A stretch of 64,000 nt of DNA. Source: Candidatus Magasanikiibacteriota bacterium. Lineage in GTDB: Bacteria > Patescibacteriota > Patescibacteriia > Magasanikbacterales > GWA2-37-8. Of the stretch, positions 1 through 64,000 are shown piece by piece (position 1 is the stretch's first letter; every line of letters starts with the position of its first letter). The DNA is taken from the NCBI GenBank assembly GCA_017991415.1, contig JAGOQR010000001.1, forward strand, positions 277,992-341,991. Reading direction: 5' to 3'. The notes under the pieces were generated by a model, which did not search any database, had not been told where the DNA came from, and was given only the letters and a program-made list of their open reading frames with translations. The translations under genes were made by a program, and so were the position numbers.

Positions 1-19
1 TGCTACAGACATATACTAC

Positions 20-1336
20 CTATATCTTATTTTGTAACTTTATAAGAACTTCCCGTGCCACCTGCCTATCATCCCATGGAATTTTTTTACCATTGGCGAT
101 TGCTATAAAAGGTTCTGTGCCTTTAGCAGTAATTACCACCACATCTCCCGCACTCGCCAAAGAAATGGCTTTTTCTATACCTTTTTTTCTATCCACCTCT
201 ACAAATAAATCTACCCCCTCTTTTTTTCCTGCAGCTCGAGCACCCACCGCCAGCATACTTGCAATCTCAACAGGATCTTCGTCATAACAATTAACATCAG
301 TTATGACCACAAAATCGGTAAGCAGCCCTGCCACTTCTCCCATTTTTGCTCGCTTGCCCTTATCCCTACCACCGCCATCAGAACCAATCACCGAAATTAT
401 TTTTTTATCCTGTCCAACTATTTTACGCAAACTATTAAACAGCTCGGTAAAACTCATAGGCTCATGCGCATAATCTACAAAAACCTTAAAATCCTGACCT
501 GCATCAACCACTTCCATACGACCTTCTACTAATCTAACACTAGCTAAACCTCGCGCAATATTTTCATCTGTTATGCCTTGGGACTTACCCACTGCAATTG
601 CTGCCAAGGCATTATATACATTAAACTCCCCAATAATATTCAGCTCGTAGCGTGAGCCACCTGCTTCAAAAGCAACGCCGCGCGCATCTGAAGAAATAAT
701 CTTTCCTGAAATATAAGAGATATTTAGCACTGGACTATGAGCACGCAACCCAAACCCATATTTTTTATCAGCTGGAAATTGTACATAATAATTTGCATGT
801 TCATCATCGGTATTAGCAATAATAATTTTTGGTATTTTTTTCCCACCAAAAATTTTATTTTTTTTATTCATTAATCCTGCAAAAATTTTACCCTTGTCTC
901 TTTTTAAGTTTTCAAAACCACCATGTCTCTCTTGGTGTTCTGTCCCTAAATTAGTAAAAATCACCATATCATATTGCAAACCATAATGACGCCACTGCAA
1001 AATACCTTCTGATGATGTTTCTACCACAGCGTATTGACACCCAGCCATAACCATTTTTCGAAGCATTGACTGAATTTGACCACGACCCAACATAGTCATT
1101 TTTTTATCATTGAGCCAACGTTTTTCACCCACCTGAAATTCAGCCGTACTGAGCATACCAACAGTATTACCACCTGCCTCTAACACTGAGGCCACCAATC
1201 GGCAGCTTGTTGTCTTTCCTTTGGTACCTGTAATGCCCACCACAATTAATTTGCGGGATGGACGACCATACCACCAATATGCTACCCAGGCTAGAAAAAA
1301 ATGAATTATTTTTTTAAACATACCATTTTTGCACAC
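20..1336 (-). CDS. Mur ligase family protein, MurE-like (lacks the usual N-terminal UDP-binding domain)
   Basis: P-loop GITGTKGKTT sits about 40 aa from the N-terminus. Mur-ligase core TSSEGILQWR...VIFTNLGTEH and DYAHEP motifs are present. An upstream in-frame stop prevents a longer N-terminus. Confidence 0.6.
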   Translation of the reverse strand: MCKNGMFKKIIHFFLAWVAYWWYGRPSRKLIVVGITGTKGKTTSCRLVASVLEAGGNTVGMLSTAEFQVGEKRWLNDKKMTMLGRGQIQSMLRKMVMAGCQYAVVETSSEGILQWRHYGLQYDMVIFTNLGTEHQERHGGFENLKRDKGKIFAGLMNKKNKIFGGKKIPKIIIANTDDEHANYYVQFPADKKYGFGLRAHSPVLNISYISGKIISSDARGVAFEAGGSRYELNIIGEFNVYNALAAIAVGKSQGITDENIARGLASVRLVEGRMEVVDAGQDFKVFVDYAHEPMSFTELFNSLRKIVGQDKKIISVIGSDGGGRDKGKRAKMGEVAGLLTDFVVITDVNCYDEDPVEIASMLAVGARAAGKKEGVDLFVEVDRKKGIEKAISLASAGDVVVITAKGTEPFIAIANGKKIPWDDRQVAREVLIKLQNKI

Positions 1337-1339
1337 CTA

Positions 1340-1921
1340 TTAACTTCTAAGGCTCACATCGTACAATACTTGCTCTAATTTATTTAAAGCTTGTTTAGCT
1401 TGGTCAAATTTTTGACGATTATAGCCAGTCAAATTCATATCAATTAATTGACCGATAATTTCATCTGCTACTTGCCTACACCTTTTGACCTCTTCGTAGT
1501 TTCTTTCTGTGGCAGATTTTATAGCATATCGAAGCAGTTCGCCTGGCACATCACACAAACCACTAATAAAAATATCTGGATCAACTTTAATTTTTGATAA
1601 TTTACCAATGATTTTATGTTCTAAATACTGATGAAACAAATATGCTTCAATATATTCTTCTAACGCTGCTTTGTACGAACCCTCTTCAAAAATACTTGGA
1701 TCTTTTTTATTTTTTTCATTTAAATCAAGCAGAATCTTTTCTGCCTGGACAAGTAGCGCTGCCGCTTCTGCGGCACCATCTCGTTGCATTGCAAAAATTG
1801 CCTTCTTTGCCATATGCTGAGCATCTCCCGCATCTTTAATTACCCCGCGACGTTTGGCCGCATAACCCAACAGCTCTTCTCGAATCTGACTGAAATATTT
1901 TTTATCCAACATACATAACAA
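1340..1921 (-). CDS. hypothetical all-alpha protein (possibly translin-like)
   Basis: 193-aa ORF, helical and charged composition, no recognisable catalytic motif. The translin-like assignment is a weak impression only. Confidence 0.3.
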   Translation of the reverse strand: MLCMLDKKYFSQIREELLGYAAKRRGVIKDAGDAQHMAKKAIFAMQRDGAAEAAALLVQAEKILLDLNEKNKKDPSIFEEGSYKAALEEYIEAYLFHQYLEHKIIGKLSKIKVDPDIFISGLCDVPGELLRYAIKSATERNYEEVKRCRQVADEIIGQLIDMNLTGYNRQKFDQAKQALNKLEQVLYDVSLRS

Positions 1922-1929
1922 TTAATAAA

Positions 1930-2934
1930 TTAGTCCTTCTTCATTTGCTTTATATAATTTGGAATATCTGTTTCGTTTTTCTTTTCCAACCAGTACCACC
2001 ATTCTGCGCCCCATAAATACGCTCGCGGCATACCTGTTTTTTCTGCAAATGCTAAATTCTTTTTTAATCTTTCTAAGCTCATAGATTTAAACTGATCTGG
2101 AATAGAAGTACTAAACAAATCTTTATCATCAGCAACCCATGGCTCTGCTTGTAGCTCAGTAATATAGGCAGTCTCCACACCACGACCATTTAACCATAGT
2201 TTTGCCTTGTAAACAAAACTAGGTATTATCCAATCATAACTAAAATAACCAATTGTTTTGTTCCAAATTACCCTGTACAACGTTGTTCCAAATAAATCAG
2301 TCGCCAAAGCAGTCTTACGCCAAGAGCTTAGCTCACCGCTATCAGTAACAATCACAGGATGATTTGAATCTAGTTGCTTAACCCATGAAATCTCTTCCAC
2401 CAGCTCTTCCAAAGAAATGGGTTCGCAGTTACCAAACCCTAAAAACGGCTCATTTTCAACCTGCCACGATTCTAAGGCGGGGTGATTTTTATAACGCTCC
2501 ACCACGAGCTTCATAAATCTCTCGAGATCTGGTTTGTGTTTTTCTTGGCTAGAAAAATCTATCCAACTCGGAGCATGACATTCTGGCCATCGAGGTGTTT
2601 TGTGGCCCACAGCCAGCATTACCTTGGCATTTCGAGACGCTGCTTCTTGCATCATCCAATCAAGATCTTGCCAATCATACTCACCTTTATTTTTCTCTAT
2701 TAAATTCCACTGGGCTGACAAACGAATATACCTAAAATTCCACTCATCTAAAATTTTAGAAAAAACATCTTTTGAGTCAAATCCTAAATAATTAGCATAT
2801 TCTGTACTAAAACTAACTCCGTAAATCATAGAAGAATTTCTCTTATAATTTTTTAATTTAAAAGATAGGAATAAACCACCTAATACACATAGCACTATCA
2901 CCGAACTTAGAATTAAAAATTTACTATTTTTCAT
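1930..2934 (-). CDS. membrane-anchored glycoside hydrolase, clan GH-A (GH5/GH42-like TIM barrel)
   Basis: N-terminal signal-anchor helix. QVENEP motif (catalytic Glu in an NEP context) and a second acidic ITELQAEPW segment, typical of clan GH-A retaining hydrolases. Confidence 0.5.
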   Translation of the reverse strand: MKNSKFLILSSVIVLCVLGGLFLSFKLKNYKRNSSMIYGVSFSTEYANYLGFDSKDVFSKILDEWNFRYIRLSAQWNLIEKNKGEYDWQDLDWMMQEAASRNAKVMLAVGHKTPRWPECHAPSWIDFSSQEKHKPDLERFMKLVVERYKNHPALESWQVENEPFLGFGNCEPISLEELVEEISWVKQLDSNHPVIVTDSGELSSWRKTALATDLFGTTLYRVIWNKTIGYFSYDWIIPSFVYKAKLWLNGRGVETAYITELQAEPWVADDKDLFSTSIPDQFKSMSLERLKKNLAFAEKTGMPRAYLWGAEWWYWLEKKNETDIPNYIKQMKKD

Positions 2935-2938
2935 GTAA

Positions 2939-3886
2939 TTACATTAACAATAATAACAAACCAATACTAATAAAAAATACAGCCACTACTTTTTGAATAA
3001 CTTCTTTTTTAGAAAATGTTTCTTTTAAAATTTGAGGGAAAAATTTAGAAATAATGGCGACCAGAACTATAAGCATCGCAAACTGCACCCCAGCAAGCGC
3101 ATTAACAAGCGACACACTGCCAATAGACATAGCATATTGTAGAAGCACAGCTCCGAGTGCCCCTAACAAAATATTTCCTCCTACCAACAAAACTTGATAC
3201 TTACTGAGCATTTTTTTGATTGGCACTTCTTGCGCTCCTACCACCTGCTCTATAGGGTTTACTTCTTTTTTCTTTGTAAAAAGAGCCCGTACCGACGGAG
3301 AGAATAATAAAAAAATAGCAAAAATACCAATTGGTAATTTGGTTAACACAAAACCGCTCACAAAATCATAATGATCGTAGATATATTTGGCACTTACATG
3401 AGAAATGGCAAATAAAAACCCCGAGACTGTGGCCCATTCTAAACCACTTCGCCACGGTGAGGCACCTTCTTTTGTTTCAACAGAAATTATCAGAGATCCA
3501 ATCATTAAAAAAATAGCAGCCAGCAAAGCATACGGCCCCAATCGCTCTCCTAAAAAAAACCTGCTTAAAAACAAAATAAAAAACGGAGTAACCGCTCCGA
3601 TAATCGGACCAATTCGACTCACCTCACCTTTAGTAATAGCTAAATACATTGCCCACAAACCCAGCGCAAAGCAAAAACCAGATACAACAGAAAGCGCATA
3701 GTGAGTGCCTACAAGGGGCATAGTTACCAATCCAAAAGGCAGAATAAGGAAAGCTGGCAAAATAAAAATAGTGGAATAAAAGACAAGAACTATCGGCTTA
3801 GAGACAGCTTTGGTCAGGATAAGTTTATCGATAATACCCACCAAAGCTAAGGTAGTATTTCCTAAGAGAGCTATAAAAACCCACAT
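2939..3886 (-). CDS. EamA/DMT-superfamily transporter
   Basis: About 10 predicted TM helices with a duplicated 5-TM architecture, as in EamA-like permeases. Confidence 0.5.
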   Translation of the reverse strand: MWVFIALLGNTTLALVGIIDKLILTKAVSKPIVLVFYSTIFILPAFLILPFGLVTMPLVGTHYALSVVSGFCFALGLWAMYLAITKGEVSRIGPIIGAVTPFFILFLSRFFLGERLGPYALLAAIFLMIGSLIISVETKEGASPWRSGLEWATVSGFLFAISHVSAKYIYDHYDFVSGFVLTKLPIGIFAIFLLFSPSVRALFTKKKEVNPIEQVVGAQEVPIKKMLSKYQVLLVGGNILLGALGAVLLQYAMSIGSVSLVNALAGVQFAMLIVLVAIISKFFPQILKETFSKKEVIQKVVAVFFISIGLLLLLM

Positions 3887-4014
3887 AATTAGATGGTTAT
3901 TAGTTACAACATTTTACCATTTTAGCCCATAAAGGGCAACGAAACAATATTTTTGGCTAATTATAAACAAAAAATAGCTTCTCGCGGACACGCAACAAAG
4001 CGAGCCTTCAGCCC

Positions 4015-4043
4015 TTGACAAAGGGGCCAAAATATGGTAGTTT
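4015..4043 (+). promoter_or_regulatory. sigma70-like promoter for the GT4 gene (TTGACA-N17-TAGTTT)
   Basis: TTGACA at 4015-4020, a 17-nt spacer, then TAGTTT about 35 nt upstream of ATG 4078. Confidence 0.35.
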
Positions 4044-4077
4044 AGATAGTTATTTTTTTATAAACTTAACTGGAGTT

Positions 4078-5205
4078 ATGCGTATAGCCATGATCGGACA
4101 AAAGGGCATTCCGGCAATCTACGGTGGCATCGAACGCCATGTGGAAGATTTGTCGATAGAGCTATCCAAACAGGGTCATAGTGTTTTTGTCTATGCTCGT
4201 AAATGGTTTACTAATAGCAATATTGCAAACTACCAGGGCGCGCATATCGTACACACCCCCACACTTCACACCAAACATCTTGATGCAATTTTTCATACAT
4301 TTACTGCCACAATCCACGCACTACTTGTTCAAAAACCTGACATCATTCACTACCACGGCGTAGGCCCAGCATTACTGAGCTGGATACCTCGAGTTTTTTC
4401 TCCTCGAACAAAAGTTATCGTTACCATGCATTGTCTGGATAGATACCACCAAAAGTGGGGCTTCTTTGCCAGAACTATGCTTCGCCTCGGTGAATGGATA
4501 GGCGCTATTTTTGCGCACAAAGCTATTGCTGTTTCCAAAACAATTCAAAGCTACTTCTTAAATGAATACCATAAACAAACTGTGTACATTCCTAATGGTG
4601 TTAAACTAACAAAAAAACAAAGCCATTCTCTTATTGATCAATGGAATTTAAAACCTGGAAAATATATACTCATGGTTTCTAGGTTAGTAAAACATAAGGG
4701 TGCGCACTACCTTTTGGAAGCATGGCAAATAGCTCGCCAACAAAACCAAGAACTATTAAAAGATTATAAGCTAGTAATCGTTGGTGATGGCGTTTTTACT
4801 GATGATTATGTATCTCAATTACACCATATTGCTCGTGGCGATAGCAGTATTGTTTTTACAGGCTGGCAAAAAGGCCAGGAGCTAGAAGAGCTTTATGCTA
4901 ACACAACTATGCTTGTGCACCCTTCAGAAAATGAAGGTCTTCCTATTACTGTCTTACAAGCAATGTCTTATGCTCGAGCCGTGCTCGTTTCTGATATTTC
5001 CGAACATAAAGAAGTAATCAAAGATAAAAATTTTTGGTTCGACAATACCAACATCTATTCTCTTGCTGAAAAAATAGCTGAACTTGTCTCGAGTCCAGAA
5101 CTATTAAAAGAAAAAGGAGAATCTAACCAAAAGTTGGCACAAACAAGCTATAACTGGGATGAAATTACCAAACAGACAATTCATCTATACAATGAAGCAA
5201 AATAG
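4078..5205 (+). CDS. glycosyltransferase family 4 (GT-B, retaining)
   Basis: MRIAMIGQKGIPAIYGGIERHVEDLS N-terminal GT4 signature and a C-terminal E-x7-E-like region (SENEGLPITVLQAMS). The tracked ORF start at 4015 is an N-terminal overextension that covers the promoter. Confidence 0.8.
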   Translation: MRIAMIGQKGIPAIYGGIERHVEDLSIELSKQGHSVFVYARKWFTNSNIANYQGAHIVHTPTLHTKHLDAIFHTFTATIHALLVQKPDIIHYHGVGPALLSWIPRVFSPRTKVIVTMHCLDRYHQKWGFFARTMLRLGEWIGAIFAHKAIAVSKTIQSYFLNEYHKQTVYIPNGVKLTKKQSHSLIDQWNLKPGKYILMVSRLVKHKGAHYLLEAWQIARQQNQELLKDYKLVIVGDGVFTDDYVSQLHHIARGDSSIVFTGWQKGQELEELYANTTMLVHPSENEGLPITVLQAMSYARAVLVSDISEHKEVIKDKNFWFDNTNIYSLAEKIAELVSSPELLKEKGESNQKLAQTSYNWDEITKQTIHLYNEAK

Positions 5206-5250
5206 TTCCAATCAAAAAATTAAAAGCGGCCCAAGCCTAAAAAGCACTCC

Positions 5251-6486
5251 TTATAAAGAGTGCTTTTTTATTTCAATAGCTTCGGCGTAAATATTTTCTA
5301 ACTTCTTAAAATAATCTTGCGGGTCATGGTTTTTCTGCAGCGTCTCTACTGTATGAGTAGCAATAGCACTTGCCTCCGAATCGCTTGTCGCCATTGCTTT
5401 GCGAATCGTTTTTGCTAAATCGATAGGATCTTCTGGCTTAGCCAAAAAACCACTTATACCATCTTTGATAAGCTCTGGATTTCCACCCCTATCGACTGTA
5501 ACTACAATACGGCCATAACTCATCGCCTCGAGAATTGCCAAAGAACAATTTTCATAAAATAAAGATGGCACGACAATAACTTTTGCTTGCAACATTACAT
5601 TTTTCCAATCTTCGCCACCAACCCATCCGACCCGCTCAATATTAGAAAGGATGTTTTTCCGCGCAAACTCTTGTACCCACGCATCATCTGGACCATTTCC
5701 CACAATCATAATTTTATGGTCTCGCAACTCCTTGGCTGCTTCCATGAGAATTTTCACACCTTTTTCATAATGAATTCTACCCATGTAGACCACTTTATTA
5801 CCAAGGGGTAGTACAGATGGTTGCAGACCAAATGAATTATGAACAACGCGCATTTTTTTTGCTGGAAAACCATACTCTACTAATTTATCCGCCATAAACT
5901 GGCTTGGACAGATATAGAGATCTATACGTTTCCATATCTTCTTTAGACGATAATAATATGCTTCGGCAGTACCAGCAATGCTAGGCAATAATTTATTATT
6001 AATACAACGATATCGAATACAGTTATACGGCTTATTCTTATAACAACTCTCACACAGAGTCTCCCCTTTCAGAAAATTACGGCTGGGAGAAATAGGGAAA
6101 AAATCATGAACGGTCAAAACCGTAGGAACTTTTAGCTCATACAGTTTGGTAAAAGTACTGGCAGACAAATGATGATAAACACCATGCAGGTGAGCAACCT
6201 GCGGTTCAGTGGCCATTACCAGAGCGCCAAGTTTATTTTCTATTTCTTGAGAATAAAAAAGTCTTTTAAAAATTTTCCATGCAGTACCTATATCTTGTTT
6301 TCCGAGCAACTCTGGTACTTCCGATGCAAAAAAAGCAGAGAACTGAGAAGGCAGGTTAGAAGAGTGTGCCATAGAAAACTCACTCACCTCATGACCCCGT
6401 TCACGCAAACCATTAATCGTATCAAAAAAAACAACCTCTACACCGCCACGACGATAAAAAAATTTATTTACCTGCAAGATACGCAT
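5251..6486 (-). CDS. glycosyltransferase family 4
   Basis: MRILQVNKFFYRRGGVEVVF...; C-terminal FYENCSLAILEAMSYGRIVV and GNPELIKDGISGFL motifs. Start chosen at internal Met (MRILQV). Confidence 0.75.
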   Translation of the reverse strand: MRILQVNKFFYRRGGVEVVFFDTINGLRERGHEVSEFSMAHSSNLPSQFSAFFASEVPELLGKQDIGTAWKIFKRLFYSQEIENKLGALVMATEPQVAHLHGVYHHLSASTFTKLYELKVPTVLTVHDFFPISPSRNFLKGETLCESCYKNKPYNCIRYRCINNKLLPSIAGTAEAYYYRLKKIWKRIDLYICPSQFMADKLVEYGFPAKKMRVVHNSFGLQPSVLPLGNKVVYMGRIHYEKGVKILMEAAKELRDHKIMIVGNGPDDAWVQEFARKNILSNIERVGWVGGEDWKNVMLQAKVIVVPSLFYENCSLAILEAMSYGRIVVTVDRGGNPELIKDGISGFLAKPEDPIDLAKTIRKAMATSDSEASAIATHTVETLQKNHDPQDYFKKLENIYAEAIEIKKHSL

Positions 6487-6511
6487 ACATTCTAAAAGCA
6501 TTAAAATCTGA

Positions 6512-7219
6512 TTATTTACCTGCCACAACCACCAAGTTGCGGGCGTCTTTTTTGAGAGCAACATGATTGCCTTTTGTATAATATATTTTTTCTATTTTAA
6601 AACCAACGACTTCCAATAATTCTCTTATTTCTTTTTTTGTAAAATGATGATAATAACGTTCCGCTAACACTTCACCCTCTTGAGTTTTCCAAGGAATTAA
6701 ATAATCATTTTTTTGCAACAGCTTCCAATCCTTCTTAAACTTTTCTTCTGCCCACTCACTCTCTAAATTCCAGACTGTAATGATGAGCTTTGCTTTTTTT
6801 TTCATTTCTTTATACGTTTTTTTTAATAATTCCAACCGAGTTTCTGTATTGGGCAAATGATGAAACGAGGCAATCATAAAAACCAGGTCAAAAAAATTAT
6901 TATCAAATTGCACCTCTTTTTTTGCATTAGATAAAAATTTAACCGTACCTGTTTTAAGAAATCTAGAAAATTGCTTTTTGGCAATTTTTAACAACTCTTC
7001 ACTTTGATCAACTCCATAATACTGCGGCGATTTATCTTCCAAAATATAGAGAAGCCTGCCATTACCACACCCCCAATCCAAAATAGTTTTATTTTTACCT
7101 ATCAAATCTCTAAACTTTTCAAGCTCTGCGGCATGATAGCGAGTAGCCGCAAAGTAAGGGGCGATACGGTTGTAATCTTCCCGAGTTTTATGTATAATCC
7201 GTACGTCATCTATAGACAT
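6512..7219 (-). CDS. class I SAM-dependent methyltransferase (possible Trm9/ALKBH8-like tRNA methyltransferase)
   Basis: Motif I ILDWGCGNGRLL and motif II/III spacing typical of the Rossmann methyltransferase fold. Divergently abuts Elp3, with start codons 7 bp apart. Confidence 0.7.
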   Translation of the reverse strand: MSIDDVRIIHKTREDYNRIAPYFAATRYHAAELEKFRDLIGKNKTILDWGCGNGRLLYILEDKSPQYYGVDQSEELLKIAKKQFSRFLKTGTVKFLSNAKKEVQFDNNFFDLVFMIASFHHLPNTETRLELLKKTYKEMKKKAKLIITVWNLESEWAEEKFKKDWKLLQKNDYLIPWKTQEGEVLAERYYHHFTKKEIRELLEVVGFKIEKIYYTKGNHVALKKDARNLVVVAGK

Positions 7220-7225
7220 ATTCCC

Positions 7226-8875
7226 ATGGCAATTAACGAAACTATAATTAAGTATCTTGTCCTTAACCCTCCCGAAACGGAGACTGATTTTAGCGAATCT
7301 CTACGAAGAATGTTACGCCAAGAAAATGATCCGAAAATTTCTATTCCTAACAAGCAAGAGCTGCTCAAATCATACCATAAATTAGTCCGCACGGGCAAGG
7401 TCACAAAAAGTATTCAACTAGAAAAAATCTTGCGTCGTCGCGCTGTACGTACCCTATCAGGGGTAACCATAATTACGTCGCTGGTAAAACCATTCCCATG
7501 CCCTGGGAAGTGCGTATATTGCCCGCTCGATGCTCGCATGCCGAAGAGTTATTTGTCCGACGAACCAGCTGCCGCCAGAGCTCTATCCTTGGAATTTAGC
7601 CCCTATGACCAAATGGCCAAGCGCATTGAGGCTTTAGAGAACAATGGCCACCCTACCGATAAGGTAGAGCTTATTATTAAAGGTGGCACTTGGAATTCAT
7701 ATCCTCTACCCTACCAATATTGGTTTATTCTCAAATCTTTTGAGGCGGCCAATCGAACTGGAAAGAAAAATAAAACAAGAGCTACCAAACTACATGAAAA
7801 CTCTTCGGTTAGTAAACTTCGGGCTGAACTAGCTAAACAACAAAAAATTAACGAAACTGCTAAACATAGGATTATCGGCTTAACCCTCGAAACCAGACCC
7901 GACTGTGTTAACGCACGTACTGTTTGGCAAATGCGAGAAATGGGTTGTACTCGTATTGAACTTGGTATCCAGCATACTAATGACACTATCTTAAAACTCA
8001 TAAAACGGGGTCATGATAATGCCAGGTCAAAACTAGCTACCAAACTACTCAAAAACTGTGGCTACAAAACCGACTTCCATCTTATGCCGCAGCTCCCTGG
8101 AGCTGACCCTGCTACTGACCTGGCTATGATGATGGCAGTTTTTGAAGATCCTGGATTTAGACCAGATATGATTAAGGTATATCCTTGTTCAGTAATCAAA
8201 AACTCTGAATTATATGATTGGTACAAAGAAGGAAAATATAAAGCCTACCCAACAGAGGATTTGCTCCAAATGTTAAAAAAATTCAAACCACATGTACCTC
8301 GTTACTGCCGCATCTCTCGCCTCATTCGTGATATACCAGGTCAATATATCGAAGATGGCAATAAAACCACCAACCTACGCCAGGTAATTCAAGAGCAGAT
8401 GAAAAAAGAAGGCACTAGGTGTGTTTGTTTGCGCTGCCGAGAAATTGCTCATGCAGATATTTCCCAAATAAAGGACTTAACCCCACGTTTATTTGTTGAT
8501 GAATACGAAACCCTTGGTGGCACAGAATACTTTTTATCTTTCGAAGATGCAGATAGATTGGTCATATTTGCCTTTTGCCGTTTACGACTGGTAGATAAAA
8601 GCGATGCTAAACAAGATAAAAAGCTTATTCCATTTCCTGCGTATATCCGCGAACTTCATACGTATGGCCAGTTAGTAAAAATTGGTAAACAAGAATTGGA
8701 TTCTAGCCAACACAAAGGCTTAGGAAAAAAACTAGTAAAAATGGCAGAAAAAATTACCAAAGATCATGATATAAAAAAACTAGCTGTGATTTCGGGAGTA
8801 GGTGTGCGAGACTATTATCGCCACCTAGGATACAAGCTAGAAAATACCTATATGGTTAAAAAACTAATAAAGTAG
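7226..8875 (+). CDS. elp3: Elp3-family tRNA uridine(34) carboxymethyl-modifying enzyme (radical SAM plus GNAT)
   Basis: Radical-SAM CPGKCVYCP cluster followed by YLSDEPAAARA; GHPTDKVELIIKGGTW; C-terminal GNAT box SQHKGLGKKLVKMAEKI. These match eukaryotic and archaeal Elp3 signatures closely. Start moved to ATG 7226 (MAINET). Confidence 0.85.
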   Translation: MAINETIIKYLVLNPPETETDFSESLRRMLRQENDPKISIPNKQELLKSYHKLVRTGKVTKSIQLEKILRRRAVRTLSGVTIITSLVKPFPCPGKCVYCPLDARMPKSYLSDEPAAARALSLEFSPYDQMAKRIEALENNGHPTDKVELIIKGGTWNSYPLPYQYWFILKSFEAANRTGKKNKTRATKLHENSSVSKLRAELAKQQKINETAKHRIIGLTLETRPDCVNARTVWQMREMGCTRIELGIQHTNDTILKLIKRGHDNARSKLATKLLKNCGYKTDFHLMPQLPGADPATDLAMMMAVFEDPGFRPDMIKVYPCSVIKNSELYDWYKEGKYKAYPTEDLLQMLKKFKPHVPRYCRISRLIRDIPGQYIEDGNKTTNLRQVIQEQMKKEGTRCVCLRCREIAHADISQIKDLTPRLFVDEYETLGGTEYFLSFEDADRLVIFAFCRLRLVDKSDAKQDKKLIPFPAYIRELHTYGQLVKIGKQELDSSQHKGLGKKLVKMAEKITKDHDIKKLAVISGVGVRDYYRHLGYKLENTYMVKKLIK

Positions 8876-8906
8876 TAAAATAAAAATACTAACTCTATTA
8901 CGACCT

Positions 8907-9305
8907 ATGAACTTGCCTCCAAACTCAATTATCGCTTCTGGACCAGTCATTATAGAAGATGGCAAAGTTTTGCTTAATCGTGAACAAAAGGAATACGGAT
9001 CAAGTTTGTTTATGATTCCAGGTGGCATAGTAGATGATTTTTCTATTCCACTTGAAGAAACCTGTAAACGAGAAGTGAAGGAAGAACTAGGAATTGAAAT
9101 AAAAATTATTCGTCCATTACGTACACTTATAGTAAAAAGGCCAGGGACAGAAAATAAATTAGCCATACTGACCCATTACCTAGCAGAAAGAGTTGGCGAA
9201 ATTAAGCCTGGCGCAGAAACCATAGAATGGGGCTGGTTTGATATTCACAACCTACCAAATAACTGTGCGCCGAGTATTTATGAAATTGTAAAAGATGTAA
9301 TGTAA
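8907..9305 (+). CDS. NUDIX hydrolase
   Basis: Nudix box GGIVDDFSIPLEETCKREVKEELGI. Confidence 0.8.
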   Translation: MNLPPNSIIASGPVIIEDGKVLLNREQKEYGSSLFMIPGGIVDDFSIPLEETCKREVKEELGIEIKIIRPLRTLIVKRPGTENKLAILTHYLAERVGEIKPGAETIEWGWFDIHNLPNNCAPSIYEIVKDVM

Positions 9306-9368
9306 AATTATGATATAATTAGCTCTCTTTAGATTCTAACTTACTGACTAATTATCATATATATTTTT

Positions 9369-10616
9369 ATGCACACAGAACATTTACAAGACTTTGATCA
9401 CGACATTTTTACCAGTATAAAACGAGAACAAAAACGCCAAGAGGAAGGGCTAGAAATGATTCCTTCTGAGAATTTTGTTTCTCCAGCTGTGCTCGAAGCC
9501 CTCGGATCAGTTTTAACCAATAAATACTCCGAAGGGTATCCTGGCAAACGCTACTATGGCGGTTGTGAATTTATCGACGAAATAGAATCTCTTGCTATAG
9601 AACGAGCCAAACAACTATTTGGCGCTGAACATGTAAACGTCCAGCCTTTATCTGGAGCACCCGCTAACGTGGCTGTATACTTTGCCCTACTCAAACCTGG
9701 AGATACGGTGCTTGGCATGGATTTGTCTCATGGCGGGCATCTCACTCACGGCCACCCAGTCACATACATGGCCAAAATATATAACTTCGTACGCTACAAG
9801 ACTAACGCTGAAGGCTTAATTGATTTGGACAATTTACGACAAATGGCCTTAGAGCATAAACCAAAAATAATCCTGGTTGGATACTCGGCCTATTCACGAG
9901 AAATCGAATATGAAAAAATAAAAGCTATTGCCGATGAAGTTGGGGCAATTACTATGGCTGATATTGCTCATATTGCCGGCCTTATTGCAGGCGGACAAAT
10001 GAATAATCCTGTACCAATTTTTGATATCGTTACTACCACTACCCACAAAACATTACGTGGCCCACGCGGTGGCATGATTATGTGCAAAGCCGCATTTGCC
10101 AAAGATATCGATAAGTCGGTCTTCCCTGGTTTTCAAGGCGGTCCACACGAGAATAATATCGCAGCCAAGGCCATCGCATTTAAAGAAGCGCTCGAACCAG
10201 AATTTAAAGAATATGCTAAACAAATCAAAATAAATGCCAAAGTGCTTGAAGCAGAATTTAACCAGATGGGATATAAATTATGTTTTGGCGGTACTGACAA
10301 TCACCTATTACTCATAGATGTAAGCAATAAAGGCATCTCAGGCAAAGAAGCGCAGATTGCGCTCGACAAAGCAGGGATTACGGTAAACAAAAACATGATT
10401 CCTGATGACCCTCGCTCGCCAATGGATCCTTCTGGTATACGTCTCGGCACACCCGCTATCACAACTCGTGGCATGAAAGAAAAAGAAATGAAAATAATTG
10501 CGGGCTGGATTGACGAAGCGATTGTGAATTGGCAAGATGATGGTAAGCTTACAGATATACGACAGCAGCTAACTGAGCTTACTAAACACTTTCCGCTCTA
10601 CCCTACTTTGAAATAA
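9369..10616 (+). CDS. glyA: serine hydroxymethyltransferase
   Basis: SENFVSPAVLEALGSVLTNKYSEGYPGKRYYGGCEF and the PLP-Lys region TTTTHKTLRGPRGG. Confidence 0.95.
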   Translation: MHTEHLQDFDHDIFTSIKREQKRQEEGLEMIPSENFVSPAVLEALGSVLTNKYSEGYPGKRYYGGCEFIDEIESLAIERAKQLFGAEHVNVQPLSGAPANVAVYFALLKPGDTVLGMDLSHGGHLTHGHPVTYMAKIYNFVRYKTNAEGLIDLDNLRQMALEHKPKIILVGYSAYSREIEYEKIKAIADEVGAITMADIAHIAGLIAGGQMNNPVPIFDIVTTTTHKTLRGPRGGMIMCKAAFAKDIDKSVFPGFQGGPHENNIAAKAIAFKEALEPEFKEYAKQIKINAKVLEAEFNQMGYKLCFGGTDNHLLLIDVSNKGISGKEAQIALDKAGITVNKNMIPDDPRSPMDPSGIRLGTPAITTRGMKEKEMKIIAGWIDEAIVNWQDDGKLTDIRQQLTELTKHFPLYPTLK

Positions 10617-10815
10617 ACATACATTAATATAAACATAAAAAAGATACTTACTAACGAGTGTCTTTTTTATAACTGTTTGAAGTTCAACACTTTGCCAACT
10701 CTGTTTAATCTGCCTAGATATTTTCTATTGCAGGAACAATTGAGAAATAAAAAAACCATCTTACATAGACGGTTTTTTATTCTAGCTATAAATTTAAATT
10801 ATTACAGACACAGAA

Positions 10816-11544
10816 CTACTTGATATAGAACGAACCTCGCACTACTGCAGTGACTTGTTTTTCTAGTGCAGAAGTGTCGTAACTGCCATAATCACTTACA
10901 TCAACCGAATTAACCGCAGTTACTTGAAACACACCCATGTCAGCAGCCTTTAAGTCGCCAACCGTACGACCAGTGCTTTTGGCTATCTCACCTGCTCTTT
11001 GCTGGGCATTTTTGGTCGCTTCGGCAAGCATGGTCACTTTAAGGTCGGCTAATTTTGTGTAATAAAATTCTTCAGCCTCATTAGTAAAGGTAATACCTTG
11101 TGCAGATAATTCTTGCGGCGCTTTTTTCTCTAGACCTGTTATTTTTGACAGATCTGCCGACTGCACTTCTATACGCTGATAAATACTATAGCCAGTTAGT
11201 GTTTGCGTACCGTTGTTATAGCTGTACACTGGCTGCAAATTAGCTGGGCTAATAGAGAGTTCATCGGTAGTAATTTTGTTATCCTGGAGATATTTTTGTA
11301 CGATTGTAAAATCTTTTTGGATGTTTTTATATCCAACCGCCACTTCGGTTGGGCCAATATTTTGTACAAAACTTGCTTTCCATTTTATTACGTCGGAAGT
11401 AACTGTTTGCTGGGCAGAACCAGTCACACTTATCACGTTGTCTAGTTTTTTTGTGTTATAAAACGCACTAGAAGCAACTAGTACGGATACTACCAAACCA
11501 ACTGCCAAAGAAGTTCCTAAAAATAATAGTCCTTTATTATTCAT
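10816..11544 (-). CDS. SIMPL-domain (DUF541) secreted protein
   Basis: Signal peptide followed by VISVTGSAQQTVTSDVIKWKASF, typical of the SIMPL/26-kDa periplasmic protein family. Start taken at internal Met MNNKGLL. Confidence 0.5.
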   Translation of the reverse strand: MNNKGLLFLGTSLAVGLVVSVLVASSAFYNTKKLDNVISVTGSAQQTVTSDVIKWKASFVQNIGPTEVAVGYKNIQKDFTIVQKYLQDNKITTDELSISPANLQPVYSYNNGTQTLTGYSIYQRIEVQSADLSKITGLEKKAPQELSAQGITFTNEAEEFYYTKLADLKVTMLAEATKNAQQRAGEIAKSTGRTVGDLKAADMGVFQVTAVNSVDVSDYGSYDTSALEKQVTAVVRGSFYIK

Positions 11545-11612
11545 AGTAAAAAATATGTAAATAATACTAGTATGGTACCGTGCCATTACCTACCTGTCAA
11601 AATATAAGAAGC

Positions 11613-13052
11613 CTATTTCACCTCGCGCACTTCTACTAAGTTTACATTACCTGCCTGCCCTACTGGCTCTCCTGCCACCACCACCATTTGGTCACCAATT
11701 TTCGCTAATTTTTGTTTTTTAATATAGGCAATTGATCGTTCAACTAATTCTTCGATGGACTGGCAGGGCTCTAAAATAAATGGCACCACTCCCCACGATA
11801 AATTGAGTTGACGCTGCACTCGCTTAGAACTCGTCCCCACCAAAATTGCTAACGATGGACGAACATGACTAATCAATCTACCAGTTTCACCAGAAAGAGA
11901 TGCAGCCAAAATAAGCTTGGCATTTATTTCTTCGGCCAGCATACGAGACAGCTGACTAATTGCTTCGTCTAAACCTGTATTATGCTTCTTTAAAGGTGGC
12001 AAATTCTTATCATCATAATGAGATTTTTCTGTACTTATAATAATTTCTGCCATGGTTTGCACAACAAGGACTGGATGTTGGCCGACAGCAGTTTCGTTGG
12101 AAAGCATGAGGGTATCTGCATGATCTATTACCGCATTGGCCACGTCACTTACCTCTGCTCTTGTTGGGCGACGATTTTCACGCATAGAGTCCAGCATTTG
12201 CGTAGCTACAATTACTGGTTTTGCCTGGCTATTAGCTGCATCAATCATTTTTTTCTGCACAAGTGGTACTTCTGCCGCGGGCACCTCTAACCCCAAATCT
12301 CCGCGAGCTACCATAATACCATCGCTCGCATCCAAAATTTCCATAAGATTTTCTACGGCTATACGACGCTCTATTTTAGAAATAATACGTACTGGTGGCT
12401 GATTTTTGATACCTAGCTCACTCTCAAATTGTTTTATTAAAAATCGTAAATCTAAAATATCTTTGGCGCTACGCACAAAAGACATAGCCACCAAATCTAC
12501 GCCCTGTTCCAAACCAAATTTAAGATCGTTTTTATCTTTATCACTTAAAGCAGAAACATCCAGATCGCTATCAGGAAAATTTAGCCCTTTATGCGGCAGG
12601 ATAAGAGAACCCTCTACGACTTCAGCAGTTATTTTTGTACCTTCTACCTTTTTTACCTTTACTTCAATATGGCCGTCATCAATTAAAATCCGCTCACCTG
12701 CTTCTATAAATTTATGCAAATCAGGATAATCCAGTGGAATACAACCTTCTATATACTCTGATAAAGAAGTATCCAGGACAATATCTTTTCCAACTTGGAT
12801 TGAAACACCTTCTGCGGGGAGACTACCCACTCGTATTTTAGGACCCTGTAAATCTTGCATAATTGCAAGCGGCTCTCCAGTTGCCGACTCTACTTCTCTG
12901 ATATTTTTAATAAGAGCAGCGTGACTTGTGTAATCACCGTGCGAAAAATTTAACCTGGCAATATTTAAACCGGCATGTACCATTTGGATGAGAACGTCTG
13001 TATCTTGGCAGGAAGGACCAATCGTCGCACAAATCTTTGTTTTTTTCATCAT
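11613..13052 (-). CDS. pyk: pyruvate kinase
   Basis: KTKICATIGPSC...NIARLNFSHGDY and MVARGDLGLEVP motifs. Confidence 0.95.
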   Translation of the reverse strand: MMKKTKICATIGPSCQDTDVLIQMVHAGLNIARLNFSHGDYTSHAALIKNIREVESATGEPLAIMQDLQGPKIRVGSLPAEGVSIQVGKDIVLDTSLSEYIEGCIPLDYPDLHKFIEAGERILIDDGHIEVKVKKVEGTKITAEVVEGSLILPHKGLNFPDSDLDVSALSDKDKNDLKFGLEQGVDLVAMSFVRSAKDILDLRFLIKQFESELGIKNQPPVRIISKIERRIAVENLMEILDASDGIMVARGDLGLEVPAAEVPLVQKKMIDAANSQAKPVIVATQMLDSMRENRRPTRAEVSDVANAVIDHADTLMLSNETAVGQHPVLVVQTMAEIIISTEKSHYDDKNLPPLKKHNTGLDEAISQLSRMLAEEINAKLILAASLSGETGRLISHVRPSLAILVGTSSKRVQRQLNLSWGVVPFILEPCQSIEELVERSIAYIKKQKLAKIGDQMVVVAGEPVGQAGNVNLVEVREVK

Positions 13053-13088
13053 ATGTTCTAATTCTGTTAATACCCTCCAAAATCACAA

Positions 13089-13532
13089 TTACTTAAGTAA
13101 TGCTTTTATCTGCTCCTGTTTAGCAGGATCTAAATTAAAAAATTTAATCAGAGCGTCAAATGACGGTGATGTAGAAGTTTGCGTTGACCCGCCCGAAACA
13201 CCAAGCAACTCGCCATACTGAGACCAAACACCTTTAAGCAAAGGTGGTAAAAATAAAATACCTAAAACGAGTGGCACCAATATAAGACCAGTTCGCACCC
13301 AGCTTGCAATGGCAGTCCAGAGTAATTTATTATTTATCTTTCGATTTTGTTCATAAATAATCTGCGACCACTTCAAATTTTTTTCTATCAACCCTTTGAG
13401 ACTGGCGTCACTCGTGCCCTGCTCGGAAGATTTATTATGAGCAGTTGCTCCTGCCGATGATGGAGCATGTTCTTTTTCTTGTTCATTTTTTTTTACTTCT
13501 GCCTCATCTGGATTGTTTGTATGTCTAAACAT
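13089..13532 (-). CDS. hypothetical membrane protein
   Basis: 147-aa ORF with a Lys/Glu-rich N-terminus and one or two TM helices; no homology recognised. Confidence 0.35.
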   Translation of the reverse strand: MFRHTNNPDEAEVKKNEQEKEHAPSSAGATAHNKSSEQGTSDASLKGLIEKNLKWSQIIYEQNRKINNKLLWTAIASWVRTGLILVPLVLGILFLPPLLKGVWSQYGELLGVSGGSTQTSTSPSFDALIKFFNLDPAKQEQIKALLK

Positions 13533-13574
13533 AATGTATATAATTACTCAAAAACACTACCTCGGGTTACAAAC

Positions 13575-14027
13575 TTACTTGTTAGATAATTTTTTTAATT
13601 CTTTTTCAAAAGTCCGAACATCTCTAAAATCACGATAGACGCTTGCAAATCTGATGTAGGCAACTTTGTCGAAACCTCGTAAATGTTTTATAACTAACTC
13701 ACCTAAATCTTTGCTCGAAATTTCTTTGGCTTTCTTTTTTTGAATATCTCTTTCTATGGCGTGTATTAACCTGTGAAAAGCATCTCGAGTATACGGACGT
13801 TTTGTTAAAGACATTCGTATTCCACTTTCTATCTTGTCTCTCATATAGGTTTCTCGATGGCCATCACTTTTAACAACGATTACATCCAAAAGCTCCATCT
13901 CTTCTACAGTCGAAAATCGGTACTGACACTTGTCACACTCACGACGACGACGAATAGACATGTCATCTTCGGCTGGACGCGTATCTACGACACTTGTTTC
14001 TGTATTGTTGCAAATTGGACAACGCAT
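13575..14027 (-). CDS. nrdR: transcriptional repressor NrdR
   Basis: N-terminal zinc ribbon MRCPICNN...CDKC followed by an ATP-cone domain (KRDGHRE-like SDGHRETYMRDKI). Confidence 0.9.
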   Translation of the reverse strand: MRCPICNNTETSVVDTRPAEDDMSIRRRRECDKCQYRFSTVEEMELLDVIVVKSDGHRETYMRDKIESGIRMSLTKRPYTRDAFHRLIHAIERDIQKKKAKEISSKDLGELVIKHLRGFDKVAYIRFASVYRDFRDVRTFEKELKKLSNK

Positions 14028-14104
14028 ATATTTATGCAAATATTATACCTCGCGCCATTTAATAAAACAACACCCTTGAAATGAGTGTTGTTTTTTATAT
14101 AACA

Positions 14105-15337
14105 TTATATTCCCATCTTCTTCCTGATAAAAGCTGGGATTTCCAGATCATCATCACTATTTTTATCTTTTACTGGAGCTGCTTGGGATTGTGATCGTGG
14201 TATCGGATTAATTGTATTTACAGCACTACTCGATGGATTATGAATGATTTGTTTAAATTTCTTTTCTTCCTCTTCTTCATCTTTCTGGACCCTTCGCATA
14301 AAATTGCTTGGTGTATATTTACTGCTTGTAAAAAATTGTTGAGGCGCCTGCTCTTCTTCTGCAGAAGAACCAAAACTAGCACGACGATCATCAAAACCTG
14401 TGGCAATAACAGCAATACGCATATGACCTTCCATAGATTCATCTATTGTAGTACCAAAAATTACTTTGGCGTCTTCGGATGCAGAGCTAGTTACTATCTT
14501 GGCCGCATCACTGACTTCTGTCATAGTCATATCTGGACCACCGGTAATTGTAAATAATATACCGCGCGCACCATCTATAGATAACTCTAAGAGAGGACTA
14601 GAAATAGCTGCTTTAGCTGCTTCGATTGCTCTGTTTTCACCACTGCCTGTTCCGATACCCATTAATGCAGAGCCGGCATTATGCATAATTGTTTTTACAT
14701 CTGCAAAGTCTACATTGATAAGCCCTGGAATAGTAATAAGTTCGGCAATACCTTGGACACCCTGACGTAAAATATCATCAACAATTGTAAAAGATTCTAA
14801 TAACGTTGTTTTCTTATCAATTATTTGTAAAATGCGATCGTTGGGAATAGTGATAATAGCATCTACATTCCGTGCGAGTTGCTCCCATGCTTTCTCGGCA
14901 ATATCACGACGCTGAGGACCTTCAAAGGCAAACGGCTTTGTTACAACTGCTACGGTAAGAGCCCCTGCTTCTTTTGCTACTCCAGCCACAATTGGCGCTG
15001 CACCAGAACCAGTACCACCACCCAAACCACAGGTAATAAAAACCATATCTGCATCCTTTACCATATCTCGGATTTCATTCTGACTTTCTTCAGCTGCCTT
15101 ACGACCCACTTCTGGATCCATACCAGCACCAAGACCACGAGTTACTGTTTTACCAATATGTAATTTTTGTGGTGCGGAATTATGATGTAAAGCCTGAACA
15201 TCGGTATTAAGTGCAATAAAATCTACGCCTCGAATATGGCTATTTACCATGCGTTTAACGGCGGATCCTCCAGAGCCACCAACACCAATAACTTTAATTT
15301 TTGCAAATGTTTCTATATCAGGTTTTACTTGCGGCAT
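14105..15337 (-). CDS. ftsZ: cell division GTPase FtsZ
   Basis: GVGGSGGSAV and tubulin signature GGGTGSGAAPIVA; acidic C-terminal tail. Confidence 0.97.
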   Translation of the reverse strand: MPQVKPDIETFAKIKVIGVGGSGGSAVKRMVNSHIRGVDFIALNTDVQALHHNSAPQKLHIGKTVTRGLGAGMDPEVGRKAAEESQNEIRDMVKDADMVFITCGLGGGTGSGAAPIVAGVAKEAGALTVAVVTKPFAFEGPQRRDIAEKAWEQLARNVDAIITIPNDRILQIIDKKTTLLESFTIVDDILRQGVQGIAELITIPGLINVDFADVKTIMHNAGSALMGIGTGSGENRAIEAAKAAISSPLLELSIDGARGILFTITGGPDMTMTEVSDAAKIVTSSASEDAKVIFGTTIDESMEGHMRIAVIATGFDDRRASFGSSAEEEQAPQQFFTSSKYTPSNFMRRVQKDEEEEEKKFKQIIHNPSSSAVNTINPIPRSQSQAAPVKDKNSDDDLEIPAFIRKKMGI

Positions 15338-15502
15338 ACAAGAACGGTTAAATTTAAATTAAGTGTGTGCAAGAATATTTTTTGTTGAACAAGTTTTGTG
15401 TTCAAAGTCTTCTTAAACAAAATAACGGGGCTGTCCCCGCTATATAGTTTATATTTAAAAAAATTTACTGTCAACTATAAATTATACAGACTTATTACAA
15501 CC

Positions 15503-16768
15503 TTATGGAATGAGTGTTTTAAAAAGCTTTTTAACCTGATCAACTACTTTTCCAGTGCCTCTAAACACATTACTTGCACCTGATTTACCGTACTCTTTAC
15601 CAACAGTCATGATACTTCCCCACTTTACCAAACCTACGGCTGTAGCAAATCCAAGATCATTTACTTTGTCGGTAACACTAATAACGTTGATAGGATATCC
15701 AAGATTAGCTGGAAGTCGCAATACTTTTTTTGATAACTCTACAAGACCCGGCAATTTTGCTCCCGCACCAGTAAATACTACTCCCGCTGGCAACAATCCA
15801 GAGCGTTGAATTTTTCTCAGCTCGCTATCTACCTTTTGTAAAATCTCTTCAACTCTGGCAGAGATTATTTCGGTCAGATATTTCTTTTTTACAAGCTCGT
15901 GCTCGCCAGACCCTAACTCAAAAAGATCTATTTCTTCTTTTTTTGAGCCAAGATCAGGACGGCAATCTCCGTACTCTACCTTTACTCTTTCTGCGATATC
16001 TACCGAAGTTCGCAAACCAACTGCCACATCATTGGTAATAAGCTGCGATCCAATTGGAATAATAGCGGTGTGCACCAACTGACCTTCTTCAAACACCGCC
16101 ACACTAGTAGTAGAGCCCCCCAAATTGACCACCATTACACCCAACTCCTTTTGACGTTTAGTTACTACTGTTTCTGCAGTAGCAATAATAGAGAGCACCA
16201 AATCCTCTATGTCTAAGCCTGCTCTATAGACTGCTTTAGTTAAATTTTTGATTTGAGAAGAAGATCCTAAAATTATCTGGGTATCAACTTCTAAACGCAC
16301 GCCTGTCATTGAAGATGGATCTTTAATGCCTGTTTGGCCATCTACTGTATACTGCTTTGGCAGCACGTGTAACACCTCATAATTGAGGGGTGTAGCAATT
16401 GATCTGGCTGCTTCTATAGCCCTACTTACATCCTCTTCGGTAATTTCATTATTAGCTTTGGAAACTGCAATTACCCCCTTACTGCTCTGAGATAAAATAT
16501 GAAGCCCTGAGATACCAACCCACGTACTATCAACTGGCACCCCTACCATTCGCTCCACTCTCTCAAGAGTCGCTGAAATTGACGAAACAACATCTTCTAT
16601 ACTGCTAATAACCCCTTTTTGCACACCTTCTGAAGGAAATTCAGCTGCGCCTAGAATCTGCAGCTCTTCTTGGTTATTTTCTTTACCAACTACCTGGCCA
16701 ACAACCATGCGCACAAAATTTGACCCTATATCTAAGCCGCTAATTAAATTTCCTTGGTTATTTTTCAT
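15503..16768 (-). CDS. ftsA: cell division protein FtsA
   Basis: Actin-fold GLDIGSNFVRMVVGQ N-terminus and the conserved ftsA-ftsZ order. Confidence 0.9.
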   Translation of the reverse strand: MKNNQGNLISGLDIGSNFVRMVVGQVVGKENNQEELQILGAAEFPSEGVQKGVISSIEDVVSSISATLERVERMVGVPVDSTWVGISGLHILSQSSKGVIAVSKANNEITEEDVSRAIEAARSIATPLNYEVLHVLPKQYTVDGQTGIKDPSSMTGVRLEVDTQIILGSSSQIKNLTKAVYRAGLDIEDLVLSIIATAETVVTKRQKELGVMVVNLGGSTTSVAVFEEGQLVHTAIIPIGSQLITNDVAVGLRTSVDIAERVKVEYGDCRPDLGSKKEEIDLFELGSGEHELVKKKYLTEIISARVEEILQKVDSELRKIQRSGLLPAGVVFTGAGAKLPGLVELSKKVLRLPANLGYPINVISVTDKVNDLGFATAVGLVKWGSIMTVGKEYGKSGASNVFRGTGKVVDQVKKLFKTLIP

Positions 16769-16887
16769 ATAAAGGAGGAGAGATGCAATATCTACTTTAT
16801 GCCCGAGCGATCATTGAAAACATGCTATTTTCAATATAAATTAGGAATTGCGCCCAGTTCGTATATTCTTAGTTATACATTATAACA

Positions 16888-17265
16888 TTATTTTGCCATA
16901 CTTTCCAAGTAGGGAAAAAAGATTATGAGCCCTACAACAAGCGCTACAATGGAAGTGAGTAACACGGCACCTGCCATCACATCCTTAATGACATATACAT
17001 AATGATGCAAACGCGGCTTGAGCAGATCGCTAAAATATTCAAATACTGTATTTAAAATTTCTACAAGTAGCACCAAAAGCACTAATAATAAAATTAAAAT
17101 TTTTTCCCAAACCTGCAAAGGCAGATAAAAAGCGCCGAACAGAACTACAAGACCTATTAATACTTGAATTCTAAAATTTTGTTCAGATTTAAACACATGG
17201 ACTAAACCTCGTCCTGCGGCTGCAAAGCTCTTTATTGTTCTAGAAAAAAACATACCTCTTATCAT
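16888..17265 (-). CDS. dgkA: diacylglycerol/undecaprenol kinase DgkA family
   Basis: 125 aa with 3 TM helices; KSFAAAGRGLVHVFKSEQNFRIQ motif typical of the DgkA N-terminus. Confidence 0.7.
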   Translation of the reverse strand: MIRGMFFSRTIKSFAAAGRGLVHVFKSEQNFRIQVLIGLVVLFGAFYLPLQVWEKILILLLVLLVLLVEILNTVFEYFSDLLKPRLHHYVYVIKDVMAGAVLLTSIVALVVGLIIFFPYLESMAK

Positions 17266-17272
17266 TAACGGA

Positions 17273-17734
17273 TTAGCGCACTTTTTTTATTTTTTTGGCA
17301 ACTCGTGTACTCTTAAAAAAATTTTCTACTATCTCTTCTTGCAGACCAAACATTATTTCTGCTTCTTTTTTCTTACCATGGTCATGACCAATAATATGCA
17401 GGAAGCCATGCGCCAACATTCGTACAAATTCTTCTTTTGGTTTTATCAAGAGATCGGTAGCTTGACGCACTATCTGAGGATAGCAGATATAAATTTGGCC
17501 CAAATAATTTGTTTTGATAATACCGTCCTCTTGCCAGGCAAAGGACAGAACATCTGTTGGTTTGTTAAAACCACGATAATGAAAATTCAGATCACGGATT
17601 TCCTGATCACCTACAATGTTTACTTCTACTTCACCTGATTCACCTGTACTTTTTGCAATATAATGAAATACCTTTTTTATTTGCTCTAAATTCCAGGGGC
17701 AGACAACTCTTTTGTTAAAATCTACAGACAACAT
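17273..17734 (-). CDS. ybeY: rRNA maturation endoribonuclease YbeY
   Basis: HGFLHIIGHDH metal-binding motif. Confidence 0.85.
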   Translation of the reverse strand: MLSVDFNKRVVCPWNLEQIKKVFHYIAKSTGESGEVEVNIVGDQEIRDLNFHYRGFNKPTDVLSFAWQEDGIIKTNYLGQIYICYPQIVRQATDLLIKPKEEFVRMLAHGFLHIIGHDHGKKKEAEIMFGLQEEIVENFFKSTRVAKKIKKVR

Positions 17735-17758
17735 GGTTATAAACTTAAAATTAAATTA

Positions 17759-18883
17759 CTAATTTACCGAAGCAGGCATTTCTGATGGGAATGTGCCAGT
17801 AGATATAGTTGATTCACTATTTTGAGGTGGAATAAAATTGGCGCCCCTAAAGCTTCGAGCCATCATTACGAGTACAGATCGATAATTAACAACATTAGAA
17901 TCAGTGGTATGATAAATTAAAACATACACATGATTAGCATCAACAAAATAATACACTAAATTATCAGCCCGACTCTTACCTGGTTCAAAAAATTTAGTTT
18001 GAAAATCTTTAATATTTTGATACTTTTCGTTTGGTGCCCACTCGTTAAACCAGTCATTAAAATTTTGACCAGCTGATAAGTCGAAGGTTCGGATCTCGAT
18101 GTTTTCACCAGTTATTGTGCTAAATAATACTTGTCGAGAACTTTCATCGACACTACCAACAGCCCAATTATTTGGATAGAAGACCTTATACCCAAAGGTT
18201 CCGTTTTCGTATTCCTTAACCGACCCAGATTCAACAAGACGCATAGGCTCCTTTCCACCTGGATTATACAGGTAAAATACTTCATGCCCATCATCATAAC
18301 TATCTTCATCGGTATCTGGCTTACTTGGATCTGTACCAAATAAATCCTCTGCAACATCAGTGATACCATCTCTATCTAAGTCAGGACTGTCGCCTAATAA
18401 ATTAGAAGGAAAATCTATTGGAGCATCTGTAGCAACCTGAGGCTTAGCATCCGTACTCGTGTTTATAGGCAGATCTGGCGTGGTTGTTTGAACTGTAACT
18501 GGTGTGGTAGAGGATGGCACCTCTATCTGAGGAGCAGGTGGCAAAGACACTTTTTGCTGACTCCGTGCCTGCCAATAATAATATGCGCTGGCGCTAGCAC
18601 CAATAATCAAAAAAAGGGCTAGCCAAAAAATAAGAGCATACTTACGATTAGTAAAAATATTTACAGCATGAAAATCTGCTCCACTACCAACAGCCGTACT
18701 CTCGTCAAGCATTTTTTTCTCAGAAGAACTCAGCTTGGGCTTGGAATCTAAAACTATTTCTTTCTCTACTTTTTTAAATTTTACTACAGGATTAACTCCA
18801 CCATAAAAATCAGCGGGTATGGTTTGCACATTCATAGCCACAGCAGTTTTTTCTGATGTTGGTAATATTTTTTTCCCAAACAT
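17759..18883 (-). CDS. bitopic membrane protein with extracellular thrombospondin type-3-like Ca-binding repeats (paralogue A)
   Basis: About 80-aa cytoplasmic N-terminus, one TM helix (ALIFWLALFLIIGASASAYYYW), a Pro/Thr linker, D-x-D-x-DG-x-x-D-x-x-E repeats (DLDRDGITDVAED, DPSKPDTDEDSYDDGHE), and a unique C-terminal domain. Confidence 0.6.
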   Translation of the reverse strand: MFGKKILPTSEKTAVAMNVQTIPADFYGGVNPVVKFKKVEKEIVLDSKPKLSSSEKKMLDESTAVGSGADFHAVNIFTNRKYALIFWLALFLIIGASASAYYYWQARSQQKVSLPPAPQIEVPSSTTPVTVQTTTPDLPINTSTDAKPQVATDAPIDFPSNLLGDSPDLDRDGITDVAEDLFGTDPSKPDTDEDSYDDGHEVFYLYNPGGKEPMRLVESGSVKEYENGTFGYKVFYPNNWAVGSVDESSRQVLFSTITGENIEIRTFDLSAGQNFNDWFNEWAPNEKYQNIKDFQTKFFEPGKSRADNLVYYFVDANHVYVLIYHTTDSNVVNYRSVLVMMARSFRGANFIPPQNSESTISTGTFPSEMPASVN

Positions 18884-18895
18884 AGTTTAGAACTA

Positions 18896-19693
18896 TTAAA
18901 TCGTAGAGCTTGCAGCCACCGTACTTGAACTTGCAGTACTTGTCGCAGGAAGATTAAATAACTTACCTGGACCAAGTGGACTATACCCATTTTTTACTTC
19001 AGTGCCATCTGGATAGGTATCCCCATCAGAATCTGGATTAAGCAAATTGGTCTTCCAAATTAAACTTTCATCACCATCACTCAGCCCATCATTGTCAGAA
19101 TCTGCATTTAACGGACTGCTCTTATAAATAATAACTTCATCTCCGTCGTTTAAGCCATCAGCATCTGAATCAGCATTTTGAGGATTAGTGCCAATCTCTT
19201 TTTCACGCACGTCATCGAGACCATCCTTATCTAAATCAACTCCTTGACCAAATAAAATCTGGTCGTTATTTATCTGATTAGGTAAACTGGTTGATGAATT
19301 GGTTGTGTTTTGATTTTGCGCATTATTATTCTGATTAGTTTGAGTATTTTGCACAGGTGTTTTTGCTGTATTTTTTCTACCATATAAAAACCACCATCCG
19401 CCATAAGCTAACCCACCGAGCACGATAATCACAAAAATAAACAAGAAAATTTTTCCTAAAATTGGCGAACTCATCTTATAGTTTCCAAGATCCACACCCT
19501 GCTCTCCTGCCAATGAATTTGGCGGTGTTATAATTCTATCCTTTTTCTTTAACAAACCACTTGACAGCGCATCTGGCATAGCATCCCCCACCATCTTTTC
19601 TTTATTTGCATTTTCTGTCCCAGCAAACATATCTTCGGGTTCTGTTGGTAAATTTTGAGGTAAATTTTGGTTTTGATTTTCTTCATCAAACAT
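18896..19693 (-). CDS. bitopic membrane protein with four thrombospondin type-3-like repeats (paralogue B)
   Basis: Cytoplasmic N-terminus, TM helix, Asn/Gln-rich linker, repeats DLDKDGLDDVREKE / DSDADGLNDGDEV / DSDNDGLSDGDES / DSDGDTYPDGTEV. Confidence 0.6.
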   Translation of the reverse strand: MFDEENQNQNLPQNLPTEPEDMFAGTENANKEKMVGDAMPDALSSGLLKKKDRIITPPNSLAGEQGVDLGNYKMSSPILGKIFLFIFVIIVLGGLAYGGWWFLYGRKNTAKTPVQNTQTNQNNNAQNQNTTNSSTSLPNQINNDQILFGQGVDLDKDGLDDVREKEIGTNPQNADSDADGLNDGDEVIIYKSSPLNADSDNDGLSDGDESLIWKTNLLNPDSDGDTYPDGTEVKNGYSPLGPGKLFNLPATSTASSSTVAASSTI

Positions 19694-19726
19694 ATATCGA
19701 AATTAAAATTAAAAAAGTATTGCTCT

Positions 19727-20131
19727 CTATATTTTACCACTACCTTTAGGGTTAAAGCCTCTACGAACTTCGTATCCATCGTTAAATGTATCACTATCGC
19801 TATCGCTCTTAAGAGGATCGGTTTTGTAAATATTTATTTCTTGCCAATCTGTTAAACCATCGCCATCGGTATCGGAATTCGTTGGGTCGGTTTTATAAGC
19901 CTGCTCATCAACGTCGGCAATACCATCAAAATCCTGATCCGCCGCAGAGATATTTTTAACGGCTTGATTAAACTCTTTTTCTTTAACGACATCAAATGCA
20001 GGCGTAGAAGATACTGTGCCTGTATCAACAAATTCGTTTTGTTTATTTTTTAATTTTTTATATAGAAAAAAACCTATCACTGCTAAAATGATAACTACTA
20101 ATAGGACTACTATTTTTTTATTTCTTTCCAT
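19727..20131 (-). CDS. small signal-anchored protein with thrombospondin type-3-like repeats (paralogue C)
   Basis: N-terminal TM helix, [13 protein letters not shown] / [14 protein letters not shown] / [13 protein letters not shown] repeats, and a C-terminal xGxxPxGxGKx tail shared with paralogue B. Confidence 0.6.
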
Positions 20132-20136
20132 ACGGT

Positions 20137-23100
20137 TTAATTGGTAGGAGCAGCGTAAATAAAGTTTGCTGGGTTGGTTACAATAGTATTTACATTTAAA
20201 ATATCATCATCTGTTATCAAATTAGACCCAGATGGCTTATTGATATTAAATACTTGCCAATACTTGGCACTTTGATTATCCGAAGGAGCTGCTGCTTGAA
20301 AATAAAAAGTTTTTACCGGGGTACCAAACCGATAGAAGTTTCTATCTTGATTATTAGATCCTTGGCCACCAGATTCAACCAGAGTTTGAGACTCAATTGT
20401 ATTAATATCATTTTCTGGCAAATAAACGTCCACCTTCATTCGAGCCGTGTTTTTAAATTGTCTTATAGCTACACTAGGGGACTTTACATAAAAGGAATAA
20501 GTATCACCTTCCATTGCACCAATATCTACCGTAAATGATTCTGCGTTAGTCTGCCCTACCGTACTGTTAAATCCATGATACCAAATACCATACCAGCGTG
20601 CATTTGGCGTATTATAGTAAGTAACACCAGTGGAATATTTCTTTTGCAATGGATTATCACACGCCAAGCCTGATGTATTACAGTATGAAGCACCTGTAAT
20701 TTCTGGATTAGGAACGAATGGGTTGACCACACCTCCAAAAAAATCTTCGGGGCCTACCCAACTTACTACAATTCGCAAATCATTATTTCTAACAGTATTT
20801 CGAATAATTGGCGATAGCACAAAATCATACTGCCAGCTAGCAGGAGAAGCCACTACCGTAAAATCAAACGGTCTAAACAAATCACGATTTAAGTATGCCA
20901 AATATTTCTTACTCCTATCCTCTCCTGCTGAACATGTCGGATTACTACTTACTAAAGCATTCCCTGCAGCGTACGGATTTAGCAAAGAATACGAAGAAAA
21001 ATCAGTGGATGCCTGATCTTTAATCGCTTTGCCCACCAAAGGAGACCCTAGTGTATTTTGATCACAATTTGTCTTGGCTGTAAAAAAGTCAAAGAACGCT
21101 GTTATTGGCTGGCAATACCCTATCGACAAATAAATAGAACTACTAGTAAGCTCTTTGGTAAAGAGAGGGTCCTTTTGAGCAGCAAGGACAGTAGAAGAAG
21201 CAAGAACGTTAATTAAGCCACCACTTACACTCACCCCATTGGAATCCACACCACAACTTACACAATTTCTTACAACACCCAAAGAACAGTCACCACAAGT
21301 CTTGGTTCCTTTTTTTAATGTATGAGGTACATATGGCTCATTTGCACACTCTAGCTCTTGATACCCATTATGGGCAAGATCTTTGGTAAAAAGCGTAGTG
21401 CTGTTTGTACTTGTTGTCGAAGCATAAATTACCCCGCCAGCCATATCACATCGTTCCGAATTCTCAATAATACCATTACCACAATACTGGGAAGGTTGGA
21501 CATCAATACTATTCTGACAATCAGCCGAACAATACGAACAACTTTGACCATATGCAGGGGTACAGGCTCTACCATTATTTGCCACACCACGATCACATGC
21601 TTCATTTGCATCTACAATATTATTTCCACAAGAACCGCTCGGTAGATTAGTTGCGACAGGCGTAGTAGTCGGCAGACAAAACCAATTTCCTTGGTAACTA
21701 TTTCTAACTTCATCTTCGGATAAGACACGCTTATATATTTTTATCTCGTCAAGACTTCCTGAAAAAATATTTGTATAATTTCCAGCTGAACTTAAAGACG
21801 CTCCAATAATTGCTTGCGTATTCGATTTATTCATAAAAGAAACTGGCCCTGTCGAAGCTTTGGTATTTTCTAGATTTCCGTTTATATATATTTTTGCAAT
21901 GTTATTTGTACCTACCCGCTCAAATGTTCCTACTATATGAGTCCATACATTTAATGCAATTGCAGTATTAGAATCAACACCTGTTGCCAAGCCGTTATTC
22001 CATAAATTAAATCGAGCTGTATGGCCAGTAGAAGAAGCATTTAATTCTAACCCGTATCCTACACCAACGCCTGGCCCACCTTTTTCTATAACACGGGCAT
22101 ACAACGTATCATAATGAACAGGTTTAACCCAAGCCTCAACACTAATACTCTCAGGTGTTAAGAGGCTAACATGATCACTGACCTGTAAATATTTTGGCTT
22201 ATTAATATCTGAGCCAAAATTCAAACCATTCCCAAACCGTCCTTGGTCTATAAGCGGACAATGCAAGAGATCGCATTTTGCATCATTATCATTTACCGAA
22301 TTGTCTGGTGTAGAAGTAATGCCGCTTATCTTTTTTAGCTCTTCAAACTGCCACCAAGCAAGAGCATACTGATCTGCTTTTTTACAATCACTTGTACAAA
22401 CTTTTATGCCCGGCTGATTATTAATCGTACATACTTGTGAGCCCTCACAACTTTCGCCGTGCTCCGTCTGTACAATGTTATCTCCACAATACGGACCCCA
22501 ATTCTGACAATCCCACGCACAAGAATTTTGCCGACCAGCTACACTATATCTTTCCTGTCCTGACAATCCTGAATCACATACTTCATAGGCAGACTCTACA
22601 GTGCCATTACCACACCTACCCAACGGACTCAGACCAGTACATAACAAATTACAATGATTATATTTACCATTTAAATTTCCATCATCACAGGTTTCTCCTG
22701 ACTCTTTTACCCCATTACCACAGCTGCTTAAATTACTGCAGAGCGTAGTCGAGGCAACCCACTGACAAGAACTATTACAAACTTTTAAATTTTTTATACT
22801 ACCCACACATCCTGCCTGATATTCGACCCTACCTTGAGGATCACACTGCTCTCCTTTATCTAAATTTAACTTACCATCGCCACAGACACCTGATTGCACG
22901 GTTGAAATTTCTTGATCAAAATTACACACACCAGAATCTTCGTTAATTTTAACAACGCTCGTACTCACAAAACTAGCTACGAAACTATTAAAATTATTTG
23001 GAGTAATACCAGTATCTTCAAAATGAGCTCTTATAGTATAAGCACCTGTACTCGAAGAAACTATATATCTATATGCATAGGACTCTCGATTGCAGGCAAA

Positions 23101-23436
23101 ACTAAAACGACGATCCGCTGTACTCCAGCCAGTAGTAGGGTCATGCAAAATACAAGCCTCGCCTCCTTCACACTGACTATCATTTAAACAAAAACGGTTG
23201 GTGTTTACCGCACAGGTACCTGCCAAACCAAGCTGGTTGATAGGATCGGTTGGTAGAGCTTGACCTAAGGCAGTGCCGAGCAAAGACCAGGATGGCCACA
23301 CACTTAAGGTTTGACCAACTAAATATGTCCCCTCTTTTAAAGGAGGAATGTTAGCAGCTACAGCTTTATAAAAAAATAAAAAACTTAGCGCCAAAACAAT
23401 TATAGTTGAAGATACAAATAATTTTTTATTTTTCAT
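20137..23436 (-). CDS. secreted 1099-aa surface protein with Cys-rich CGNG...E.CD repeats and a LamG/concanavalin-like domain
   Basis: Cleavable signal peptide; six or more repeats of the form CG[DN]G-x5-7-E-x-CD; a central LamG_3-like segment ending [19 protein letters not shown]. Confidence 0.6.
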
Positions 23437-23472
23437 AATACAGCAGTATTATACCACACTATTTTCCAGACT

Positions 23473-26400
23473 TTACAAACCAAGCAACGACTGAATCTCG
23501 CTCAAATCTCTCAGTCGTATATAATTTCTTTTTAACTTATCAATCTGCACCGAACATACTTCTCCATTGTTACAGTCTAAATCTGTTTGACAGGCTGTTG
23601 TAGCACCAGGATTTTCCATAGTTGCTCCACAATAGCCATAATTAGTTAAGTTAGTGTTAAAGCTTAGATTACTAATTAATTGCTCAAACACCGCTCTAGT
23701 CTCGGATTTAGCATCCGCATTAATACTAAACAGGTAGATATTAGAGAATAAATTATATGAGGTGTCAGAATAATTGAGTGCATCCACATAAATATTATTT
23801 CCATCAGTTAAAGCATCATATCCATCTATTTTTGTAGTCTGCATATTGCCAGTAAAGCCTTGCCCGCCAAGAGCACGGTCGTTTTCAAACCACTGCGAAA
23901 CTGTTAAATGTTGCGGATTAGAGAAAACAGAAATACCAATCGCATCATTATTTTTAGCATTGGTAAAGATAAATCTTTTGAGACTTGATGTAGGACTATC
24001 TGCCACCACAGGAGCGTCTGCTTGCACCGCTGGTCGTAAATAAGGAAGGTCGTCAGAAACACCAAACACACCTTTATCCGCGCAGTAGTATGTTCTAAAG
24101 TTAAAATAGCCACCAGCCTGAGAAGACGGAATTGTAAACCCATTAAATGTATCTAACGATAAATCGTACTGATCATTATTATTTAACTTATCTTCATATG
24201 GGAAAATAATAAATGGACCATTACCACCGATATATAAATCTTTAGGCGGCCATGGATTCTCGCATAAAAACACAATCGCTCTTGACTTGCCTGTAGCTAC
24301 TAAACCAGATTGCGAGGAATAGCTATTATCTGTTATAACTGCCGAAGCTCGAACATCAATTTCGCCATTACGATTTTGAGCAGTAATAATATTTAGAGAA
24401 GAAGTAGTGCTAATCAAATTAACATACGGATTTCCAACAGGCTGCCATAAATAATTCCAAGAATAATAGCCTGGGATCGGCTGAATTCGAGCCGAATTAC
24501 TACTGTAGGCCGAAGCCAACAAGGTAGAACTGGCATTAACTCGGTTGAAATATACTTGCGACGGTTCTACCGAAACCTTCTCAACTTCACAAATATTAGT
24601 TCCTGTAATAAATTTCCAGCTGATTGGCTTGGTAGTGTTGCCGTTATTACCAATTTTCATACCCTGTTTACTTGCAATAACATCTTTTAAAGCAACGAAA
24701 TAATCCGAATCAACAGCAAGTGGTTTTGAAAGTTTGAAGACTACTTTGCTGAGCGAATTACTAATAGGCTCTACATCTGCTTGTCCGATATCTTCGCCCG
24801 CACACCATCTCGTAGAACGAATTTCTGTACGCAAAGCCTCTACAGACTGACCAGAAATACTTCTAAAGAAATTAACTACTCGAACAATAATTTTCTTATA
24901 CCAAGGTATATTACTAGACGAATCAGATTGCGCAGCAAGGGCTAAAGCAGTAACATCTTCACCAGTAGCGCAGGTAGAAGAGGTTGTGCCTTTAGCAACT
25001 ATCACATTATTACGAACCGTTGCAGGATCAATTTGCTGGTCAAATACTGCTTCAATAGACGTATTTGGACAAATATTAAACCTAGCGGTAGAAGTAGATC
25101 CCGGAAATACATTTAATAATTTTGGACGCATATAACAACACCCGTTATTCGCCACGGCCCAACCTGACCCCATTCTTGCCTCGCACTGCGCATCCGTTGA
25201 ATAACCACATTGAATTACAAATTCACCACTATCAGAAATACTACCACTCGTCGTATTTTCATTGGTACTGGCGATAATACTGCTTTTTTGAGTAGCAGGA
25301 ACTCCTGTTGGAGTGCCCAATCCTACACCTGTTACTAAAGCCCAAGGATTTACTCCATTATGGACACTTGAAAGATTTGTTTCACAGAATGCGTCCTCAC
25401 CTATCCCCGCAACACCATCCCCACATAAAGAGGGCGCTGTGTACAATAAAGACGAACCACTATTTTGTCTATCTGAACCACAGCCTTCACTTCCAGAAGC
25501 ACATTCGGCATGAGTACTATCTTTATATAGACAGAAATTGTCACACCAATCCGCTTTTCTTCCACCCCCTAAATCACAACCAGCATCTTCATCAGGACTC
25601 ATAACACCATCACCACAACGACTTACTGCGCCTTTACACGCAGCATCAAAAGCACCTTGAGCAAAACCTCCCTTACTCGCTGCATTAGCATAACACCAAG
25701 AATTTGAAAGTTTACTACCCTGATGTAAACAATTCTGAGAACAATTCATACTTGAAGCTGAAGATGTTGCAGAAGAAGCAATACCTAAATCACAATCCTC
25801 TCCTAATCCAACTGAACCATTACCACAAATAGAATCATTTACCGAACTAGCGGCTGTAGAAGCAGCAGATCCTGTTCGCAAACAATTATTTGTACAGCCA
25901 GCTGCAGAAGCAGGTATACCTGGATCGCAATTTTCACCAAGGTTTGGCTCAAAAACCCCATTACCACAAGTTGAAGTACTACTATTTCCTAATCGACGGC
26001 AATCCAAACCACAACCTGCTCCACTAAAAGGAGCATCACAGTCCTCACCGGCTTCTACCACACCATTACCACAAACTGGTACAGCTGTTGCTACCACACT
26101 AATACTACTACCTTTTCTAACACAATTTTTATCACAATACGGATTATTACCACGACTACTAAAGCTTCTTACCCGAGCCACAACATTTGGAGCTGAGGAA
26201 ACATCCGAGGAGCTCCAATTCCAACTCACAGACCAAGGATTTAACTTTTGACCTTGAGTGCTACAAGTATCTGGAGAAGAATAAGGCTGGGCATTGTACA
26301 GTTTTTTACTATCAACAGAATCAGCAATAAATGTTTGCGGCAAAACATCCACCCGACTTATTTTACATTTTTCTGCTTTGGTTTTGAATCTCCAGCTAAA

Positions 26401-29400
26401 TTCTTTATTGTATGGCTTGGAGAATGTATTAGGATCTCCCAAACGAGAAGCGGACCATAATAAATTTGGTGAATTAGTATCTGTGCTTGAAGCTGACAAA
26501 ACAACCTTGTAAATAGTATTTGGTTCTAGCTCAGAAGAATCAAGAGTTGAGTTGGCAATTTTTAAAACTTTATAATTTTCAGCGCCATCTAAAACGACAT
26601 CTACAGCCACTAACACTGGTGTGGTGCTCAAACAATTTTCGTCATTACATTTTAATAATTTTATTGGACCACTAATCGCAGACCCAGGCAAATTTCTTCT
26701 TGACATAGTGGTATTAAAACGAACACCTACTTCGGAGTTTGTACATGACTCCAAACATTTTGGCCAAAAATCTACCACTTCAGGATTATTTAAATCAATA
26801 GTAAGCGGACTTACTCCGATGTATGTAGAAGAAGCAATGGTGGCTTGCGCTGAAATATTTATACTATTATTTGGATTTACCAAGCCTACCCCTACCGTAT
26901 TAGCTAAGGCCGAAACTTTTGCTGAATCGTTATTAGTTGAATAAATATCAGCATACGTATTATTTTGAGTATCCCAAGTCCAATCAAACGCATCGGTATT
27001 CATAACCACACAATGCTGTGTCGTTAAACCATGACCACTATATACCACATCTTCACCGTCGCTAGCTGCGGTCTGGCGATGTTTGATAGGCTCTTCTAAT
27101 ACAGAGGTCCAATAACTATACGGGGTAATAACCACCTTTTTCATTCTGCAATCTTGAGAATCAGCTCGAAAAACAAAGCAATACGCAGAATTTGGACCAC
27201 AAGGTTTATCTTGGGCTAGTGGAACTGTGGAAGTGCCAACACCCGCACTAATACCTGACTTTAAAATAACTTGATACCAGGTATTATCTTTCCATTTTCC
27301 ACTATTATAGGCAGCATCTGGATTAAGTTGTAAATAGCTAGTATTTTCTGTGCTGAGAGCAGGGTCTAAGTCTCCTACACCACTAACTGGAACAATTTGA
27401 GATGAGGTACACGTTCGAGCTGCCTCATCTATTGTATTGGCCTGACATTCATTAATAACAAAATTCGATCGAGGAATATTGTTTATATTTGGAGAACTAA
27501 ATTCCACCACAACCGAAGCAGTACGACAAATATTATGATGGGAATCATTTGTAGAAACATCCCACTGAGCACTTGGGGACGGACTTGGAATATTTAAACC
27601 CAAATCTGTATTATTATCACATCTTTCTATAACACGAGGCACGCGCGGTATGTCTTTCGTGCTTATTCGCCAAATATACCCAGCTGAAAAAGTCTCCCCT
27701 TCACACAATTCATTGGTTGGTCGACACAAACCAGCTTCAGACCCAGAAACACAACAATGAGTATTTGGAACAGTACAGGTATTATTATTTCGAACACAGT
27801 CGAGCACAGAAAAATTAGCGGGATTGCTTATTCTATTATCCGAAGCTCTTGATACTACTACTGGCCCACTACGAGTACCAAGTGGTGGCAAGGTCGAGAC
27901 TGATTGACCAACAATCAAATTTGATACTGTAGACAAACTAGATAATAAGCGACCAGAGACAGCTGTTGGAGAGGCACCTTCAGTCCAAAAATAAACAGAT
28001 GGATTTGGCCCAAAGTATTCTCCTGTAATTTGTATTTTAGGAGCATCCGCAGAAAATGGTACTGGCCCCGACAGCGGATTAATATTACAGATACCCGGAT
28101 TTGGCTCGCCACTATCTAAGTTGAAAATTGGCCCAATCTGACTCCATCCTTGCGAAGCATCTGCAGGACGAACTTGCACAAAATAACTTTTACCAGCCTC
28201 ACCACTTCCAGAAGGGAATTTTACAATTATTTGATTATTTGACCACGTATTACGACATCCAACAGGAAAATTAAAATTTCCTTCGATAGCATCACCAGGC
28301 TGACCATTTACGTTTTCTTTAAACCAAACTCTACCAATTTGATTACCAAAATTATTACCGCTAATTGTTATATACGATCCTTTAGCTCCATGATCTGGAG
28401 AAATTTCAGAAATTACTGGGGCAGAATCACTTAGGCCTTGGTCTACAAAAAATCTAACACTATTACTCTCTAAATTATTTTGAGTAATAGCAACACCTAC
28501 CGGACCATTGTTAAGTAAAGGCACTCTTGTTCTTACCAAAGTATCAGTCCAATTTGCCAAGGTAGTTAAAACATTTTGACCAGCAAAAGATACTTGCCCA
28601 GGCGCATTTCCCAATCTTTTTCCTACAAGCGAAACTTCTGTACCAGGTAAACCATTAGCAGGATTAACCGAACACAAGCCAGGACGAACCAAATTATTAA
28701 CTTCGAAATCACTAATACGTGGACCAAAATTATCATCAGTAGAATCAATAAATTTACCTGCACTTGTTGTTGCTGTCTCAACCCTAATTGAGCCACTGGT
28801 CGCATTAGGTGGAACTTCTGCAATAATTTGCCAAGGCTTCCAATTTGACGACCCGCAGGCAGTAGCGAGCGGAGCTTCAATATTATTTATAAAAACTTTT
28901 CCAGGGTTAGTACCAAAATAACTTCCAGAGATTGTTACAAGAGTTCCTGGCCCACCAGACAAAGGAGAAACATTATTAATTCTCATTTTATCTATACAGG
29001 TACCTGCTTGTGTATCACAATAGCCACTACTACACTGCGTATTAGTTGTACAAGCTGATCCTGGACAAGCGCCACACTCACCACCACAAGCCGGAGGACC
29101 AGCTTGCACCTCTCCTAAATCTGATTGCAGATTACCATCAAAACAGTGCTGCGGTAATAAATTTACTTTTGTGCTTGTTGTATAAGAAAGGGCTGACCAA
29201 TCATAACCTGTTGCAGAAAGTGTATGTTCCCCCACTCCAATACCAGTTGTTGGCCAAGCAACTACCACCGAACCCGATTGCTGACAACCTGAAATAGTTC
29301 TACTGCCAACAAAATAACTATCTGCGCTGAGATCTATTTTTTGAACACCATTATCGTCGGTATATCGTACTGTTACTGGCACCGAAGATCCTGATTGCAA

Positions 29401-30261
29401 TAAATCAGAAGCAATTGGTTCAATTTTTATTTCTGGAGGCAACCTATCTACACCCTCTCCTGTAGTAAATTCTACATTTCCACAACCAGCTCTAATAGCA
29501 CAATTTAAGGTCATTTGCCCATCTAAATTTTTGACTGCGCTTGGATTTTTAAAATGCAAAATATATTTAGTAGAAGCAGCCAAACAATCTGCAGCACCAC
29601 TACCACAATCACCCGCTGGTACAAAGGCAGCAGTATTTTCTGTTAACAAACTCCATTGCCCCGCCTGCTCTTGTCCACCTTCTGTTTGCACTACTATATT
29701 ACCATCAAGAGTTCTTACATCTACAGCTCTATTAAAAGTAACCGTCACGTGAACATTGCGAATACACATAGCGCCTCCTTGTGGCAGGCTATCAACATAA
29801 AAAATTCCAGATGGAAAATATGGATTGTCACCTGTTGGTGAACCATTACCAGAATTAAAATCACCGCCAGTGGCATCGACTAGTCTACTAATAACAAAGC
29901 TAGCAATAGCATAGGAAGACAAAATTATAACAAGACCAATAACCGCATTAAGTAAAATCTTCTTAGCTTGAGAAACTTTCTCCTCATCACCACCAGAAGT
30001 CATCCAAACAACCCCGCCATATAAAATAAGTGCCAACGCAACTATACCAAGAAGCCCCAAAGCTGTGCGAATAATTCGCGCAACTACTAATCGTATGTCT
30101 GTAGATGGTAGGCCAATATTATTTTCTATTGGCTGAAGCCCCAAATCTGGAGCGCTCGTTGTTTGAGCCAAAACAAAATCTTTACCAAAAAACAAACTAA
30201 CGCCAACAAGTATTGCAAACAAAGACAGGAAGATAATTTTTTTTACTTTATTTTTTTCCAT
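23473..30261 (-). CDS. giant 2262-aa surface protein with a VirB2/TrbC-pilin-like N-terminal module plus IPT/TIG-like domains and Cys-rich repeats
   Basis: N-terminal signal peptide (cleavage near AQT), then two hydrophobic helices joined by a VWMTSGG loop, mirroring VirB2. Repeated P-x-S-G-P-x-G-T-x-V-T-I-x-G-x-x-F segments (IPT/TIG-like). Five tandem CGNG-x-E-CD Cys-rich repeats near residues 1397-1630. An SD-like AAGGAG lies 8 nt upstream of the ATG. Confidence 0.6.
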   Translation of the reverse strand: MEKNKVKKIIFLSLFAILVGVSLFFGKDFVLAQTTSAPDLGLQPIENNIGLPSTDIRLVVARIIRTALGLLGIVALALILYGGVVWMTSGGDEEKVSQAKKILLNAVIGLVIILSSYAIASFVISRLVDATGGDFNSGNGSPTGDNPYFPSGIFYVDSLPQGGAMCIRNVHVTVTFNRAVDVRTLDGNIVVQTEGGQEQAGQWSLLTENTAAFVPAGDCGSGAADCLAASTKYILHFKNPSAVKNLDGQMTLNCAIRAGCGNVEFTTGEGVDRLPPEIKIEPIASDLLQSGSSVPVTVRYTDDNGVQKIDLSADSYFVGSRTISGCQQSGSVVVAWPTTGIGVGEHTLSATGYDWSALSYTTSTKVNLLPQHCFDGNLQSDLGEVQAGPPACGGECGACPGSACTTNTQCSSGYCDTQAGTCIDKMRINNVSPLSGGPGTLVTISGSYFGTNPGKVFINNIEAPLATACGSSNWKPWQIIAEVPPNATSGSIRVETATTSAGKFIDSTDDNFGPRISDFEVNNLVRPGLCSVNPANGLPGTEVSLVGKRLGNAPGQVSFAGQNVLTTLANWTDTLVRTRVPLLNNGPVGVAITQNNLESNSVRFFVDQGLSDSAPVISEISPDHGAKGSYITISGNNFGNQIGRVWFKENVNGQPGDAIEGNFNFPVGCRNTWSNNQIIVKFPSGSGEAGKSYFVQVRPADASQGWSQIGPIFNLDSGEPNPGICNINPLSGPVPFSADAPKIQITGEYFGPNPSVYFWTEGASPTAVSGRLLSSLSTVSNLIVGQSVSTLPPLGTRSGPVVVSRASDNRISNPANFSVLDCVRNNNTCTVPNTHCCVSGSEAGLCRPTNELCEGETFSAGYIWRISTKDIPRVPRVIERCDNNTDLGLNIPSPSPSAQWDVSTNDSHHNICRTASVVVEFSSPNINNIPRSNFVINECQANTIDEAARTCTSSQIVPVSGVGDLDPALSTENTSYLQLNPDAAYNSGKWKDNTWYQVILKSGISAGVGTSTVPLAQDKPCGPNSAYCFVFRADSQDCRMKKVVITPYSYWTSVLEEPIKHRQTAASDGEDVVYSGHGLTTQHCVVMNTDAFDWTWDTQNNTYADIYSTNNDSAKVSALANTVGVGLVNPNNSINISAQATIASSTYIGVSPLTIDLNNPEVVDFWPKCLESCTNSEVGVRFNTTMSRRNLPGSAISGPIKLLKCNDENCLSTTPVLVAVDVVLDGAENYKVLKIANSTLDSSELEPNTIYKVVLSASSTDTNSPNLLWSASRLGDPNTFSKPYNKEFSWRFKTKAEKCKISRVDVLPQTFIADSVDSKKLYNAQPYSSPDTCSTQGQKLNPWSVSWNWSSSDVSSAPNVVARVRSFSSRGNNPYCDKNCVRKGSSISVVATAVPVCGNGVVEAGEDCDAPFSGAGCGLDCRRLGNSSTSTCGNGVFEPNLGENCDPGIPASAAGCTNNCLRTGSAASTAASSVNDSICGNGSVGLGEDCDLGIASSATSSASSMNCSQNCLHQGSKLSNSWCYANAASKGGFAQGAFDAACKGAVSRCGDGVMSPDEDAGCDLGGGRKADWCDNFCLYKDSTHAECASGSEGCGSDRQNSGSSLLYTAPSLCGDGVAGIGEDAFCETNLSSVHNGVNPWALVTGVGLGTPTGVPATQKSSIIASTNENTTSGSISDSGEFVIQCGYSTDAQCEARMGSGWAVANNGCCYMRPKLLNVFPGSTSTARFNICPNTSIEAVFDQQIDPATVRNNVIVAKGTTSSTCATGEDVTALALAAQSDSSSNIPWYKKIIVRVVNFFRSISGQSVEALRTEIRSTRWCAGEDIGQADVEPISNSLSKVVFKLSKPLAVDSDYFVALKDVIASKQGMKIGNNGNTTKPISWKFITGTNICEVEKVSVEPSQVYFNRVNASSTLLASAYSSNSARIQPIPGYYSWNYLWQPVGNPYVNLISTTSSLNIITAQNRNGEIDVRASAVITDNSYSSQSGLVATGKSRAIVFLCENPWPPKDLYIGGNGPFIIFPYEDKLNNNDQYDLSLDTFNGFTIPSSQAGGYFNFRTYYCADKGVFGVSDDLPYLRPAVQADAPVVADSPTSSLKRFIFTNAKNNDAIGISVFSNPQHLTVSQWFENDRALGGQGFTGNMQTTKIDGYDALTDGNNIYVDALNYSDTSYNLFSNIYLFSINADAKSETRAVFEQLISNLSFNTNLTNYGYCGATMENPGATTACQTDLDCNNGEVCSVQIDKLKRNYIRLRDLSEIQSLLGL

Positions 30262-30291
30262 ACTTCCTACTCCTTAGATATTATATAAGTA

Positions 30292-32316
30292 TTAAAGACT
30301 TGTTTGTTTTAGGTAATCTAAACAGGCTGACATCCCAGCCCCAACTGACCCATTACAACAGAACGCATTATTTTGCTCAGTTATAACCTGACAACAATTT
30401 TCTGGGTTACCATTCTGACAATCTGGTGAGACAGTTGTATTTGGAAACACGCTCATTCGTGGACCCTTACCAGGATAAAAACAGTTAAAATGGACATCTT
30501 CAACTGTAGAACTAACAACGGTAAAGTAATACTGGCGAGCAGAATCTAAAAATGGCCCATGATTCAATCGCGTATATGTTGTGCCATTAGCATTAAAAGA
30601 TGAAAGAGGTACTTTCCAAACCGGAATTTCATGAGTTGGTTTTTCTTCGATATTAATATTATACATAGAATCAGCTCGCATTCTTTCACTAAATGTCATG
30701 CTTAATTCTTGATACCGAGTAATATTTTCAGCATCAATGCCTGGCGTGATATTTTGTATAAATGGAGATGAAGTATCTATCTGGTTAACAATATTAAAAT
30801 TCCAGAAGTAGTTATCTGGTTGTTTTTGGTTAGGGAAAACAGGCATTGAACTTGTGGCAAGATTAGGAATATTATTTTTATTACCATCGAGCGCATTACC
30901 AGCTAAATCAGTTACACCAGAAAATGGCTGGGCTTCAAAAGAGTTTGGATTAATAATTCGAGCCGCTTTTAGGAGCACCTCGTAGGTATCTTGTGTGCAA
31001 TTTGCCCCTGGCTTATCACAGACCGGTAAACAAAATATTTTATTTCCACATGCATTTTGGCCACACTCTTGAGTTGGGGCGAACTCCAATGTTCGGTATC
31101 CATTAGTAAGACTAAAATTACCTTTTGGTAAAGTGCTGTTACTAGATTTTAAATAAACATTTTGCCCATCGAGAGAAAAATAATCACTCTCTGCATTAAA
31201 CTTACCAGTAATACCAATCGGATCGAGCGGCTCATTAAAATTAATCTGTAAAACACTATTTTTATCTTCTGCACTATTTAAATCTGGAAACACACTCTCT
31301 ACTACAGGAGGAGAAATATCTAAGGCTGTGCTATTAGTAAATTTCCATTCATAGTAATTATTTCCCAAAATACTAGCTCTAAAAACAGACGGATTATTAT
31401 TCGCCTGATCGTCGATTAATATACCAGGACCAAGGTGAACAAAATAACTTATCGGCTCTGTAGCGCTACCCAAATAACCGCCACTACTTATTGCCGTATC
31501 AGTAATTGGTTTAATTAATAAAGTATAAACTCCCGTAATATTATTTTCCGTACTTATCGCACCTAAAATTACCGCCCCCACGATACTTTCTCCCGTATCT
31601 GCTCGCTTAATATTTATTAGATTATCAGTAACATTTTTTAGTCGATCACAGTCAGCATACCAGTTTTGCACTGTTGTTTTGCAGTTTCCAAAAATACCAT
31701 CTGCTGTAGTATCGTCTACAAGACTATCCATCTTAATAGGGCGACGGAAACTTATCACAATTCTTGAATTGCGAGGAACACCAACCTGATCACGAGATGG
31801 ATAATGATCTTTTACAATCTGCCCTAAAGCGCCACTTCCTTGAAAATTTTCTGATAAGGGAGCTTCAATATTACCTCCTCCAGAACCTAGATCAGCATTT
31901 CCTGTAGCGTCTACCAGCTTACTAATAACAAAACTCACTATGGCGTATGCGCTTAAAATAATAGCCAAACCAATAGCGGTGTTAATCAAAAACTTTTTTG
32001 CCGTATCAATCTGCTCTTCATTTCCGCCGGCTGTCATCCATAAAAAGCCTCCATAAAGAACTAAAATTAAAGCTATAATTCCTAAAAGTCCAAGCGCAAC
32101 TCTTACAATCCGCGCAATCACGAGCCGTATATCAGTTGCGGGCAGTCCTAATGGCTGCTCTATTATTTGAACTCCTGTTTGAAGACCACTATTTGGATCA
32201 GCTACACTTTGTGCTTTTGCTGGGCGTGAATAACTAAAAATCGCCAATGAAAACAATATCGTTATCATGGCGACTTTAGTTATTTGGATAAATTTTTCTC
32301 GCATCCATTGAAGCAT
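30292..32316 (-). CDS. 674-aa surface protein, paralogous VirB2/TrbC-like N-terminal module plus extracellular domain
   Basis: Residues about 30-140 align with the N-terminus of the 2262-aa protein (GLPxTDIRLVxARIxRxALGLLGIxALxLxLYGGxxWMTxGG...LxNxxIGLxIILSxYAIxSFVISxLVDATG). Cys-rich C-terminal tail. Confidence 0.6.
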   Translation of the reverse strand: MLQWMREKFIQITKVAMITILFSLAIFSYSRPAKAQSVADPNSGLQTGVQIIEQPLGLPATDIRLVIARIVRVALGLLGIIALILVLYGGFLWMTAGGNEEQIDTAKKFLINTAIGLAIILSAYAIVSFVISKLVDATGNADLGSGGGNIEAPLSENFQGSGALGQIVKDHYPSRDQVGVPRNSRIVISFRRPIKMDSLVDDTTADGIFGNCKTTVQNWYADCDRLKNVTDNLINIKRADTGESIVGAVILGAISTENNITGVYTLLIKPITDTAISSGGYLGSATEPISYFVHLGPGILIDDQANNNPSVFRASILGNNYYEWKFTNSTALDISPPVVESVFPDLNSAEDKNSVLQINFNEPLDPIGITGKFNAESDYFSLDGQNVYLKSSNSTLPKGNFSLTNGYRTLEFAPTQECGQNACGNKIFCLPVCDKPGANCTQDTYEVLLKAARIINPNSFEAQPFSGVTDLAGNALDGNKNNIPNLATSSMPVFPNQKQPDNYFWNFNIVNQIDTSSPFIQNITPGIDAENITRYQELSMTFSERMRADSMYNINIEEKPTHEIPVWKVPLSSFNANGTTYTRLNHGPFLDSARQYYFTVVSSTVEDVHFNCFYPGKGPRMSVFPNTTVSPDCQNGNPENCCQVITEQNNAFCCNGSVGAGMSACLDYLKQTSL

Positions 32317-32408
32317 GGGACAATGGAAAAAATATCTAAGATATAGTTGTAACTAGCTCCGAAGACTTCACAAGAGAATTCTTCTCTCACTTTATTACAA
32401 AAATATTT

Positions 32409-32648
32409 TTATCTACCAAATTTTTTTGTTTCTTCTGGCATCTGTCCGATTTTTTTCAAGTATTCAATTTTTTGAGATACAGCCAAGCGATGCAAAGCAC
32501 TCTTCTTTCGCATGTTCTTATTTTTTGGCCTTTCATAAAATTGAATCTTTTTAACTTGCAATATTTTTCCGGATTGCTGCCAACGCTTCTTTACGCGGCG
32601 TAAAAAGGCTTCAAAAGATTCATTTTTCTTACGTTTTACTTCTGACAT
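32409..32648 (-). CDS. rpsU: 30S ribosomal protein S21
   Basis: MSEVKRKKNESFEAFLRRVKKRWQQSGKILQVKKIQFYERP matches the S21 pattern (xVxVxxNExxExALRRFKR...EfYEKP). Confidence 0.8.
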   Translation of the reverse strand: MSEVKRKKNESFEAFLRRVKKRWQQSGKILQVKKIQFYERPKNKNMRKKSALHRLAVSQKIEYLKKIGQMPEETKKFGR

Positions 32649-32701
32649 ATGTCCACCTCACTTTCTATATTAGATGTTAAACTAATCATACAATGATACT
32701 A

Positions 32702-34117
32702 CTATTTTCCGCCTAAGTCAAACCGTGATAACTTCTTTTTCAGAATATTTTCTACTTTCTTTTGATCTACAATTTCTTGCACGCCAGATTCCATATCTCG
32801 AATAATTATAGTGCCGTCCTGAACCTCTTTTTGACCTAGAATAAGGGCGTATGGAACTTGAAGGCTATTAGCAGTTTCTAACTGACCTTTCAAGGAATTC
32901 TTAGAAAAATTATAACTAATCTTTAAACCAGAAGCCCGAAGATCATTAATTGTTTTAAGGGCACGGCGGCGAGCCTGATCACCAAGTTGGGCCATAAACG
33001 CATCAAACTGCGGTACAGCAAATTTAATCTGTTTTGCATCAAGATACTGCTTTAAGGCTGAAACTGATCTTTCAATGCCTATAGAAAAACCAGCAGCAGG
33101 AGCAGCTTTTCCTCCCATTTCCTCTACCAAAAGATCGTATCGTCCACCACCACCTAATGCACTCTGCGCACCATGCGCTTCATTTTCACCTTCTGCAGTT
33201 ACGGTATATACTTCAAAAACAGTACGGGTGTAATAATCTAAACCACGAACGAGTGATGGTTTTAAAACATACGGAACTCCTAATTCATCCAAATACTCTA
33301 ACACTTTTGTGAAGTGATTTTTTGAATCTTCTTCAAGCCAGGCAATAATTTGAGGGGCCTCTTCTTTTATAGGCTGACATCGCTCTTGTTTACAATCCAA
33401 CAATCTGAGAGGGTTTTTATTTAATCTTTGTTTACAATCATCACACAAATAACTACGCTTGCTGCGATAATATTCAACTAAAGCTGTTTTATATTTTTGT
33501 CTTTCTTCTGGCATGCCGATACTATTTATATGCACTTCGACTGGCAGCCCTAAATCTTTATAAAAATTATGCGCAATTAAAATGAGCTCCGCATCTTCTA
33601 CAGGATCTGCATCGCCAATTGTCTCAAAGCCCATCTGGTTAAACTGTCTAAACCGACCAGCTTGTGGCCTGTCATACCTAAACATTGCACCCCAATACCA
33701 CATTTTTACTGGCTGAGCCATGTTCCACATACCATGCATAATATATGCACGCACTGCGGAGGCAGTATTTTCTGGACGAAGCGCTACTTTGTTTGCATCT
33801 CGATCTTCAAATACATACATTTCTTTATCAATCACATCTGTACCTTTACCAATAGAACGAACAAACAACCCTGCTTCTTCTAGCAAAGGAGTCTCTAAAC
33901 GACCAAACTGAAAATGTTCAGCCAAATTTTCGGCTGCATGATAAAATGCTTTCCAATATTTTTCGTCCTTTGGCAGCACGTCGTGCATACCACGAAGCAA
34001 AGCATAGGCCTTTTTATTACCACTACCAGACTCAGCACGAGCTTCGGTGCGAGGCTTGAGTTTTTCTACCTTTGGTTTCTTAACAAATTTTTTTGCTACC
34101 ATTTTTTTCTTAGGCAT
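32702..34117 (-). CDS. hisS: histidyl-tRNA synthetase
   Basis: Class II motifs and HisS-specific GMHDVLP...ALRPENTASAVRAY and GGGRYD regions, with an unusual Lys-rich N-terminal extension. Confidence 0.9.
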   Translation of the reverse strand: MPKKKMVAKKFVKKPKVEKLKPRTEARAESGSGNKKAYALLRGMHDVLPKDEKYWKAFYHAAENLAEHFQFGRLETPLLEEAGLFVRSIGKGTDVIDKEMYVFEDRDANKVALRPENTASAVRAYIMHGMWNMAQPVKMWYWGAMFRYDRPQAGRFRQFNQMGFETIGDADPVEDAELILIAHNFYKDLGLPVEVHINSIGMPEERQKYKTALVEYYRSKRSYLCDDCKQRLNKNPLRLLDCKQERCQPIKEEAPQIIAWLEEDSKNHFTKVLEYLDELGVPYVLKPSLVRGLDYYTRTVFEVYTVTAEGENEAHGAQSALGGGGRYDLLVEEMGGKAAPAAGFSIGIERSVSALKQYLDAKQIKFAVPQFDAFMAQLGDQARRRALKTINDLRASGLKISYNFSKNSLKGQLETANSLQVPYALILGQKEVQDGTIIIRDMESGVQEIVDQKKVENILKKKLSRFDLGGK

Positions 34118-34134
34118 AATAATGCTTAATCCGA

Positions 34135-34740
34135 TTAAATATTTAAATCTGGTTCAGAGATAATTTCTGCTCGATTAAACGGCCAGCCTCTAAAAAATAC
34201 CCGACCAACTACTAAACTTTTATCAACAGCGCCAAACCGACGAGAGTCGTAGCTATTAGGGCGATTATCCCCCATTACAAAATATTGATTTTCAGTAAGT
34301 GGCACAAAAGTTCTTTCACCGCTTGTTAGGATATCTTTTGGTAAATACGATTCGTCAAGCACCACTCCTTCAGGATGTTCTTGATTATATATTGTTACTT
34401 GTCCGTCCGAAATTTTTACTCTCTCTCCTGGCAAACCAATAATTCTTTTTAAGAAAAATTCTTTTGGATTTTCTGGATACTTGAATACAATGACTTCACC
34501 TCGTTGCGGAAGGCGAAAGTGATAACTTACTTCATCAACAATTAAATACTCTTTATCAAAGAAATTTGGCTCCATCGAAGCCCCTTTTACATAAAAAGGT
34601 TTAAAAATTAAATATCGTACGGCAGTAATAGTAACACCAGCTAAAACAACAACTTTTATAATTTCTAATAAAAAAGTACCAACACTTCCTAAGGATACGA
34701 GAAATCTTTTTTTAAAATTAAATTTTTCTTCCTCAGTCAT
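34135..34740 (-). CDS. lepB: signal peptidase I
   Basis: KGASMEPNF (Ser box), GDNRPNSYDSRRFG (box E), and an N-terminal TM anchor. Confidence 0.9.
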   Translation of the reverse strand: MTEEEKFNFKKRFLVSLGSVGTFLLEIIKVVVLAGVTITAVRYLIFKPFYVKGASMEPNFFDKEYLIVDEVSYHFRLPQRGEVIVFKYPENPKEFFLKRIIGLPGERVKISDGQVTIYNQEHPEGVVLDESYLPKDILTSGERTFVPLTENQYFVMGDNRPNSYDSRRFGAVDKSLVVGRVFFRGWPFNRAEIISEPDLNI

Positions 34741-34839
34741 AAAAAATTTAAATTAGTATTGATATAGCAATATTTTACAGCAAATAACAACCTTGCGCAA
34801 GTAAAATAAAAACAGCGTGAATATAATTTTAAAGCTGTT

Positions 34840-34916
34840 TGGTGGGCATGCCAAGAATCGAACTTGGGACCTCGTCATTATCAGTGACGCGCTCTAACCA
34901 TCTGAGCTACATGCCC
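34840..34916 (-). tRNA. tRNA-Ile (anticodon GAT)
   Basis: Reverse complement GGGCATGTAGCTCAGATGGTTAGAGCGCGTCACTGATAATGACGAGGTCCCAAGTTCGATTCTTGGCATGCCCACCA forms a cloverleaf with anticodon loop CTGATAA. CCA is encoded. Confidence 0.9.
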
Positions 34917-34979
34917 TTTTATAAATTTTATCTCGCCCTCGTGATTAGCTACTTAGACGACTGCACTCTAATTATCTGA

Positions 34980-34999
34980 CCTGCCTGCCGGCAGGCAGG
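34980..34999. repeat. perfect 20-nt GC-rich palindrome CCTGCCTGCCGGCAGGCAGG
   Basis: Exact 10+10 inverted repeat with no spacer, in an A+T-rich spacer between tRNA-Ile and tRNA-Val. Confidence 0.8.
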
Positions 35000-35003
35000 C
35001 AGG

Positions 35004-35014
35004 GCTACATGCCC
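35004..35014. repeat. 11-nt direct duplicate of the tRNA-Ile 5' end (GCTACATGCCC)
   Basis: Identical to 34906-34916, in the same orientation, immediately after the palindrome. Confidence 0.7.
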
Positions 35015-35077
35015 TTCTCACAAATGTAAATAATGAAATTCAGAATAACATTTTTTCATTAAAAAATCAAGTCCTTG

Positions 35078-35151
35078 TGGGTATATCCCGACTCGAACGG
35101 GAGACCTTCGCAATGTCAATGCGACGCTCTAACCAACTGAGCTATACACCC
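35078..35151 (-). tRNA. tRNA-Val (anticodon GAC)
   Basis: Reverse complement GGGTGTATAGCTCAGTTGGTTAGAGCGTCGCATTGACATTGCGAAGGTCTCCCGTTCGAGTCGGGATATACCCA forms a cloverleaf with anticodon loop TTGACAT. CCA is not encoded. Confidence 0.9.
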
Positions 35152-35221
35152 AAAACCAAGTCAAGTATACCAAATTACTATTAAAAATCAACTCCCTTTC
35201 AGTAGAACAAAGTCCCTATTT

Positions 35222-35262
35222 TTTAAACAAAAACAACCTTATTTCTAAGATTGTTTTTGTAT
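35222..35262 (-). terminator. Rho-independent terminator (A/U-rich hairpin acaaaaacaacctt...aaggttgtttttgt plus U-run) after small ORF 1
   Basis: Inverted repeat ACAAAAACAA/TTGTTTTTGT followed on the minus strand by TTTAAAAAAT. A near-identical copy lies at 35537-35575. Confidence 0.5.
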
Positions 35263-35320
35263 TGGCTACGAAGTTGTGCCTTCTACAACTTCGTAGCAAG
35301 TTGAGACGATGGTTGTTGGC

Positions 35321-35497
35321 TCAGGTCTTGGGAGGGTTAGAAGGACGGGGAAATCCCGCCATTGTCACCCGCATCTTAGCTTCGGGAGTTAACGTATCCC
35401 ACTGATCAGGGTCATTGAGATTCACACGATTCTCGGCTCCCAACGCTTTCACAAGGCGAGCCAATAACTCAGCTTTCGCATCTGTATCTTCGGCCAT
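35321..35497 (-). CDS. small G+C-rich ORF 1 (58 aa), unknown function, with strong SD
   Basis: AAGGAGG then a 9-nt spacer before the ATG. Encodes MAEDTDAKAELLARLVKALGAENRVNLNDPDQWDTLTPEAKMRVTMAGFPRPSNPPKT. Not in the supplied ORF track because it is under 60 aa. Sits in a locally G+C-rich island. Confidence 0.4.
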   Translation of the reverse strand: MAEDTDAKAELLARLVKALGAENRVNLNDPDQWDTLTPEAKMRVTMAGFPRPSNPPKT

Positions 35498-35536
35498 CGT
35501 TTGATTCCTCCTTGGAATTATATTATCACATTATTT

Positions 35537-35575
35537 AAAAAACAAAAACAGCCTTTTATAAGGTTGTTTTTGTAA
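35537..35575 (-). terminator. Rho-independent terminator after small ORF 2 (second copy of the A/U hairpin module)
   Basis: ACAAAAACAGCCTTTTATAAGGTTGTTTTTGT followed on the minus strand by a U-run. Confidence 0.5.
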
Positions 35576-35623
35576 TGGTCGCGAATGCTTTGGGGGAAGC
35601 ATCGCGACAAACCAAGACAATGA

Positions 35624-35827
35624 CTACCCGACAGGGGTGATCTCCTCATCAGCAGCGCCTGCTTCGGGCGGAACGACATCTTCTTCAGAAGCAGATGGTG
35701 GAGATGGATGCAGATGAGCATCCAGGTCAGCCTGCAGGCCGCGGATAACCGCCACAGTCACAAAGCTCTGCGGCTTTGATTGCGGAGGAACACTCCCCTT
35801 TGCCATACCCCGTTTTTGATCAGCCAT
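35624..35827 (-). CDS. small G+C-rich ORF 2 (67 aa), unknown function, with strong SD
   Basis: AAGGAGG then a 6-nt spacer before ATG (MADQKRGMAKGS...). Acidic, Pro-rich C-terminus. About mid-50s % G+C by eye, against A+T-rich flanks. Confidence 0.4.
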   Translation of the reverse strand: MADQKRGMAKGSVPPQSKPQSFVTVAVIRGLQADLDAHLHPSPPSASEEDVVPPEAGAADEEITPVG

Positions 35828-35871
35828 TGTCAACCTCCTTATATTTACCCTAGCATAAAATAAAAATAAAA

Positions 35872-35898
35872 CAAGAAGCGTCGTTAAGACGCTTCTTG
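35872..35898 (-). terminator. terminator-like hairpin downstream of the 16S rRNA (CAAGAAGCGTC-TTAAC-GACGCTTCTTG plus U-run)
   Basis: Perfect 11-bp stem followed on the minus strand by TTTTATTTTTATTTT. Confidence 0.5.
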
Positions 35899-36065
35899 AG
35901 CTTACCTGCTGGTAGGCAGGTTAACAATATAAATGTGACAAAGATTACACAATATTTTTCTATCCTTTAGAACTTTTTGATAAACCGAAGTTTATCGCAA
36001 GCGCCTCTGCAACTTGCGTTGCCAGGCTCGACAGAAATTCGCAGTCTTTCGACTGAGTATCTCCA

Positions 36066-37627
<1,562 letters not shown>

Positions 37628-37993
37628 GAGTATTGATTTTTGTTCACCCTACACAGCCGAAGCTGCAAGGGCTGATGAACAAGTTATCATTTTGGATTTA
37701 TTTATTATTTATACTCGAAATAACTCGAGTTTTTTCGGATAGACTTTTTTTGTGGTCTTTGTCACATTTATATTGTCAATGTACTGTTCCAATATTTATT
37801 TCTAAATTTGGAAAACTTTTTTCAATCTAGTTACCTGACTAGAAAGAAAAAAGAGAAATCAAATCTTGATTGCTCTTTTTTCTTTCCCTCGATTATTACG
37901 AGGCGGGCAGTTTCCAGATGGACTTGCCTGAGAATATTAGTTTTAAATGAAATGTTTTTTTGCGGGAATTTATTAGCTTTTTTTAACTTCTAC

Positions 37994-38022
37994 ATATTAA
38001 CACTTAGCCAAAATATTGTCAA
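37994..38022 (-). promoter_or_regulatory. candidate rRNA promoter (TTGACA-N17-TAATAT on the minus strand) about 365 nt upstream of mature 16S
   Basis: Reverse complement of 38017-38022 is TTGACA and of 37994-37999 is TAATAT, with a 17-nt spacer. A second TTGACAATAT copy lies at about 37775-37784. Confidence 0.4.
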
Positions 38023-38182
38023 CACTCTATATCGAGCCTTTTATAAACAGTCTGTGGATAAGTAAAATATAGTCAAAAATGCCATATTTAAGCCAAATTC
38101 TGGCCTAACTTCTCTACCCTACCATAGCCAGTACGGGCAGGTACCAATTCACCTTTTTTACATCTTTCTTAAGTATCTTTAA

Positions 38183-38881
38183 TTATTTACTTTGCTCTCT
38201 GCGCCACTCTTCTATTTTTTTATGATCACCAGATAATAAAACATCTGGCACTTTTATTTTTCTTTTTTTTACTACTACTACTTCTGGTCTTGTATAATGT
38301 GGATACTCAATAAATTTTGTAAGTTGTTCTTTACCCATTTCACCAGCATCATTAAAGGATTCATCTTTTAGAGATTCTTGCTTACCGATAGCGCCTGGCA
38401 ATAATCTTGTTATCGCCTCCATTACCACCATAGCTGGGACTTCTCCACCAAATAACACATAGTCACCAATAGAAATTTCTTCATCTGCAACATCGGTCAT
38501 TACTCGTTCATCTATACCTTCATAGCGCCCACAAATCATCACAAGCTGATCAAGCCCTGACCATTCACGTGCCATAGCTTGCGTAAATTTTTTGCCTTTA
38601 GGATTAAAAACAATTACTTTTGTTTTTAATTTTTTGCTCTTACTTTTTATCTTTGACGTAATTTTTTGCACCGCCTTATAGATTGGCTGAAACATAAGCA
38701 CCATACCTGCCCCACCACCATACGGACGGTCATCTACCGTACCTCTTTTATCATCGGCAAAATCACGCAAATTATGAACATTAATAGAAACTAATTCTTT
38801 TTTTTGTGCACGACTAATTAACGCCTCCGTTTTAAAGCTTTCAAAAAATTGCGGAAAAATTGTAATGATATCAAATTTCAT
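38183..38881 (-). CDS. trmD: tRNA (guanine37-N1)-methyltransferase
   Basis: MKFDIITIFPQFFESF...DDRPYGGGAGMVLM, a SPOUT TrmD signature. Start taken at internal Met; the 5' extension in the ORF track runs into the G+C-rich island. Confidence 0.9.
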   Translation of the reverse strand: MKFDIITIFPQFFESFKTEALISRAQKKELVSINVHNLRDFADDKRGTVDDRPYGGGAGMVLMFQPIYKAVQKITSKIKSKSKKLKTKVIVFNPKGKKFTQAMAREWSGLDQLVMICGRYEGIDERVMTDVADEEISIGDYVLFGGEVPAMVVMEAITRLLPGAIGKQESLKDESFNDAGEMGKEQLTKFIEYPHYTRPEVVVVKKRKIKVPDVLLSGDHKKIEEWRREQSK

Positions 38882-39002
38882 ATATCTAATAATATTACTC
38901 GAAAAAAAAATATTAGGCAATCTATAAAAATATAGAAGCCCGCCGCGGTTGCGACAGGCTTCGCTGCTTCGAGCCGCCCACAGGCCTGAGGCCTGATGGC
39001 GG

Positions 39003-39752
39003 CTACTGTGGATTCTTCGGACCACGAGCGTCGAAGAAATCCGGGAACGTGGCGAAGAAGATCATCAGGATCGAGAGTGTCGTCGCGGCTCGGTAGAGAG
39101 CACCTTCATGCTCACCCTTGCGAATACGCCGCAAGAGCTCTGACACCTCAATGTACTCAGCCTTGTAGATCAGCTCGCCGTGCTGCGGATTGATGTTCTC
39201 GATCCGATCGAGATCGACTTCGACGAACAACAGGTCTGTCCAGCTTGCCACAAACGTTGGACAAGCGTTGTGGTAGGGGTGATTGGGCTGAAACACTTCC
39301 ACCACCGCAGCACCGGTCTCCTCACGAACTTCGCGCGTGGCAGCGTCTGGTCCAGACTCGAACTTCCCCACGACCTTGTCCTTGAAGCCCATGGGAATCT
39401 GACCAACCACGACCGCCTCACGACTTCTCGGATTGCGAGGATCATCTGCATGAGGCCGAGCCTCATGCATGACTCCGATCTTGATCGCGCCATCTTTGGT
39501 ACGACCCCAAGCCACGACGTTGACTGATGGCGCCTCACGATACTCCGGGCGATCAAACGCCGGCGTACCGTCGACACCACAAACAACAACGTTGCGCACT
39601 GCGCCGAACCGAGACGTTGCTTCCCAGTTAATACCCGCGAACTGGTCGCGCGCACCATCTGGACGATCCACGTAGAGGGTCCAGTTGACATCTGCCGGAC
39701 GACCAGCGAAGAACTCGGACCCCACATCGCTCGGTTTTTTTGTAGCACTCAT
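39003..39752 (-). CDS. G+C-rich NUDIX hydrolase (ADP-ribose pyrophosphatase-like), probably horizontally acquired
   Basis: Nudix box ...GKFESGPDAATREVREETGAAV. AAGGAG SD 8 nt before the ATG at 39752. The gene body is visibly G+C-rich, unlike its neighbours. It occupies the position rimM would hold between the KH-protein gene and trmD. The C-terminal roughly 20 aa extend into A+T-rich DNA, so the exact stop is uncertain. Confidence 0.55.
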   Translation of the reverse strand: MSATKKPSDVGSEFFAGRPADVNWTLYVDRPDGARDQFAGINWEATSRFGAVRNVVVCGVDGTPAFDRPEYREAPSVNVVAWGRTKDGAIKIGVMHEARPHADDPRNPRSREAVVVGQIPMGFKDKVVGKFESGPDAATREVREETGAAVVEVFQPNHPYHNACPTFVASWTDLLFVEVDLDRIENINPQHGELIYKAEYIEVSELLRRIRKGEHEGALYRAATTLSILMIFFATFPDFFDARGPKNPQ

Positions 39753-39944
39753 CTCTGCTGCTCCTTTGAATCCAATTTGAACCCAAATGGTTAGTTGGAC
39801 AAAAATTACAATCAAAAATAATTACAATTTTTACCCAACTAACTTATAAAAAGAACAGCTCACTATAACACTAAAACTGACTTTTGTCAATATACAAAAC
39901 CACCCTCGGTTTCCCGAGAGTGGTTTAAATTTTTTGTATTTGTT

Positions 39945-40298
39945 TTAGATGTTCAGATTGTCCACAGCACTTGTATCAATCATTTGGTTATCCATTGGCT
40001 GGCTATCCATTTGATTCATGCGAGGGGCTCTTCCACCAGCTGGCTCATTGATCTTTAGGTTAACGCGAGCATTGTGCTTAGCGCCAACAATCTTGAGCAA
40101 GGTGCGGATAGAGCGAGCGGTTTGACCCTGGCGACCAATCACATAACCCATATCGGCTGGATTGACATCGAGCGTGATCAAAACTCCTCTTTCGTCTATG
40201 GTGCGAACTGTTTTTACATCATTAGGATTGTTGACAATCGATTTTACGAGTGTCTCAACAAACTGTTGATCTGCTTCCATATGTAATTCATTCTTCAC
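39945..40298 (-). CDS. KH-domain RNA-binding protein (YlqC/UPF0109 family)
   Basis: VIGRQGQTARSIRTLL, a KH GXXG-type motif. Conserved position downstream of rpsP. Confidence 0.75.
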   Translation of the reverse strand: MKNELHMEADQQFVETLVKSIVNNPNDVKTVRTIDERGVLITLDVNPADMGYVIGRQGQTARSIRTLLKIVGAKHNARVNLKINEPAGGRAPRMNQMDSQPMDNQMIDTSAVDNLNI

Positions 40299-40392
40299 TT
40301 TTTAAGTGCAGCCTGTCGACCGCGATTGTTTTGCACAATCACCAGCTCTGCTTGTACTAATAATATCAAATCTTCAAAAACGGGTCAAACTA

Positions 40393-40755
40393 TTAAGCGG
40401 CTGGAGCTGTTTCTGTAGCGGCGGCTGGAGCAGCTGCCTGGGCAGCTTTTTTCTTTTCAGCAATTTTAGCAGCACGCTTGTCAGAAATATATACAGATTT
40501 CTTTTTCTTTTCACCACTAATAATTCCTGACTGCACAAATAAGTTATGTAAAGTACTAGAAGATTGAGCACCTTTTTCTAACCAATATTTAATACGGTCA
40601 GTATTAGGCACAAAACCATCAGCTTTGGCGCGAGGATTAAAAGTTCCTAAAATTTCTAAATTTCTTCCTTGAGTATCTCTACCTTTTTCGGCAATAACCA
40701 AGCGATATGTAGGCGCATTCTTTTTTCCAATTCTTTGCAAACGAATAGTTAACAT
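40393..40755 (-). CDS. rpsP: 30S ribosomal protein S16 with an Ala/Lys-rich C-terminal extension
   Basis: MLTIRLQRIGKKNAPTYRLVIAEKGRDTQGRNLEILGTFNP. Confidence 0.9.
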   Translation of the reverse strand: MLTIRLQRIGKKNAPTYRLVIAEKGRDTQGRNLEILGTFNPRAKADGFVPNTDRIKYWLEKGAQSSSTLHNLFVQSGIISGEKKKKSVYISDKRAAKIAEKKKAAQAAAPAAATETAPAA

Positions 40756-40871
40756 AAATTTTAAATAAATTCTTATACTGAATTCGATTCAGTATCCTGT
40801 ATTTTAAATTAGACCCTGAAACAAGTCCAGGACACGAGTAAATTGTGACGATTTAGAGCAGGATAAATTTA

Positions 40872-41240
40872 CTATATTTTCTCTTTTTTGTCAACTTTAC
40901 TCAAAGATTTAACTAATTTCACAACGATATAGTGGACAATGAAGCCGAGTGCACCGTATAGGATAATAGTAAAAATTATATGTATAACTGCAAATATATA
41001 AATAGCTACTGATGGAAAAAAATACAGAAAAATAGTGAGTGGTGCGAAAGCCACTACAATCAGGAGCATAATAGGACCCACAAGAAATGTGGCAAGGTCT
41101 GATAGATACAACATTCTCGGGCTCAGGGAGCCAGTTTGAAATTTAAATAAATAATAGAAAAGACTTACCAATATTGCTCCAATAATAGCGCCGATGAGAC
41201 TGCCGTAATATTTTCTAAAAAAATATAAAATTTTCTTCAT
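40872..41240 (-). CDS. hypothetical polytopic membrane protein
   Basis: 122 aa with 3-4 TM helices; no motif recognised. Confidence 0.35.
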   Translation of the reverse strand: MKKILYFFRKYYGSLIGAIIGAILVSLFYYLFKFQTGSLSPRMLYLSDLATFLVGPIMLLIVVAFAPLTIFLYFFPSVAIYIFAVIHIIFTIILYGALGFIVHYIVVKLVKSLSKVDKKEKI

Positions 41241-41254
41241 AGCCCATTAGTCTT

Positions 41255-44200
41255 CTATTGCTTTTCTGTATAATTATTTGCTTCTTCTAATTTTACGCTG
41301 AGCAACTTAGAGATACCGTCGTTATTCATAACCACACCATAGAGAGCGTCGGCAGCATGCATCGTAACTCGATTGTGACTAATAATAATAAATTGCGATT
41401 TGGAAGATAGCTCGGCTACGATTTCGGCAAAACGACGAGTATTGGCTTCGTCGAGTGCTGCCTCAACTTCGTCGAGCACCACAAACGGAGATGGGTTGTA
41501 GCTTAAAATCGCACAAATTAATGCAATAGAAGCAAGCGTTCGTTCACCACCAGAAAGCGTGTTAATATTTTTAACTTTTTTACCTGGAGGATTTATAGAA
41601 ATATCTATCCCTGTAAGAATTTTTTCAAAATGTTTCGGCTTTTCATTGTCCAAACTTTTTCCTTCACCAAGCTCTCCACTTACAACAACACCTTCTTCAT
41701 CCTCTTCTGTTTTTTCTCCATAAATTTCGTAGATATCTCCATCACCACCGCCAAACAATATCTTAATATAACGATCAAACTCTTTACGAATTTTTTTAAA
41801 TGATGCTGAGCGTTTTTTCTTCATAATATCGTCCAGCTCTAAAATCATTTTTTCTAAATCAGTAAAAGCGGCACGCAAATCGCTGATTTGATCTGACAAG
41901 AAATCAAAGCGCTCTTTACTTTGCTGATACTCAACCACCACTTCACTATCAATACCACCGATAAGGCTGAGCTGGTATTTAAGCTGTGAAATTTCCTCTG
42001 TTAATTTATGGATATGAGTTGGATCTACAGCGGCTGGATGAGTTTCAACAATAGACTCTATTGAGGCACTTAGCTCTGCTCGAACTTCTTCTACCAAAGC
42101 CTCTTGTTTTGTTTCTAGCTTAGCTAGCTCAATTTTTAGCTCGCTCCTGCGTGCCAAAATTTCATTGAGTCGATTTTGCTTTTTTTGCATAGCATCTTGC
42201 AACGCAAAAACTCGCTGTTTTTTTTCTTCTTCTTCTTTATTAAAGTTATCTATTTTTTCAGAATATTTTTGAATTTCTTTTTCCTGAATATTTTTTTGCT
42301 TTTCTAGCAACTCTTTTTCTTCTGTTAATTTGGACACCAGGAGACCGATCTGTTTTGGATCAGCACTGTACAAGGCAAGCTCGTGCTCGAGACCGCCTTT
42401 TTCTTCGGCAGTTTTTTTAATCTCACTTTCCAAAATATTTAACTTAGAGCTAAAAATTTGTTTTTGAGATTCAAATTCCAACAGTTTGCCTTTCACCTGT
42501 TCGTATCTACTATCAAGGTCAGCAATTTTTTGTTTTTCTACACGCACTTGCTCCTGAGTCTGAGCCAATTTATTCTGACTCCACGAAAGCCGACTCGAAA
42601 AACCAAGAGCGCCTTTTTTAACCTGCTTAAAACCACCTTTCATGGCACCTGTCTTTTCTATTACATCTCCTGCAAGCGTAACCATACGAGCTCGGCCCAC
42701 ACCTATTTTTTGAGCAGCCACCAAATCTTCAACTATAATTGTTTGCCCAAAAACAAAAGAAAAAATATTTGTAAATTTATTATCATACTTAATAATATCT
42801 GCTGCCAGCCCAACAACTCCTGGGAGAGACATTATCGAAGCAGCATCCGAGTCTATTATTCTTGGCTTTATTTTATTGAGTGGCAAAAATGTAGCCACCC
42901 CCAACCGATTGGTGCGCAAAAATTCTATCCCTAATCTTGCTACCTGTTCGTCTTGTACAACAAGCGCTGACAAATACGAACCAGCTGCTACCTCAAGTGC
43001 CATTCGAAATTTTTCTTCAACTTCTCCTAATTCGGCCACGAGCCCGTGCACTACGCCAAATTTTTCTTTATTCTCCAACACAGATTGTACCGCAAAAAGC
43101 CCACTTATCTGATGATAATTTTGTTCGGATTGATCAAAAAATATTTGCTTCTCAAGGGCAGATACCGCTAACTGGGCATCAGTTTTATCCCGAGCGATTT
43201 GTTCTAAAAGATTTTTTTGCTCTACCACAAATCGACTTGTTTTTTCCAAGTCAGCTTGTAACGAACTATTCTGACTAAGAAGTGATTCGTACCCAAACTT
43301 TAAGGTGTTAATTTTTTCTTCAAGCCAACCAATGTTCTGCTTACCTTCTTTGTTATACTCCGTTCGCATTTGACCATCCTTTATTGCCAACTGTCTTTCT
43401 AATTCATTTTTTTCTCGAACAAGCGATTGGAATTTAACTTGCAGTTCGTTAAAAATTTCTTGGCGTGTAGAGGCACGGGCCAGTGCTGATAACTCTGTCT
43501 GGACTCTGTCTAACTCTGCAAAGGCTTGTCGATAGTTAACTTCTACTTCCGCAAGAGATGTGTTAAATTTATCTAATTCTGATTTGTTAAACAAATAAAC
43601 AGAGGAATAATAGGTATCCTGACTCGCGCGCAACTGAATTTCAATCTCCTGCCTTTTTTCTAATTTTTTAACCTGGCGCGCTAAAATTTTTAGACGGGGT
43701 TCTACCTCTTCTACTAATCGCTGCGCCTGATCTAAATTTTCTTTAGTACGAGATAATTTTAACTGAGCCTGATGCTGTTTGATTTGAAACTCTTTAATTC
43801 CAGATGCTTCATCTAAAAAATCTTTACGTTCGCTTGGACTCACGGTGAGAAGCCGATCAATTGTTCCTTGCCCTACTACACTATATGAATGCTGCGCAAA
43901 TTGCGCTTGTGCCAAAAACATATACACATCAAGCAGCCGAACAGGATTATTATTTATCAAATATTCTCCTTCACCCGAACGATATAAACGACGGGATACA
44001 GTAATCTCGGGATAATCTGACATTACTCTATTTTCATCTGAACTAGAGAGACGATCTGTATTATCGAGCACCATCGTTACTTCAGCAGCTCCTAACTGAC
44101 CTTTAACAGCTGAGCCATTAAAAATTATATCTTCACTTTTTTTACCACGCAATGTCTTGAGACTTTGTTCGCCCATGACCCAACGAATTGCATCCGAAAC

Positions 44201-44335
44201 ATTTGATTTACCAGAGCCGTTTGGACCGACAATAGCTGTGATACTATATCGATTATTCTGATATGGCAAAAAATCTAACACCGTTTTTTCGGCAAAAGAC
44301 TTAAATCCTTTTATTTCTAGACGTTTTAAATACAT
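41255..44335 (-). CDS. smc: chromosome segregation protein SMC
   Basis: N-terminal Walker A AIVGPNGSGKSNVSDAI, long coiled coils, a hinge, and C-terminal signature LSGGERTLASIAL with Walker B VVLDEVEAALD. Confidence 0.95.
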   Translation of the reverse strand: MYLKRLEIKGFKSFAEKTVLDFLPYQNNRYSITAIVGPNGSGKSNVSDAIRWVMGEQSLKTLRGKKSEDIIFNGSAVKGQLGAAEVTMVLDNTDRLSSSDENRVMSDYPEITVSRRLYRSGEGEYLINNNPVRLLDVYMFLAQAQFAQHSYSVVGQGTIDRLLTVSPSERKDFLDEASGIKEFQIKQHQAQLKLSRTKENLDQAQRLVEEVEPRLKILARQVKKLEKRQEIEIQLRASQDTYYSSVYLFNKSELDKFNTSLAEVEVNYRQAFAELDRVQTELSALARASTRQEIFNELQVKFQSLVREKNELERQLAIKDGQMRTEYNKEGKQNIGWLEEKINTLKFGYESLLSQNSSLQADLEKTSRFVVEQKNLLEQIARDKTDAQLAVSALEKQIFFDQSEQNYHQISGLFAVQSVLENKEKFGVVHGLVAELGEVEEKFRMALEVAAGSYLSALVVQDEQVARLGIEFLRTNRLGVATFLPLNKIKPRIIDSDAASIMSLPGVVGLAADIIKYDNKFTNIFSFVFGQTIIVEDLVAAQKIGVGRARMVTLAGDVIEKTGAMKGGFKQVKKGALGFSSRLSWSQNKLAQTQEQVRVEKQKIADLDSRYEQVKGKLLEFESQKQIFSSKLNILESEIKKTAEEKGGLEHELALYSADPKQIGLLVSKLTEEKELLEKQKNIQEKEIQKYSEKIDNFNKEEEEKKQRVFALQDAMQKKQNRLNEILARRSELKIELAKLETKQEALVEEVRAELSASIESIVETHPAAVDPTHIHKLTEEISQLKYQLSLIGGIDSEVVVEYQQSKERFDFLSDQISDLRAAFTDLEKMILELDDIMKKKRSASFKKIRKEFDRYIKILFGGGDGDIYEIYGEKTEEDEEGVVVSGELGEGKSLDNEKPKHFEKILTGIDISINPPGKKVKNINTLSGGERTLASIALICAILSYNPSPFVVLDEVEAALDEANTRRFAEIVAELSSKSQFIIISHNRVTMHAADALYGVVMNNDGISKLLSVKLEEANNYTEKQ

Positions 44336-44411
44336 AAAAAACCTACAGTACCAGACCCTATATACATTAGGTGCACCATCTTTTGGTGGATAGGCTATAA
44401 TATATCATACC

Positions 44412-44440
44412 TTGACAGACTAGGACAATAGATATATAAT
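44412..44440 (+). promoter_or_regulatory. consensus sigma70 promoter (TTGACA-N17-TATAAT) for nrnA-clpP
   Basis: TTGACA at 44412-44417 and TATAAT at 44435-44440, with an exact 17-nt spacer, about 20 nt upstream of ATG 44461. Confidence 0.6.
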
Positions 44441-44460
44441 CGCCAGTTAAATTATTAACT

Positions 44461-45429
44461 ATGCATGCCACCGCCAGACAAATTCACCAGCATATCCAGG
44501 GTACGACTACCCTAGCTTTAGTTTCTCACCAAAACCCTGATGGCGATACGCTCGGGTCTGCTTTGGCTTTTGCCCAGTATCTTATTAACCAGGGAAAGCA
44601 AGTTAAAATATTCTGTCTTTCACCAGTACCTGATAAATTTAACTTCCTTCATAATATAGAAATTGTAAGCAATGATCCCGCTATTTTTAAAGAAGTTGAT
44701 ACTATTACCGTGCTTGATTGTGGTGACCTGCGTTATGCTGGTGTAGCCGAACTCATCAAAGACCATCCTGCCACCATCATTAATATTGACCACCATGCTA
44801 CCAATGAAAAATATGGTGAATTTAATCTTGTCATGGATAAATGGGCTTCCACAACTGAAGTGGTATATAATTTTTTCAAAGTAAATAATATTTCTATTTC
44901 TCCAAGCATGGCTACAGCACTTCTGACTGGGCTCATCACAGATACAGATAATTTTACTAATGGCGCTACTTCATATACGGCACTGACCGCTGCTGGCGAA
45001 CTATTACGCCTTGGAGGCAACTGGATAATTATTAATCGTTCATTATTACAAAATAAATCTATCCACCTGCTTAAGCTCTGGGGACTGGTCTTAAGTCGAT
45101 TGAAGAAAAAAGAAGAGATGAGTCTCGCGTATACATACCTAACCAACCAGGATATGATTGAACACGGAGCCAGCGATGCAGATGTAGAAGGCATAGCGAA
45201 TTTTTTAAATAAACTAAATAATGATGATGCCGCCATTTCTCTATTTATGAAAGAAACCGAGGATGGAAAAATAAAAGGAAGTTTCCGCACCACCCAAGAC
45301 GGCATTGATGTGGCCGCTATGGCCAAACAACTTGGCGGAGGTGGACATAAAAAGGCAGCTGGATTTACTGTGGAAGGTACGGTTGAAAGTACAGTGAAAA
45401 AAATCATAGATTTACAAATCCAAAAATAA
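44461..45429 (+). CDS. nrnA: DHH-family phosphoesterase (NrnA-like nanoRNase/pAp phosphatase)
   Basis: DHH motifs HQNPDGDTLGS, VLDCGD, INIDHHATN, and a C-terminal DHHA1 GGGHKKAAG. Confidence 0.8.
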   Translation: MHATARQIHQHIQGTTTLALVSHQNPDGDTLGSALAFAQYLINQGKQVKIFCLSPVPDKFNFLHNIEIVSNDPAIFKEVDTITVLDCGDLRYAGVAELIKDHPATIINIDHHATNEKYGEFNLVMDKWASTTEVVYNFFKVNNISISPSMATALLTGLITDTDNFTNGATSYTALTAAGELLRLGGNWIIINRSLLQNKSIHLLKLWGLVLSRLKKKEEMSLAYTYLTNQDMIEHGASDADVEGIANFLNKLNNDDAAISLFMKETEDGKIKGSFRTTQDGIDVAAMAKQLGGGGHKKAAGFTVEGTVESTVKKIIDLQIQK

Positions 45430-45467
45430 CTTATATACTCAACTATATATAAAATAATTAAAACTAT

Positions 45468-46070
45468 ATGAATCTTGAACCAAGTTCTCAGTTCTTAATC
45501 CCTACTGTTATCGAAAAAACTAATTACGGCGAACGAGCCTATGATATATACTCTCGCTTATTGCAAGATAGAATCATATTTTTAGGCACCCAAGTCGATG
45601 ACAGTGTAGCCAATGTAATAATTGCCCAGTTATTATTCTTGGAAAACCAAAACCCAGAAAAAGATATTAAACTCTATATCAACTCTCCAGGCGGATCTGT
45701 TACTGCTGGTATGGCCATTTATGACACTATGCAACATATCAAACCTGATGTGAGTACAATTTGTATTGGTATGGCAGCAAGTATGGGGGCATTTCTTTTA
45801 AGCGCAGGCGCAAAAGGCAAACGATTTGCCCTGCCTAATGCTGAGATCATGATCCACCAAGTAATGGGCGGTATGGAAGGCCAAGCGAGCGATATTAAAA
45901 TTCGAGCTGAACGAATCCTTCGCATTAAAGAAAAGCTAAACCAAATTATGGCCAAGCATACTGGTAAAAATTTGGCCCAAGTAGAAAAAGATACTGACCG
46001 AGATAATTTTATGAGCGCCCAGGAAGCACTCAAATATGGTCTTATTGATAAAGTAATCGAAAAAAAATAA
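45468..46070 (+). CDS. clpP: ATP-dependent Clp protease proteolytic subunit
   Basis: Catalytic Ser context [11 protein letters not shown], His in IMIHQ, and an overall ClpP signature. Confidence 0.95.
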
Positions 46071-46103
46071 AGCTAGATTATCTAGTCTCATAGAAGCATA
46101 ATT

Positions 46104-46139
46104 ACAAAAAAAGACTTATGTAGAATAAGTCTTTTTTTG
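46104..46139. terminator. bidirectional Rho-independent terminator after clpP
   Basis: A-run, AAGACTTAT-GTAGA-ATAAGTCTT, then a T-run. Confidence 0.6.
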
Positions 46140-46181
46140 TTTAATATTAGCCAAATTTTATTATTTATCCCCTATCACCCC

Positions 46182-46210
46182 TTGACAAAAATGACCCCCT
46201 GTGGTATATT
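46182..46210 (+). promoter_or_regulatory. strong sigma70 promoter with extended -10 (TTGACA-N17-TGgTATATT)
   Basis: TTGACA at 46182-46187 and TG-n-TATATT at 46202-46210. No protein-coding gene lies downstream on this strand. Confidence 0.5.
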
Positions 46211-46217
46211 TAGTCGT

Positions 46218-46489
46218 TATCTATTAATCAGATATTCCAAGTTAGGTAGATATCGGATAACAACACACTTAGAAAACTTTGAGAGGGTATGGAGCGTTGC
46301 TTACTAAAGCTAGCAAATAACGCCCCGTATCCACGACAAGCATGGAGATGTGTTAGAGGGACCAACAGGCTTCGGCTCGTTTTCTTCTTTAATACATCTT
46401 CTTGGGTGCGGTTCAGAAGGGAATTTCCTTCCCTTCAATAAAAATAAACCACCCTCCGACATATCCTGTCGGAGGGTGTGTTGTTTTTA
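46218..46489 (+). ncRNA. candidate small non-coding RNA (class undetermined), promoter-to-terminator unit of about 270 nt
   Basis: Bounded by the promoter above and an intrinsic terminator (CCCTCCGACA-TATCC-TGTCGGAGGG plus U-run, 46452-46489). Contains several internal hairpins (GCGTTGCT...AGCAA..ACGC; AAGGGAA-TTTCC-TTCCCTT). No ORF over 11 codons lies within the bounded unit. No RNase P, tmRNA or SRP signature motifs were seen. Confidence 0.35.
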
Positions 46490-46502
46490 GATGTAACTTT
46501 TA

Positions 46503-48437
46503 CTATGGACTGTCCCCTATCTCTAACGGTACTTCTCCAACTGGAGTGGTACTACTTACTCCCGACTGCCCCACTACACAAATTTGTGGCAACGGTCGAT
46601 AATAGCTATCAAACACTCGTTCTGTTTTTTCACCAGCGGCATTGATAATAGTATATGTAAAGGAAGTAACGGCACCGCGGAAAGCAGCCTGACATGTTTT
46701 CTCACCTGGTTTTAAATTGGTCGAAACTATTTCTTTTGGAGCACCGGCTGGAATCCATTTCGAAACTTCTGGATGAGTATAGGACCCTTTACGGCCATCA
46801 CTTCTACCCCACAAAGTAAAAACCAACTGCTGTTTGTCATAATCAATCGAAGTCTGAAGCAGCATATAGTTACCAGTATCATTAACAAATTTCAAATCCA
46901 AACTAGGCTCATAGAGAGTAGCGTCAGTTCCTGGGTTCCCATTTACTGGATCGGCATAATAGCCTACAACAAGTGAATGATTACGGCGTTCGCTAATTGG
47001 TAATCCTGTATTCATGGCCATTCTAAATAACGTAGTACCAATCTGACACATACCACCGCCTACTTCTGGAACAATCTTATCACCTTTTATAACCTGCTCT
47101 GGCAAAAATCCATTATCCCTCGTATATGGCCCTGCATATTTATTAGCAGAAAATTCTTCACCGGGTTTAATAAGCACACCGTTCAAGCGTTTAACGGCGT
47201 TAGCAATATTTTTTATACGATTAGTATGACTATCTTTAAATGTCGAGTAGCCAGTACCTACTATTTCCAAAATCCCTAAATCATTGACACTAGACATGGC
47301 CACATTCGGCTCAACAATATCTACCGAAACCGTTACTGTTTTTGCCAGCTCTGCGGGATGAAAATTTCTCTGTCGAAATACCGAATCTAAATCAGCATAT
47401 GTCTTCTCTTCATTGAGCGCCAAACCAGACTGATTAGCTTCAAATTCTTTTACCTTATCATTTTCCATTACAAACTTTGCATCCTTGGCTGGCATATTGA
47501 TAAACGGAACAAGTGTCTCTAAATATAATTTTACTTTCTCTTTATTTAAAGCAAATAGAAGCTCCCCATTTTCTCTTCTGACTTCAAGCCAGTCTGTATA
47601 CATGCTTGGTCCAACTGTCCAATCACGCTTAATACCAGTTTGAGGATCAGTATAATTCAAGCCTAGGTTACCATAGTTTAAAACTTCCGCCAGCTTAGGG
47701 GTTACTGCATCTAGATCTCCAATGAACACATCTGGTTTAAATTCTTTTTTAGTAATAGACACAGGTGCAAGCGACAAATGCGCAAGATGATTCTGCAAAC
47801 TCACCCGTGCCTCGGGATAGTCAAAGATAAAACCAGTTTTTTCTGATTCGAGTAAATAAGTCAAAGGCGACAGGCCAGTGACTTTAATATTGGCATTGCG
47901 CGGCAGATCACTAAAAGGCACCATATAGCTCTCCAAGTCAGAAATCAACTTATCTTCCATAGCAACTTGTGCATCAACAATCTTTTTCCCAAAAAGACGA
48001 AGGTAAATAGGCTGCCACATGTTTCCTAAAAAACTATTTGACCTGCCTACACGAACAAGCGCATCAGCTGTCGCCTCGCTATTTATACCAACGAGCTCTC
48101 CCGAACTATCATCGGCATAAACGGTAGGCAACTTAAAGTTCTGAACTCCTGCCTCACTAGTAAAATTAAAATCTAAGCCTTCTTTAGCTATTCTGTCGTT
48201 AAAGTTTTCAATAAAATCTCTTGCTTGATTTTTAGTCAAACCACCAAAATGGTGATCGCCCACATACACCCCTGGAAAAATTGTATCTTTATATAAAGCA
48301 CTATATGCAACACTGCCACCAAAAAAAGCTGCTGCTAAAAATAAAAAAGTCCCTGTTGCTACCAAGGTATTACGCTTCAAGTGGCCATTATAATTAATGG
48401 GTATGATTTCTTTTATTTCTTCTGTTATTTTTGACAT
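46503..48437 (-). CDS. VanW-domain membrane-anchored protein
   Basis: N-terminal TM helix; C-terminal VanW signature GGGMCQIGTTLFRMAMNTGLPISERRNHSLVVGYYADP. Confidence 0.7.
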   Translation of the reverse strand: MSKITEEIKEIIPINYNGHLKRNTLVATGTFLFLAAAFFGGSVAYSALYKDTIFPGVYVGDHHFGGLTKNQARDFIENFNDRIAKEGLDFNFTSEAGVQNFKLPTVYADDSSGELVGINSEATADALVRVGRSNSFLGNMWQPIYLRLFGKKIVDAQVAMEDKLISDLESYMVPFSDLPRNANIKVTGLSPLTYLLESEKTGFIFDYPEARVSLQNHLAHLSLAPVSITKKEFKPDVFIGDLDAVTPKLAEVLNYGNLGLNYTDPQTGIKRDWTVGPSMYTDWLEVRRENGELLFALNKEKVKLYLETLVPFINMPAKDAKFVMENDKVKEFEANQSGLALNEEKTYADLDSVFRQRNFHPAELAKTVTVSVDIVEPNVAMSSVNDLGILEIVGTGYSTFKDSHTNRIKNIANAVKRLNGVLIKPGEEFSANKYAGPYTRDNGFLPEQVIKGDKIVPEVGGGMCQIGTTLFRMAMNTGLPISERRNHSLVVGYYADPVNGNPGTDATLYEPSLDLKFVNDTGNYMLLQTSIDYDKQQLVFTLWGRSDGRKGSYTHPEVSKWIPAGAPKEIVSTNLKPGEKTCQAAFRGAVTSFTYTIINAAGEKTERVFDSYYRPLPQICVVGQSGVSSTTPVGEVPLEIGDSP

Positions 48438-48447
48438 ATATAAAATA

Positions 48448-48924
48448 CTAATCTTCTATCACCATAATTGGAATATTGCTTCCGCGATCTGATTTTGGTA
48501 ACCGTAACGTTAAGACACCGTTGTTATACTGAGCCTGCGCAAGTTCTGGCTTAACATCTACGGGCAAAATAATACTACGAGAAAACTTTCCCCAATAACA
48601 CTCCTGATTAAAATGTTCGCTTGATAGATCAATTGGAGATAATCGCTCTCCTCTAATAGTAAGGAGGTCATTATGCAAATGCAGCTCAATCTGTTCTGGC
48701 TTGGTTCCCGCCATTGCAGCCACCACTATAAGCTCTGTCGCAGTTTGTGCCACATCAACAGCAAGCTGGCCTTCGGATAAAGAAGCTTGCTCTTTATTTT
48801 TTAAATACGAAAAATCTACAGCACTATCATTTTCTGGTAGAGAAAAAGAGATTTTTTTTAACTGGCCGTTAAACATAAAAAATCTATTTAGCTTATTTTT
48901 ACATTCTATACAACAATAAGTCAA
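48448..48924 (-). CDS. Hsp20/alpha-crystallin small heat-shock protein
   Basis: Alpha-crystallin domain with AVDVAQT...ELHLHNDLLTIRGER...YNNGVLTLRLPK. The true start may be the internal Met MFNGQL at about 48876. Confidence 0.75.
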   Translation of the reverse strand: MTYCCIECKNKLNRFFMFNGQLKKISFSLPENDSAVDFSYLKNKEQASLSEGQLAVDVAQTATELIVVAAMAGTKPEQIELHLHNDLLTIRGERLSPIDLSSEHFNQECYWGKFSRSIILPVDVKPELAQAQYNNGVLTLRLPKSDRGSNIPIMVIED

Positions 48925-48930
48925 GGAGTT

Positions 48931-49512
48931 CTAGATGAGTTTTAATACATTCCACCAATTTTCGATGTAGTCCACTCTTTTATTTTGATATTTAAGATAA
49001 TAGGCATGCTCCCACACATCAAGCGCCAAAACTGGCTCATGACCTAAGCTAAGTGGTGAGTCTTGATTAGGTAATGCATAGACCTGTAATTTTTTATCCT
49101 GATCACGGACGAGCCATGCCCAACCACTTCCAAATTGCCCAGCTGCAGCTTGGCTAAATTTTGTTTTAAAATCTTCCATCGTACCAAACTGCTTAGTAAT
49201 ATCTGCGACCAAATCCGTATTAACTTCTTTTTCTGGACCCATTAATTTCCAGAAAAAGGCGTGATTCACATATCCACCCCCATGATTACGAAGTATTTTT
49301 TTATCATCATCACTAAGCTCGAGCTTATTTAAGTCCATCAACAGTTCTTCGGCTGCGTCAAATTTTAACTGTGGATTTTTTTCTAAAAAACCATTAAATT
49401 TATCGAGGTATGCTTGATGATGTTTGCTATAATGAAACTCCATGGTCTTAGCATCTATATATGGTTCAAGTGCATCATATGCATATTCAAGCTTAGGCAG
49501 TTCAAACTTCAT
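48931..49512 (-). CDS. sodA: Fe/Mn superoxide dismutase
   Basis: FHYSKHHQAYLDKFN and the C-terminal metal ligands DVWEHAYYL. Confidence 0.95.
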   Translation of the reverse strand: MKFELPKLEYAYDALEPYIDAKTMEFHYSKHHQAYLDKFNGFLEKNPQLKFDAAEELLMDLNKLELSDDDKKILRNHGGGYVNHAFFWKLMGPEKEVNTDLVADITKQFGTMEDFKTKFSQAAAGQFGSGWAWLVRDQDKKLQVYALPNQDSPLSLGHEPVLALDVWEHAYYLKYQNKRVDYIENWWNVLKLI

Positions 49513-49545
49513 ATTTTATATATTGGAATAAATTAAATAACAAGT

Positions 49546-50418
49546 TTACTGTATCATTTTTTGACAAACTGGACAATATCGCGAGCTACGTCCACCAATT
49601 TTTTTATTAGCGATAACACCCTTCCGACAACGAAAACATTCTTTTTTATCACGTTGGTATACTTGTAAGAAATCAGAAAAATTTCCTTTTCTCCCATGAG
49701 TGCGTACATAACTTTTAAATGTTGTCCCCTTGTACTTAATGGCTTTTTTTAAAATACTGATAATAGCCTTGAACAGATCAACTTTTTCGCCGTCAGATAA
49801 GGAGCTGGTCTTTCTACCAGGAAATATCCGAGCTGCAAAACAAACCTCATCTGCATAAATATTACCAATCCCCGCTATAAGTGATTGGTTAAGAAGCACT
49901 GATTTTATCGGCGCGTTTCTTTTTTCTAAAATTTTTAAAAATATTTTTAAAGTAAAATTTTTGGTTAGTGGCTCCGGACCATAGGTGGCAAAAATTCGCT
50001 CCTTTTCTTTTGAAGAAACGATCCTTAAATATCCAAACTTACGCATGTCATTAAAATATAATGCCGAACCGTCATTAAATTTCCAGACTACCCATGTATA
50101 TTTGCCAGGCAATTTTTCTTCTTGAGAACCTGAAAGACTGTGACCTCCTGCAATAAACCCTTTATCGTACTGATACACGAGCTGCCCCGTCATCTTTAGG
50201 TGAATTAACAAAAAATTACCATCTGACAAATCCACTGCAATGAGCTTGCCGATGCGATCAATTTTTTTGACATGCTTATTCTGCAGAGCTATTTGAAATT
50301 TTTTAATTCCATCTTTAACTGGCGCCTTATGTAAAACTTGGACATTGGTTATTTTTTTTCCAACAATTACTTTACTTAGATCATTTCTAATAGTTTCGAC
50401 CTCTGGTAGTTCGGGCAT
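49546..50418 (-). CDS. mutM: formamidopyrimidine-DNA glycosylase
   Basis: N-terminal MPELPEVET and a C-terminal zinc finger CFRCRKGVIANKKIGGRSSRYCPVCQ. Confidence 0.9.
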   Translation of the reverse strand: MPELPEVETIRNDLSKVIVGKKITNVQVLHKAPVKDGIKKFQIALQNKHVKKIDRIGKLIAVDLSDGNFLLIHLKMTGQLVYQYDKGFIAGGHSLSGSQEEKLPGKYTWVVWKFNDGSALYFNDMRKFGYLRIVSSKEKERIFATYGPEPLTKNFTLKIFLKILEKRNAPIKSVLLNQSLIAGIGNIYADEVCFAARIFPGRKTSSLSDGEKVDLFKAIISILKKAIKYKGTTFKSYVRTHGRKGNFSDFLQVYQRDKKECFRCRKGVIANKKIGGRSSRYCPVCQKMIQ

Positions 50419-50442
50419 ATTGTTACAAAAAACTCGAAATTA

Positions 50443-51732
50443 TTAAACCCATTCTTTGCCTTGCCTACACAGCAAAAGCGACGCCTGAAGCGGTTCAGCC
50501 ATAACTTCTTTTACTAATTTTTCCATACGAACTCCTTGTGATCCTTTGGCTAATATCACATCGCCTTGCACCATTTTTTCCTGCAAAAATCTGCCAGCTT
50601 CTACACTACTCGCAAAAGAGGCAATTTTATTTTCATCAAACCCCGCTTCTTTGGCAGCTAAGGCCGTATACTTGGCAGCTTCTCCTACAGTAATTAAGAA
50701 ATCTAATTCAAGTTCTGCAACTTTAAAACCAATTTCACGATGAGTATTTTCTGTTTCTGGCCCTAATTCTAACATATCTCCCAAAACAGCGTACCGACGA
50801 GCAGATTGCCCGACCTCTATATGGGAGAGTGCTTCAAGCGCCATTTTTACTGCCTCTGGACTAGAATTATACGTATCATCAATTATCAAGGTATGTTTTA
50901 TACCATCTACTAAACGCATGCGGCCAGGTAAACCTTCCAGCTTACTCAACGCCTGAGAACCTTCGATTATATTTACCCCAAAAATAGTGCCTACAGCCAG
51001 CCCAGCCAGAGCTGCAGAAATAGCAGAACGAGAAATTACTCCAGGTAAAAATACAGGCACGACATTGCCTTTATACAAAACTTTAAAATTCAATCCTGCA
51101 GGCCACTGCGTGGAATCATTTTTTATAATATTAACATCGGTAACTCGTAAGTCTGCACCGTCTTTAAAACCATAGGTAATAATTTCTGCTTTGGTAGCAC
51201 CGATATTTTGCATTACCGTATCACTATCGAAATTTAAAACAGCAAAACCATCTTGGCGTAAATGAGAAATAATAATTCTTTTTTCTTGAGCAATTTTTTT
51301 AATGGTCTTAAAAAATTCTGTATGCGCATGAGAAATCATTGTGAGCACGCCTACTTTACATGGCGCCAAATCGGTAAGGTAGCTAATGTCACCTGGCTTA
51401 TCAGCACCCATTTCCAAAACTAAAATTTCTGGATAATTTTTATCAGTAACTAAAATTAATTTCTTTGCTTTTATAATTACCCGTAACCAACCCCATAGAG
51501 ATCTGCCTGGTGTTTTTTCTATGCCAATAATAGTAAGTGGTAGACCTATTTCATTATTATAATTCTTACTGTTGCGACGCACTGAAAATTTAGTTTCTAA
51601 AATACAGGCTATCGCCTCTTTTGAAGATGTCTTACCAACCGAACCTGTAACACCAATAATATCTGGCTTATATTTTTCTAGTATTTTTTTAGATAGACCT
51701 CTCAAAATAGACTGTAGAATATTTTTCAGCAT
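50443..51732 (-). CDS. murF: Mur ligase, MurF-like (lacks the usual N-terminal domain)
   Basis: P-loop GVTGSVGKTSSKE near residue 30 and the MurF-type NYNNEIGLPLT motif. Confidence 0.65.
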   Translation of the reverse strand: MLKNILQSILRGLSKKILEKYKPDIIGVTGSVGKTSSKEAIACILETKFSVRRNSKNYNNEIGLPLTIIGIEKTPGRSLWGWLRVIIKAKKLILVTDKNYPEILVLEMGADKPGDISYLTDLAPCKVGVLTMISHAHTEFFKTIKKIAQEKRIIISHLRQDGFAVLNFDSDTVMQNIGATKAEIITYGFKDGADLRVTDVNIIKNDSTQWPAGLNFKVLYKGNVVPVFLPGVISRSAISAALAGLAVGTIFGVNIIEGSQALSKLEGLPGRMRLVDGIKHTLIIDDTYNSSPEAVKMALEALSHIEVGQSARRYAVLGDMLELGPETENTHREIGFKVAELELDFLITVGEAAKYTALAAKEAGFDENKIASFASSVEAGRFLQEKMVQGDVILAKGSQGVRMEKLVKEVMAEPLQASLLLCRQGKEWV

Positions 51733-51762
51733 AACGAATAACTTAAAGCTCTTAAAATTTAA

Positions 51763-53493
51763 TTATTTATCTCCGGGTACACCATAATAATCCAAAACAA
51801 ATTTTGCCACATCTTTGAATACTGGGGCAGCAGTAGACTCTGCCCAATTCTGTTTTGGCTCCTCATATTTTACCAGTAATACAAACTGCGGATCTGTAGC
51901 TGGAAAATAACCGACAAATGTATGGTTAGTTTTATCTTTTTCATACCCTCCATCTTTGGCAGCAATTTGGGCAGTTCCCGTCTTGGCAGCCACATAATAG
52001 TTTGTCATCCCCGCTACCTTGGAATATGTCTTTTCAACTACAGAAATGAGCATGGCTGTGATAAGTTTATCAGTACTAGGAGAAATTACAACTTCTGTCT
52101 GGGGTTCAGTCTTATCAACCTGGCCATTATCATGACGCACCTCGTCTACAATGTATGGCTTAGGCATACGCCCACCGTTGGCTAAAGCAGCGTACGCTGT
52201 GGCGATTTGGAGCGGCGTAACAGAAAAACCCTGACCAAAAGAGCCAACGGCTGTATAAATGTCAGCTGTTTTACTTAAAGAAGAGATATCGCCCCCTGTT
52301 TCTGTATCCAAACCAATACCCGTTTTTTTACCAAACCCAAATTTTTCTACATAATCCTTAAACCTTGTTTTACCAATTTTTTCTGAAACCCAAATCATAC
52401 CAGTATTAATTGAATTTTCTAGAACATTGGTCATTGTTACCTGCCCATACACTTTATCTAAAGCATTATGAATTTTATATCGATTGATAATTCTTTCTCC
52501 TGTATCAGTAAACGTGGTAAACGGACTAACCAAACCCAAATCAAGTGCCATAGACATCACAATAGGCTTAAAAACTGAACCTGGCTCATATGGAGTAAAA
52601 ATGGTTGTATTATTATATACACTCACATCTTTTACATCAGAATACTTATTAGGATCAAAGTCAGGCAAACTGCACATAGAAAGAATGGCTCCGGTTTTTG
52701 GATTCATTAAAATAAGCGAAGCGCTTTTAGCCTGATACTGTTCAAACCCTGCTTGCAACCTCTGACACGCTTTATACTGAACATTTCTGTCTACGGTTAA
52801 TAAAAGATCGGCTCCGTTTTCTGCTTGCTTTAGTGTACGATTGGCAACTGAAATAATACTACCCATAGCCCCTTTTTCTCCCGAAAGAAACCCGCTCTTT
52901 CCAGCCAAGGCACTGTCCCAAAATCCTTCTATACCATACCGACCCGAGAGCTCTCCTTTTTCATTTTGACCAGTGAACCCTAAAATATTTGCAGCTAAAT
53001 TTGCTTCTGGATAATATCTAAATTCCTGGCCTGTCGTATTAATTCCAAATATACGAGCCGCGCTAATTATATCTTTATTTTCTTCAGAAACTTTTTTGGC
53101 AATAGGCTCGTACGGATCATTCTTTTTTGACAGTTTATTAAACAGGTTATTTTTTTCTTCTTCTGAAAAATTTAAAACAGTTGCTAAAAAATTAGTGGTG
53201 CTTGGAACTTGGCCAACAGGAATATCTCGGGGCACCGCATATACAGAATAGTACTGACGATTTACTGAAGCAGGATATTCTTTATTTTTATTACGAGTAT
53301 CTTGCAAAAAGATACTGCCTCGATGCGGATATAATTGCTGATAGATTTCATGATTATTTAAAGCGAGAGCTGCATAGTATTTATGATCTATAACTTGCAA
53401 TACAAAAAGTCGAGCCACAATTATTGCAGCACCCACCAGAACTAATATAGAAATAAATCTAAGAGAATTATCCGCTTCTTTTTTGGCTAACAT
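51763..53493 (-). CDS. ftsI: penicillin-binding protein transpeptidase (FtsI/PBP2-like)
   Basis: N-terminal TM anchor; SVFKP (SxxK), SINT-like ENSINT (SxN) and KTGTA motifs. Confidence 0.9.
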   Translation of the reverse strand: MLAKKEADNSLRFISILVLVGAAIIVARLFVLQVIDHKYYAALALNNHEIYQQLYPHRGSIFLQDTRNKNKEYPASVNRQYYSVYAVPRDIPVGQVPSTTNFLATVLNFSEEEKNNLFNKLSKKNDPYEPIAKKVSEENKDIISAARIFGINTTGQEFRYYPEANLAANILGFTGQNEKGELSGRYGIEGFWDSALAGKSGFLSGEKGAMGSIISVANRTLKQAENGADLLLTVDRNVQYKACQRLQAGFEQYQAKSASLILMNPKTGAILSMCSLPDFDPNKYSDVKDVSVYNNTTIFTPYEPGSVFKPIVMSMALDLGLVSPFTTFTDTGERIINRYKIHNALDKVYGQVTMTNVLENSINTGMIWVSEKIGKTRFKDYVEKFGFGKKTGIGLDTETGGDISSLSKTADIYTAVGSFGQGFSVTPLQIATAYAALANGGRMPKPYIVDEVRHDNGQVDKTEPQTEVVISPSTDKLITAMLISVVEKTYSKVAGMTNYYVAAKTGTAQIAAKDGGYEKDKTNHTFVGYFPATDPQFVLLVKYEEPKQNWAESTAAPVFKDVAKFVLDYYGVPGDK

Positions 53494-53560
53494 GAAAACA
53501 ATCTAGCTTACTTAAAAACCCAGAATTTTAGCTATTATACCTTTATTTTTTCTATAAATC

Positions 53561-53592
53561 AAAAACCCTCATCTACATGAGGGTTTTTGATT
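53561..53592. terminator. bidirectional intrinsic terminator after ndk
   Basis: AAAAACCCTCAT-CTAC-ATGAGGGTTTTT, a perfect 12-bp stem flanked by A and T runs. Confidence 0.6.
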
Positions 53593-53603
53593 TTAAGTAT
53601 AGA

Positions 53604-54206
53604 TTATTCCAAAATACCGTCTAGATTTACATCGTATAGAATCTCTTCATTTAGCTGACGATAATTTATTATCTCTTCTTCTTTAAACCAAATTTTTATC
53701 TCTCGTTCAGCTTCTTCAGGCTTATCAGAAGAATGGATCAGGTTTCGAACGGCTCTTTCATCTTGACCAGATAAGGCGTAAGAATCTAAAGTTAAGTCAC
53801 CACGAATAGTGCCGATATCAGAGGTAAGAGGTTCAGTACCACCAACCAACTTTTGTACTACCCCAACTGCCTGGTTTCCAGATAACACCATAGCTACTAC
53901 TGGACCAGAAGTCATAAATTTTACCAAAGCACGAACTATATCTTTTCCGTATTCCATTGCATCTTTGTCTACAACCAAACCAGCGGCCTTACGATCATTT
54001 ATCGTACGTTCACCTTTTTTAAGAAACCAAGCTTCGTCTTTATTATAATGAGTCCAGCACTGCTCTTCAGTTGGCACTACCATTTTCATAGCGCTCACTT
54101 TGAGACCAACACGCTCAAATCTTTGAATTATCTCACCTACCAACCCTCGCTGCACACCGTCTGGCTTGACGATGACAAAGGTTTTTTCTTTAGAAGGATG
54201 CATCAT
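53604..54206 (-). CDS. ndk: nucleoside diphosphate kinase with a C-terminal extension
   Basis: TFVIVKPDGVQRGLVGEII, active-site His context NLIHSSD, and YALSGQDER. Confidence 0.9.
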   Translation of the reverse strand: MMHPSKEKTFVIVKPDGVQRGLVGEIIQRFERVGLKVSAMKMVVPTEEQCWTHYNKDEAWFLKKGERTINDRKAAGLVVDKDAMEYGKDIVRALVKFMTSGPVVAMVLSGNQAVGVVQKLVGGTEPLTSDIGTIRGDLTLDSYALSGQDERAVRNLIHSSDKPEEAEREIKIWFKEEEIINYRQLNEEILYDVNLDGILE

Positions 54207-54274
54207 AGTACAGTCTTATTAATGAGTAAATTTGTCTTAATAATAGTCTAAAGCCATTCAAAAGTCAAAAATGG

Positions 54275-54631
54275 CTAATTTATAACATAAAAACGGAAGC
54301 TGGCAGTACCCTCGGCACGCTTAAGTGTAATTATGAGCCCTGCCATAATTATAGCTTTATCTGCAATATTATGAATATAACAGTAGGCACGAATAGCTTT
54401 TTGCAAACGAATCTTTTTAGAATATGTAATAGAGTCATCGTGAGCCAACTCACTATCTTTTCTAGTTTTTACTTCAACAAAATAATAATCATCACCTTTA
54501 GTAGCAACGATATCTACTTCACCCATAGTCGTGTGATAATTACGATCAACAACCACAAAACCCTGACGAATTAAAAAATTACAAGCTTGGGTTTCTCCCC
54601 AATCTCCAAGATCTTTTCTCCTTCTAGACAT
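54275..54631 (-). CDS. yraN: YraN-family (UPF0102) endonuclease
   Basis: GETQACNFLIRQGFVVVDRNYHTTMGEVDIVATKGDDYYFVEVKTR, a PD-(D/E)xK-like core. Confidence 0.8.
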   Translation of the reverse strand: MSRRRKDLGDWGETQACNFLIRQGFVVVDRNYHTTMGEVDIVATKGDDYYFVEVKTRKDSELAHDDSITYSKKIRLQKAIRAYCYIHNIADKAIIMAGLIITLKRAEGTASFRFYVIN

Positions 54632-54646
54632 AAACCGAAAGATGCA

Positions 54647-55051
54647 CTATTTACTCTTTGGTAAATATTTTTCAATTCGTGCGCGCCTGTCTTCTTCGCT
54701 TTTAATTTCTGGCACTCTTTTTAAGAAGTAACGAACAAGAGCTGACACTTGCCAAACCATAACTACAAGCCACAACAACATCCAAAAACGCCATGATAAA
54801 AAGATAATAGCTTCTTGACGAAAAAACATCCACACCATTGCCAAGAAACCCATAGTAATTCCGATAGTACCTGCTCTTCTCAGTAAAACTTTTTTAAATT
54901 TCTCTTCTTGATACAAAGATACTATTTTACAAACCAAGCCAGCTACTATAAGAAATAAAAATGTTCCGATAAGCAACCAAAGCGATGTGCCTTGAGCGGT
55001 GAAAGGCTGTCCAAACCAATAGTCTACATGAAACAAATTTTTTATATTCAT
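54647..55051 (-). CDS. hypothetical membrane protein
   Basis: 134 aa with 3-4 TM helices. Confidence 0.35.
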   Translation of the reverse strand: MNIKNLFHVDYWFGQPFTAQGTSLWLLIGTFLFLIVAGLVCKIVSLYQEEKFKKVLLRRAGTIGITMGFLAMVWMFFRQEAIIFLSWRFWMLLWLVVMVWQVSALVRYFLKRVPEIKSEEDRRARIEKYLPKSK

Positions 55052-55062
55052 ACAAATGTTAA

Positions 55063-55611
55063 TTAAATCTTTTCAAAAATTAATGAGTAATGATAATCTC
55101 CTGGCAAAATCTTTTCTACAAACTTAAAGTTTTCTGCTATAGCCAAACTAGACAACTCTTCGGGACTAAGCAACGATTTTTCATCTGGACCGAGCATGCC
55201 TAATTTTTTTGCCCAATCTACCGCTACCAGATACCCACCCTTTTTAAGCATGCGAGAAGCTTCTTTAAGAGCTCCTGCCTTATTTTTCAATTGAAATAAT
55301 ACATTAACACAAAAACATACGTCAAGTGACCCCGTCGGTATTGGCGTCTTGCCCGGCATTTCAATGTCCGACCAAACAGTTTGAACATTATCTATTCCCC
55401 CGCTCCGAGCCAAGCTTTTTATGCTTTCAAGAATATTCTTTACCACATCAACTGCATAGACCACACCCTTGTCTCCTACTACCTTTACAGCTGGAAATAC
55501 AAAATGGCCAGTTCGACCACAACCTAAGTCGGCCACTCTTTTTCCTGGAGATAAGGCAATTTTTTCAAAAATTTTATACGGATCAATAAGGGCTGTACCA
55601 GTATGCGCCAT
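55063..55611 (-). CDS. class I SAM-dependent methyltransferase
   Basis: Motif I RVADLGCGRTG and motif II VYAVDV. Confidence 0.7.
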   Translation of the reverse strand: MAHTGTALIDPYKIFEKIALSPGKRVADLGCGRTGHFVFPAVKVVGDKGVVYAVDVVKNILESIKSLARSGGIDNVQTVWSDIEMPGKTPIPTGSLDVCFCVNVLFQLKNKAGALKEASRMLKKGGYLVAVDWAKKLGMLGPDEKSLLSPEELSSLAIAENFKFVEKILPGDYHYSLIFEKI

Positions 55612-55622
55612 ACAAAAACAAT

Positions 55623-55865
55623 TTATCTTATAAAGATTTTACCAACTGTACCTAATAAAAAATTATTAAGCAAATTAGTAATCGCTAAAAAACCAAAAAA
55701 AATAAAGGCAATGCCTATTAATTTATACAGCAACCGAGTTCCTCCGCTTGTGCCTAGTTTTTCTTCAGCCCAGGCATTGTTGCCAAAATTTTGAATAAAC
55801 CATTCTGTTTTAATTACTAAAAGCACTCCGATTAAAACCATTATTAAGCCAACAAAATATCGCAT
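55623..55865 (-). CDS. small membrane protein, hypothetical
   Basis: 80 aa with two TM helices. Confidence 0.3.
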   Translation of the reverse strand: MRYFVGLIMVLIGVLLVIKTEWFIQNFGNNAWAEEKLGTSGGTRLLYKLIGIAFIFFGFLAITNLLNNFLLGTVGKIFIR

Positions 55866-55963
55866 AACACAAATTTAATTAGATATATCTATAGAATAGA
55901 GTTTAGCATTTTATAACAAAAAAGAAAAGCCTCATTAAGACTTGTAAACATACAATATAAGTG

Positions 55964-56048
55964 TGCGCGGGAGAGGACTCGAACCTCCATTCCCTTACGA
56001 GAGCTACCACCTCAAGGTAGTGCGTCTACCAATTTCGCCACCCGCGCC
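55964..56048 (-). tRNA. tRNA-Leu (anticodon GAG), class II with long variable arm
   Basis: Reverse complement GGCGCGGGTGGCGAAATTGGTAGACGCACTACCTTGAGGTGGTAGCTCTCGTAAGGGAATGGAGGTTCGAGTCCTCTCCCGCGCA has anticodon loop TTGAGGT. CCA is not encoded. Confidence 0.9.
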
Positions 56049-56062
56049 TCTTCTGCAAAAAT

Positions 56063-56725
56063 CTATTTTTTATTTGAATCGTAGTCAGTCTGATATCCAG
56101 GATTAACATTCGGACGCAGCTGATTAGGATATTCAATATCTGTCTTTACATCATACGAAACTTTTTTGAAAAACTTAAAGACCTCATACGGGGCCTCAAT
56201 ATTACAGATCATATACGGTTTATATATTGGCTGACCTTGTCGTGTCTGCCCAAATGAACCTTCGGAAGAAACCATGATACTACCTGAATTCTGCTTAAAA
56301 AGTTTATCCCAAAATCCAACAATCACCTGAGCATCAGAAACCTTATCAAAATCTATATAGATAAAATCTCTACCAATTACTCCTGTCTGAAAAATAACTC
56401 TTTTGCTAGTAATAGCAAAATAAAGATGCTTATATAGCAATAATTTATATACAGGCAAACCAACTATAAAAAACAGGCCGATAAGTGCAAAAGGAATGAG
56501 TACTAAATTTAAAGATGAAAAAATAGAGGGGAAGCTACTAACAGCATTTACGCCAGCCATTTTAAAAACAGAGGTTATCTTAAAGGCAGGCAACAAGAAC
56601 CCAACCCAGAGCAGACCGAATAACGCCATAGGAACAATTCCGGTAAAAAAATATGGCCAAAATTTTGGTGCTCCTTCCCACAATACTTTTTCGTCTGCCT
56701 CTACTACCTTATCTAACTCTTTCAT
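56063..56725 (-). CDS. membrane protein with bacterial PH (bPH_2/YdbT-like) domain
   Basis: EKVLWEGAP...; two TM helices, then ITSKRVIFQTGVIGRDFIYIDFDKVSD. Confidence 0.45.
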   Translation of the reverse strand: MKELDKVVEADEKVLWEGAPKFWPYFFTGIVPMALFGLLWVGFLLPAFKITSVFKMAGVNAVSSFPSIFSSLNLVLIPFALIGLFFIVGLPVYKLLLYKHLYFAITSKRVIFQTGVIGRDFIYIDFDKVSDAQVIVGFWDKLFKQNSGSIMVSSEGSFGQTRQGQPIYKPYMICNIEAPYEVFKFFKKVSYDVKTDIEYPNQLRPNVNPGYQTDYDSNKK

Positions 56726-56760
56726 AATATAATAAAAAAATTATTAAATATTTAATCTGT

Positions 56761-57525
56761 TCAGAACTTTCTATCTCGACCGACTATCATTTCTACCTTG
56801 CTATGAGCCAATTTTATTTTAACTTTCACCTCTTTCGACATCTTACCGTCAGCCTCTACGGAAAAGGCTTCTTTACCAGTAATAATCATTTCTTCAAAAG
56901 GAAAGATACTTGGCTCCTCATATTTATATCCCCACCAGCCACTTTTTGTCAATGGTCTAATAAAGGCCTCTAGCTTTCCATCCTGCGGATGAACCACGTG
57001 TTGCTCCGCGTCTTTCTTGTCTCTTTTCCAAAAAAAGGGCTGCAAATTACAGACAATCACTTCCATTTTATCCTTGGCAGTCACTTTAAACCGTTCATCA
57101 TAGACCACTTCTAAATTAGCAGGCATAACCCGCAACTGCGAAACAAAGTATCTATTATTCATCCAACCTACATCTAAGAATTCTTTACGACGACGTGATA
57201 AAACTGTACAAGCTTCTACGCCGACTGGAATACCTAATACTTCTGCAATGGTATTATTTGGCCCAACGGGTAAAAACCCAAACGTGCAGTCCGAGGTTGC
57301 GCTCCGAGAGAGTACTTGCCCAAAAGTTGCATCATTACCAACGATTACAATTGTTTTTGCTCCGCGTTTTATCTCGTCTTCAATGATTGATTTTGAATCA
57401 GTATAATTTTGCAAACGCAAAATCTTACCAGCTATACCATAGTCGGTAAGCACAACCTCCATTGAATGAATGATGGGAAGGAAATTTTTTTGACGTAAAA
57501 AATTGTCGTAGATATAAACATACAT
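56761..57525 (-). CDS. DAGK_cat-family lipid kinase (YegS/DgkB-like)
   Basis: GAKTIVIVGNDATFGQVL, a GGDG-type motif variant, with a nucleotide-binding N-terminus. Confidence 0.55.
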   Translation of the reverse strand: MYVYIYDNFLRQKNFLPIIHSMEVVLTDYGIAGKILRLQNYTDSKSIIEDEIKRGAKTIVIVGNDATFGQVLSRSATSDCTFGFLPVGPNNTIAEVLGIPVGVEACTVLSRRRKEFLDVGWMNNRYFVSQLRVMPANLEVVYDERFKVTAKDKMEVIVCNLQPFFWKRDKKDAEQHVVHPQDGKLEAFIRPLTKSGWWGYKYEEPSIFPFEEMIITGKEAFSVEADGKMSKEVKVKIKLAHSKVEMIVGRDRKF

Positions 57526-57580
57526 AGTAGAAAATTTCTAGCTCCTATATCGCCCTGTCAATTGGGGTGGCCGAGAGTGG

Positions 57581-58054
57581 TTAGTCAATAAACGAAGAAG
57601 TCTCTTCTACTTTTTTAAAAGTTTTTGTTCTTACACTTTTTTCAGCAGCTTCCATACCAGGCATAGTTACCTTGCCATACAAAATAGCACCTGCTTCGAT
57701 TTTTAAATTTCTAACATCAATGTCACCAATTACTTTGGAGGTAGAGGTTAGTTCAAGCGATTCTTTTACTTTCATATTACCCTTCACTTCTCCAGCAATT
57801 GTCGCACTACCAGCCCGAACATTGGCAACAATTTTTGCGCCCATTTCTACGGTTAAATGCTTACTAGTAAACACACTACCAGATACAGTGCCCTTTACCA
57901 CAATATTACCTTCGGAAGCAAAATCACCTTCTACATTTACCGACGGCCCCACGACAGTTTCTACTTCATCCTGCACACCAGAATGCGACTGATTACCAAC
58001 TTCAAGCTCATTAGTTTCTTCAACAATTTTGGCAGGCTGTCTTTGAAAAATCAT
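57581..58054 (-). CDS. bactofilin (polymer-forming cytoskeletal protein)
   Basis: Repetitive beta-helical VxGxVxG pattern: VEGDFASEGNIVVKGTVSGSVFTSKHLTVEMGAKIVANVRAGSATIAGEVKGNMKV. Confidence 0.75.
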   Translation of the reverse strand: MIFQRQPAKIVEETNELEVGNQSHSGVQDEVETVVGPSVNVEGDFASEGNIVVKGTVSGSVFTSKHLTVEMGAKIVANVRAGSATIAGEVKGNMKVKESLELTSTSKVIGDIDVRNLKIEAGAILYGKVTMPGMEAAEKSVRTKTFKKVEETSSFID

Positions 58055-58127
58055 ATGTTTGTATTAATAGCTATTATTTTTTACTCCGAGAATATAATTA
58101 TATAACAATTCTCTAAAAAAATCCAAC

Positions 58128-59780
58128 TTACAAAGAAACTGTACTTTTTTGTACTACTTGATCAACCGGCACTTCTTTTGGTTTTACTGGCACCCAAAAG
58201 CCAAACTCACTTCCCTTACCTAATCCATTGCTACGCGCCCAAACGCGACCGCTGTGCGCTTCGATAAATTTACGACACACATAAAGACCTAAACCCGTAC
58301 CACTAATACCAATCGTTCGAACATTATCACCACGATAAAATTTCTGGAAAAAATTATTTTCATCCGCTTTATCAAAACCAATCCCCTGGTCTGTGACTTT
58401 CATAGCTATACCTTGGTTCTCTTCTTCAAGAAATACCTTTACCGTCCCTTTTTCACTGTATTTCAAAGCATTATCAATAAAATTATAAATAACATGATGC
58501 ATTTTTTCTGAATCGCAATATACATCCGTCATTTTCTTTGGACATGCCCAGACCAATTTTAATTTCTTTTCTTTTGCTTTTAATTTTAAATCATTTACCG
58601 AATCATCGATGAGCGTGCAGACATTATTCATAGCAAACGAATACTTAGTGCGGCCTTGTTCAATACGAGTAATATCAAGCAGCGTATCGACAAGTTTTAC
58701 TAAATGCTCGTTATTTAGATCCATGTCATCTAACACCTTGAGCGTGCTTGGTTCTATTTTTCCATAACTACCATCTTTTATTAACTCTATATACCCTTTT
58801 AAAATAGAAAGTGGCGTACGCAACTGATGAGACGCTATCGTTAAAAATTCTGTTTTTTGCTTATCTGCTTCCTGCAACAAGCTATTCGCTTTTTCTAAAG
58901 ATTCCGCTAATTTAGTAACCTCTTCTCGTCGATGGACTTCGTTTCTAACACTTTTTATCAGGGAATACGATACCGTAGCAACTGCACCTACTAAAAAAAT
59001 ATTGACTATAAATTGCTGATACGAATTTGAAAGTACGAGCTGTAAGACTAAGAAAAAATTTAAAATTAACAAAAAACCTTCAGTTGCAATAACTTTTATA
59101 TCGAGCAGCTGATGCCTTAAAATAGCATAGGTAGTAAAAGCAGCAATAATAGTTGAGAAAAACTGTCCGAGCCAATTTAGTTCAAAGTAACCAAACCAAG
59201 GTAAAATTAAATTTGTAACCATGGCCAAATTAGCTCCAAAAAAATACCCTGTTAAGATATATAAAATTTGACTATGCACAATACCTCGCGCATGACGTAA
59301 CTTTTTAAATAAATTAATAAACCCAAAGATAAAAAATAGACTAATATGAGAAGAATACACTGGATACAAAGGGCCCCATAAAATTTTATCTTCACCTCTA
59401 TCAACAAAAGAAATTCCTTTTATCATTAGGTCTGGATGCAAACAAAGAAGCACGATTAATAAATTTTCTATGAGAAGACTAATATTAATCCAGAGTGGTA
59501 CTTTTTTATTATCTGGAAATACATAGGTAAATAAAAAAAAGCTTGTTGAGGTAAACGAAGCCATGATATATAAAAGTCGTGCCCAAATTAAAACTTCACC
59601 AAAAACATGTCCTCTATAAAAAACCATCGGCAAAACCCAACCTGCGATTGCCAAAATTGCCACGGAATATGCTTTTCCTCCTGGTGTTTTACGACCATAC
59701 CGATACAACAACCACAACAATACTGCATGAATAATAAGCGAGACTGCAACAATTATATTTCTAAAATCGAGTTCAAACAT
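58128..59780 (-). CDS. sensor histidine kinase with N-terminal 7TM sensor domain (orphan, no adjacent response regulator)
   Basis: Seven N-terminal TM helices, a coiled coil, H-box FLTIASHQLRTPL, and HATPase N/G boxes (NALKYS..., DQGIGF, GTGLGL). Confidence 0.85.
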   Translation of the reverse strand: MFELDFRNIIVAVSLIIHAVLLWLLYRYGRKTPGGKAYSVAILAIAGWVLPMVFYRGHVFGEVLIWARLLYIMASFTSTSFFLFTYVFPDNKKVPLWINISLLIENLLIVLLCLHPDLMIKGISFVDRGEDKILWGPLYPVYSSHISLFFIFGFINLFKKLRHARGIVHSQILYILTGYFFGANLAMVTNLILPWFGYFELNWLGQFFSTIIAAFTTYAILRHQLLDIKVIATEGFLLILNFFLVLQLVLSNSYQQFIVNIFLVGAVATVSYSLIKSVRNEVHRREEVTKLAESLEKANSLLQEADKQKTEFLTIASHQLRTPLSILKGYIELIKDGSYGKIEPSTLKVLDDMDLNNEHLVKLVDTLLDITRIEQGRTKYSFAMNNVCTLIDDSVNDLKLKAKEKKLKLVWACPKKMTDVYCDSEKMHHVIYNFIDNALKYSEKGTVKVFLEEENQGIAMKVTDQGIGFDKADENNFFQKFYRGDNVRTIGISGTGLGLYVCRKFIEAHSGRVWARSNGLGKGSEFGFWVPVKPKEVPVDQVVQKSTVSL

Positions 59781-59805
59781 AATTATAAATTATACACTTT
59801 TTTTG

Positions 59806-59850
59806 ATAAAAAAACAAAGCATTCAAATCTAAGTTTGAATGCTTTGTAAA
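59806..59850. terminator. A/T-flanked hairpin terminator between the G+C-rich gene and the histidine kinase
   Basis: CAAAGCATTCAAA-TCTAAG-TTTGAATGCTTTG, preceded by an A7 run and followed by TAAAATT. Confidence 0.5.
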
Positions 59851-59888
59851 ATTCGCGAACACCCCATCCGTGCTCGCGGAGAACCTCA

Positions 59889-60923
59889 TCAGAACCTCGG
59901 ATGCTGACCGAGGTTGGGAGTGATACCCAGGAACCTTGCGCGTTGTTCAAACACGCCATAGCTCACCAGGGAGCTCCTACCGAACACCGACACCACCAGC
60001 GCCTCGAGGAGACAGCCGGGGATGTCACCCTGCTTGAAATCCGGCAAAAGCGGTAGGTACCGCAAGCCCTTGCCTTCTCCCTTGCTAGTAATCTTGCAGA
60101 CACCTGCAAGCTTGGCCCGCAAAGACTCTACCATCTCACGGCCCATCATCGGGTGGGTGTCATCAAGAACAACAACACCGTGCTTCAACTGCTCGATAGC
60201 AGCCTTGGCATCATCGCCCTTGCCCGTGAGAACAACAGCAAGATTCGCTTGCGCGAGGATCTCGCTGTTGCTAGTCTTCAACAACTTCCCTTCTCGCTCG
60301 TCGTAGCCATACCTGGGATCGAGCGCAATCACACAGCTAACACACTCTTCGCGGGCCAGCAGCCTGACGACCTCAGAACCAGTGTGACCAGCGCCACCAA
60401 TGACGGCGACAACCACACTCTTCCACGCACGCCCATCTTCTCGTTCGGGAAGACGATCTATGATTGCCTCCCTGACAGAGTTAAGCACCGTGTAGCAAGT
60501 GCCAAGCATCCCCGTCACACAAGGCTCGACAGGCGGCGCCTTTGATGCGGCAACAATCCAACCAGGCAATTGCCCAGCCAGTGCAATCACAGCGCTCGGA
60601 AAACGAGACTCGACCTCGCGAACGATCTCTAGAGCAAGGTGAGGATTCTTAACGATCTCCTCCCTGCTCTTAGTAGTGGCCAGGATCAAGCCGCGACGGC
60701 GCTCATGACCACTCTTGAAACGAAGGAACCCGATGAGCCCCAGCAGTCCGATGATTCGCTCAACGAACTTGGGCCAGCAGGCTCTCTTGTGACGCTCGTC
60801 CCCGTAGACGAGGAATACGAAATCCGGCTTGTAGACAAACCGAATGACGAGAAACCAGAGGATCTCCAGAGTGATGAGAAACCCCTGCCGAAAGAAGTTG
60901 ACCAGTAGCCGCTTGAGCGACAT
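59889..60923 (-). CDS. G+C-rich NAD(P)-binding Rossmann-fold protein with a hydrophobic N-terminal region (function unknown), probably horizontally acquired
   Basis: GGAGG SD 5 nt before the ATG at 60923 (the ORF track starts two codons earlier at GTG). Central VAVIGGAGHTGSEVVRLL dinucleotide-binding motif. Gene body is G+C-rich, flanks are A+T-rich. Confidence 0.45.
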   Translation of the reverse strand: MSLKRLLVNFFRQGFLITLEILWFLVIRFVYKPDFVFLVYGDERHKRACWPKFVERIIGLLGLIGFLRFKSGHERRRGLILATTKSREEIVKNPHLALEIVREVESRFPSAVIALAGQLPGWIVAASKAPPVEPCVTGMLGTCYTVLNSVREAIIDRLPEREDGRAWKSVVVAVIGGAGHTGSEVVRLLAREECVSCVIALDPRYGYDEREGKLLKTSNSEILAQANLAVVLTGKGDDAKAAIEQLKHGVVVLDDTHPMMGREMVESLRAKLAGVCKITSKGEGKGLRYLPLLPDFKQGDIPGCLLEALVVSVFGRSSLVSYGVFEQRARFLGITPNLGQHPRF

Positions 60924-61015
60924 AACCACCTCCCGGTGGGGATCTTACGTTGTAACCACGCTTATTTAGTTACCAAGGATTGGCAAAAAACAAAGCATGA
61001 GTAGTTAAGAATTTA

Positions 61016-62716
61016 TTACATTTCCACAACCGTGTCAATGGTAAGAAGCTTTAAAGAATTTTCTAAAACACTTTTTGCTGCGCTCACAAGCTGCACCCGT
61101 GCTGCAATAAGTTCTTTTGTTTCTGCCTTTAAAATACTCTGTTTGTTATAAAAATTATTAAATGCCTGAGCTAAGTCAAAGCTATATCTTGTAATTACTG
61201 AAGGATTATACTCAAACAAGGCCTGACTTACGATTTCTGGATATTTTGCCAACAATAAAATTAACTGCTTCTCTTCTAACTTATCGAGCAAACCATACTT
61301 AATACTGCCTATTTTTAATCGTGGTGATTGTTTTAAAATACTATTTATTCTTGCAATAGAATATAGCACATACGGACCCGTAAACCCTTCAAAAGACGAA
61401 GCCTCTTTGATATCAAAAACAATATTTTTTGCTGCCTCATGTTTTTGCATATCAAACTTAAGCGCAGCCATAGCAAGCAGCCTCACATTGGTATTTATTT
61501 TTTTCTCGCTCCAATCTGGATGTCTTTGTACAGACTCGGCTTTAAGCTTGCCAAACACATCGGCAAATAAATCTTCATATAAAATAACATTGCCGAGTCG
61601 AGAGGACATTTTACCTTCTTTTAGATTTACTAAGCCGTACCCAATATGGGTTAGTTTTTTATCAAAGCCCATTAATTCTAAAATTTTATACAGCTGCTTG
61701 AAATATAAATTCTGTTCAATACCAGTAACCACAATACTTTCAGCGACAGTAAACTTTTTAAACTTTGCCACTGCCAGCGGTAAATCACTAGTCAAATACA
61801 AACCTGCACCATTGGACTTGCGAAGCAGTGCAACATCTAACTTATACTGACTTAAATCAATAATAATTGCCCCGCCTTCTCCTACTGTGGCAATACCTTT
61901 TTTTAACAAATCATCAACAATTTTTTGCCCTTTGCCTTTTAAATCTTTCTCATAAAAAACAGCGACATGTCGCACTCCTAGATCTTTAAATATAGTTACA
62001 AACTGATCAATACTCCAAGCTCTTGTTTTCATAAACAACGGCCACAACTTTTTGTCATGGGCTTCAAGCTGCCTTTGGACCTCTGCCACTTCTGGCGCAA
62101 ATTCTGGATTTTCTTTTAACTTTTGACTCGCTTCGGCATAAATATCACCAAGCCATTTTTGTTTATTTTCTGGCAACTTTTCATCTTTGTGAAATTTTTG
62201 CAAACCCCACAAACATTTGGCCACATGACTACCAAAATCATTTAAATAATTTACAGGGTATACTTTATATCCATTATGCTCATATAGACGAACCAAAACA
62301 TTACCAATACAAACATTGCGGAAATGACCAATATGAAATTCTTTATGAGTGTTATTAGACGGATATTCAATCAATATTTTTTTATCCTTACCAGAATTAT
62401 TAATACCATATTTTTTTCCTTTTTTTACTATGTCTTTTATTACCATTTCCGCCACTGCACCAGCACTCAGATAAAAATTTATATACGGACCCAAGGCTTG
62501 CACTTTACTTGCCAAACCCAACTGACCACTATTTATTATCCCCTCTATTTTTTTCGCCGCGTCTACTGGACTTACCTTCCATTCTTTAGCAATCCCAAAA
62601 CAAGCAAACGCAAAATCCCCCATCTCTGGATTTGGCGGAACAGTTAATTCTACACCACCCGCTACTCCTGCTCTTTCTAATAAATTATAGATATACTGCT
62701 TTACTTCACTTGCCAT
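61016..62716 (-). CDS. argS: arginyl-tRNA synthetase
   Basis: Class I HIGH (FHIGHFRN) and KMSSRLGN (KMSK-type); N-terminal Arg-tRNA Add-1-like domain. Confidence 0.9.
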   Translation of the reverse strand: MASEVKQYIYNLLERAGVAGGVELTVPPNPEMGDFAFACFGIAKEWKVSPVDAAKKIEGIINSGQLGLASKVQALGPYINFYLSAGAVAEMVIKDIVKKGKKYGINNSGKDKKILIEYPSNNTHKEFHIGHFRNVCIGNVLVRLYEHNGYKVYPVNYLNDFGSHVAKCLWGLQKFHKDEKLPENKQKWLGDIYAEASQKLKENPEFAPEVAEVQRQLEAHDKKLWPLFMKTRAWSIDQFVTIFKDLGVRHVAVFYEKDLKGKGQKIVDDLLKKGIATVGEGGAIIIDLSQYKLDVALLRKSNGAGLYLTSDLPLAVAKFKKFTVAESIVVTGIEQNLYFKQLYKILELMGFDKKLTHIGYGLVNLKEGKMSSRLGNVILYEDLFADVFGKLKAESVQRHPDWSEKKINTNVRLLAMAALKFDMQKHEAAKNIVFDIKEASSFEGFTGPYVLYSIARINSILKQSPRLKIGSIKYGLLDKLEEKQLILLLAKYPEIVSQALFEYNPSVITRYSFDLAQAFNNFYNKQSILKAETKELIAARVQLVSAAKSVLENSLKLLTIDTVVEM

Positions 62717-62863
62717 ACTTAAACTTAATTATTTGTATCCGGGGTTTGGGGCGGTAATGTCTGAGCAACCCAGTTTGCAAAACCAAACCCATTCCCGAGG
62801 CGAGTTTTACCGCCCCAAAACTTTTTGTTACTTTTTGGTTACAAAAAGTAAACCACCCACCAT

Positions 62864-64000
62864 TTATATAATCTTCACAAAAAACCGACTACCCTTCTGC
62901 ACCACATCCCCTGTCTTTACCTGCACATCAATCGCAACTACTTTCTCATCATTAATTTTCACCCCGCCCTGACCAATCACTTGGCGCGCTTCGGATTTAC
63001 TCTTGCAAATACCAGATTCTACCAACACGGTAATAATATCTAACACACTTGGTTTGAGTTCGGGGATTTCTTGAGGCTTAGATTTTTCTTGAAACACTTT
63101 ACTAAAATGCTCTTCAGCAGTTTTTGCATACTTTTCCCCCAAAAATGTTTTCACAATTTCAAAGGCGAGTTTTAATTTTTGATCACGTGGATTTTGTGTT
63201 TCAGTTTGGATTTTTTGTATTGCATCCATTGGCATAGTGGTACACAACTCAAATCCATTAGCAATCATGCCGTCGGTCCAGCTCATCACTTTACCAAACA
63301 TATCTTCTGGCTTATCGGAAAACGCCACCATATTACCTTCGGTTTTACCCATCTTCTTACCAGAAGAATCTACTAATAATTTAGTGGTCAATACAAATTT
63401 TTCTTTATTCTTTAGATCTTTCATCAAGGTTCGCCCAGCCAACATATTAAAAGTCTGATCATTGCCACCAATTTCTCCGTCTACATCCATGGCCACACTA
63501 TCATAGCCCTGCATGAGTGGATACAAAAATTCATGAAGGTAAATTGGTTTTTCTTCTTTTATTCTGTTTTCAAACATATCCCGCTCCATCATACGTTGTA
63601 CCGTAAAATGCGAAGACAGTTCTACCACATCAGCAAAACTCATTTTAGCCAGCCATTTACTATTAAACTTTACCTGCACTGGATTTTTACCAGAAAAATT
63701 TAATACTGATGCTGCTTGTTTTTTATAATTTTTATAATTTTCTAGTACCTGCTTGCGAGTTAATTTTTGTCTGGCTGAAGTTTTATCGGTAGGATCACCA
63801 ATCATCCCCGTAAAATCACCAATAAGCATAATAATTTTATGCCCCAAATCTTGGAATTGGCGAAGTTTAAGCATGGTAATACCATGACCAATATGAAGTG
63901 TTGGTGCGGTTGGATCATAGCCAGTATAAAGCGTAAGCTGCTCACCTGATTTTAGACGAGCTTCCAAAAATTCTTTTTTCGGATAAATATTTTCTACACC
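62864..64000 (-). CDS. tyrS: tyrosyl-tRNA synthetase (5' end runs off the window)
   Basis: YTGYDPTAPTLHIGHG (HIGH), KMGKTEGN (KMSKS), and a C-terminal S4 domain. The tracked start is a TTG. The in-frame upstream translation GVENIYPKKEFLEAR continues to the window edge. Confidence 0.85.
   Translation of the reverse strand, partial: GVENIYPKKEFLEARLKSGEQLTLYTGYDPTAPTLHIGHGITMLKLRQFQDLGHKIIMLIGDFTGMIGDPTDKTSARQKLTRKQVLENYKNYKKQAASVLNFSGKNPVQVKFNSKWLAKMSFADVVELSSHFTVQRMMERDMFENRIKEEKPIYLHEFLYPLMQGYDSVAMDVDGEIGGNDQTFNMLAGRTLMKDLKNKEKFVLTTKLLVDSSGKKMGKTEGNMVAFSDKPEDMFGKVMSWTDGMIANGFELCTTMPMDAIQKIQTETQNPRDQKLKLAFEIVKTFLGEKYAKTAEEHFSKVFQEKSKPQEIPELKPSVLDIITVLVESGICKSKSEARQVIGQGGVKINDEKVVAIDVQVKTGDVVQKGSRFFVKII

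Follow-up and report, generated by a model that had tools for sequence, protein, structure and literature searches.

A bacterial Elp3 gene paired head to head with a Trm9-like methyltransferase gene suggests an mcm5U-type wobble-uridine pathway in Candidatus Magasanikiibacteriota and other lineages

The locus described here is part of a 64-kb stretch of DNA, in the following referred to as the window, from an uncultured Candidatus Magasanikiibacteriota bacterium (GCA_017991415.1 JAGOQR010000001.1:277992-341991). It consists of two divergently oriented genes and the short spacer between them:

6512..7219, minus strand: Trm9-like class I SAM methyltransferase (MT), 235 aa, ATG start
7220..7225: spacer ATTCCC between the divergent start codons, 6 nt
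7226..8875, plus strand: Elp3, radical-SAM and GNAT tRNA U34 carboxymethyl synthase (predicted activity), 549 aa

The start codon of the MT occupies positions 7217-7219 (CAT on the plus strand). For Elp3, a mechanical ORF list gives TTG 7004 as the start; it was replaced by ATG 7226-7228, since relatives align with the protein from residue 1 of this start onwards, with 63-88% identity. The open reading frames confirm the head-to-head abutment of Elp3 and a 235-aa class I SAM methyltransferase that had been described from the DNA alone (the sequence-only reading). The distance of 7 bp given there is the difference of 7226 and 7219; the number of nucleotides actually located between the start codons is 6.

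Judged by its sequence, the protein encoded on the plus strand is a member of the Elp3 family in which the cluster, zinc and GNAT motifs are intact, and cm5U34 synthase activity is predicted. It matches the NCBIfam model TIGR01211 (Elp3) with 526.1 bits (cutoff 350) over model positions 37-522, as well as the Pfam domains Radical_SAM and Radical_SAM_C. The match to Acetyltransf_1 is borderline (21.0 bits, cutoff 20.7) and Acetyltransf_10 stays below its cutoff. The closest solved structures are the Elp3 proteins of M. infernus (MinElp3, 1.8e-115) and D. mccartyi (DmcElp3, 1.1e-113). The following motifs are found:

7499..7522, plus strand: Elp3 radical-SAM [4Fe-4S] motif CPGKCVYC (C92, C96, C99), aligning with the cluster loop of MinElp3 and DmcElp3
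8420..8437, plus strand: Elp3 CVCLRC with the zinc cysteines C399, C401 and C404, a prokaryote-type zinc site
8708..8725, plus strand: Elp3 GNAT acetyl-CoA motif QHKGLG, residues 495-500

The three zinc cysteines are conserved among bacterial and archaeal Elp3 proteins (PMC6367351), and QHKGLG is aligned to QHMGYG of MinElp3 and QHRGLG of DmcElp3. In addition, the protein possesses an N-terminal extension of ~64-70 residues that is conserved in its relatives. The model score and the motifs bear out the description as a full-length Elp3 with a CxxxCxxC cluster and a C-terminal GNAT domain with the QHxGxG box. Its supposed rarity in bacteria was overstated, as a scan for close relatives alone yields 40 bacterial species-level genomes together with one Nanoarchaeia archaeon, and a 2026 paper refers to 'numerous bacteria' (PMC13315578).

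The partner gene encodes a protein for which Pfam reports only generic class I methyltransferase domains (Methyltransf_23, 25, 31 and 11), with motif I located as follows:

7058..7078, minus strand: MT motif I DWGCGNG, SAM binding

There is no curated profile specific for Trm9, and Pfam and NCBIfam matches to the MT are generic or below cutoff; the best NCBIfam models, CpaM and UbiE, are far under theirs. Comparison with solved structures is more specific. The best PDB relative by sequence is the Trm9 of Yarrowia (5cm2_Z), with 6e-14 against 2e-10 for the next entry in a single-sequence search, and with 5.7e-23 (84.6 bits) against 1.7e-17 (66.7 bits) for a profile of the MT family. A second class I methyltransferase encoded in the same window, used as a control, has no Trm9 match whatever. 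An AlphaFold2 model of the MT (pLDDT 91) likewise retrieves 5cm2_Z as the top Foldseek match (1.2e-13); generic methyltransferases follow at ~2e-12, so that similarity of the predicted fold hardly distinguishes Trm9 from generic enzymes. For the MT of D. mccartyi the best PDB match is not Trm9, which is ranked 7th (1.8e-10). JGI already assigns the name TRM9 to relatives of the MT, and automated names also include UbiE-type labels. On the strength of these sequence comparisons, Trm9 is the closest characterised relative of the window MT. The MT shares with Trm9 and the ALKBH8 methyltransferase domain (5CM2, Yarrowia lipolytica Trm9-Trm112) the class I SAM fold, the N-terminal lid helix and the C-terminal beta-hairpin, and its gene is tied to that of the enzyme making the substrate of Trm9. 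It differs from Trm9 in its bacterial host, in a sequence identity of ~25-28%, in a beta6-beta7 loop that is ~10 residues longer, and in that no Trm112 is found nearby.

Alanine mutants of yeast Trm9 (ScTrm9) lose activity at R29, D72, H116, W145, W168, R241, Y243 and N271 (PMC4678810). All eight residues are present in the MT, as are the equivalents of ScTrm9 H115 and Y18. The numbering map between both proteins was checked on 13 positions, and conservation was counted over 147 diverse representatives of the MT family that are mutually at most 50% identical. The residues are arranged along the MT gene as follows:

7139..7174, minus strand: MT N-terminal lid helix with Y16 and R27 (ScTrm9 Y18 and R29), proposed to position the carboxylate
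6857..6862, minus strand: MT H120-H121 (ScTrm9 H115-H116, H116 essential)
6689..6772, minus strand: MT W150 and W177 (ScTrm9 W145 and W168, both essential)
6647..6658, minus strand: MT R188-Y-Y190-H (ScTrm9 R241 and Y243)
6536..6538, minus strand: MT N228 (ScTrm9 N271, YlN222), proposed reader of uracil O2/N3

The eighth mutated residue, the acidic SAM-binding D72, corresponds to D71 of the MT. Across the 147 representatives the Trm9 catalytic residues are near-invariant: Y16 is kept in 141, R27 in 146, H121 in 145, W150 in all 147 and R188 in 144 of them. W177 is found in 130, with an aromatic residue at this position in 146, and N228 in 134, being absent from a subgroup (L003, L027). Two positions are more variable, namely Y190 (101 of 147) and H120, in place of which subgroups carry Q, N or F. 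A pairwise HMMER alignment had suggested N218 as the equivalent of ScTrm9 N271; this assignment was dropped, as MAFFT with the full Yarrowia C-terminus pairs YlN222 with N228.

The sequence-only reading had proposed to look for the pair in other CPR genomes. Of 40 informative genomes at species level, 38 have it (37 bacterial, one archaeal), always in divergent orientation. From start to start, the genes are separated by a median of roughly 10 nt across the 38 loci, and by at most 30 nt in 25 of them. Within the Magasanikbacteria the entire neighbourhood of both genes is syntenic, and these loci alone are therefore no proof of coupling. More informative are 12 distant loci without further synteny to the window (except for GlyA/NUDIX in L030, L034 and L037), 10 of which have the pair, and the informative Dehalococcoidia loci, where it is found in four of four, D. 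mccartyi among them. The pair is thus kept amid differing neighbours in MAGs labelled as Kuenen-, Nealson-, Saccharibacteria and Actinomycetota, in Dehalococcoidia, and in a Nanoarchaeia MAG with the same divergent arrangement. A metagenome scan with the MT alignment relied on the generic SAM motif alone and gave at least 80 loci; it is no census of the MT family and hence served as a natural control. Among the matches listed, Elp3 adjoins 18 of the 21 MTs nearest to the window MT and none of the 59 generic ones (Fisher p = 3.7e-15).

The genes are separated by almost no spacer, and a near-consensus promoter-like element for Elp3 lies inside the coding sequence of the MT:

7170..7198, plus strand: putative sigma-70-type Elp3 promoter, TTGTAA-17 nt-TATAAT, within MT codons 8-17

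Read on the opposite strand, the -10 hexamer spells MT codons I8-I9 (ATT ATA), and the -35 hexamer covers the last part of D15, all of Y16 (TAC) and the initial two bases of N17. In a promoter scan the element matches the sigma-70 consensus at 10 of 12 positions. Over the whole 3-kb region, 10 promoter-like matches were observed where chance predicts 9.3, so that only the analysis of conservation singles out this element. Its DNA is invariant in 10 aligned sequences (the window and 9 loci), third codon positions included; third-position conservation amounts to 0.94 at the promoter against a gene mean of 0.67 and is the highest of any interval in both genes. An identical element at equal distance is found in 14 sequences (the window and 13 loci), and a match of at least 10/12 is located upstream of Elp3 in 60% of the loci, compared to 2% of random windows. 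For the opposite direction, the 120 nt preceding the MT start codon, which belong to the Elp3 coding sequence, contain no better sigma-70 matches than random windows do, and a shared promoter is hence unsupported for the MT. The proposal that a shared promoter region entails co-regulation therefore holds in part only: a conserved putative promoter exists for Elp3, and none above chance for the MT. Since the Elp3 element is written in codons of the MT active-site helix, the pair appears to be passed on as a single unit, probably also from one lineage to another. The locus represents an unusually clean case in which functional codons of one gene encode the putative promoter of its divergent partner.

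We consider it likely (with a probability of roughly 0.72) that the products of both genes act in succession in a wobble-uridine pathway of the Elongator type. Elp3 would act alone, as in archaea, and use its radical-SAM cluster and acetyl-CoA to add a carboxymethyl group to C5 of U34 in some tRNAs, yielding cm5U. The MT, as the putative bacterial orthologue of Trm9, would then use SAM to methyl-esterify the carboxylate of cm5U to give mcm5U, which may be thiolated further to mcm5s2U. The proposal of an mcm5U-type pathway made from the DNA is thus largely supported, by the likeness to Trm9 and by the pairing, with mcm5U as a predicted product. There is precedent for each step: the Elp3 of M. 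infernus makes cm5U in vitro by itself (PMC7663514), and Trm9-Trm112 of H. volcanii converts cm5U into mcm5U, with the genes of Elp3 and Trm9 clustering in Sulfolobus (PMC6144793; PMC2584109). As in the archaeal pathway (HVO_2888/HVO_1032 of H. volcanii, the cluster of Sulfolobus solfataricus), a stand-alone Elp3 lacking Elp1, 2 and 4-6 is combined with a Trm9 orthologue. The differences are the bacterial hosts (CPR, Dehalococcoidia and an Actinomycetota-labelled MAG) and the very tight head-to-head arrangement, in which the gap has a median of ~10 nt and the partner coding sequence contains a putative promoter.

The pairing demonstrates coupling and not chemistry, and the MT might serve Elp3 without forming mcm5U, by methylating another atom, another intermediate derived from Elp3, or the Elp3 protein. 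In that case the final modification in bacteria would be one not described so far. Such a function is compatible with an identity to Trm9 of just ~25-28% and with the variability of Y190 and H120, and the fate of cm5U is incompletely understood even in H. volcanii (PMC6144793). We nevertheless regard it as improbable, since the proposed carboxylate positioners (R27, H121, R188, Y16) and uracil readers (N228, H120) are retained, and one would not expect this very constellation of residues to be kept if the substrate were another. The generic Pfam domains, the poor NCBIfam scores, the UbiE-type automated names and the full synteny within the Magasanikbacteria would also suit an ordinary class I methyltransferase for small molecules, or another unrelated enzyme of this class, whose adjacency to Elp3 is inherited synteny devoid of function. 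The pair, however, survives across lineages with differing neighbours, and among the matches listed adjacency to Elp3 tracks similarity to the window MT. The Trm9 catalytic residues are conserved, and the control methyltransferase of the same window lacks any match to Trm9. Judged by its best solved relative, Trm9, the MT stands apart from unrelated small-molecule methyltransferases, and the pairing is conserved; neither outcome named in the sequence-only reading as a refutation is observed. Inherited synteny of this kind is very improbable as an explanation and close to refuted.

Within the preferred reading of consecutive pathway enzymes, the number of components is a separate matter. In the absence of Trm112, the Trm9 proteins of yeast and H. 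volcanii are either insoluble or inactive (PMC4678810; PMC6144793). Given this requirement of eukaryotic and archaeal Trm9, the pathway of two enzymes envisaged from the DNA is unproven. The MT may accordingly require a small zinc-binding activator, Trm112 or an analogue, encoded elsewhere in the genome; short orthologues of Trm112 with unknown function do occur in bacteria (PMC5372719). A crude regular-expression scan of six-frame translations revealed no Trm112-like ORF in the 64-kb window or in the flanks of the loci, and no annotated ORF of the window matches the Trm112 Pfam model. A relaxed scan for CPxC...CxxC, leaving out the generic-MT loci L063-L121, likewise gave no comparable zinc-ribbon ORF near the pair in the window, in the 41 genome loci L001-L041 or in L042-L062 (21 of the 80 metagenome loci). 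Its only result is a conserved zinc-ribbon ORF of 70-75 aa (CPxC...CWKC) in three Dehalococcoidia loci, immediately downstream of the MT and in the same orientation. The position of this ORF would fit an activator; it was rejected as Trm112, as it has no Trm112 Pfam match and just weak generic zinc-ribbon matches. Moreover, some archaeal partners of Trm112 are soluble by themselves (PMC6144793). Dependence on an activator is thus a realistic possibility, with the odds somewhat against it.

The usual bacterial route to xm5U34 is the GTPase/FAD enzyme pair MnmE/MnmG (with MnmC), which uses glycine. Like this route, the Elp3-MT pair targets C5 of the wobble U34 and presumably has the same decoding role in NNA/NNG split boxes; the enzymes and their chemistry are unrelated, with Elp3 being a radical-SAM enzyme that employs acetyl-CoA. 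Within the 64-kb window no genes for MnmE, MnmG, MnmA or a 2-thiolase are found. The tRNAs of the window are tRNA-Ile(GAU), tRNA-Val(GAC) and tRNA-Leu(GAG) only, and hence none of them is a U34 substrate. A more far-reaching scenario joins several of these aspects and, taken as a single conjunction, is tentative and rather doubtful. In bacteria, Elp3 and its own Trm9 would almost always form a head-to-head cassette, spread horizontally among CPR, Dehalococcoidia and other lineages. The cassette would constitute a complete mcm5U-type wobble pathway independent of Trm112 and possibly replace MnmE/MnmG in these reduced genomes. With the Elp3 promoter hard-wired in the codons of the catalytic lid helix of Trm9, loss or rearrangement of either gene would affect the other.

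The pathway as such is known, and its bacterial member is new; the clustering of both genes in Sulfolobus is a precedent, and TRM9 labels are already attached to relatives. A 2020 review confined bacterial Elp3 to Dehalococcoides and noted that direct evidence of bacterial xcm5U derivatives is lacking (PMC7663514), and according to a 2017 review bacterial homologues of the methyltransferases partnering with Trm112 are not detectable (PMC5372719). Reviews of Elongator and of Trm112 treat bacterial Elp3 as a curiosity (PMC7663514; PMC5372719). Our analysis predicts otherwise, namely that many bacterial lineages have the pathway's second enzyme in tight linkage with Elp3. The recurrence of the pair suggests that bacteria possess in complete form a pathway of which they were thought to be nearly devoid. 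The role and end product of bacterial Elp3 thereby become a directly testable question, and for structural work the MT provides a Trm9 that may be independent of Trm112. Among the lineages carrying the pair is D. mccartyi, the source of the solved bacterial Elp3 structure (5L7J). The window Elp3 belongs to the same family as DmcElp3 and shares the CX3CX2C spacing and the zinc cysteines. It differs in the N-terminal extension, which is present in archaeal and eukaryotic Elp3 and missing from DmcElp3, an absence linked to the weak tRNA binding and weak activity of the latter (PMC6367351; PMC7663514). D. mccartyi, too, has a divergent Trm9-like MT, located 43 bp upstream of its Elp3.

The larger of the two proteins considered here is, on its sequence, an unambiguous Elp3, and it is encoded head to head with a class I SAM methyltransferase (MT):

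6512-7219, minus strand, MT ORF, 235 aa, ATG start
7226-8875, plus strand, Elp3, ATG at 7226-7228, 549 aa

The Elp3 ATG, read from the sequence, replaces the TTG at 7004 of the mechanical ORF list; a spacer of 6 nt (ATTCCC) separates it from the complement of the MT start codon (7217-7219). Both start codons are supported by conservation, as homologues at the genome loci can be aligned from residue 1 (tblastn; Elp3 63-88% identity, MT 47-74%). The Elp3 protein matches TIGR01211 of NCBIfam with 526 bits (cutoff 350) as well as the Pfam domains Radical_SAM and Radical_SAM_C; its GNAT match in Pfam is borderline. Among solved structures it aligns with Elp3 of M. infernus (1.8e-115), of D. mccartyi (1.1e-113) and of eukaryotes (~1e-84). 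It retains, intact, the cysteines of the cluster (C92/C96/C99) and of the prokaryote-type Zn site (C399/C401/C404) as well as the acetyl-CoA motif QHKGLG (residues 495-500). Its N-terminus is extended by about 64-70 residues, a conserved feature that archaeal and eukaryotic Elp3 also have and D. mccartyi Elp3 lacks. The divergent pair described by the sequence-only reading is borne out as written, with its ORFs, tight head-to-head starts and Elp3 motifs all present. The surrounding sequence is an ordinary CPR (Candidate Phyla Radiation) chromosome encoding FtsZ/FtsA, Mur ligases, PBP, TrmD, HisRS, ArgRS, TyrRS, SMC, ClpP, SOD, Fpg, NDK and a 16S rRNA gene, and the closest relatives of Elp3 and MT belong to Candidatus Magasanikbacteria and other Patescibacteria.

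The pairing noted in this single stretch recurs in other genomes, CPR included. A scan of the Elp3 protein against one genome per species (GTDB) yielded 41 loci; in 38 of these tblastn places the MT directly upstream of Elp3, in the opposite orientation. One of the remaining three is truncated by a contig end, and two (L029 and L034) carry other genes upstream of Elp3. In the window, the MT is followed on the minus strand by a GT4 glycosyltransferase, and Elp3 on the plus strand by a NUDIX hydrolase and GlyA, with a convergent pyruvate kinase. In Magasanikbacteria this whole block (GT4-GT4-MT/Elp3-NUDIX-GlyA-PYK) is syntenic, so that the pairing there might, taken by itself, be a matter of inertia. 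In the 12 distant loci, where the other neighbours are gone and Elp3 identity is 39-49%, the divergent pair is kept in 10. These loci are labelled Kuenenbacteria, Nealsonbacteria, Saccharibacteria, a Humimicrobiaceae MAG (Actinomycetota) and a Nanoarchaeia archaeon, MAG labels that may be unreliable. The reverse test, a metagenome scan keyed on a generic SAM-binding motif only, returned mixed methyltransferases: among the matches listed, Elp3 lies divergently upstream in 18 of the 21 that score 67 bits or more with the window MT, versus none of the 59 weaker, generic ones (Fisher's exact p = 3.7e-15).

The pairs on the Candidatus Humimicrobiaceae contig L040 (DATKUR010000015.1) and the Nanoarchaeia contig L038 (DATDUI010000039.1) hint at either horizontal spread of the pair or mis-binning. 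Many Magasanikbacteria-like contigs among L001-L026 (Elp3 62-88% identical, same synteny) bear the title 'uncultured Gammaproteobacteria bacterium', apparently a placeholder or erroneous label.

Four independent lines (sequence and profile, structure, catalytic residues, and a control methyltransferase) identify the MT as Trm9-like. Pfam assigns generic class I methyltransferase domains only, and NCBIfam gives no match above cutoff. The best sequence relative among all solved structures is Trm9 of Yarrowia lipolytica (5cm2_Z, 6.2e-14; next 2e-10), and a profile of 34 family members in place of the single sequence widens the gap (5.7e-23, 84.6 bits, versus 1.7e-17, 66.7 bits). The AlphaFold model (pLDDT 91) likewise has 5cm2_Z as top Foldseek match (E 1.2e-13, 25% identity); generic methyltransferases follow at ~2e-12, hence the fold alone is not decisive. 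A second class I SAM methyltransferase of the same window (55063-55611, minus strand, 182 aa; best PDB match 3dh0) served as control, and Trm9 is not among its structure matches. Some MT relatives are named 'tRNA (uracil-5-)-methyltransferase TRM9' by JGI, and one NCBI record states 'catalyzes esterification of modified uridine nucleotides in tRNAs', which indicates that automated pipelines already saw the Trm9 similarity.

Residues whose substitution by alanine abolishes or strongly reduces Trm9 activity are listed in the Trm9 structure paper (PMC4678810); the chain-to-paper numbering was checked on 13 residues. The family profile, searched against 1.84 billion representatives, found 553 proteins at E ≤ 1e-30, of which the best 147 with a length of at least 200 aa and mutual identity of at most 50% form the conservation set.

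Yeast Trm9 (ScTrm9) residues, MT equivalents and conservation in the set of 147
Y18 (proposed carboxylate contact): Y16, 141/147
R29: R27, 146/147
D72: D71, 147/147
H115/H116: H120/H121, H121 in 145/147
W145: W150, 147/147
W168: W177, 130/147, aromatic in 146/147
R241: R188, 144/147
Y243: Y190, 101/147
N271: N228, 134/147

For N271, the candidate N218 was ruled out once the full Y. lipolytica C-terminus was aligned: NWWVVAK pairs with NLVVVAGK of the MT where the last strand begins, which makes N228 the equivalent. With these residues kept, the MT resembles Trm9, as the sequence-only reading had proposed, rather than unrelated small-molecule methyltransferases. A divergent, Elp3-paired subtype, sharing about 33% identity with the window MT, occurs at genome loci L003 (27-755, minus strand) and L027 (2193-2897, minus strand); here RYLY or RFIH replaces RYYH, and Asn is absent at the N228 position.

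The D. mccartyi Elp3 sequence was rebuilt from the PDB alignment and placed on CP019867.1, a complete genome. On the strand opposite to it, 43 bp upstream, is a class I methyltransferase of 224 aa; it shares 30% identity with the window MT (E 1e-21), and its R, D, HH, W, W, RYY and N positions are kept. Three further Dehalococcoidia-type loci have the same divergent arrangement; a fourth ends at the contig edge and is uninformative. Just downstream of the MT, on the same strand, a 70-75-aa zinc ribbon protein is conserved in Dehalococcoidia including D. mccartyi:

L122, 4423-4650, minus strand, zinc ribbon ORF, CPxC...CWKC
L123, 4387-4605, minus strand, zinc ribbon ORF, CPxC...CWKC
L126, 3005-3217, minus strand, zinc ribbon ORF, CPxC...CWKC

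The ORF has weak generic Zn-ribbon matches and no Trm112 match in Pfam; it may represent a Trm112-like partner or an unrelated protein.

Elp3 of M. infernus alone forms cm5U34 in vitro (work cited in PMC7663514), and Trm9 methyl-esterifies cm5U to mcm5U (PMC4678810). In H. volcanii, where mcm5U is present in vivo, the latter step is performed by a Trm9-Trm112 complex (PMC6144793), and the Elp3 and Trm9 genes are clustered in Sulfolobus (PMC2584109). From this known chemistry we infer that the bacterial pair carries out both steps: Elp3 would form cm5U at U34 of a subset of tRNAs, which the MT would then methyl-esterify to mcm5U.

Over the 38 loci, the two starts lie approximately 10 nt apart (median), and at most 30 nt apart in 25 of them. 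This leaves no intergenic room, and promoters must therefore sit inside the partner gene. One candidate is found within the MT:

7170-7175 (TTGTAA), 17 nt, 7193-7198 (TATAAT), plus strand, putative Elp3 promoter, 10/12 match to the sigma-70 consensus

It ends 27 nt upstream of the Elp3 ATG. In reverse complement, the -10 hexamer reads as MT codons I8-I9 (ATT ATA), and the -35 hexamer spans the third base of D15, all of Y16 (TAC) and bases 1-2 of N17; since Y16 is the proposed active-site tyrosine, the putative promoter partly overlaps a putative catalytic codon. The DNA of this stretch is invariant, synonymous sites included, in 10 aligned sequences (the window and 9 related loci), and third-position conservation over MT codons 5-18 is 0.94 (versus a gene mean of 0.67), the top 12-codon window of either gene. 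Fourteen sequences (the window and 13 loci) carry the identical TTGTAA-17-TATAAT equally far from the Elp3 start, among them L003 despite its MT being only 33% identical. Matches of at least 10/12 within 90 nt upstream of Elp3 are present in 60% of 30 loci versus 2% of random windows. The embedded Elp3 promoter is thus well supported by sequence conservation but unproven. The sequence-only reading had taken a shared divergent promoter region to imply co-regulation: the Elp3 half of this claim gains a conserved candidate, while nothing comparable to the Elp3 signal was found reading into the MT, and overlapping divergent transcription could equally cause interference.

A 2020 review places bacterial Elp3 in one clade (Dehalococcoides), with direct evidence for xcm5U derivatives lacking there (PMC7663514). 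According to a 2017 review, bacterial genes resembling Trm112-partner methyltransferases could not be detected (PMC5372719); a 2026 paper speaks of Elp3 in 'numerous bacteria', with bacterial Trm9 unmentioned (PMC13315578). No description of Elp3-Trm9 pairing in bacteria was found in the full-text literature, some subscription papers lying outside that search. The components, the chemistry and the archaeal clustering of Elp3 with Trm9 are already known; new are the systematic bacterial occurrence of the pair, the partner MT in D. mccartyi and the embedded putative Elp3 promoter.

Among the neighbouring genes, the 132-aa NUDIX hydrolase (8907-9305, plus strand) starts 31 nt 3' of Elp3. It adjoins Elp3 in 18 of the 41 loci, two of them distant (L034, 4126-4521, overlapping the stop codon of Elp3, and L037, 4908-5306), and may be linked functionally to the acetyl-CoA, SAM or 5'-deoxyadenosine chemistry of Elp3. 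A 193-aa Translin-family protein (PF01997, E 3.7e-18; 1340-1921, minus strand), from a mainly eukaryotic and archaeal RNA/DNA-binding family, is a second 'eukaryote/archaea-type' RNA-related gene in the window. A complete 16S rRNA gene (36067-37626, minus strand) is followed by tRNA-Val(GAC) (35077-35151, minus strand), tRNA-Ile(GAU) (34840-34916, minus strand) and then genes for proteins (signal peptidase, HisRS); a 23S rRNA gene is absent from the 64-kb window, and the rRNA genes hence appear unlinked. Two adjacent large proteins (23473-30261, minus strand, 2262 aa; 30292-32316, minus strand, 674 aa) each carry a T4SS_pilin domain first, then bacterial Ig-like domains (Big_5, TIG); together with the next gene, encoding a 1099-aa Laminin_G_3 protein (20137-23436), they look like a surface or pilus-associated gene block.

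Follow-up and report, generated by a model that had tools for sequence, protein, structure and literature searches.

Several described systems can be compared with the small genes reported here. Phage morons, known from the literature of Hendrix and Juhala, are reportedly autonomous promoter-ORF-terminator modules of atypical composition located between the genes of lambdoid prophages. Integron cassettes are typically promoterless; they contain attC core sites (RYYYAAC/GTTRRRY) and are associated with intI, attI and Pc. Type II toxin-antitoxin systems consist of two genes co-transcribed as an operon, usually overlapping or placed a few nucleotides apart. Precursors of RiPPs are accompanied by adjacent maturation, transport and immunity genes and show a leader-core layout that is shared by relatives, with a core typically rich in Cys, Ser or Thr. 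In Bacteroidia, rpsU is translated in a Shine-Dalgarno (SD)-dependent manner by ribosomes free of bS21 (PMC7797042, PMC9976891, PMC13000453). In F. johnsoniae this is essentially the sole SD gene and its extended SD is required (PMC9976891), and the signature of the group includes a less basic bS21 C-terminal domain with Tyr54, together with residues of the bS18/bS6 pocket (PMC7797042). The signature positions include Phe50, Asn56 and Lys37 in bS18 and the C-terminal helix in bS6. In this type of translation the anti-SD is sequestered by bS21, bS18 and bS6, and purified ribosomes make use of SD sites only when they lack bS21.

Here we describe two minus-strand ORFs (ORF-A and ORF-B; Table 1), located between the 16S rRNA gene and tRNA-Val in a Candidatus Magasanikbacteria (CPR) genome. 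They were analysed within a window, i.e. the whole 64-kb stretch of DNA under study. The first-pass annotation of this DNA had reported two tandem small ORFs on the minus strand, and their lengths were borne out. The neighbours of the island are 16S, tRNA-Val, tRNA-Ile, lepB, hisS and rpsU (the 32.4-40.3 kb part of the window contains rpsU, hisS, lepB, tRNAs, 16S, trmD, a NUDIX gene and a KH-domain gene), and a paralog search revealed no second copy of the ORFs or of the island DNA elsewhere in the window. We propose that the ORFs are probably real, fast-evolving small-protein minigenes, forming two autonomous cassettes in a variable 16S-tRNA hotspot.

Table 1. Features of the spacer between the 16S rRNA gene and tRNA-Val, with its boundaries (positions in the window; both putative -10 promoters are called from sequence only)
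Feature	Position	Strand	Description
tRNA-Val(GAC)	35077..35151	(-)	downstream boundary of the island
tRNA-Val promoter	35164..35191	(-)	TTGATT, 16-nt spacer, TATACT preceded by TG; promoter scan
AT-rich terminator hairpin 2	35219..35260	(-)	ACAAAAACAATCTTA-GAAA-TAAGGTTGTTTTTGT, then U/A-tract
Cassette-specific GC hairpin 2	35265..35297	(-)	GCTACGAAGTTGT...ACAACTTCGTAGC
ORF-A	35321..35497	(-)	58 aa from ATG; pI 5.2
SD of ORF-A	35507..35513	(-)	AAGGAGG; 9-nt spacer to ATG; duplex with 16S tail -11.2 kcal/mol
Putative extended -10 promoter, ORF-A	35522..35530	(-)	TGTGATAAT
AT-rich terminator hairpin 1	35534..35573	(-)	ACAAAAACAACCTTA-TAA-AAGGCTGTTTTTGT, then U-tract
Cassette-specific GC hairpin 1	35578..35608	(-)	GTCGCGA...TCGCGAC
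ORF-B	35624..35827	(-)	67 aa from ATG; pI 4.6; Pro/Ala/Asp/Glu-rich
SD of ORF-B	35834..35840	(-)	AAGGAGG; 6-nt spacer to ATG; duplex with 16S tail -12.3 kcal/mol
Putative extended -10 promoter, ORF-B	35847..35855	(-)	TGCTAGGGT
Intrinsic terminator of the 16S unit	35855..35898	(-)	CAAGAAGCGTC-TTAAC-GACGCTTCTTG, then U-tract; hairpin 35898-35872
20-nt palindrome	35900..35921	(.)	ACCTGCCTACCAGCAGGTA; insertion relative to L011, L005 and L009
3' arm of the pre-16S processing stem	35921..35952	(-)	partner arm at 37748-37779 (16S leader); inverted repeat of 32 nt with 88% complementarity
16S rRNA gene	36067..37626	(-)	Rfam RF00177, 1424 bits; 3' end with intact anti-SD GGATCACCTCCTTTCT

The locus had been described as a G+C-rich island. 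The GC excess itself was confirmed by windowed GC and by codon positions: the GC content of 35276-35850 is 49.4%, against 38.8% for the whole window (150-nt windows: mean 0.389, sd 0.064). The bodies of ORF-A (GC 52%) and ORF-B (57%) are separated by an AT-rich inter-cassette stretch of approximately 125 nt, and the “island” is therefore really two GC-rich ORF bodies. GC at codon positions 1/2/3 (.59/.47/.49 in ORF-A and.75/.49/.47 in ORF-B, compared with.50/.35/.31, sd.05/.05/.07, in 48 long host ORFs) is also raised at position 3, so that synonymous sites are affected too. The composition of both ORFs is atypical for the host. The suspicion of a chimeric assembly was dispelled, since two independent assemblies bridge the junction: the stretch that runs from the 3' portion of the island as far as tRNA-Ile is present in both L001 and L002 (in L002 with one SNP, Ala to Gly), and L001 reaches the 3' end of 16S as well.

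According to the first-pass annotation, the genes of this host essentially lack SD sequences. This holds for the AT-rich genes, whose predicted SD duplex energy averages -1.1 kcal/mol (random window positions average -2.1 kcal/mol), with 0/46 at -8 kcal/mol or stronger, but not for rpsU and two GC-rich genes (39003-39752, 59889-60923), which have strong SDs. A near-perfect AAGGAGG does precede each ATG of the minigenes at the spacing originally reported. As to how frequent such sites are, the bare heptamer is not over-represented (8 copies in the window vs 7.07 expected); what is confined to the ORF-A and ORF-B copies is an intergenic placement with correct ATG spacing and an ORF of >50 aa.

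The view that the ORFs lie inside the rRNA-tRNA transcription unit had to be abandoned. The position of the processing stem, whose core TCTTTGTCACATTT is common to the related loci L003, L004, L005, L007, L009 and L011, indicates that the rRNA precursor reaches approximately 35921 and that the island begins after this point. Both the stem and the intrinsic terminator of the 16S unit are located upstream of ORF-B, tRNA-Val has a promoter of its own, and two hairpins follow each ORF. The 16S-unit terminator (a hairpin of 11 pairs, 6 of them GC, in the terminator scan) is kept in L011 with compensatory changes (GCGTC/GACGC to GCATC/GATGC), while the -35 region of the tRNA-Val promoter, CTTGATTTTT, is also kept upstream of tRNAs in L007 and L003. 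The putative -10 element of ORF-B corresponds to TGTTACGGT at the homologous position of L011, and its TGn-TAnnnT layout occurs before the other cassettes too; the counterparts of the ORF-A element are TGTGATATT in L005 and TGCTAAAAT in L004. If transcription starts where predicted, the SD would lie at the extreme 5' terminus, an unusual arrangement for an mRNA. Alternatively, the ORF-B transcript might arise by read-through from 16S.

The ORFs are 126 nt apart, and this interval includes an AT-rich terminator with a U-tract as well as a GC hairpin and a second putative extended -10 element. With two hairpins and another promoter between them, the ORFs do not form an operon, which bears directly on the earlier suggestion of a toxin-antitoxin pair or RiPP precursor peptides. 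Although two small ORFs do lie side by side, and the tail of the ORF-B product is acidic, proline-rich and disordered, we regard both variants as very improbable. Unlike type II toxin-antitoxin genes, the ORFs are not bicistronic, and they have no match in Pfam, NCBIfam or PADLOC; moreover, L011 has an ORF-B-type cassette only. No modification, transport or protease genes, nor any other maturation genes, adjoin the cassettes among their neighbours (16S, tRNAs, lepB, hisS, rpsU). Neither peptide contains a cysteine and no conserved core is shared by their positional orthologs, which is at odds with a leader-core layout.

Comparison with sister species argues for the minigene reading. L011 (16S 97.5% identical) shares the terminator of the 16S unit, the -10 element and the SD, after which come an 87-aa ORF and the same double hairpin. 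This ORF (7363-7626) is a weak positional ortholog of ORF-B (global alignment z = 3.4, p = 0.0025), and identity by codon position (.46/.49/.34) is highest at position 2 and lowest at position 3. The flanks of the ORF-A cassette are present in L004 and L005, where its positional counterparts (593-775 and 6257-6448, respectively) encode basic proteins (pI 10.4 and 12.0) with no detectable similarity to the ORF-A product; frameshifted homology was also considered and rejected, as ORF-A matches these counterparts in no frame. The SD and ATG are kept in register in three species, and the frame anchored by them is open almost to the hairpin in six of the seven cassettes, which come from five species. 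In the seventh (L009) the ORF stops approximately 130 nt earlier (open over 174/311 nt). The Fisher combined p for open frames (about 1e-6) is somewhat inflated, because the cassettes were partly found by seeking an SD and an ORF; taken singly, ORF-A and ORF-B are only marginally longer than expected by chance (p about 0.07 each).

In the GC hairpin of the 3' module, basal pairs 2-4 show compensatory changes (T-A/C-G, C-G/T-A and G-C/A-T), and a motif scan of the 64-kb window and about 1.1 Mb of related loci detected this hairpin in these cassettes only. With a covariance model, scores were 65-87 bits for the cassettes from which the model had been built and 44-55 bits for the three metagenome contigs that the AT-hairpin pattern had yielded; all other scores were at most 34 bits. 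The metagenome scan with this pattern yielded seven stretches, three of the L005 organism and four in other contexts (including an rpmB terminator), which means that the AT hairpin alone is a generic terminator; the scan provided no relatives of intermediate divergence for dN/dS.

Nucleotide identity amounts to 65-79% in the flanks and 51-56% in the ORF interiors, compared with 76% in the lepB coding sequence and 59-66% in ordinary intergenic DNA. Since the interiors diverge at an about neutral, saturated rate, there is no demonstrable purifying selection at the protein level. An interior less conserved than intergenic DNA would fit a decaying relic, in which the ORFs are neutral leftovers of a larger accessory island (compare L005 and L008, where it measures 2.7-3.3 kb) and selection acts on the insulating terminators and promoters only. 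The absence of homologues of the peptides, the modest single-frame p values, and the fact that the window has none of three genes found in the spacers of relatives (one of 241 aa, a protease and a small lipoprotein) all agree with this scenario. We consider it unlikely, given that the SD and ATG have stayed in register in three species, that the frame has stayed open in 6/7 cassettes (and over 174/311 nt in L009), and that ORF-B is weakly but significantly similar to its L011 ortholog, with the order of codon positions described above.

The spacer itself is variable. Its baseline length in many Magasanikbacteria lineages is about 190-260 bp, while in others it reaches up to 5 kb, and in the close clade it holds varied SD-led genes. 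The first-pass notion of an insertion at the 16S-tRNA-Val junction is thus correct in so far as the locus contains extra DNA relative to this baseline, but the insertion is not peculiar to one genome, as the flanks occur at the same site in sister species. The sole other copy of the palindrome ACCTGCCTACCAGCAGGTA in the window lies at 34979-35000. A duplicated 5' fragment of tRNA-Ile and the palindromes point to a past rearrangement.

Such a setting could also be explained by a recent foreign cassette, i.e. DNA from a GC-richer, SD-using donor (a host bacterium or a mobile element), which brought both the SDs and the codon bias. GC and GC3 are well over the host values, the two larger GC-rich genes of the window are strongly SD-led as well, and the island adjoins tRNA genes with the traces of rearrangement mentioned above. 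We find this origin improbable, since the flanks are AT-rich, host-like and common to sister species at the same locus; an acquisition, if there was any, is older than these species. Together with the weak ORF-B ortholog, the shared flanks speak against a recent arrival in this particular genome. Furthermore, no donor-like homologue turned up among 5.8 or 1.84 billion proteins, among phage records or among the viral contigs scanned with the AT-hairpin pattern. In 690 ORFs from related loci, the association of GC3 excess with SD strength is weak (rho = -0.11, p = 0.004), and the clean GC/SD split of the window carries over to these loci to a limited extent only.

In the homology searches, the first-pass remark that the peptides resemble nothing recognisable proved correct: ORF-A and ORF-B have no homologues in 5.8 billion and 1.84 billion proteins (two word-indexed searches returned the query only). 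A profile search with ORF-B and its L011 ortholog returned just those two proteins, and a full phmmer search of ORF-B against 1.84 billion representatives found, apart from the query, a proline-rich low-complexity stretch in a protein of 1852 aa. Neither ORF-A and ORF-B nor the ORFs of relatives gave a convincing match in Pfam, NCBIfam, PADLOC or PHROGs; the matches were sub-threshold only (CAP-ZIP_m with 17.8 bits, cutoff 28.2 bits, and one PHROG with E = 0.057). A tblastn search of phage records and an AT-hairpin pattern scan of viral contigs gave no match. A ribbon-helix-helix fold was considered for ORF-B and for the ORFs L004_60 and L005_63, which share “V-x-V-x-R-G-L”, but it was rejected (no Pfam support, similarities not significant). 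The NUDIX protein has no relative in viral contigs.

Units of about 300 nt that run compactly from promoter to terminator, with a higher degree of conservation at the 5' (SD) and 3' (hairpin) ends than inside, might be small RNA genes, non-coding or dual-function, in which (for example) the perfect SD titrates the 3' tail of 16S and the ORFs are incidental. The whole 746-nt region does fold better than its shuffles (z = -5.6). The extra folding energy is that of the terminator hairpins; the ORF interiors show no folding beyond that of shuffled sequences (z = +0.55 and -0.74), and in Rfam no family reached the gathering score (matches in the island had E of 0.2 or higher, far below thresholds); both observations argue against a structured RNA. 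ATG spacing and open frames are also conserved, and we see little chance that the units are RNA genes; the non-coding reading is not supported. A possible pairing of the ORF-B interior with the 3' region of 16S (20 nt, 75% complementary) was judged to be due to chance.

Returning to the minigenes, the cassettes appear to share features with three kinds of described elements. Like morons, they would be self-contained units with a predicted promoter and terminator, a small ORF and odd composition, placed between conserved genes, and their presence or absence varies between close relatives. They differ in being chromosomal, in a 16S-tRNA spacer with housekeeping neighbours, no convincing PHROG match, no match in phage records and no AT-hairpin pattern in viral contigs, and in that a dedicated double-hairpin 3' module is shared by unrelated ORFs. 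The resemblance to integrons consists in (i) tandem small ORFs mostly lacking homologues, each followed by an imperfect palindrome, (ii) content that varies among close relatives, and (iii) unrelated ORFs with a common 3' element. The attC core is absent (the arms are GYYRCGA/TCGYRRC and ACAAAAACAAYCTTA/TAAGGYTGTTTTTGT), each cassette has its own putative promoter and a true U-tract terminator, and no intI integrase was found in 32.4-40.3 kb, the Pfam-scanned part of the window; the integron reading is not supported either. Finally, the ORFs resemble orphan or de novo small genes (no homologues, short, disorder-prone, GC-rich, very fast divergence, variable intergenic site), but the expression signals of the cassettes, far from being weak and fortuitous, are strong, of canonical type and conserved from species to species.

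In this reading, the 16S-unit terminator and the tRNA-Val promoter enclose the two cassettes, each of which runs from a putative extended -10 promoter through about 7 nt to the SD, the ATG with its small ORF, the GC hairpin and the AT-rich intrinsic terminator. This frame (promoter, SD, ATG and both hairpins) has probably been inherited and selectively kept in a small clade of Magasanikbacteria, with coding interiors whose drift or replacement is so rapid that orthologs can barely be recognised, or not at all; the 16S-tRNA spacer would act as a hotspot of accessory gene gain and loss. The observations themselves comprise the cassette anatomy, conserved and covarying flanks, persistently open frames, a lack of homologues, a non-chimeric junction and the SD contrast to host genes; what we infer is promoter activity, a high level of ORF translation through SD-anti-SD pairing, and a role of the products as functional accessory factors. 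In agreement with the first-pass suggestion of small, highly expressed proteins, the ORFs look genuine and efficiently translated. Because the same slots are kept in sister species while the small proteins are nearly unrecognisable, the genes look both real and fast-evolving.

CPR bacteria are uncultured episymbionts whose genomes are tiny and whose small proteins have hardly been explored, and a conserved strong expression slot with fast coding turnover in this group therefore deserves attention. Such a slot might house interaction or regulatory factors specific to the lineage, or be a place where genes are born. Should the ORFs prove untranslated, what is left is an ordinary finding, namely a set of conserved terminator/insulator hairpins in an rRNA-tRNA spacer that varies.

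The presence of strong SDs in this genome may have a wider context. The extended SD of rpsU (bS21), AGAAAG-T-GAGGTGGA, forms a duplex of -17.1 kcal/mol with the 3' tail of 16S, and AGAAA[GC]nGAGGTGA or a close variant occurs upstream of rpsU in nearly all of 75 Magasanikbacteria loci. The rpsU SD reaches -10 kcal/mol or stronger in 48/75 related loci, and most of the low scores result from the script having picked the GTG inside GGAGGTG as the start codon. Within the 64 kb analysed of the 831-kb genome, none of the 46 AT-rich genes has a strong SD, and the anti-SD (CCUCC) is intact. The likeness to Bacteroidia comprises an almost SD-devoid genome, the retained CCUCC, an extended rpsU SD and a handful of other SD genes; the differences are the phylum (CPR) and the ordinary, 7-8 nt SDs of ORF-A and ORF-B. 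The C-terminal region of bS21, KNMRKKSALHRLAVSQKIEYLKKIGQMPEETKKFGR, which was read without an alignment to F. johnsoniae bS21, is still basic and contains one Tyr and an acidic patch.

The rpsU signature, as in the SD-blind ribosomes of Bacteroidia, suggests a specialised translation of SD-led genes. A more far-reaching proposal, which we put forward with considerable reserve as an unlikely one, is that Magasanikbacteria ribosomes normally ignore SDs and that the SD-led genes form a small “SD regulon” translated preferentially by 30S subunits with a free 16S tail (for instance bS21-free or newly assembled ones). Its members would be the two minigenes next to 16S, the GC-rich NUDIX gene and a 344-aa gene. 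The 16S-adjacent cassettes would then be slots that report or modulate the state of the ribosome, and the double-hairpin module would be the hallmark of a cassette system that exchanges ORFs or gives rise to new ones. If true, this would extend the bS21-dependent mechanism of Bacteroidia to a distant CPR lineage and beyond rpsU alone. The SD-bearing genes of this essentially SD-independent genome constitute a defined, testable set (rpsU, the two minigenes and two GC-rich accessory genes).

As regards the products of the minigenes, both are predicted to be small, acidic, cytoplasmic proteins without a signal peptide, a transmembrane segment or cysteine. A single-sequence AlphaFold2 model of ORF-A consists of three helices (mean pLDDT 73.9), for which no fold match was found, and the prediction for ORF-B is a single helix (residues 22-39) in an otherwise mostly disordered chain. 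The most plausible class would be lineage-specific regulatory or interaction proteins of an episymbiont. Their predicted tryptic peptides include AELLAR, ALGAENR and VNLNDPDQWDTLTPEAK for ORF-A, and GSVPPQSKPQSFVTVAVIR and GLQADLDAHLHPSPPSASEEDVVPPEAGAADEEITPVG for ORF-B.

The stretch originates from Candidatus Magasanikbacteria (CPR/Patescibacteria), and all relatives of its HisS protein belong to Magasanikbacteria or Patescibacteria MAGs. The G+C-rich island which the first-pass annotation placed downstream of the 16S rRNA gene is real (49% GC in 35276-35850 vs. 38.8% in the window background), as are the coordinates and GC-rich composition of its two tandem minus-strand ORFs, ORF-A and ORF-B (see table). 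Their GC content exceeds that of the host at codon positions 1, 2 and 3 (.75/.49/.47 for ORF-B and.59/.47/.49 for ORF-A vs..50/.35/.31 for 48 host ORFs); an older horizontal acquisition of the pair nevertheless seems unlikely. The island is not an assembly artefact. The Logan assembly SRR11088367 runs from the 16S 3' end through both ORFs and tRNA-Val into the 5' part of tRNA-Ile, and a contig of GCA_020054605.1 covers most of ORF-B, then ORF-A, tRNA-Val and tRNA-Ile, with one SNP relative to the window; these bridging contigs do not support a chimera. Records of both peptides are carried by an 831-kb NCBI contig.

Coordinates and properties of the main features of the window
Feature	Coordinates	Strand	Length	Remarks
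16S rRNA	37626..36067	minus		
16S-to-tRNA-Val spacer		minus	915 bp	after 16S, before tRNA-Val in minus-strand order
ORF-B	35827..35624	minus	67 aa	57% GC
ORF-A	35497..35321	minus	58 aa	52% GC
tRNA-Val(GAC)	35151..35077	minus		
tRNA-Ile(GAT)	34916..34840	minus		
lepB, hisS, rpsU		minus		in that order after tRNA-Ile
rpsU (bS21)	32648..32409 (leader and gene 32409-32676)	minus		strongest SD in the window
GC-rich NUDIX gene	39752..39003	minus	249 aa	SD AAAGGAG, -8.4 kcal/mol; GC3 0.59
GC-rich 344-aa gene	60923..59889	minus	344 aa	SD GGGAGGTGG, -13.5 kcal/mol; GC3 0.65

The proposal that the ORFs lie inside the rRNA-tRNA transcription unit had to be abandoned. The 16S leader (37748-37779) pairs with the trailer (35921-35952) in a 32-nt stem, the usual rRNA precursor-processing helix, which is followed, upstream of the ORFs, by a 16S terminator (11-bp hairpin and U-tract, 35898-35872). 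Moreover, tRNA-Val has its own promoter (TTGATT-16-TATACT, with TG ahead of TATACT), and the ORFs are therefore outside any rRNA-tRNA co-transcript. Roughly 7 nt ahead of the Shine-Dalgarno (SD) site of each ORF stands an extended -10 element (TGn-TAnnnT); downstream of each ORF come two hairpins, the first GC-rich and the second AT-rich with a U-tract. The putative promoters were recognized as consensus matches and are presumably active.

The SD contrast between the two ORFs and the AT-rich host genes is real. AAGGAGG precedes both ATGs at the reported distance (spacers of 6 and 9 nt), with a predicted pairing to the 16S tail of -12.3 kcal/mol for ORF-B and -11.2 kcal/mol for ORF-A, while the 46 AT-rich genes of the window average -1.1 kcal/mol (0/46 reach -8) and pair more weakly than random window positions (mean -2.1). 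The bare heptamer occurs at the frequency expected by chance (8 copies vs. 7.07 expected in the window); what sets the ORF-A and ORF-B copies apart is their placement, as no other copy combines an intergenic position, a suitable distance to an ATG and a subsequent ORF of >50 aa. The claim that host genes lack SD sequences held for the AT-rich genes, but not for the three further cases revealed when the window was scanned for all ORFs behind a strong SD: the NUDIX gene, the 344-aa gene and rpsU. The NUDIX gene has its own TTGACA/TATAGT promoter (a sequence match) and a GC-rich terminator, and is inserted between trmD and a KH-domain gene (39945-40298). This insertion is shared only with the related locus L011 (62% aa identity, compared with 89% and 96% for the trmD and KH-domain products); at the corresponding site L007 and L009 lack the gene. 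The 344-aa gene, with only weak NAD-binding Pfam matches (Semialdhyde_dh/DapB_N), appears to be a further accessory or foreign gene amid an AT-rich, SD-less background. Only four long AT-rich genes of the window have an SD of -6 kcal/mol or lower, namely a 2262-aa ORF (23473-30261, minus strand; TAAGGAGTAGGAAGT-ATG, -7.7 kcal/mol), with an AAGGAGG inside it at 29774, and those at 13575-14039 (-7.3), 56761-57525 (-6.5) and 1340-1921 (-6.3 kcal/mol).

It is mainly the SD and bS21 context that adds to the interest of the finding. The rpsU leader (AGAAAG-T-GAGGTGGACAT-ATG) forms a duplex of -17 kcal/mol with the 16S 3' tail GGAUCACCUCCUUUCU, and almost every one of the 75 Magasanikbacteria loci examined (within L003-L082) has the extended SD AGAAA[GC]nGAGGTGA, or one close to it, ahead of rpsU. 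It reaches -10 kcal/mol or lower in 48 of the 75; in most apparent exceptions the GTG within GGAGGTG had been scored as the start codon. In Bacteroidia, the anti-SD is sequestered by bS21, bS18 and bS6, and rpsU is translated by bS21-free ribosomes (PMC7797042, PMC9976891, PMC13000453). The features that together mark the SD-blind ribosomes of Bacteroidia, with their bS21 autoregulation, are all found here: a genome poor in SDs, an anti-SD that is intact, and an extended-SD rpsU; however, the C-terminal region of bS21 is still basic, and the SDs of ORF-A and ORF-B are ordinary, not extended. Unlike some Parcubacteria, which lack the anti-SD motif (PMC9297842), the present genome contains it. 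No report of such a signature in CPR bacteria was found in the full-text literature searched. If the Bacteroidia mechanism applies, we hypothesize by analogy that ORF-A, ORF-B and both GC-rich genes would be translated preferentially by those ribosomes whose 16S tail is free.

The synteny 16S-spacer-tRNAs-lepB-hisS-rpsU is kept phylum-wide, with a spacer of ~190 bp to >5 kb. The baseline spacer of L007 (16S 94% identical) contains a trailer stem, a terminator and a tRNA promoter without an ORF, whereas in the closest clade small SD-led ORFs come after the 16S terminator. L011 (16S 97.5%) has the same terminator as the window, with a compensatory stem change, followed by a window-like -10 element and SD, an 87-aa ORF (L011_87) and the same double hairpin. 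The promoter, SD, ATG, GC hairpin and AT hairpin of the ORF-A cassette align with cassettes in L004 and L005. The slots hold other ORFs: two in L005 (74 and 108 aa) and further ones in L004 (95 aa), L009 (58 aa) and L008 (242 aa); metagenome contig L087 has a membrane protein there that by eye appears related to L005_108 and L008_242. In blastp all small ORFs tested were singletons. Between species, nucleotide identity is 65-79% in the flanks and 51-56% (about saturation) in ORF interiors, with reference values of 59-66% for another intergenic region and 76% for the lepB coding sequence.

The products of L005 5777-6103, L008 284-1012 and L087 (minus, about 1880-2300) share the motif EGDxIsxxQ[IL]AE...EENxQ, then a transmembrane segment serving as a C-terminal membrane anchor. 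The occurrence of this family in the first slot of three organisms suggests, as judged by eye, that some cassette ORFs are conserved between species, unlike ORF-A and ORF-B.

SD and ATG are kept in register across cassettes, and the ATG-anchored frame is open almost to the 3' hairpin in six of seven cassettes (five species), the exception being L009, whose ORF ends ~130 nt earlier (p = 0.002-0.07 per cassette; Fisher combined p ~1e-6, with some ascertainment bias). ORF-B and L011_87 show 35% aa identity, above shuffles (z = 3.4, p = 0.0025;.46/.49/.34 by codon position). There is no structured RNA in the ORF interiors (z = +0.55 and -0.74) and Rfam gave no match; an sRNA or dual-function RNA is improbable. 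Together, the register, the open frames, the ORF-B similarity and the unstructured interiors argue for translation. No similarity was detected, in any frame, between ORF-A (pI 5.2) and its basic positional counterparts (pI 10.4 and 12.0), which argues against strong protein constraint. The frame is therefore kept, and its content diverges extremely fast or is replaced; that the ORFs are a decaying relic appears rather doubtful.

ORF-A was modelled as a three-helix fold (pLDDT 73.9), for which no neighbour was found; the prediction for ORF-B is one helix in an otherwise largely disordered chain. Both products are acidic, without signal peptides, transmembrane segments or cysteines, and the suggested toxin-antitoxin or RiPP identity is highly improbable. 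The reading that we consider reasonably probable is one of small accessory proteins of the cytoplasm that evolve fast and are expressed autonomously from SD-driven ORFs, within a 16S-tRNA hotspot of variable content. The first-pass observation of island, ORFs and SDs has thus stood, and its interpretation only in part.

Across cassettes, three basal pairs of the GC hairpin (GYYRCGA...TCGYRRC) have changed in a compensatory manner, and in the 64-kb window plus ~1.1 Mb of related loci the hairpin is confined to these cassettes. The AT hairpin by itself is a generic terminator, since it also ends rpmB on an unrelated contig. For the double hairpin, a covariance model scored 65-87 bits on the cassettes that built it, 44-55 bits on three metagenome contigs (retrieved via the AT-hairpin pattern) and at most 34 bits on ordinary terminators. 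A dedicated 3' module common to unrelated ORFs resembles integron cassettes or morons, but there are neither attC cores nor an integrase at the locus, and it has no phage context. The most fitting description is that of moron-like minigene cassettes on the chromosome that carry a dedicated double hairpin on their 3' side.

Spacers of relatives also contain extra genes (L005 6672-7800, L008 1141-3177, L004 1000-2060, L011 7774-7962, L015 401-1270): a conserved SD-led 241-aa ORF (same strand), an opposite-strand probable lipoprotein of 289-312 aa, trypsin-type protease-like by eye, and a glycine-rich small lipoprotein of 58-62 aa (MxxxxxVLxxLxxxxxxxxCGRGGG...), all missing from the window.

The window tRNAs (34840-35191) are ordered Val-Ile, 160 nt apart, each with its own CTTGATTTTT promoter copy, an order common to L008 and L009, whereas in the closest relatives compared (L003, L004, L005, L007, L011) they are ordered Ile-Val, 8-18 nt apart, with a single promoter ahead of both. 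The locus has therefore been rearranged repeatedly. A perfect palindrome of 20-24 nt (ACCTGCCTrCCrGCAGGyA) has only two copies in the window, one directly after the 16S processing stem (35900-35921) and one (34979-35016) splitting a degraded duplicate of the tRNA-Ile 5' two-thirds (GGGCATGTAGC / palindrome / TCAGATAATTAGAG...) shortly before the intact tRNA-Ile. The same two insertions are present in L003 (94-116 and 213-260), and the palindrome may be a miniature palindromic mobile element targeting the tRNA D-arm.

Follow-up and report, generated by a model that had tools for sequence, protein, structure and literature searches.

A GC-rich NUDIX hydrolase gene between a KH gene and trmD in a Magasanikbacteria genome: a self-contained transcription unit, probably long resident and of CPR origin

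The window, i.e., the whole stretch of 64,000 nucleotides of Candidatus Magasanikiibacteriota DNA analysed here, carries on its minus strand, in this order, rpsP, a KhpA-type KH gene, a 249-codon NUDIX gene, trmD and the 16S rRNA gene (Table 1). The corresponding operon of E. coli and Firmicutes is rpsP-(KH)-rimM-trmD-rplS. The two arrangements share the same-strand order of rpsP, KH gene and trmD, but in the window trmD is followed by the 16S rRNA gene instead of rplS, and rimM is absent: no RimM-like open reading frame (ORF) was found between the KH gene and trmD. An earlier reading of this DNA, made from the sequence alone, had drawn attention to a GC-rich NUDIX gene between the KH gene and trmD, and this observation was confirmed by Pfam, by sliding-window GC content and by GC3. 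It had also pointed to another NUDIX gene in the window with the composition of its host, and this gene is indeed host-like (Table 1).

Table 1 Features of the NUDIX locus and two further genes of the window
Feature	Position	Strand	Evidence
NUDIX gene of host-like composition	8907-9305		PF00293 2e-13; GC 0.37, GC3 0.26
16S rRNA, 3′ of trmD	36067-37626	-	
trmD, tRNA (m1G37) methyltransferase, 3′ neighbour of NUDIX gene	38183-38881	-	Pfam tRNA_m1G_MT 4.3e-56
Intrinsic terminator of NUDIX unit	38935-38962	-	12-bp stem, 8 GC pairs, then TATATTTTTA; terminator scan
First 3′ hairpin, GC-rich, overlapping NUDIX stop codon	38972-39004	-	inverted repeat I6: 16-nt arms, 88% complementary
NUDIX hydrolase ORF, 249 aa	39003-39752	-	PF00293, 24.5 bits (gathering 21.1), E=3e-5, residues 131-209
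Shine-Dalgarno AAAGGAG	39761-39767	-	8 nt 5′ of ATG at 39752; read from sequence
Leader hairpin, ~25 bp, AT-rich, with G-U pairs, in ~105-nt 5′ UTR	39789-39844	-	
Putative sigma-70-type NUDIX promoter, TTGACA-17-TGTTATAGT (TG-n-TATAGT)	39862-39890	-	11/12 consensus positions, extended -10
Intrinsic terminator of KH gene	39897-39926	-	13-bp stem + T-run; terminator scan, inverted repeat I8
KH-domain RNA-binding protein gene, KhpA-type	39945-40298	-	Pfam KH_KhpA-B 4.5e-22
rpsP, ribosomal protein S16, leading the conserved block	40393-40755	-	Pfam Ribosomal_S16 1.1e-16
GC-rich island, 344-aa Rossmann-like gene	59889-60923		syntenic in three related genomes

The NUDIX gene is a self-contained transcription unit of ~0.96 kb (38935-39890), comprising a promoter, a leader with a hairpin, a strong Shine-Dalgarno site (SD), the ORF and a terminator of two hairpins. 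Since a terminator closes both the KH gene and the NUDIX unit, transcription of the whole block as a single operon is improbable. A promoter of its own behind the KH terminator, and an SD spaced 8 nt from the start codon, had both been proposed for the NUDIX gene, and both were found. The promoter has been kept in the loci L001 and L110, and a similar TTGACA promoter stands 5′ of most members of the NUDIX family. AAGGAGG-like SD sites likewise precede nearly all family members; among the host ORFs of the window such a site is uncommon, being present at the first start codon in only ~3 of 41 long ORFs, though the 16S rRNA ends in CCTCC. The leader (39735-39856) folds with a minimum free energy of -36.4 kcal/mol (z=-5.4; none of 200 shuffled sequences was equally stable), and its hairpin has been kept in L001 and L110, with three pairs that have changed on both sides yet still pair. 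The first 3′ hairpin belongs to a 3′ module that can be aligned across the window, L001 and L110; the terminator that follows it is identical in L110, and in L001 its place is taken by a different hairpin of compensating sequence. A scan of 38800-40000 for known RNA elements of Rfam, covering leader and ORF, gave sub-threshold chance matches only.

The ORF itself has a GC content of 0.57 and the structured 3′ tail (38935-39002) one of 0.72; the value is 0.32 for leader and promoter and 0.15 for the spacer toward trmD, and GC remains above 0.50 throughout 38901-39825 (150-bp sliding window). The GC3 of the NUDIX gene is 0.62 versus 0.299±0.035 in 39 host ORFs (z=9.1), and its RSCU correlates with that of the host at -0.09. 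Thus, the composition is as foreign-looking as the sequence-only reading had described it, including by the GC3 comparison that had been named as a check. The GC-rich gene at 59889-60923 resembles the NUDIX gene in this respect: the RSCU values of the two correlate with each other (r=+0.42), that of the second gene correlates with the host at -0.30, and A3 is 0.08-0.11 in both.

The protein has the profile, the catalytic box and the alpha/beta/alpha sandwich by which the NUDIX superfamily is recognised, and it also matches PHROG 1198 (MutT/NUDIX) with E=0.003. Across 20 family members the Nudix box E132-x7-R140 E141 V R E144 E145 T G147 A is invariant; the leading part of the box is non-canonical, as G122 stands 10 positions before E132, with a loop of variable length and low pLDDT, compared with the canonical G-x5-E. 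Invariant motifs specific to the family include RPHAD(D/N)P and NPNPTF, together with a conserved M-x-A-T-K N-terminus. In the AlphaFold2 (AF2) model (pLDDT 79.9, pTM 0.75), the predicted fold resembles that of the ADP-ribose pyrophosphatases NudF and NUDT5. A Foldseek search with this model gave 153 PDB matches at E<=1e-3; the top-ranked 50 are all NUDIX enzymes, and the best are NudF ADP-ribose diphosphatases and human NUDT5 (E ~1e-8, TM 0.52/0.63). The alignments span 200-240 columns against ADP-ribose pyrophosphatases of 190-206 residues and include the N-terminal beta domain (target-normalised TM 0.60-0.66). With NudF of E. coli and Klebsiella and with human NUDT5, the protein shares the predicted architecture of an N-terminal beta-sheet domain followed by the alpha/beta/alpha Nudix domain, and it has the catalytic motif E-x7-REVxEExGA; it differs from them in its low identity (just 13-18%), in the variable-length insertion in the Nudix box and in the family-specific motifs.

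The label "NudF-like", given to the protein at first sight, therefore holds for fold and architecture but not for sequence-level subfamily membership: the only NCBIfam match is nudix_YtkD with 14.7 bits (cut-off 154; E=0.016), and the best hit of a profile search for solved relatives in the PDB has E=0.16. ADP-ribose pyrophosphatases have a conserved proline ~16 residues downstream of the Nudix box. In the NUDIX family P165, 17 residues past A148, is invariant, and P163 is nearly invariant (alanine in the window protein); either may be the counterpart of that proline. The dN/dS of the gene is 0.16-0.21. It can be annotated as a real, expressed-looking gene for a NUDIX enzyme. Judged from the modelled fold, the enzyme may hydrolyse ADP-ribose, or a similar nucleoside-diphosphate-X, to a nucleoside monophosphate and the phosphorylated moiety, and such a predicted pyrophosphatase activity would fit salvage of nucleotides and ribose where de novo nucleotide synthesis is lacking. 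The protein is thus a candidate ADP-ribose or NDP-sugar pyrophosphatase from an uncharacterised, CPR-only NUDIX subfamily, with a bearing on nucleotide and ribose salvage. A role in anti-phage defence was dropped, as there was no PADLOC match.

The family is small and, wherever its members carry a name, confined to the CPR. Database searches returned 119 homologues (identity 38-80%), and all named ones are Magasanikbacteria, Minisyncoccia or Patescibacteria. Loci in species-representative genomes bear a CPR-lineage label in 22 of 27 cases, and of the remaining five, two are records without classification and three are short contigs from MAGs with other labels. Out of 1.84 billion (1.84e9) representative clusters, 161 belong to the family at E<=1e-3 and 52 at E<=1e-30; among those looked up, the single named entry is Portnoybacteria. 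In a neighbour-joining (NJ) tree of 229 columns, drawn without support values, the window protein groups with L110 and L001 (Magasanikbacteria) and next with L002/L111 (Magasanikbacteria). The GC-rich NUDIX protein at L030 was rejected as a member, since it belongs to a different family (hhalign probability 32%, with the Nudix box alone covered).

The site in which the gene lies is variable in related genomes. Among 64 related loci with the KH gene upstream of trmD, the gap between the two is <=250 bp in 45 and >500 bp in 18, the usual spacer of the clade being 60-240 bp between the alignable ends of both genes. Unrelated cargo occupies the spacer in 18 of the 64, and includes a MurA-type EPSP synthase, HicB antitoxins, a HAD hydrolase, a patatin, an NYN nuclease, another NUDIX and ORFs without a Pfam match. 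The KH-trmD spacer is thus an insertion-prone site that has repeatedly taken up cargo. None of the tested cargo ORFs is a RimM. In the window, a search for RimM or its PRC-barrel identified the NUDIX ORF as NUDIX only and found no RimM among 10 mid-size ORFs. The sequence-only reading had placed the NUDIX gene in a "rimM slot"; rimM is nearly absent across the CPR (PMC12641178), and because, in addition, the KH gene and trmD are adjacent in most relatives, the NUDIX insertion displaced nothing. The slot can be retired, as loss of rimM is a CPR-wide trait. The related proposal that this and other GC-rich islands are gene-sized insertions applies to the spacer, but the island at 59889-60923 is not fresh: it is a gene of a CPR family with conserved synteny (Table 1).

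The age of the insertion can be read from L001, which has the same gene order and amino acid identities of 84% for rpsP, 96% for the KH protein, 62% for the NUDIX protein and ~90% for trmD (89% between the window and L030 for the last). Between the window and L001, dS is 1.44 for the NUDIX gene and 0.51, 1.30 and 2.76 for the flanking genes. Hence the NUDIX gene has been part of this spacer throughout the divergence of its flanking genes. Its relatives are all CPR. The lower identity of its protein reflects weaker constraint, dN/dS being 0.21 in the NUDIX gene compared with 0.02-0.06 in the flanks. A recombinational exchange of the NUDIX allele, considered on account of the 62% identity beside flanks at 84-96%, is superfluous, given that dS is comparable and dN/dS higher. 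The closest homologue, L110 (80% identity), shares promoter, leader and terminator with the window but lies in a different genomic context: DNA homology extends from the -35 hexamer through the terminator despite a different upstream gene. Thus, the unit from promoter to terminator can as a whole lie in different surroundings, as seen in one 1.5-kb contig (L110).

Altogether, the gene probably encodes a functional, long-resident putative NUDIX pyrophosphatase of a small family restricted to CPR/Patescibacteria, and probably constitutes an old transcription-unit cassette exchanged within the CPR. The unit would have entered the KH-trmD spacer before the lineages of the window and L001 split, its source being another CPR lineage rather than Actinobacteria; most gene transfers detected in groundwater Patescibacteria run between Patescibacteria (PMC12455944). 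GC-rich codon usage would then be a long-lived property of the family and not a sign of recent transfer. In the favoured form of this history, the gene would have been acquired long ago from a CPR source richer in GC, and its composition would be decaying far more slowly than neutral amelioration predicts. No donor lineage was found; among the sampled loci no flanks match the richest alleles (flank GC at most 0.53, genes up to 0.63). Against import from a GC-rich genome stands the co-inherited leader and promoter, whose AT-richness beside a GC-rich ORF suggests that some force bears on the coding sequence.

Such a force is central to the principal alternative, which is somewhat doubtful: that the gene is native to the CPR and vertically inherited, and that its GC-rich, A3-avoiding codons are actively maintained, in which case composition is silent on transfer. 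Selection might act on codons, on the folding of the mRNA or on how stable it is; or the gene might be subject to a bias of its own, for instance GC-biased conversion at an often-recombining locus. GC3 has stayed high although the dS of the flanks is saturated in three syntenic sets, namely the window with L001 (NUDIX GC3 0.62 and 0.80), the clade L012/L016/L021, and the second island of the window in four genomes. In L012/L016/L021, an island of a syntenic NUDIX gene and a POT transporter has a GC3 of 0.69-0.90, beside flanks with a GC3 of 0.27-0.47 and a dS from 0.8 to saturation. Flux between S and W bases is near balance: 23:21 against an expected 3.5:1 (p=2e-4), and, in the L012/L016/L021 island, polarised changes S->W:W->S of 49:28 against ~6:1 under neutral decay (p=1e-6). 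Parsimony polarisation is, however, biased at near-saturated sites, where AT-rich flank controls give an artefactual W->S excess of 297:88. Polarisation of the window and L110 with L001 as outgroup (12:3 and 21:3 S->W) was not used as evidence, because an outgroup with a GC3 of 0.80 biases parsimony.

Active maintenance also agrees with the finding that members of the NUDIX family have a higher GC3 than the genes around them in 22 of 24 loci (mean +0.135, Wilcoxon p=4e-6), an excess not seen in the trmD control (+0.014, p=0.31), with the non-host codon usage common to both GC-rich genes of the window, with the conservation of the AT-rich leader alongside the GC-rich ORF, and with clade-specific synteny, which favours mostly vertical descent. 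Several observations speak against it. Alleles of the same class in L002/L111 have a host-like GC3 of 0.31, so high GC is not required for function; in L012, L016 and L021 a block of four neighbouring genes is GC-rich throughout, which suits one transfer better; and no mechanism is known. Ordinary translational selection acts in the opposite direction, as the highly expressed host gene rpsP has a GC3 of 0.21, and such selection for high expression was thereby ruled out as the source of the high GC3. The GC-normal alleles (L006, L013 and L025 as well as L002/L111) count against the favoured history as well, and no single history suits all family members. It can be suggested only tentatively that GC-rich, A3-avoiding codons are actively maintained in a subset of CPR-native genes (the NUDIX family, the gene at 59889-60923 and the POT-transporter island) and, jointly and just as tentatively, that such genes are often self-contained units with promoter, SD and structured 3′ module. 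A literature search on GC3 heterogeneity in Patescibacteria found nothing relevant.

The explanation first offered, a recent single-gene import from a high-GC, SD-using donor outside the CPR (e.g. an actinobacterial host of an epibiont) that replaced rimM, is very improbable. A GC3 9 SD above that of host genes, an SD of a kind mostly absent from host genes, and a promoter and terminator of its own are what such an import would bring. No close non-CPR homologue exists among the matches, however, all named ones being CPR, and the window protein is nested in a Magasanikbacteria clade of the NJ tree; the clustering of CPR homologues with it is the outcome that had been named beforehand as speaking against such a donor. 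Nor is the acquisition recent, with synteny in L001 and a dS within the range of the flanks (0.5-2.8). The general absence of rimM from the CPR, with KH gene and trmD adjacent in 45 of 64 relatives, leaves nothing to be replaced, and the promoter and leader are AT-rich and common to three cassettes. The sequence-only reading as a whole is therefore sound in what it said of composition, own promoter, SD and an insertion-prone spacer, and not in the rimM slot, the non-CPR donor and the recency. That the GC-rich segment was chimerically joined from another organism in assembly or binning, as the abrupt composition step at both of its ends might suggest, is next to inconceivable, because one and the same protein, with the same genes beside it, is present in two independent Logan assemblies from different runs, and L001 has the same gene order; moreover, the longest contig recorded in the database for that protein measures 831 kb, and promoter, SD and terminators lie exactly at the junctions.

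The locus is a cautionary case, in that a gene that deviates from the host composition by 9 SD and has a Shine-Dalgarno site of foreign appearance would pass as a recent transfer from a high-GC host. Amelioration theory predicts otherwise than the persistently atypical composition of the NUDIX gene. If active maintenance is true, calls of horizontal transfer based on composition would go wrong for such genes in the CPR, a force specific to these genes would have to operate (mRNA or codon selection, or biased conversion within a common pool of cassettes), and intragenomic compositional heterogeneity would here take an unusual form. Like the genomic islands described in Patescibacteria, the NUDIX unit is a compositionally atypical CPR segment related to other CPR; it differs from them in being one GC-rich gene in an AT-rich genome, in having no mobility genes, tRNA or direct repeats, and in being old, i.e., syntenic in a relative at saturated flank dS (compare PMC12455944).

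As to mobility, the NUDIX segment contains no transposase or integrase ORF, and the unit is flanked by no direct repeats beyond chance. Carriage by phage was rejected: no relative was found on 2.9 million viral contigs (IMG/VR), and the PHROG match is merely a generic MutT/NUDIX one. An alpha-CTD-like ORF lies 5′ of the L110 cassette, and a homologue search with it returned itself alone. Integron gene cassettes are alike in being gene-sized units with a conserved, structured 3′ module, but each unit has its own promoter, neither an integrase nor a recognisable attC core was seen, and the 3′ module resembles an ordinary hairpin pair with an intrinsic terminator at its end; the unit is not assigned to that class. 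The module is not a widespread repeat, as it occurs once in the window, where at least one chance match arises in 22 of 100 shuffles, and 45 matches to it on viral contigs are chance ones, in coding sequence of GC-rich phages in which the hairpin is absent. Four instances of the 3′ module are known, one of which follows an unrelated small ORF that lies immediately 5′ of the L110 cassette, in tandem.

The NUDIX gene lies between a KH gene and trmD, in a transcription unit that is complete from promoter to terminator, as read and scanned on its strand. The GC of the entire window is 0.388; sliding segments of 150 bp rise above 0.50 nowhere but at the rRNA, over 38901-39825 and 59826-60975, and in a borderline 274-bp run (7426-7700). 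The composition step at the NUDIX segment is sharp: the ORF has a GC of 0.57 and a GC3 of 0.62, which is 9.1 SD above the host mean (0.299, SD 0.035; 39 long host ORFs). High GC is confined to the ORF and the structured 3' tail (0.72), as against 0.32 in the promoter plus leader and 0.15 in the spacer before trmD. As composition and unit readout agree with it, the description in the sequence-only reading is accurate: there is a GC-rich NUDIX segment of ~0.8 kb between KH and trmD, with an SD 5' of the ORF and a separate promoter behind the KH terminator, and there is another NUDIX gene, of host composition, at 8907-9305. The junctions of the segment are genuine, because independent assemblies of two sequencing runs contain the NUDIX protein with identical neighbours, the longest contig listed for it in the database being 831 kb.

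Features of the NUDIX locus and of the second GC-rich gene (window positions unless a locus is named)
Feature	Position	Strand	Basis or remark
rpsP	40393-40755	-	Pfam
KhpA/B-type KH gene	39945-40298	-	Pfam
KH terminator	39926-39897	-	strand read and scanned
NUDIX-unit promoter, TTGACA, 17 nt, TG-n-TATAGT	39890-39862	-	strand read and scanned
NUDIX-unit leader, ~105 nt		-	strand read and scanned
Leader hairpin, ~25 bp	39789-39844	-	several G-U pairs
SD AAAGGAG of NUDIX ORF	39767-39761	-	strand read and scanned
NUDIX-domain ORF, 249 aa	39003-39752	-	Pfam, 24.5 bits, slightly over the 21.1 cut-off; ATG at 39752, stop codon ends at 39003
GC-rich hairpin 3' of NUDIX ORF	39004-38972	-	strand read and scanned
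NUDIX-unit intrinsic terminator, then T-run	38962-38935	-	strand read and scanned
3' module, window	38925-39010
3' module, L001	5775-5870
3' module, L110	415-520 and 1425-1496
trmD	38183-38881	-	Pfam
Complete 16S rRNA, after trmD	36067-37626	-
Second GC-rich single gene, 344 aa	59889-60923	-	between argS and a histidine kinase; GC 0.56, GC3 0.65; SD GGGAGGTG

The gene had been taken as a replacement of rimM. Among 80 trmD loci sampled from metagenomes, the KH gene is upstream on the same strand in 64, and the gap between the two (alignment end to alignment end) is at most 250 bp in 45/64 loci and more than 500 bp in 18/64. The large gaps hold mutually unrelated cargo (a MurA-type EPSP synthase, HicB antitoxins, a HAD hydrolase, a patatin, an NYN nuclease, a 2-thiouracil desulfurase, another host-composition NUDIX and ORFs without a Pfam match), and RimM was not found among the cargo ORFs tested. 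According to a survey covering over 30,000 genomes, rimM is almost missing from CPR bacteria and more than 90% conserved elsewhere (PMC12641178); therefore, the NUDIX unit displaced nothing, and replacement of rimM is not supported. Ancestrally, the clade has only a short spacer between KH and trmD, which has repeatedly been the target of insertions. Subtraction of the unit (39890-38935) leaves a spacer of ~105 nt, near the typical empty gap.

Several neighbouring genes in related loci are recorded here. In L031, the next-closest relative (KH 80%, trmD 76%) after L030 and L001, which are the two closest by trmD, the spacer holds another GC-rich mini-unit (1803-2170), comprising a promoter, an 84-aa ORF (GC 0.58; no Pfam match) and a GC-rich terminator. 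In L043, from another CPR lineage, the spacer holds the host-composition NUDIX gene (1952-2473, 173 aa; PF00293, 1.5e-11), which is unrelated. A different GC-rich NUDIX gene lies directly downstream of trmD on the opposite strand in L030 (4897-5550, -; GC3 0.71) and L001 (6757-7482, -; GC3 0.81); these two proteins are 26% identical to each other, and that of L030 matches the profile of the window family at the Nudix box only. In the window, the 16S rRNA gene occupies the corresponding position; it follows trmD where rplS would otherwise stand, after an AT-rich spacer of ~550 bp (16S rRNA gene and spacer, 36067-38183). The occurrence of several independent NUDIX genes beside trmD (window, L030, L001, L043) may be a coincidence. 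L030 also has a 1254-aa Gly/Ser/Thr-rich ORF immediately upstream of trmD.

A recent acquisition from a high-GC, actinobacterial donor, as had been proposed, is likewise not supported. A word-index search gave 119 homologues (identity 38-80%), all those named being Magasanikbacteria, Minisyncoccia or "Patescibacteria group". When 185,579 species, each represented by one genome, were scanned with a pattern, 27 family loci came up, 22 with a CPR-lineage label; the other five, all with CPR-like flanking composition, were two unclassified records and three short MAG contigs (labelled Bdellovibrionales, Gammaproteobacteria or Aenigmatarchaeota). Among 1.84 billion cluster representatives, a profile search detected just 161 proteins at E<=1e-3, of which 52 reach E<=1e-30. 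The family is small and sharply delimited, and no relative was found on any viral contig searched. An NJ tree, in which nesting among high-GC taxa had been expected, groups the window protein with those of L110, a ~1.5-kb contig (80%), and L001, a Magasanikbacteria MAG (62%), followed by L002/L111 (Magasanikbacteria), i.e., with CPR homologues, the outcome which the sequence-only reading had itself named as its refutation.

As to timing, gene order in L001 is unchanged, with identities of 84% for rpsP, 96% for KH, 62% for NUDIX and ~90% for trmD. Between the window and L001, dS is 1.44 for NUDIX (dN/dS 0.21), as against 0.51 for KH (0.05), 1.30 for rpsP (0.06) and 2.76 for trmD (0.02); dN/dS of NUDIX versus L110 is 0.16. 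The NUDIX gene is under purifying selection and, from these codon-level distances, looks equal in age to its flanks, merely less constrained. Replacement of the NUDIX allele, suggested by the discordant protein identities, is not required by the same distances.

There are hints that the unit has moved in one piece. The closest homologue (P0002, in L110) has a small RNA-polymerase-alpha-CTD-like ORF upstream of it instead of KH; despite this difference, DNA similarity to the window starts at the -35 hexamer and continues through -10, leader hairpin, ORF and the two 3' hairpins, up to the end of the contig. The leader segment containing the hairpin (39735-39856) is predicted to fold at -36.4 kcal/mol (MFE; z=-5.4), and three pairs are altered on both sides yet paired among the window, L001 and L110, although three sequences are too small a sample to demonstrate a function. 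The 3' module, consisting of hairpin 1, GCTCGAAGC and the terminator hairpin, aligns in these three loci, occurs once in the window, and in L110 is also found behind the unrelated alpha-CTD-like ORF, in tandem with the NUDIX gene; the stem AAGACCTGC-n4-GGGCAGGTCTT is common to the NUDIX terminator of L001 and the alpha-CTD terminator of L110. Most family members across CPR have a separate TTGACA promoter and an AAGGAGG-type SD. Both GC-rich genes of the window have an SD, unlike most host ORFs (~3/41 within 18 nt of the first start codon), although the 3' end of the 16S rRNA is canonical (GATCACCTCCTTTCT), ending in CCTCC. No transposase, integrase, tRNA or flanking direct repeat was found at the unit. 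The best reading is that the unit would be an old, CPR-internal, self-contained cassette lodged in an insertion-prone spacer. One arm of the leader hairpin shows 86% complementarity, across 21 nt, with the 5' part of the trmD coding sequence (38849-38869, ITIFPQ codons); this may be a chance effect of AT-richness or a regulatory pairing.

The puzzle is the long persistence of GC-rich coding sequence, in NUDIX and a few other CPR-native genes, within an AT-rich genome. In spite of the divergence between the window and L001, NUDIX GC3 still stands at 0.62 in the former and 0.80 in the latter (host values 0.30-0.37), and family members exceed neighbouring ORFs in GC3 in 22/24 loci (mean +0.135, p=4e-6; trmD control +0.014, n=38, p=0.31). 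Ordinary translational selection is ruled out as the cause, because GC3 of rpsP is only 0.21. One candidate is that an old import decays very slowly, or that gene flow from GC-richer CPR lineages is ongoing. This is favoured by the existence of native-looking alleles (L002/L111, GC3 0.31; L006; L013; L025) and by the block-wise nature of the island: in another CPR clade, a syntenic GC-rich block of 3.5 kb begins with NUDIX and also contains two small membrane ORFs and a POT/MFS transporter (L012 1364-4948, L016 5001-8596, L021 1064-3964; GC3 0.69-0.90, flanks 0.27-0.47, flank dS 0.8 up to saturation). The other candidate is that the composition is actively maintained, which is favoured by the AT-rich co-inherited leader, by replication of the persistence and by a substitution flux near balance. 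With regard to replication, the second GC-rich gene also belongs to a CPR-only family (Pfam matches to NAD-binding Rossmann, all weak), and its synteny with argS and the histidine kinase recurs in three related genomes (flanking proteins 76-95% identical), its GC3 being 0.56-0.65 overall and 0.56-0.59 in the three relatives (flanks 0.28-0.45). With regard to flux, polarised synonymous S->W:W->S changes are 49:28 in the block (~6:1 expected from neutral decay toward host composition, p=1e-6) and 23:21 in the second gene (3.5:1 expected, p=2e-4), with the caveat that composition biases parsimony polarisation at near-saturated sites, AT-rich flank controls giving 88:297. Both GC-rich genes of the window avoid A-ending codons (A3 0.08-0.11), and their codon usage correlates mutually (r=0.42; with host -0.09 and -0.30).

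In the family alignment, E132-x7-R140 E141 .. E144 E145. G147 is invariant; RPHAD(D/N)P, NPNPTF and a C-terminal YR are family-specific, and the N-terminus M-x-A-T-K is conserved. The AF2 model (mean pLDDT 80, pTM 0.75), with a variable low-pLDDT loop in the first half of the Nudix box, best matches ADP-ribose diphosphatases (Klebsiella and E. coli NudF, human NUDT5; E ~1e-8, TM 0.52/0.63, identity 13-18%), the N-terminal beta domain lying within the alignments. From this fold match, sequence methods having found no characterised relative, we infer an NDP-X pyrophosphatase, with ADP-ribose as the most likely substrate; membership of the NudF subfamily would hold at the level of the fold only.

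Elsewhere in the window, a 193-aa ORF (1340-1921, -) matches the Translin family (PF01997, 3.7e-18), which is chiefly eukaryotic and archaeal. Two very large ORFs that adjoin each other (20137-30261, -; 1099 and 2262 aa) combine a high GC2 (0.46-0.48) with a low GC3 and may encode surface proteins.
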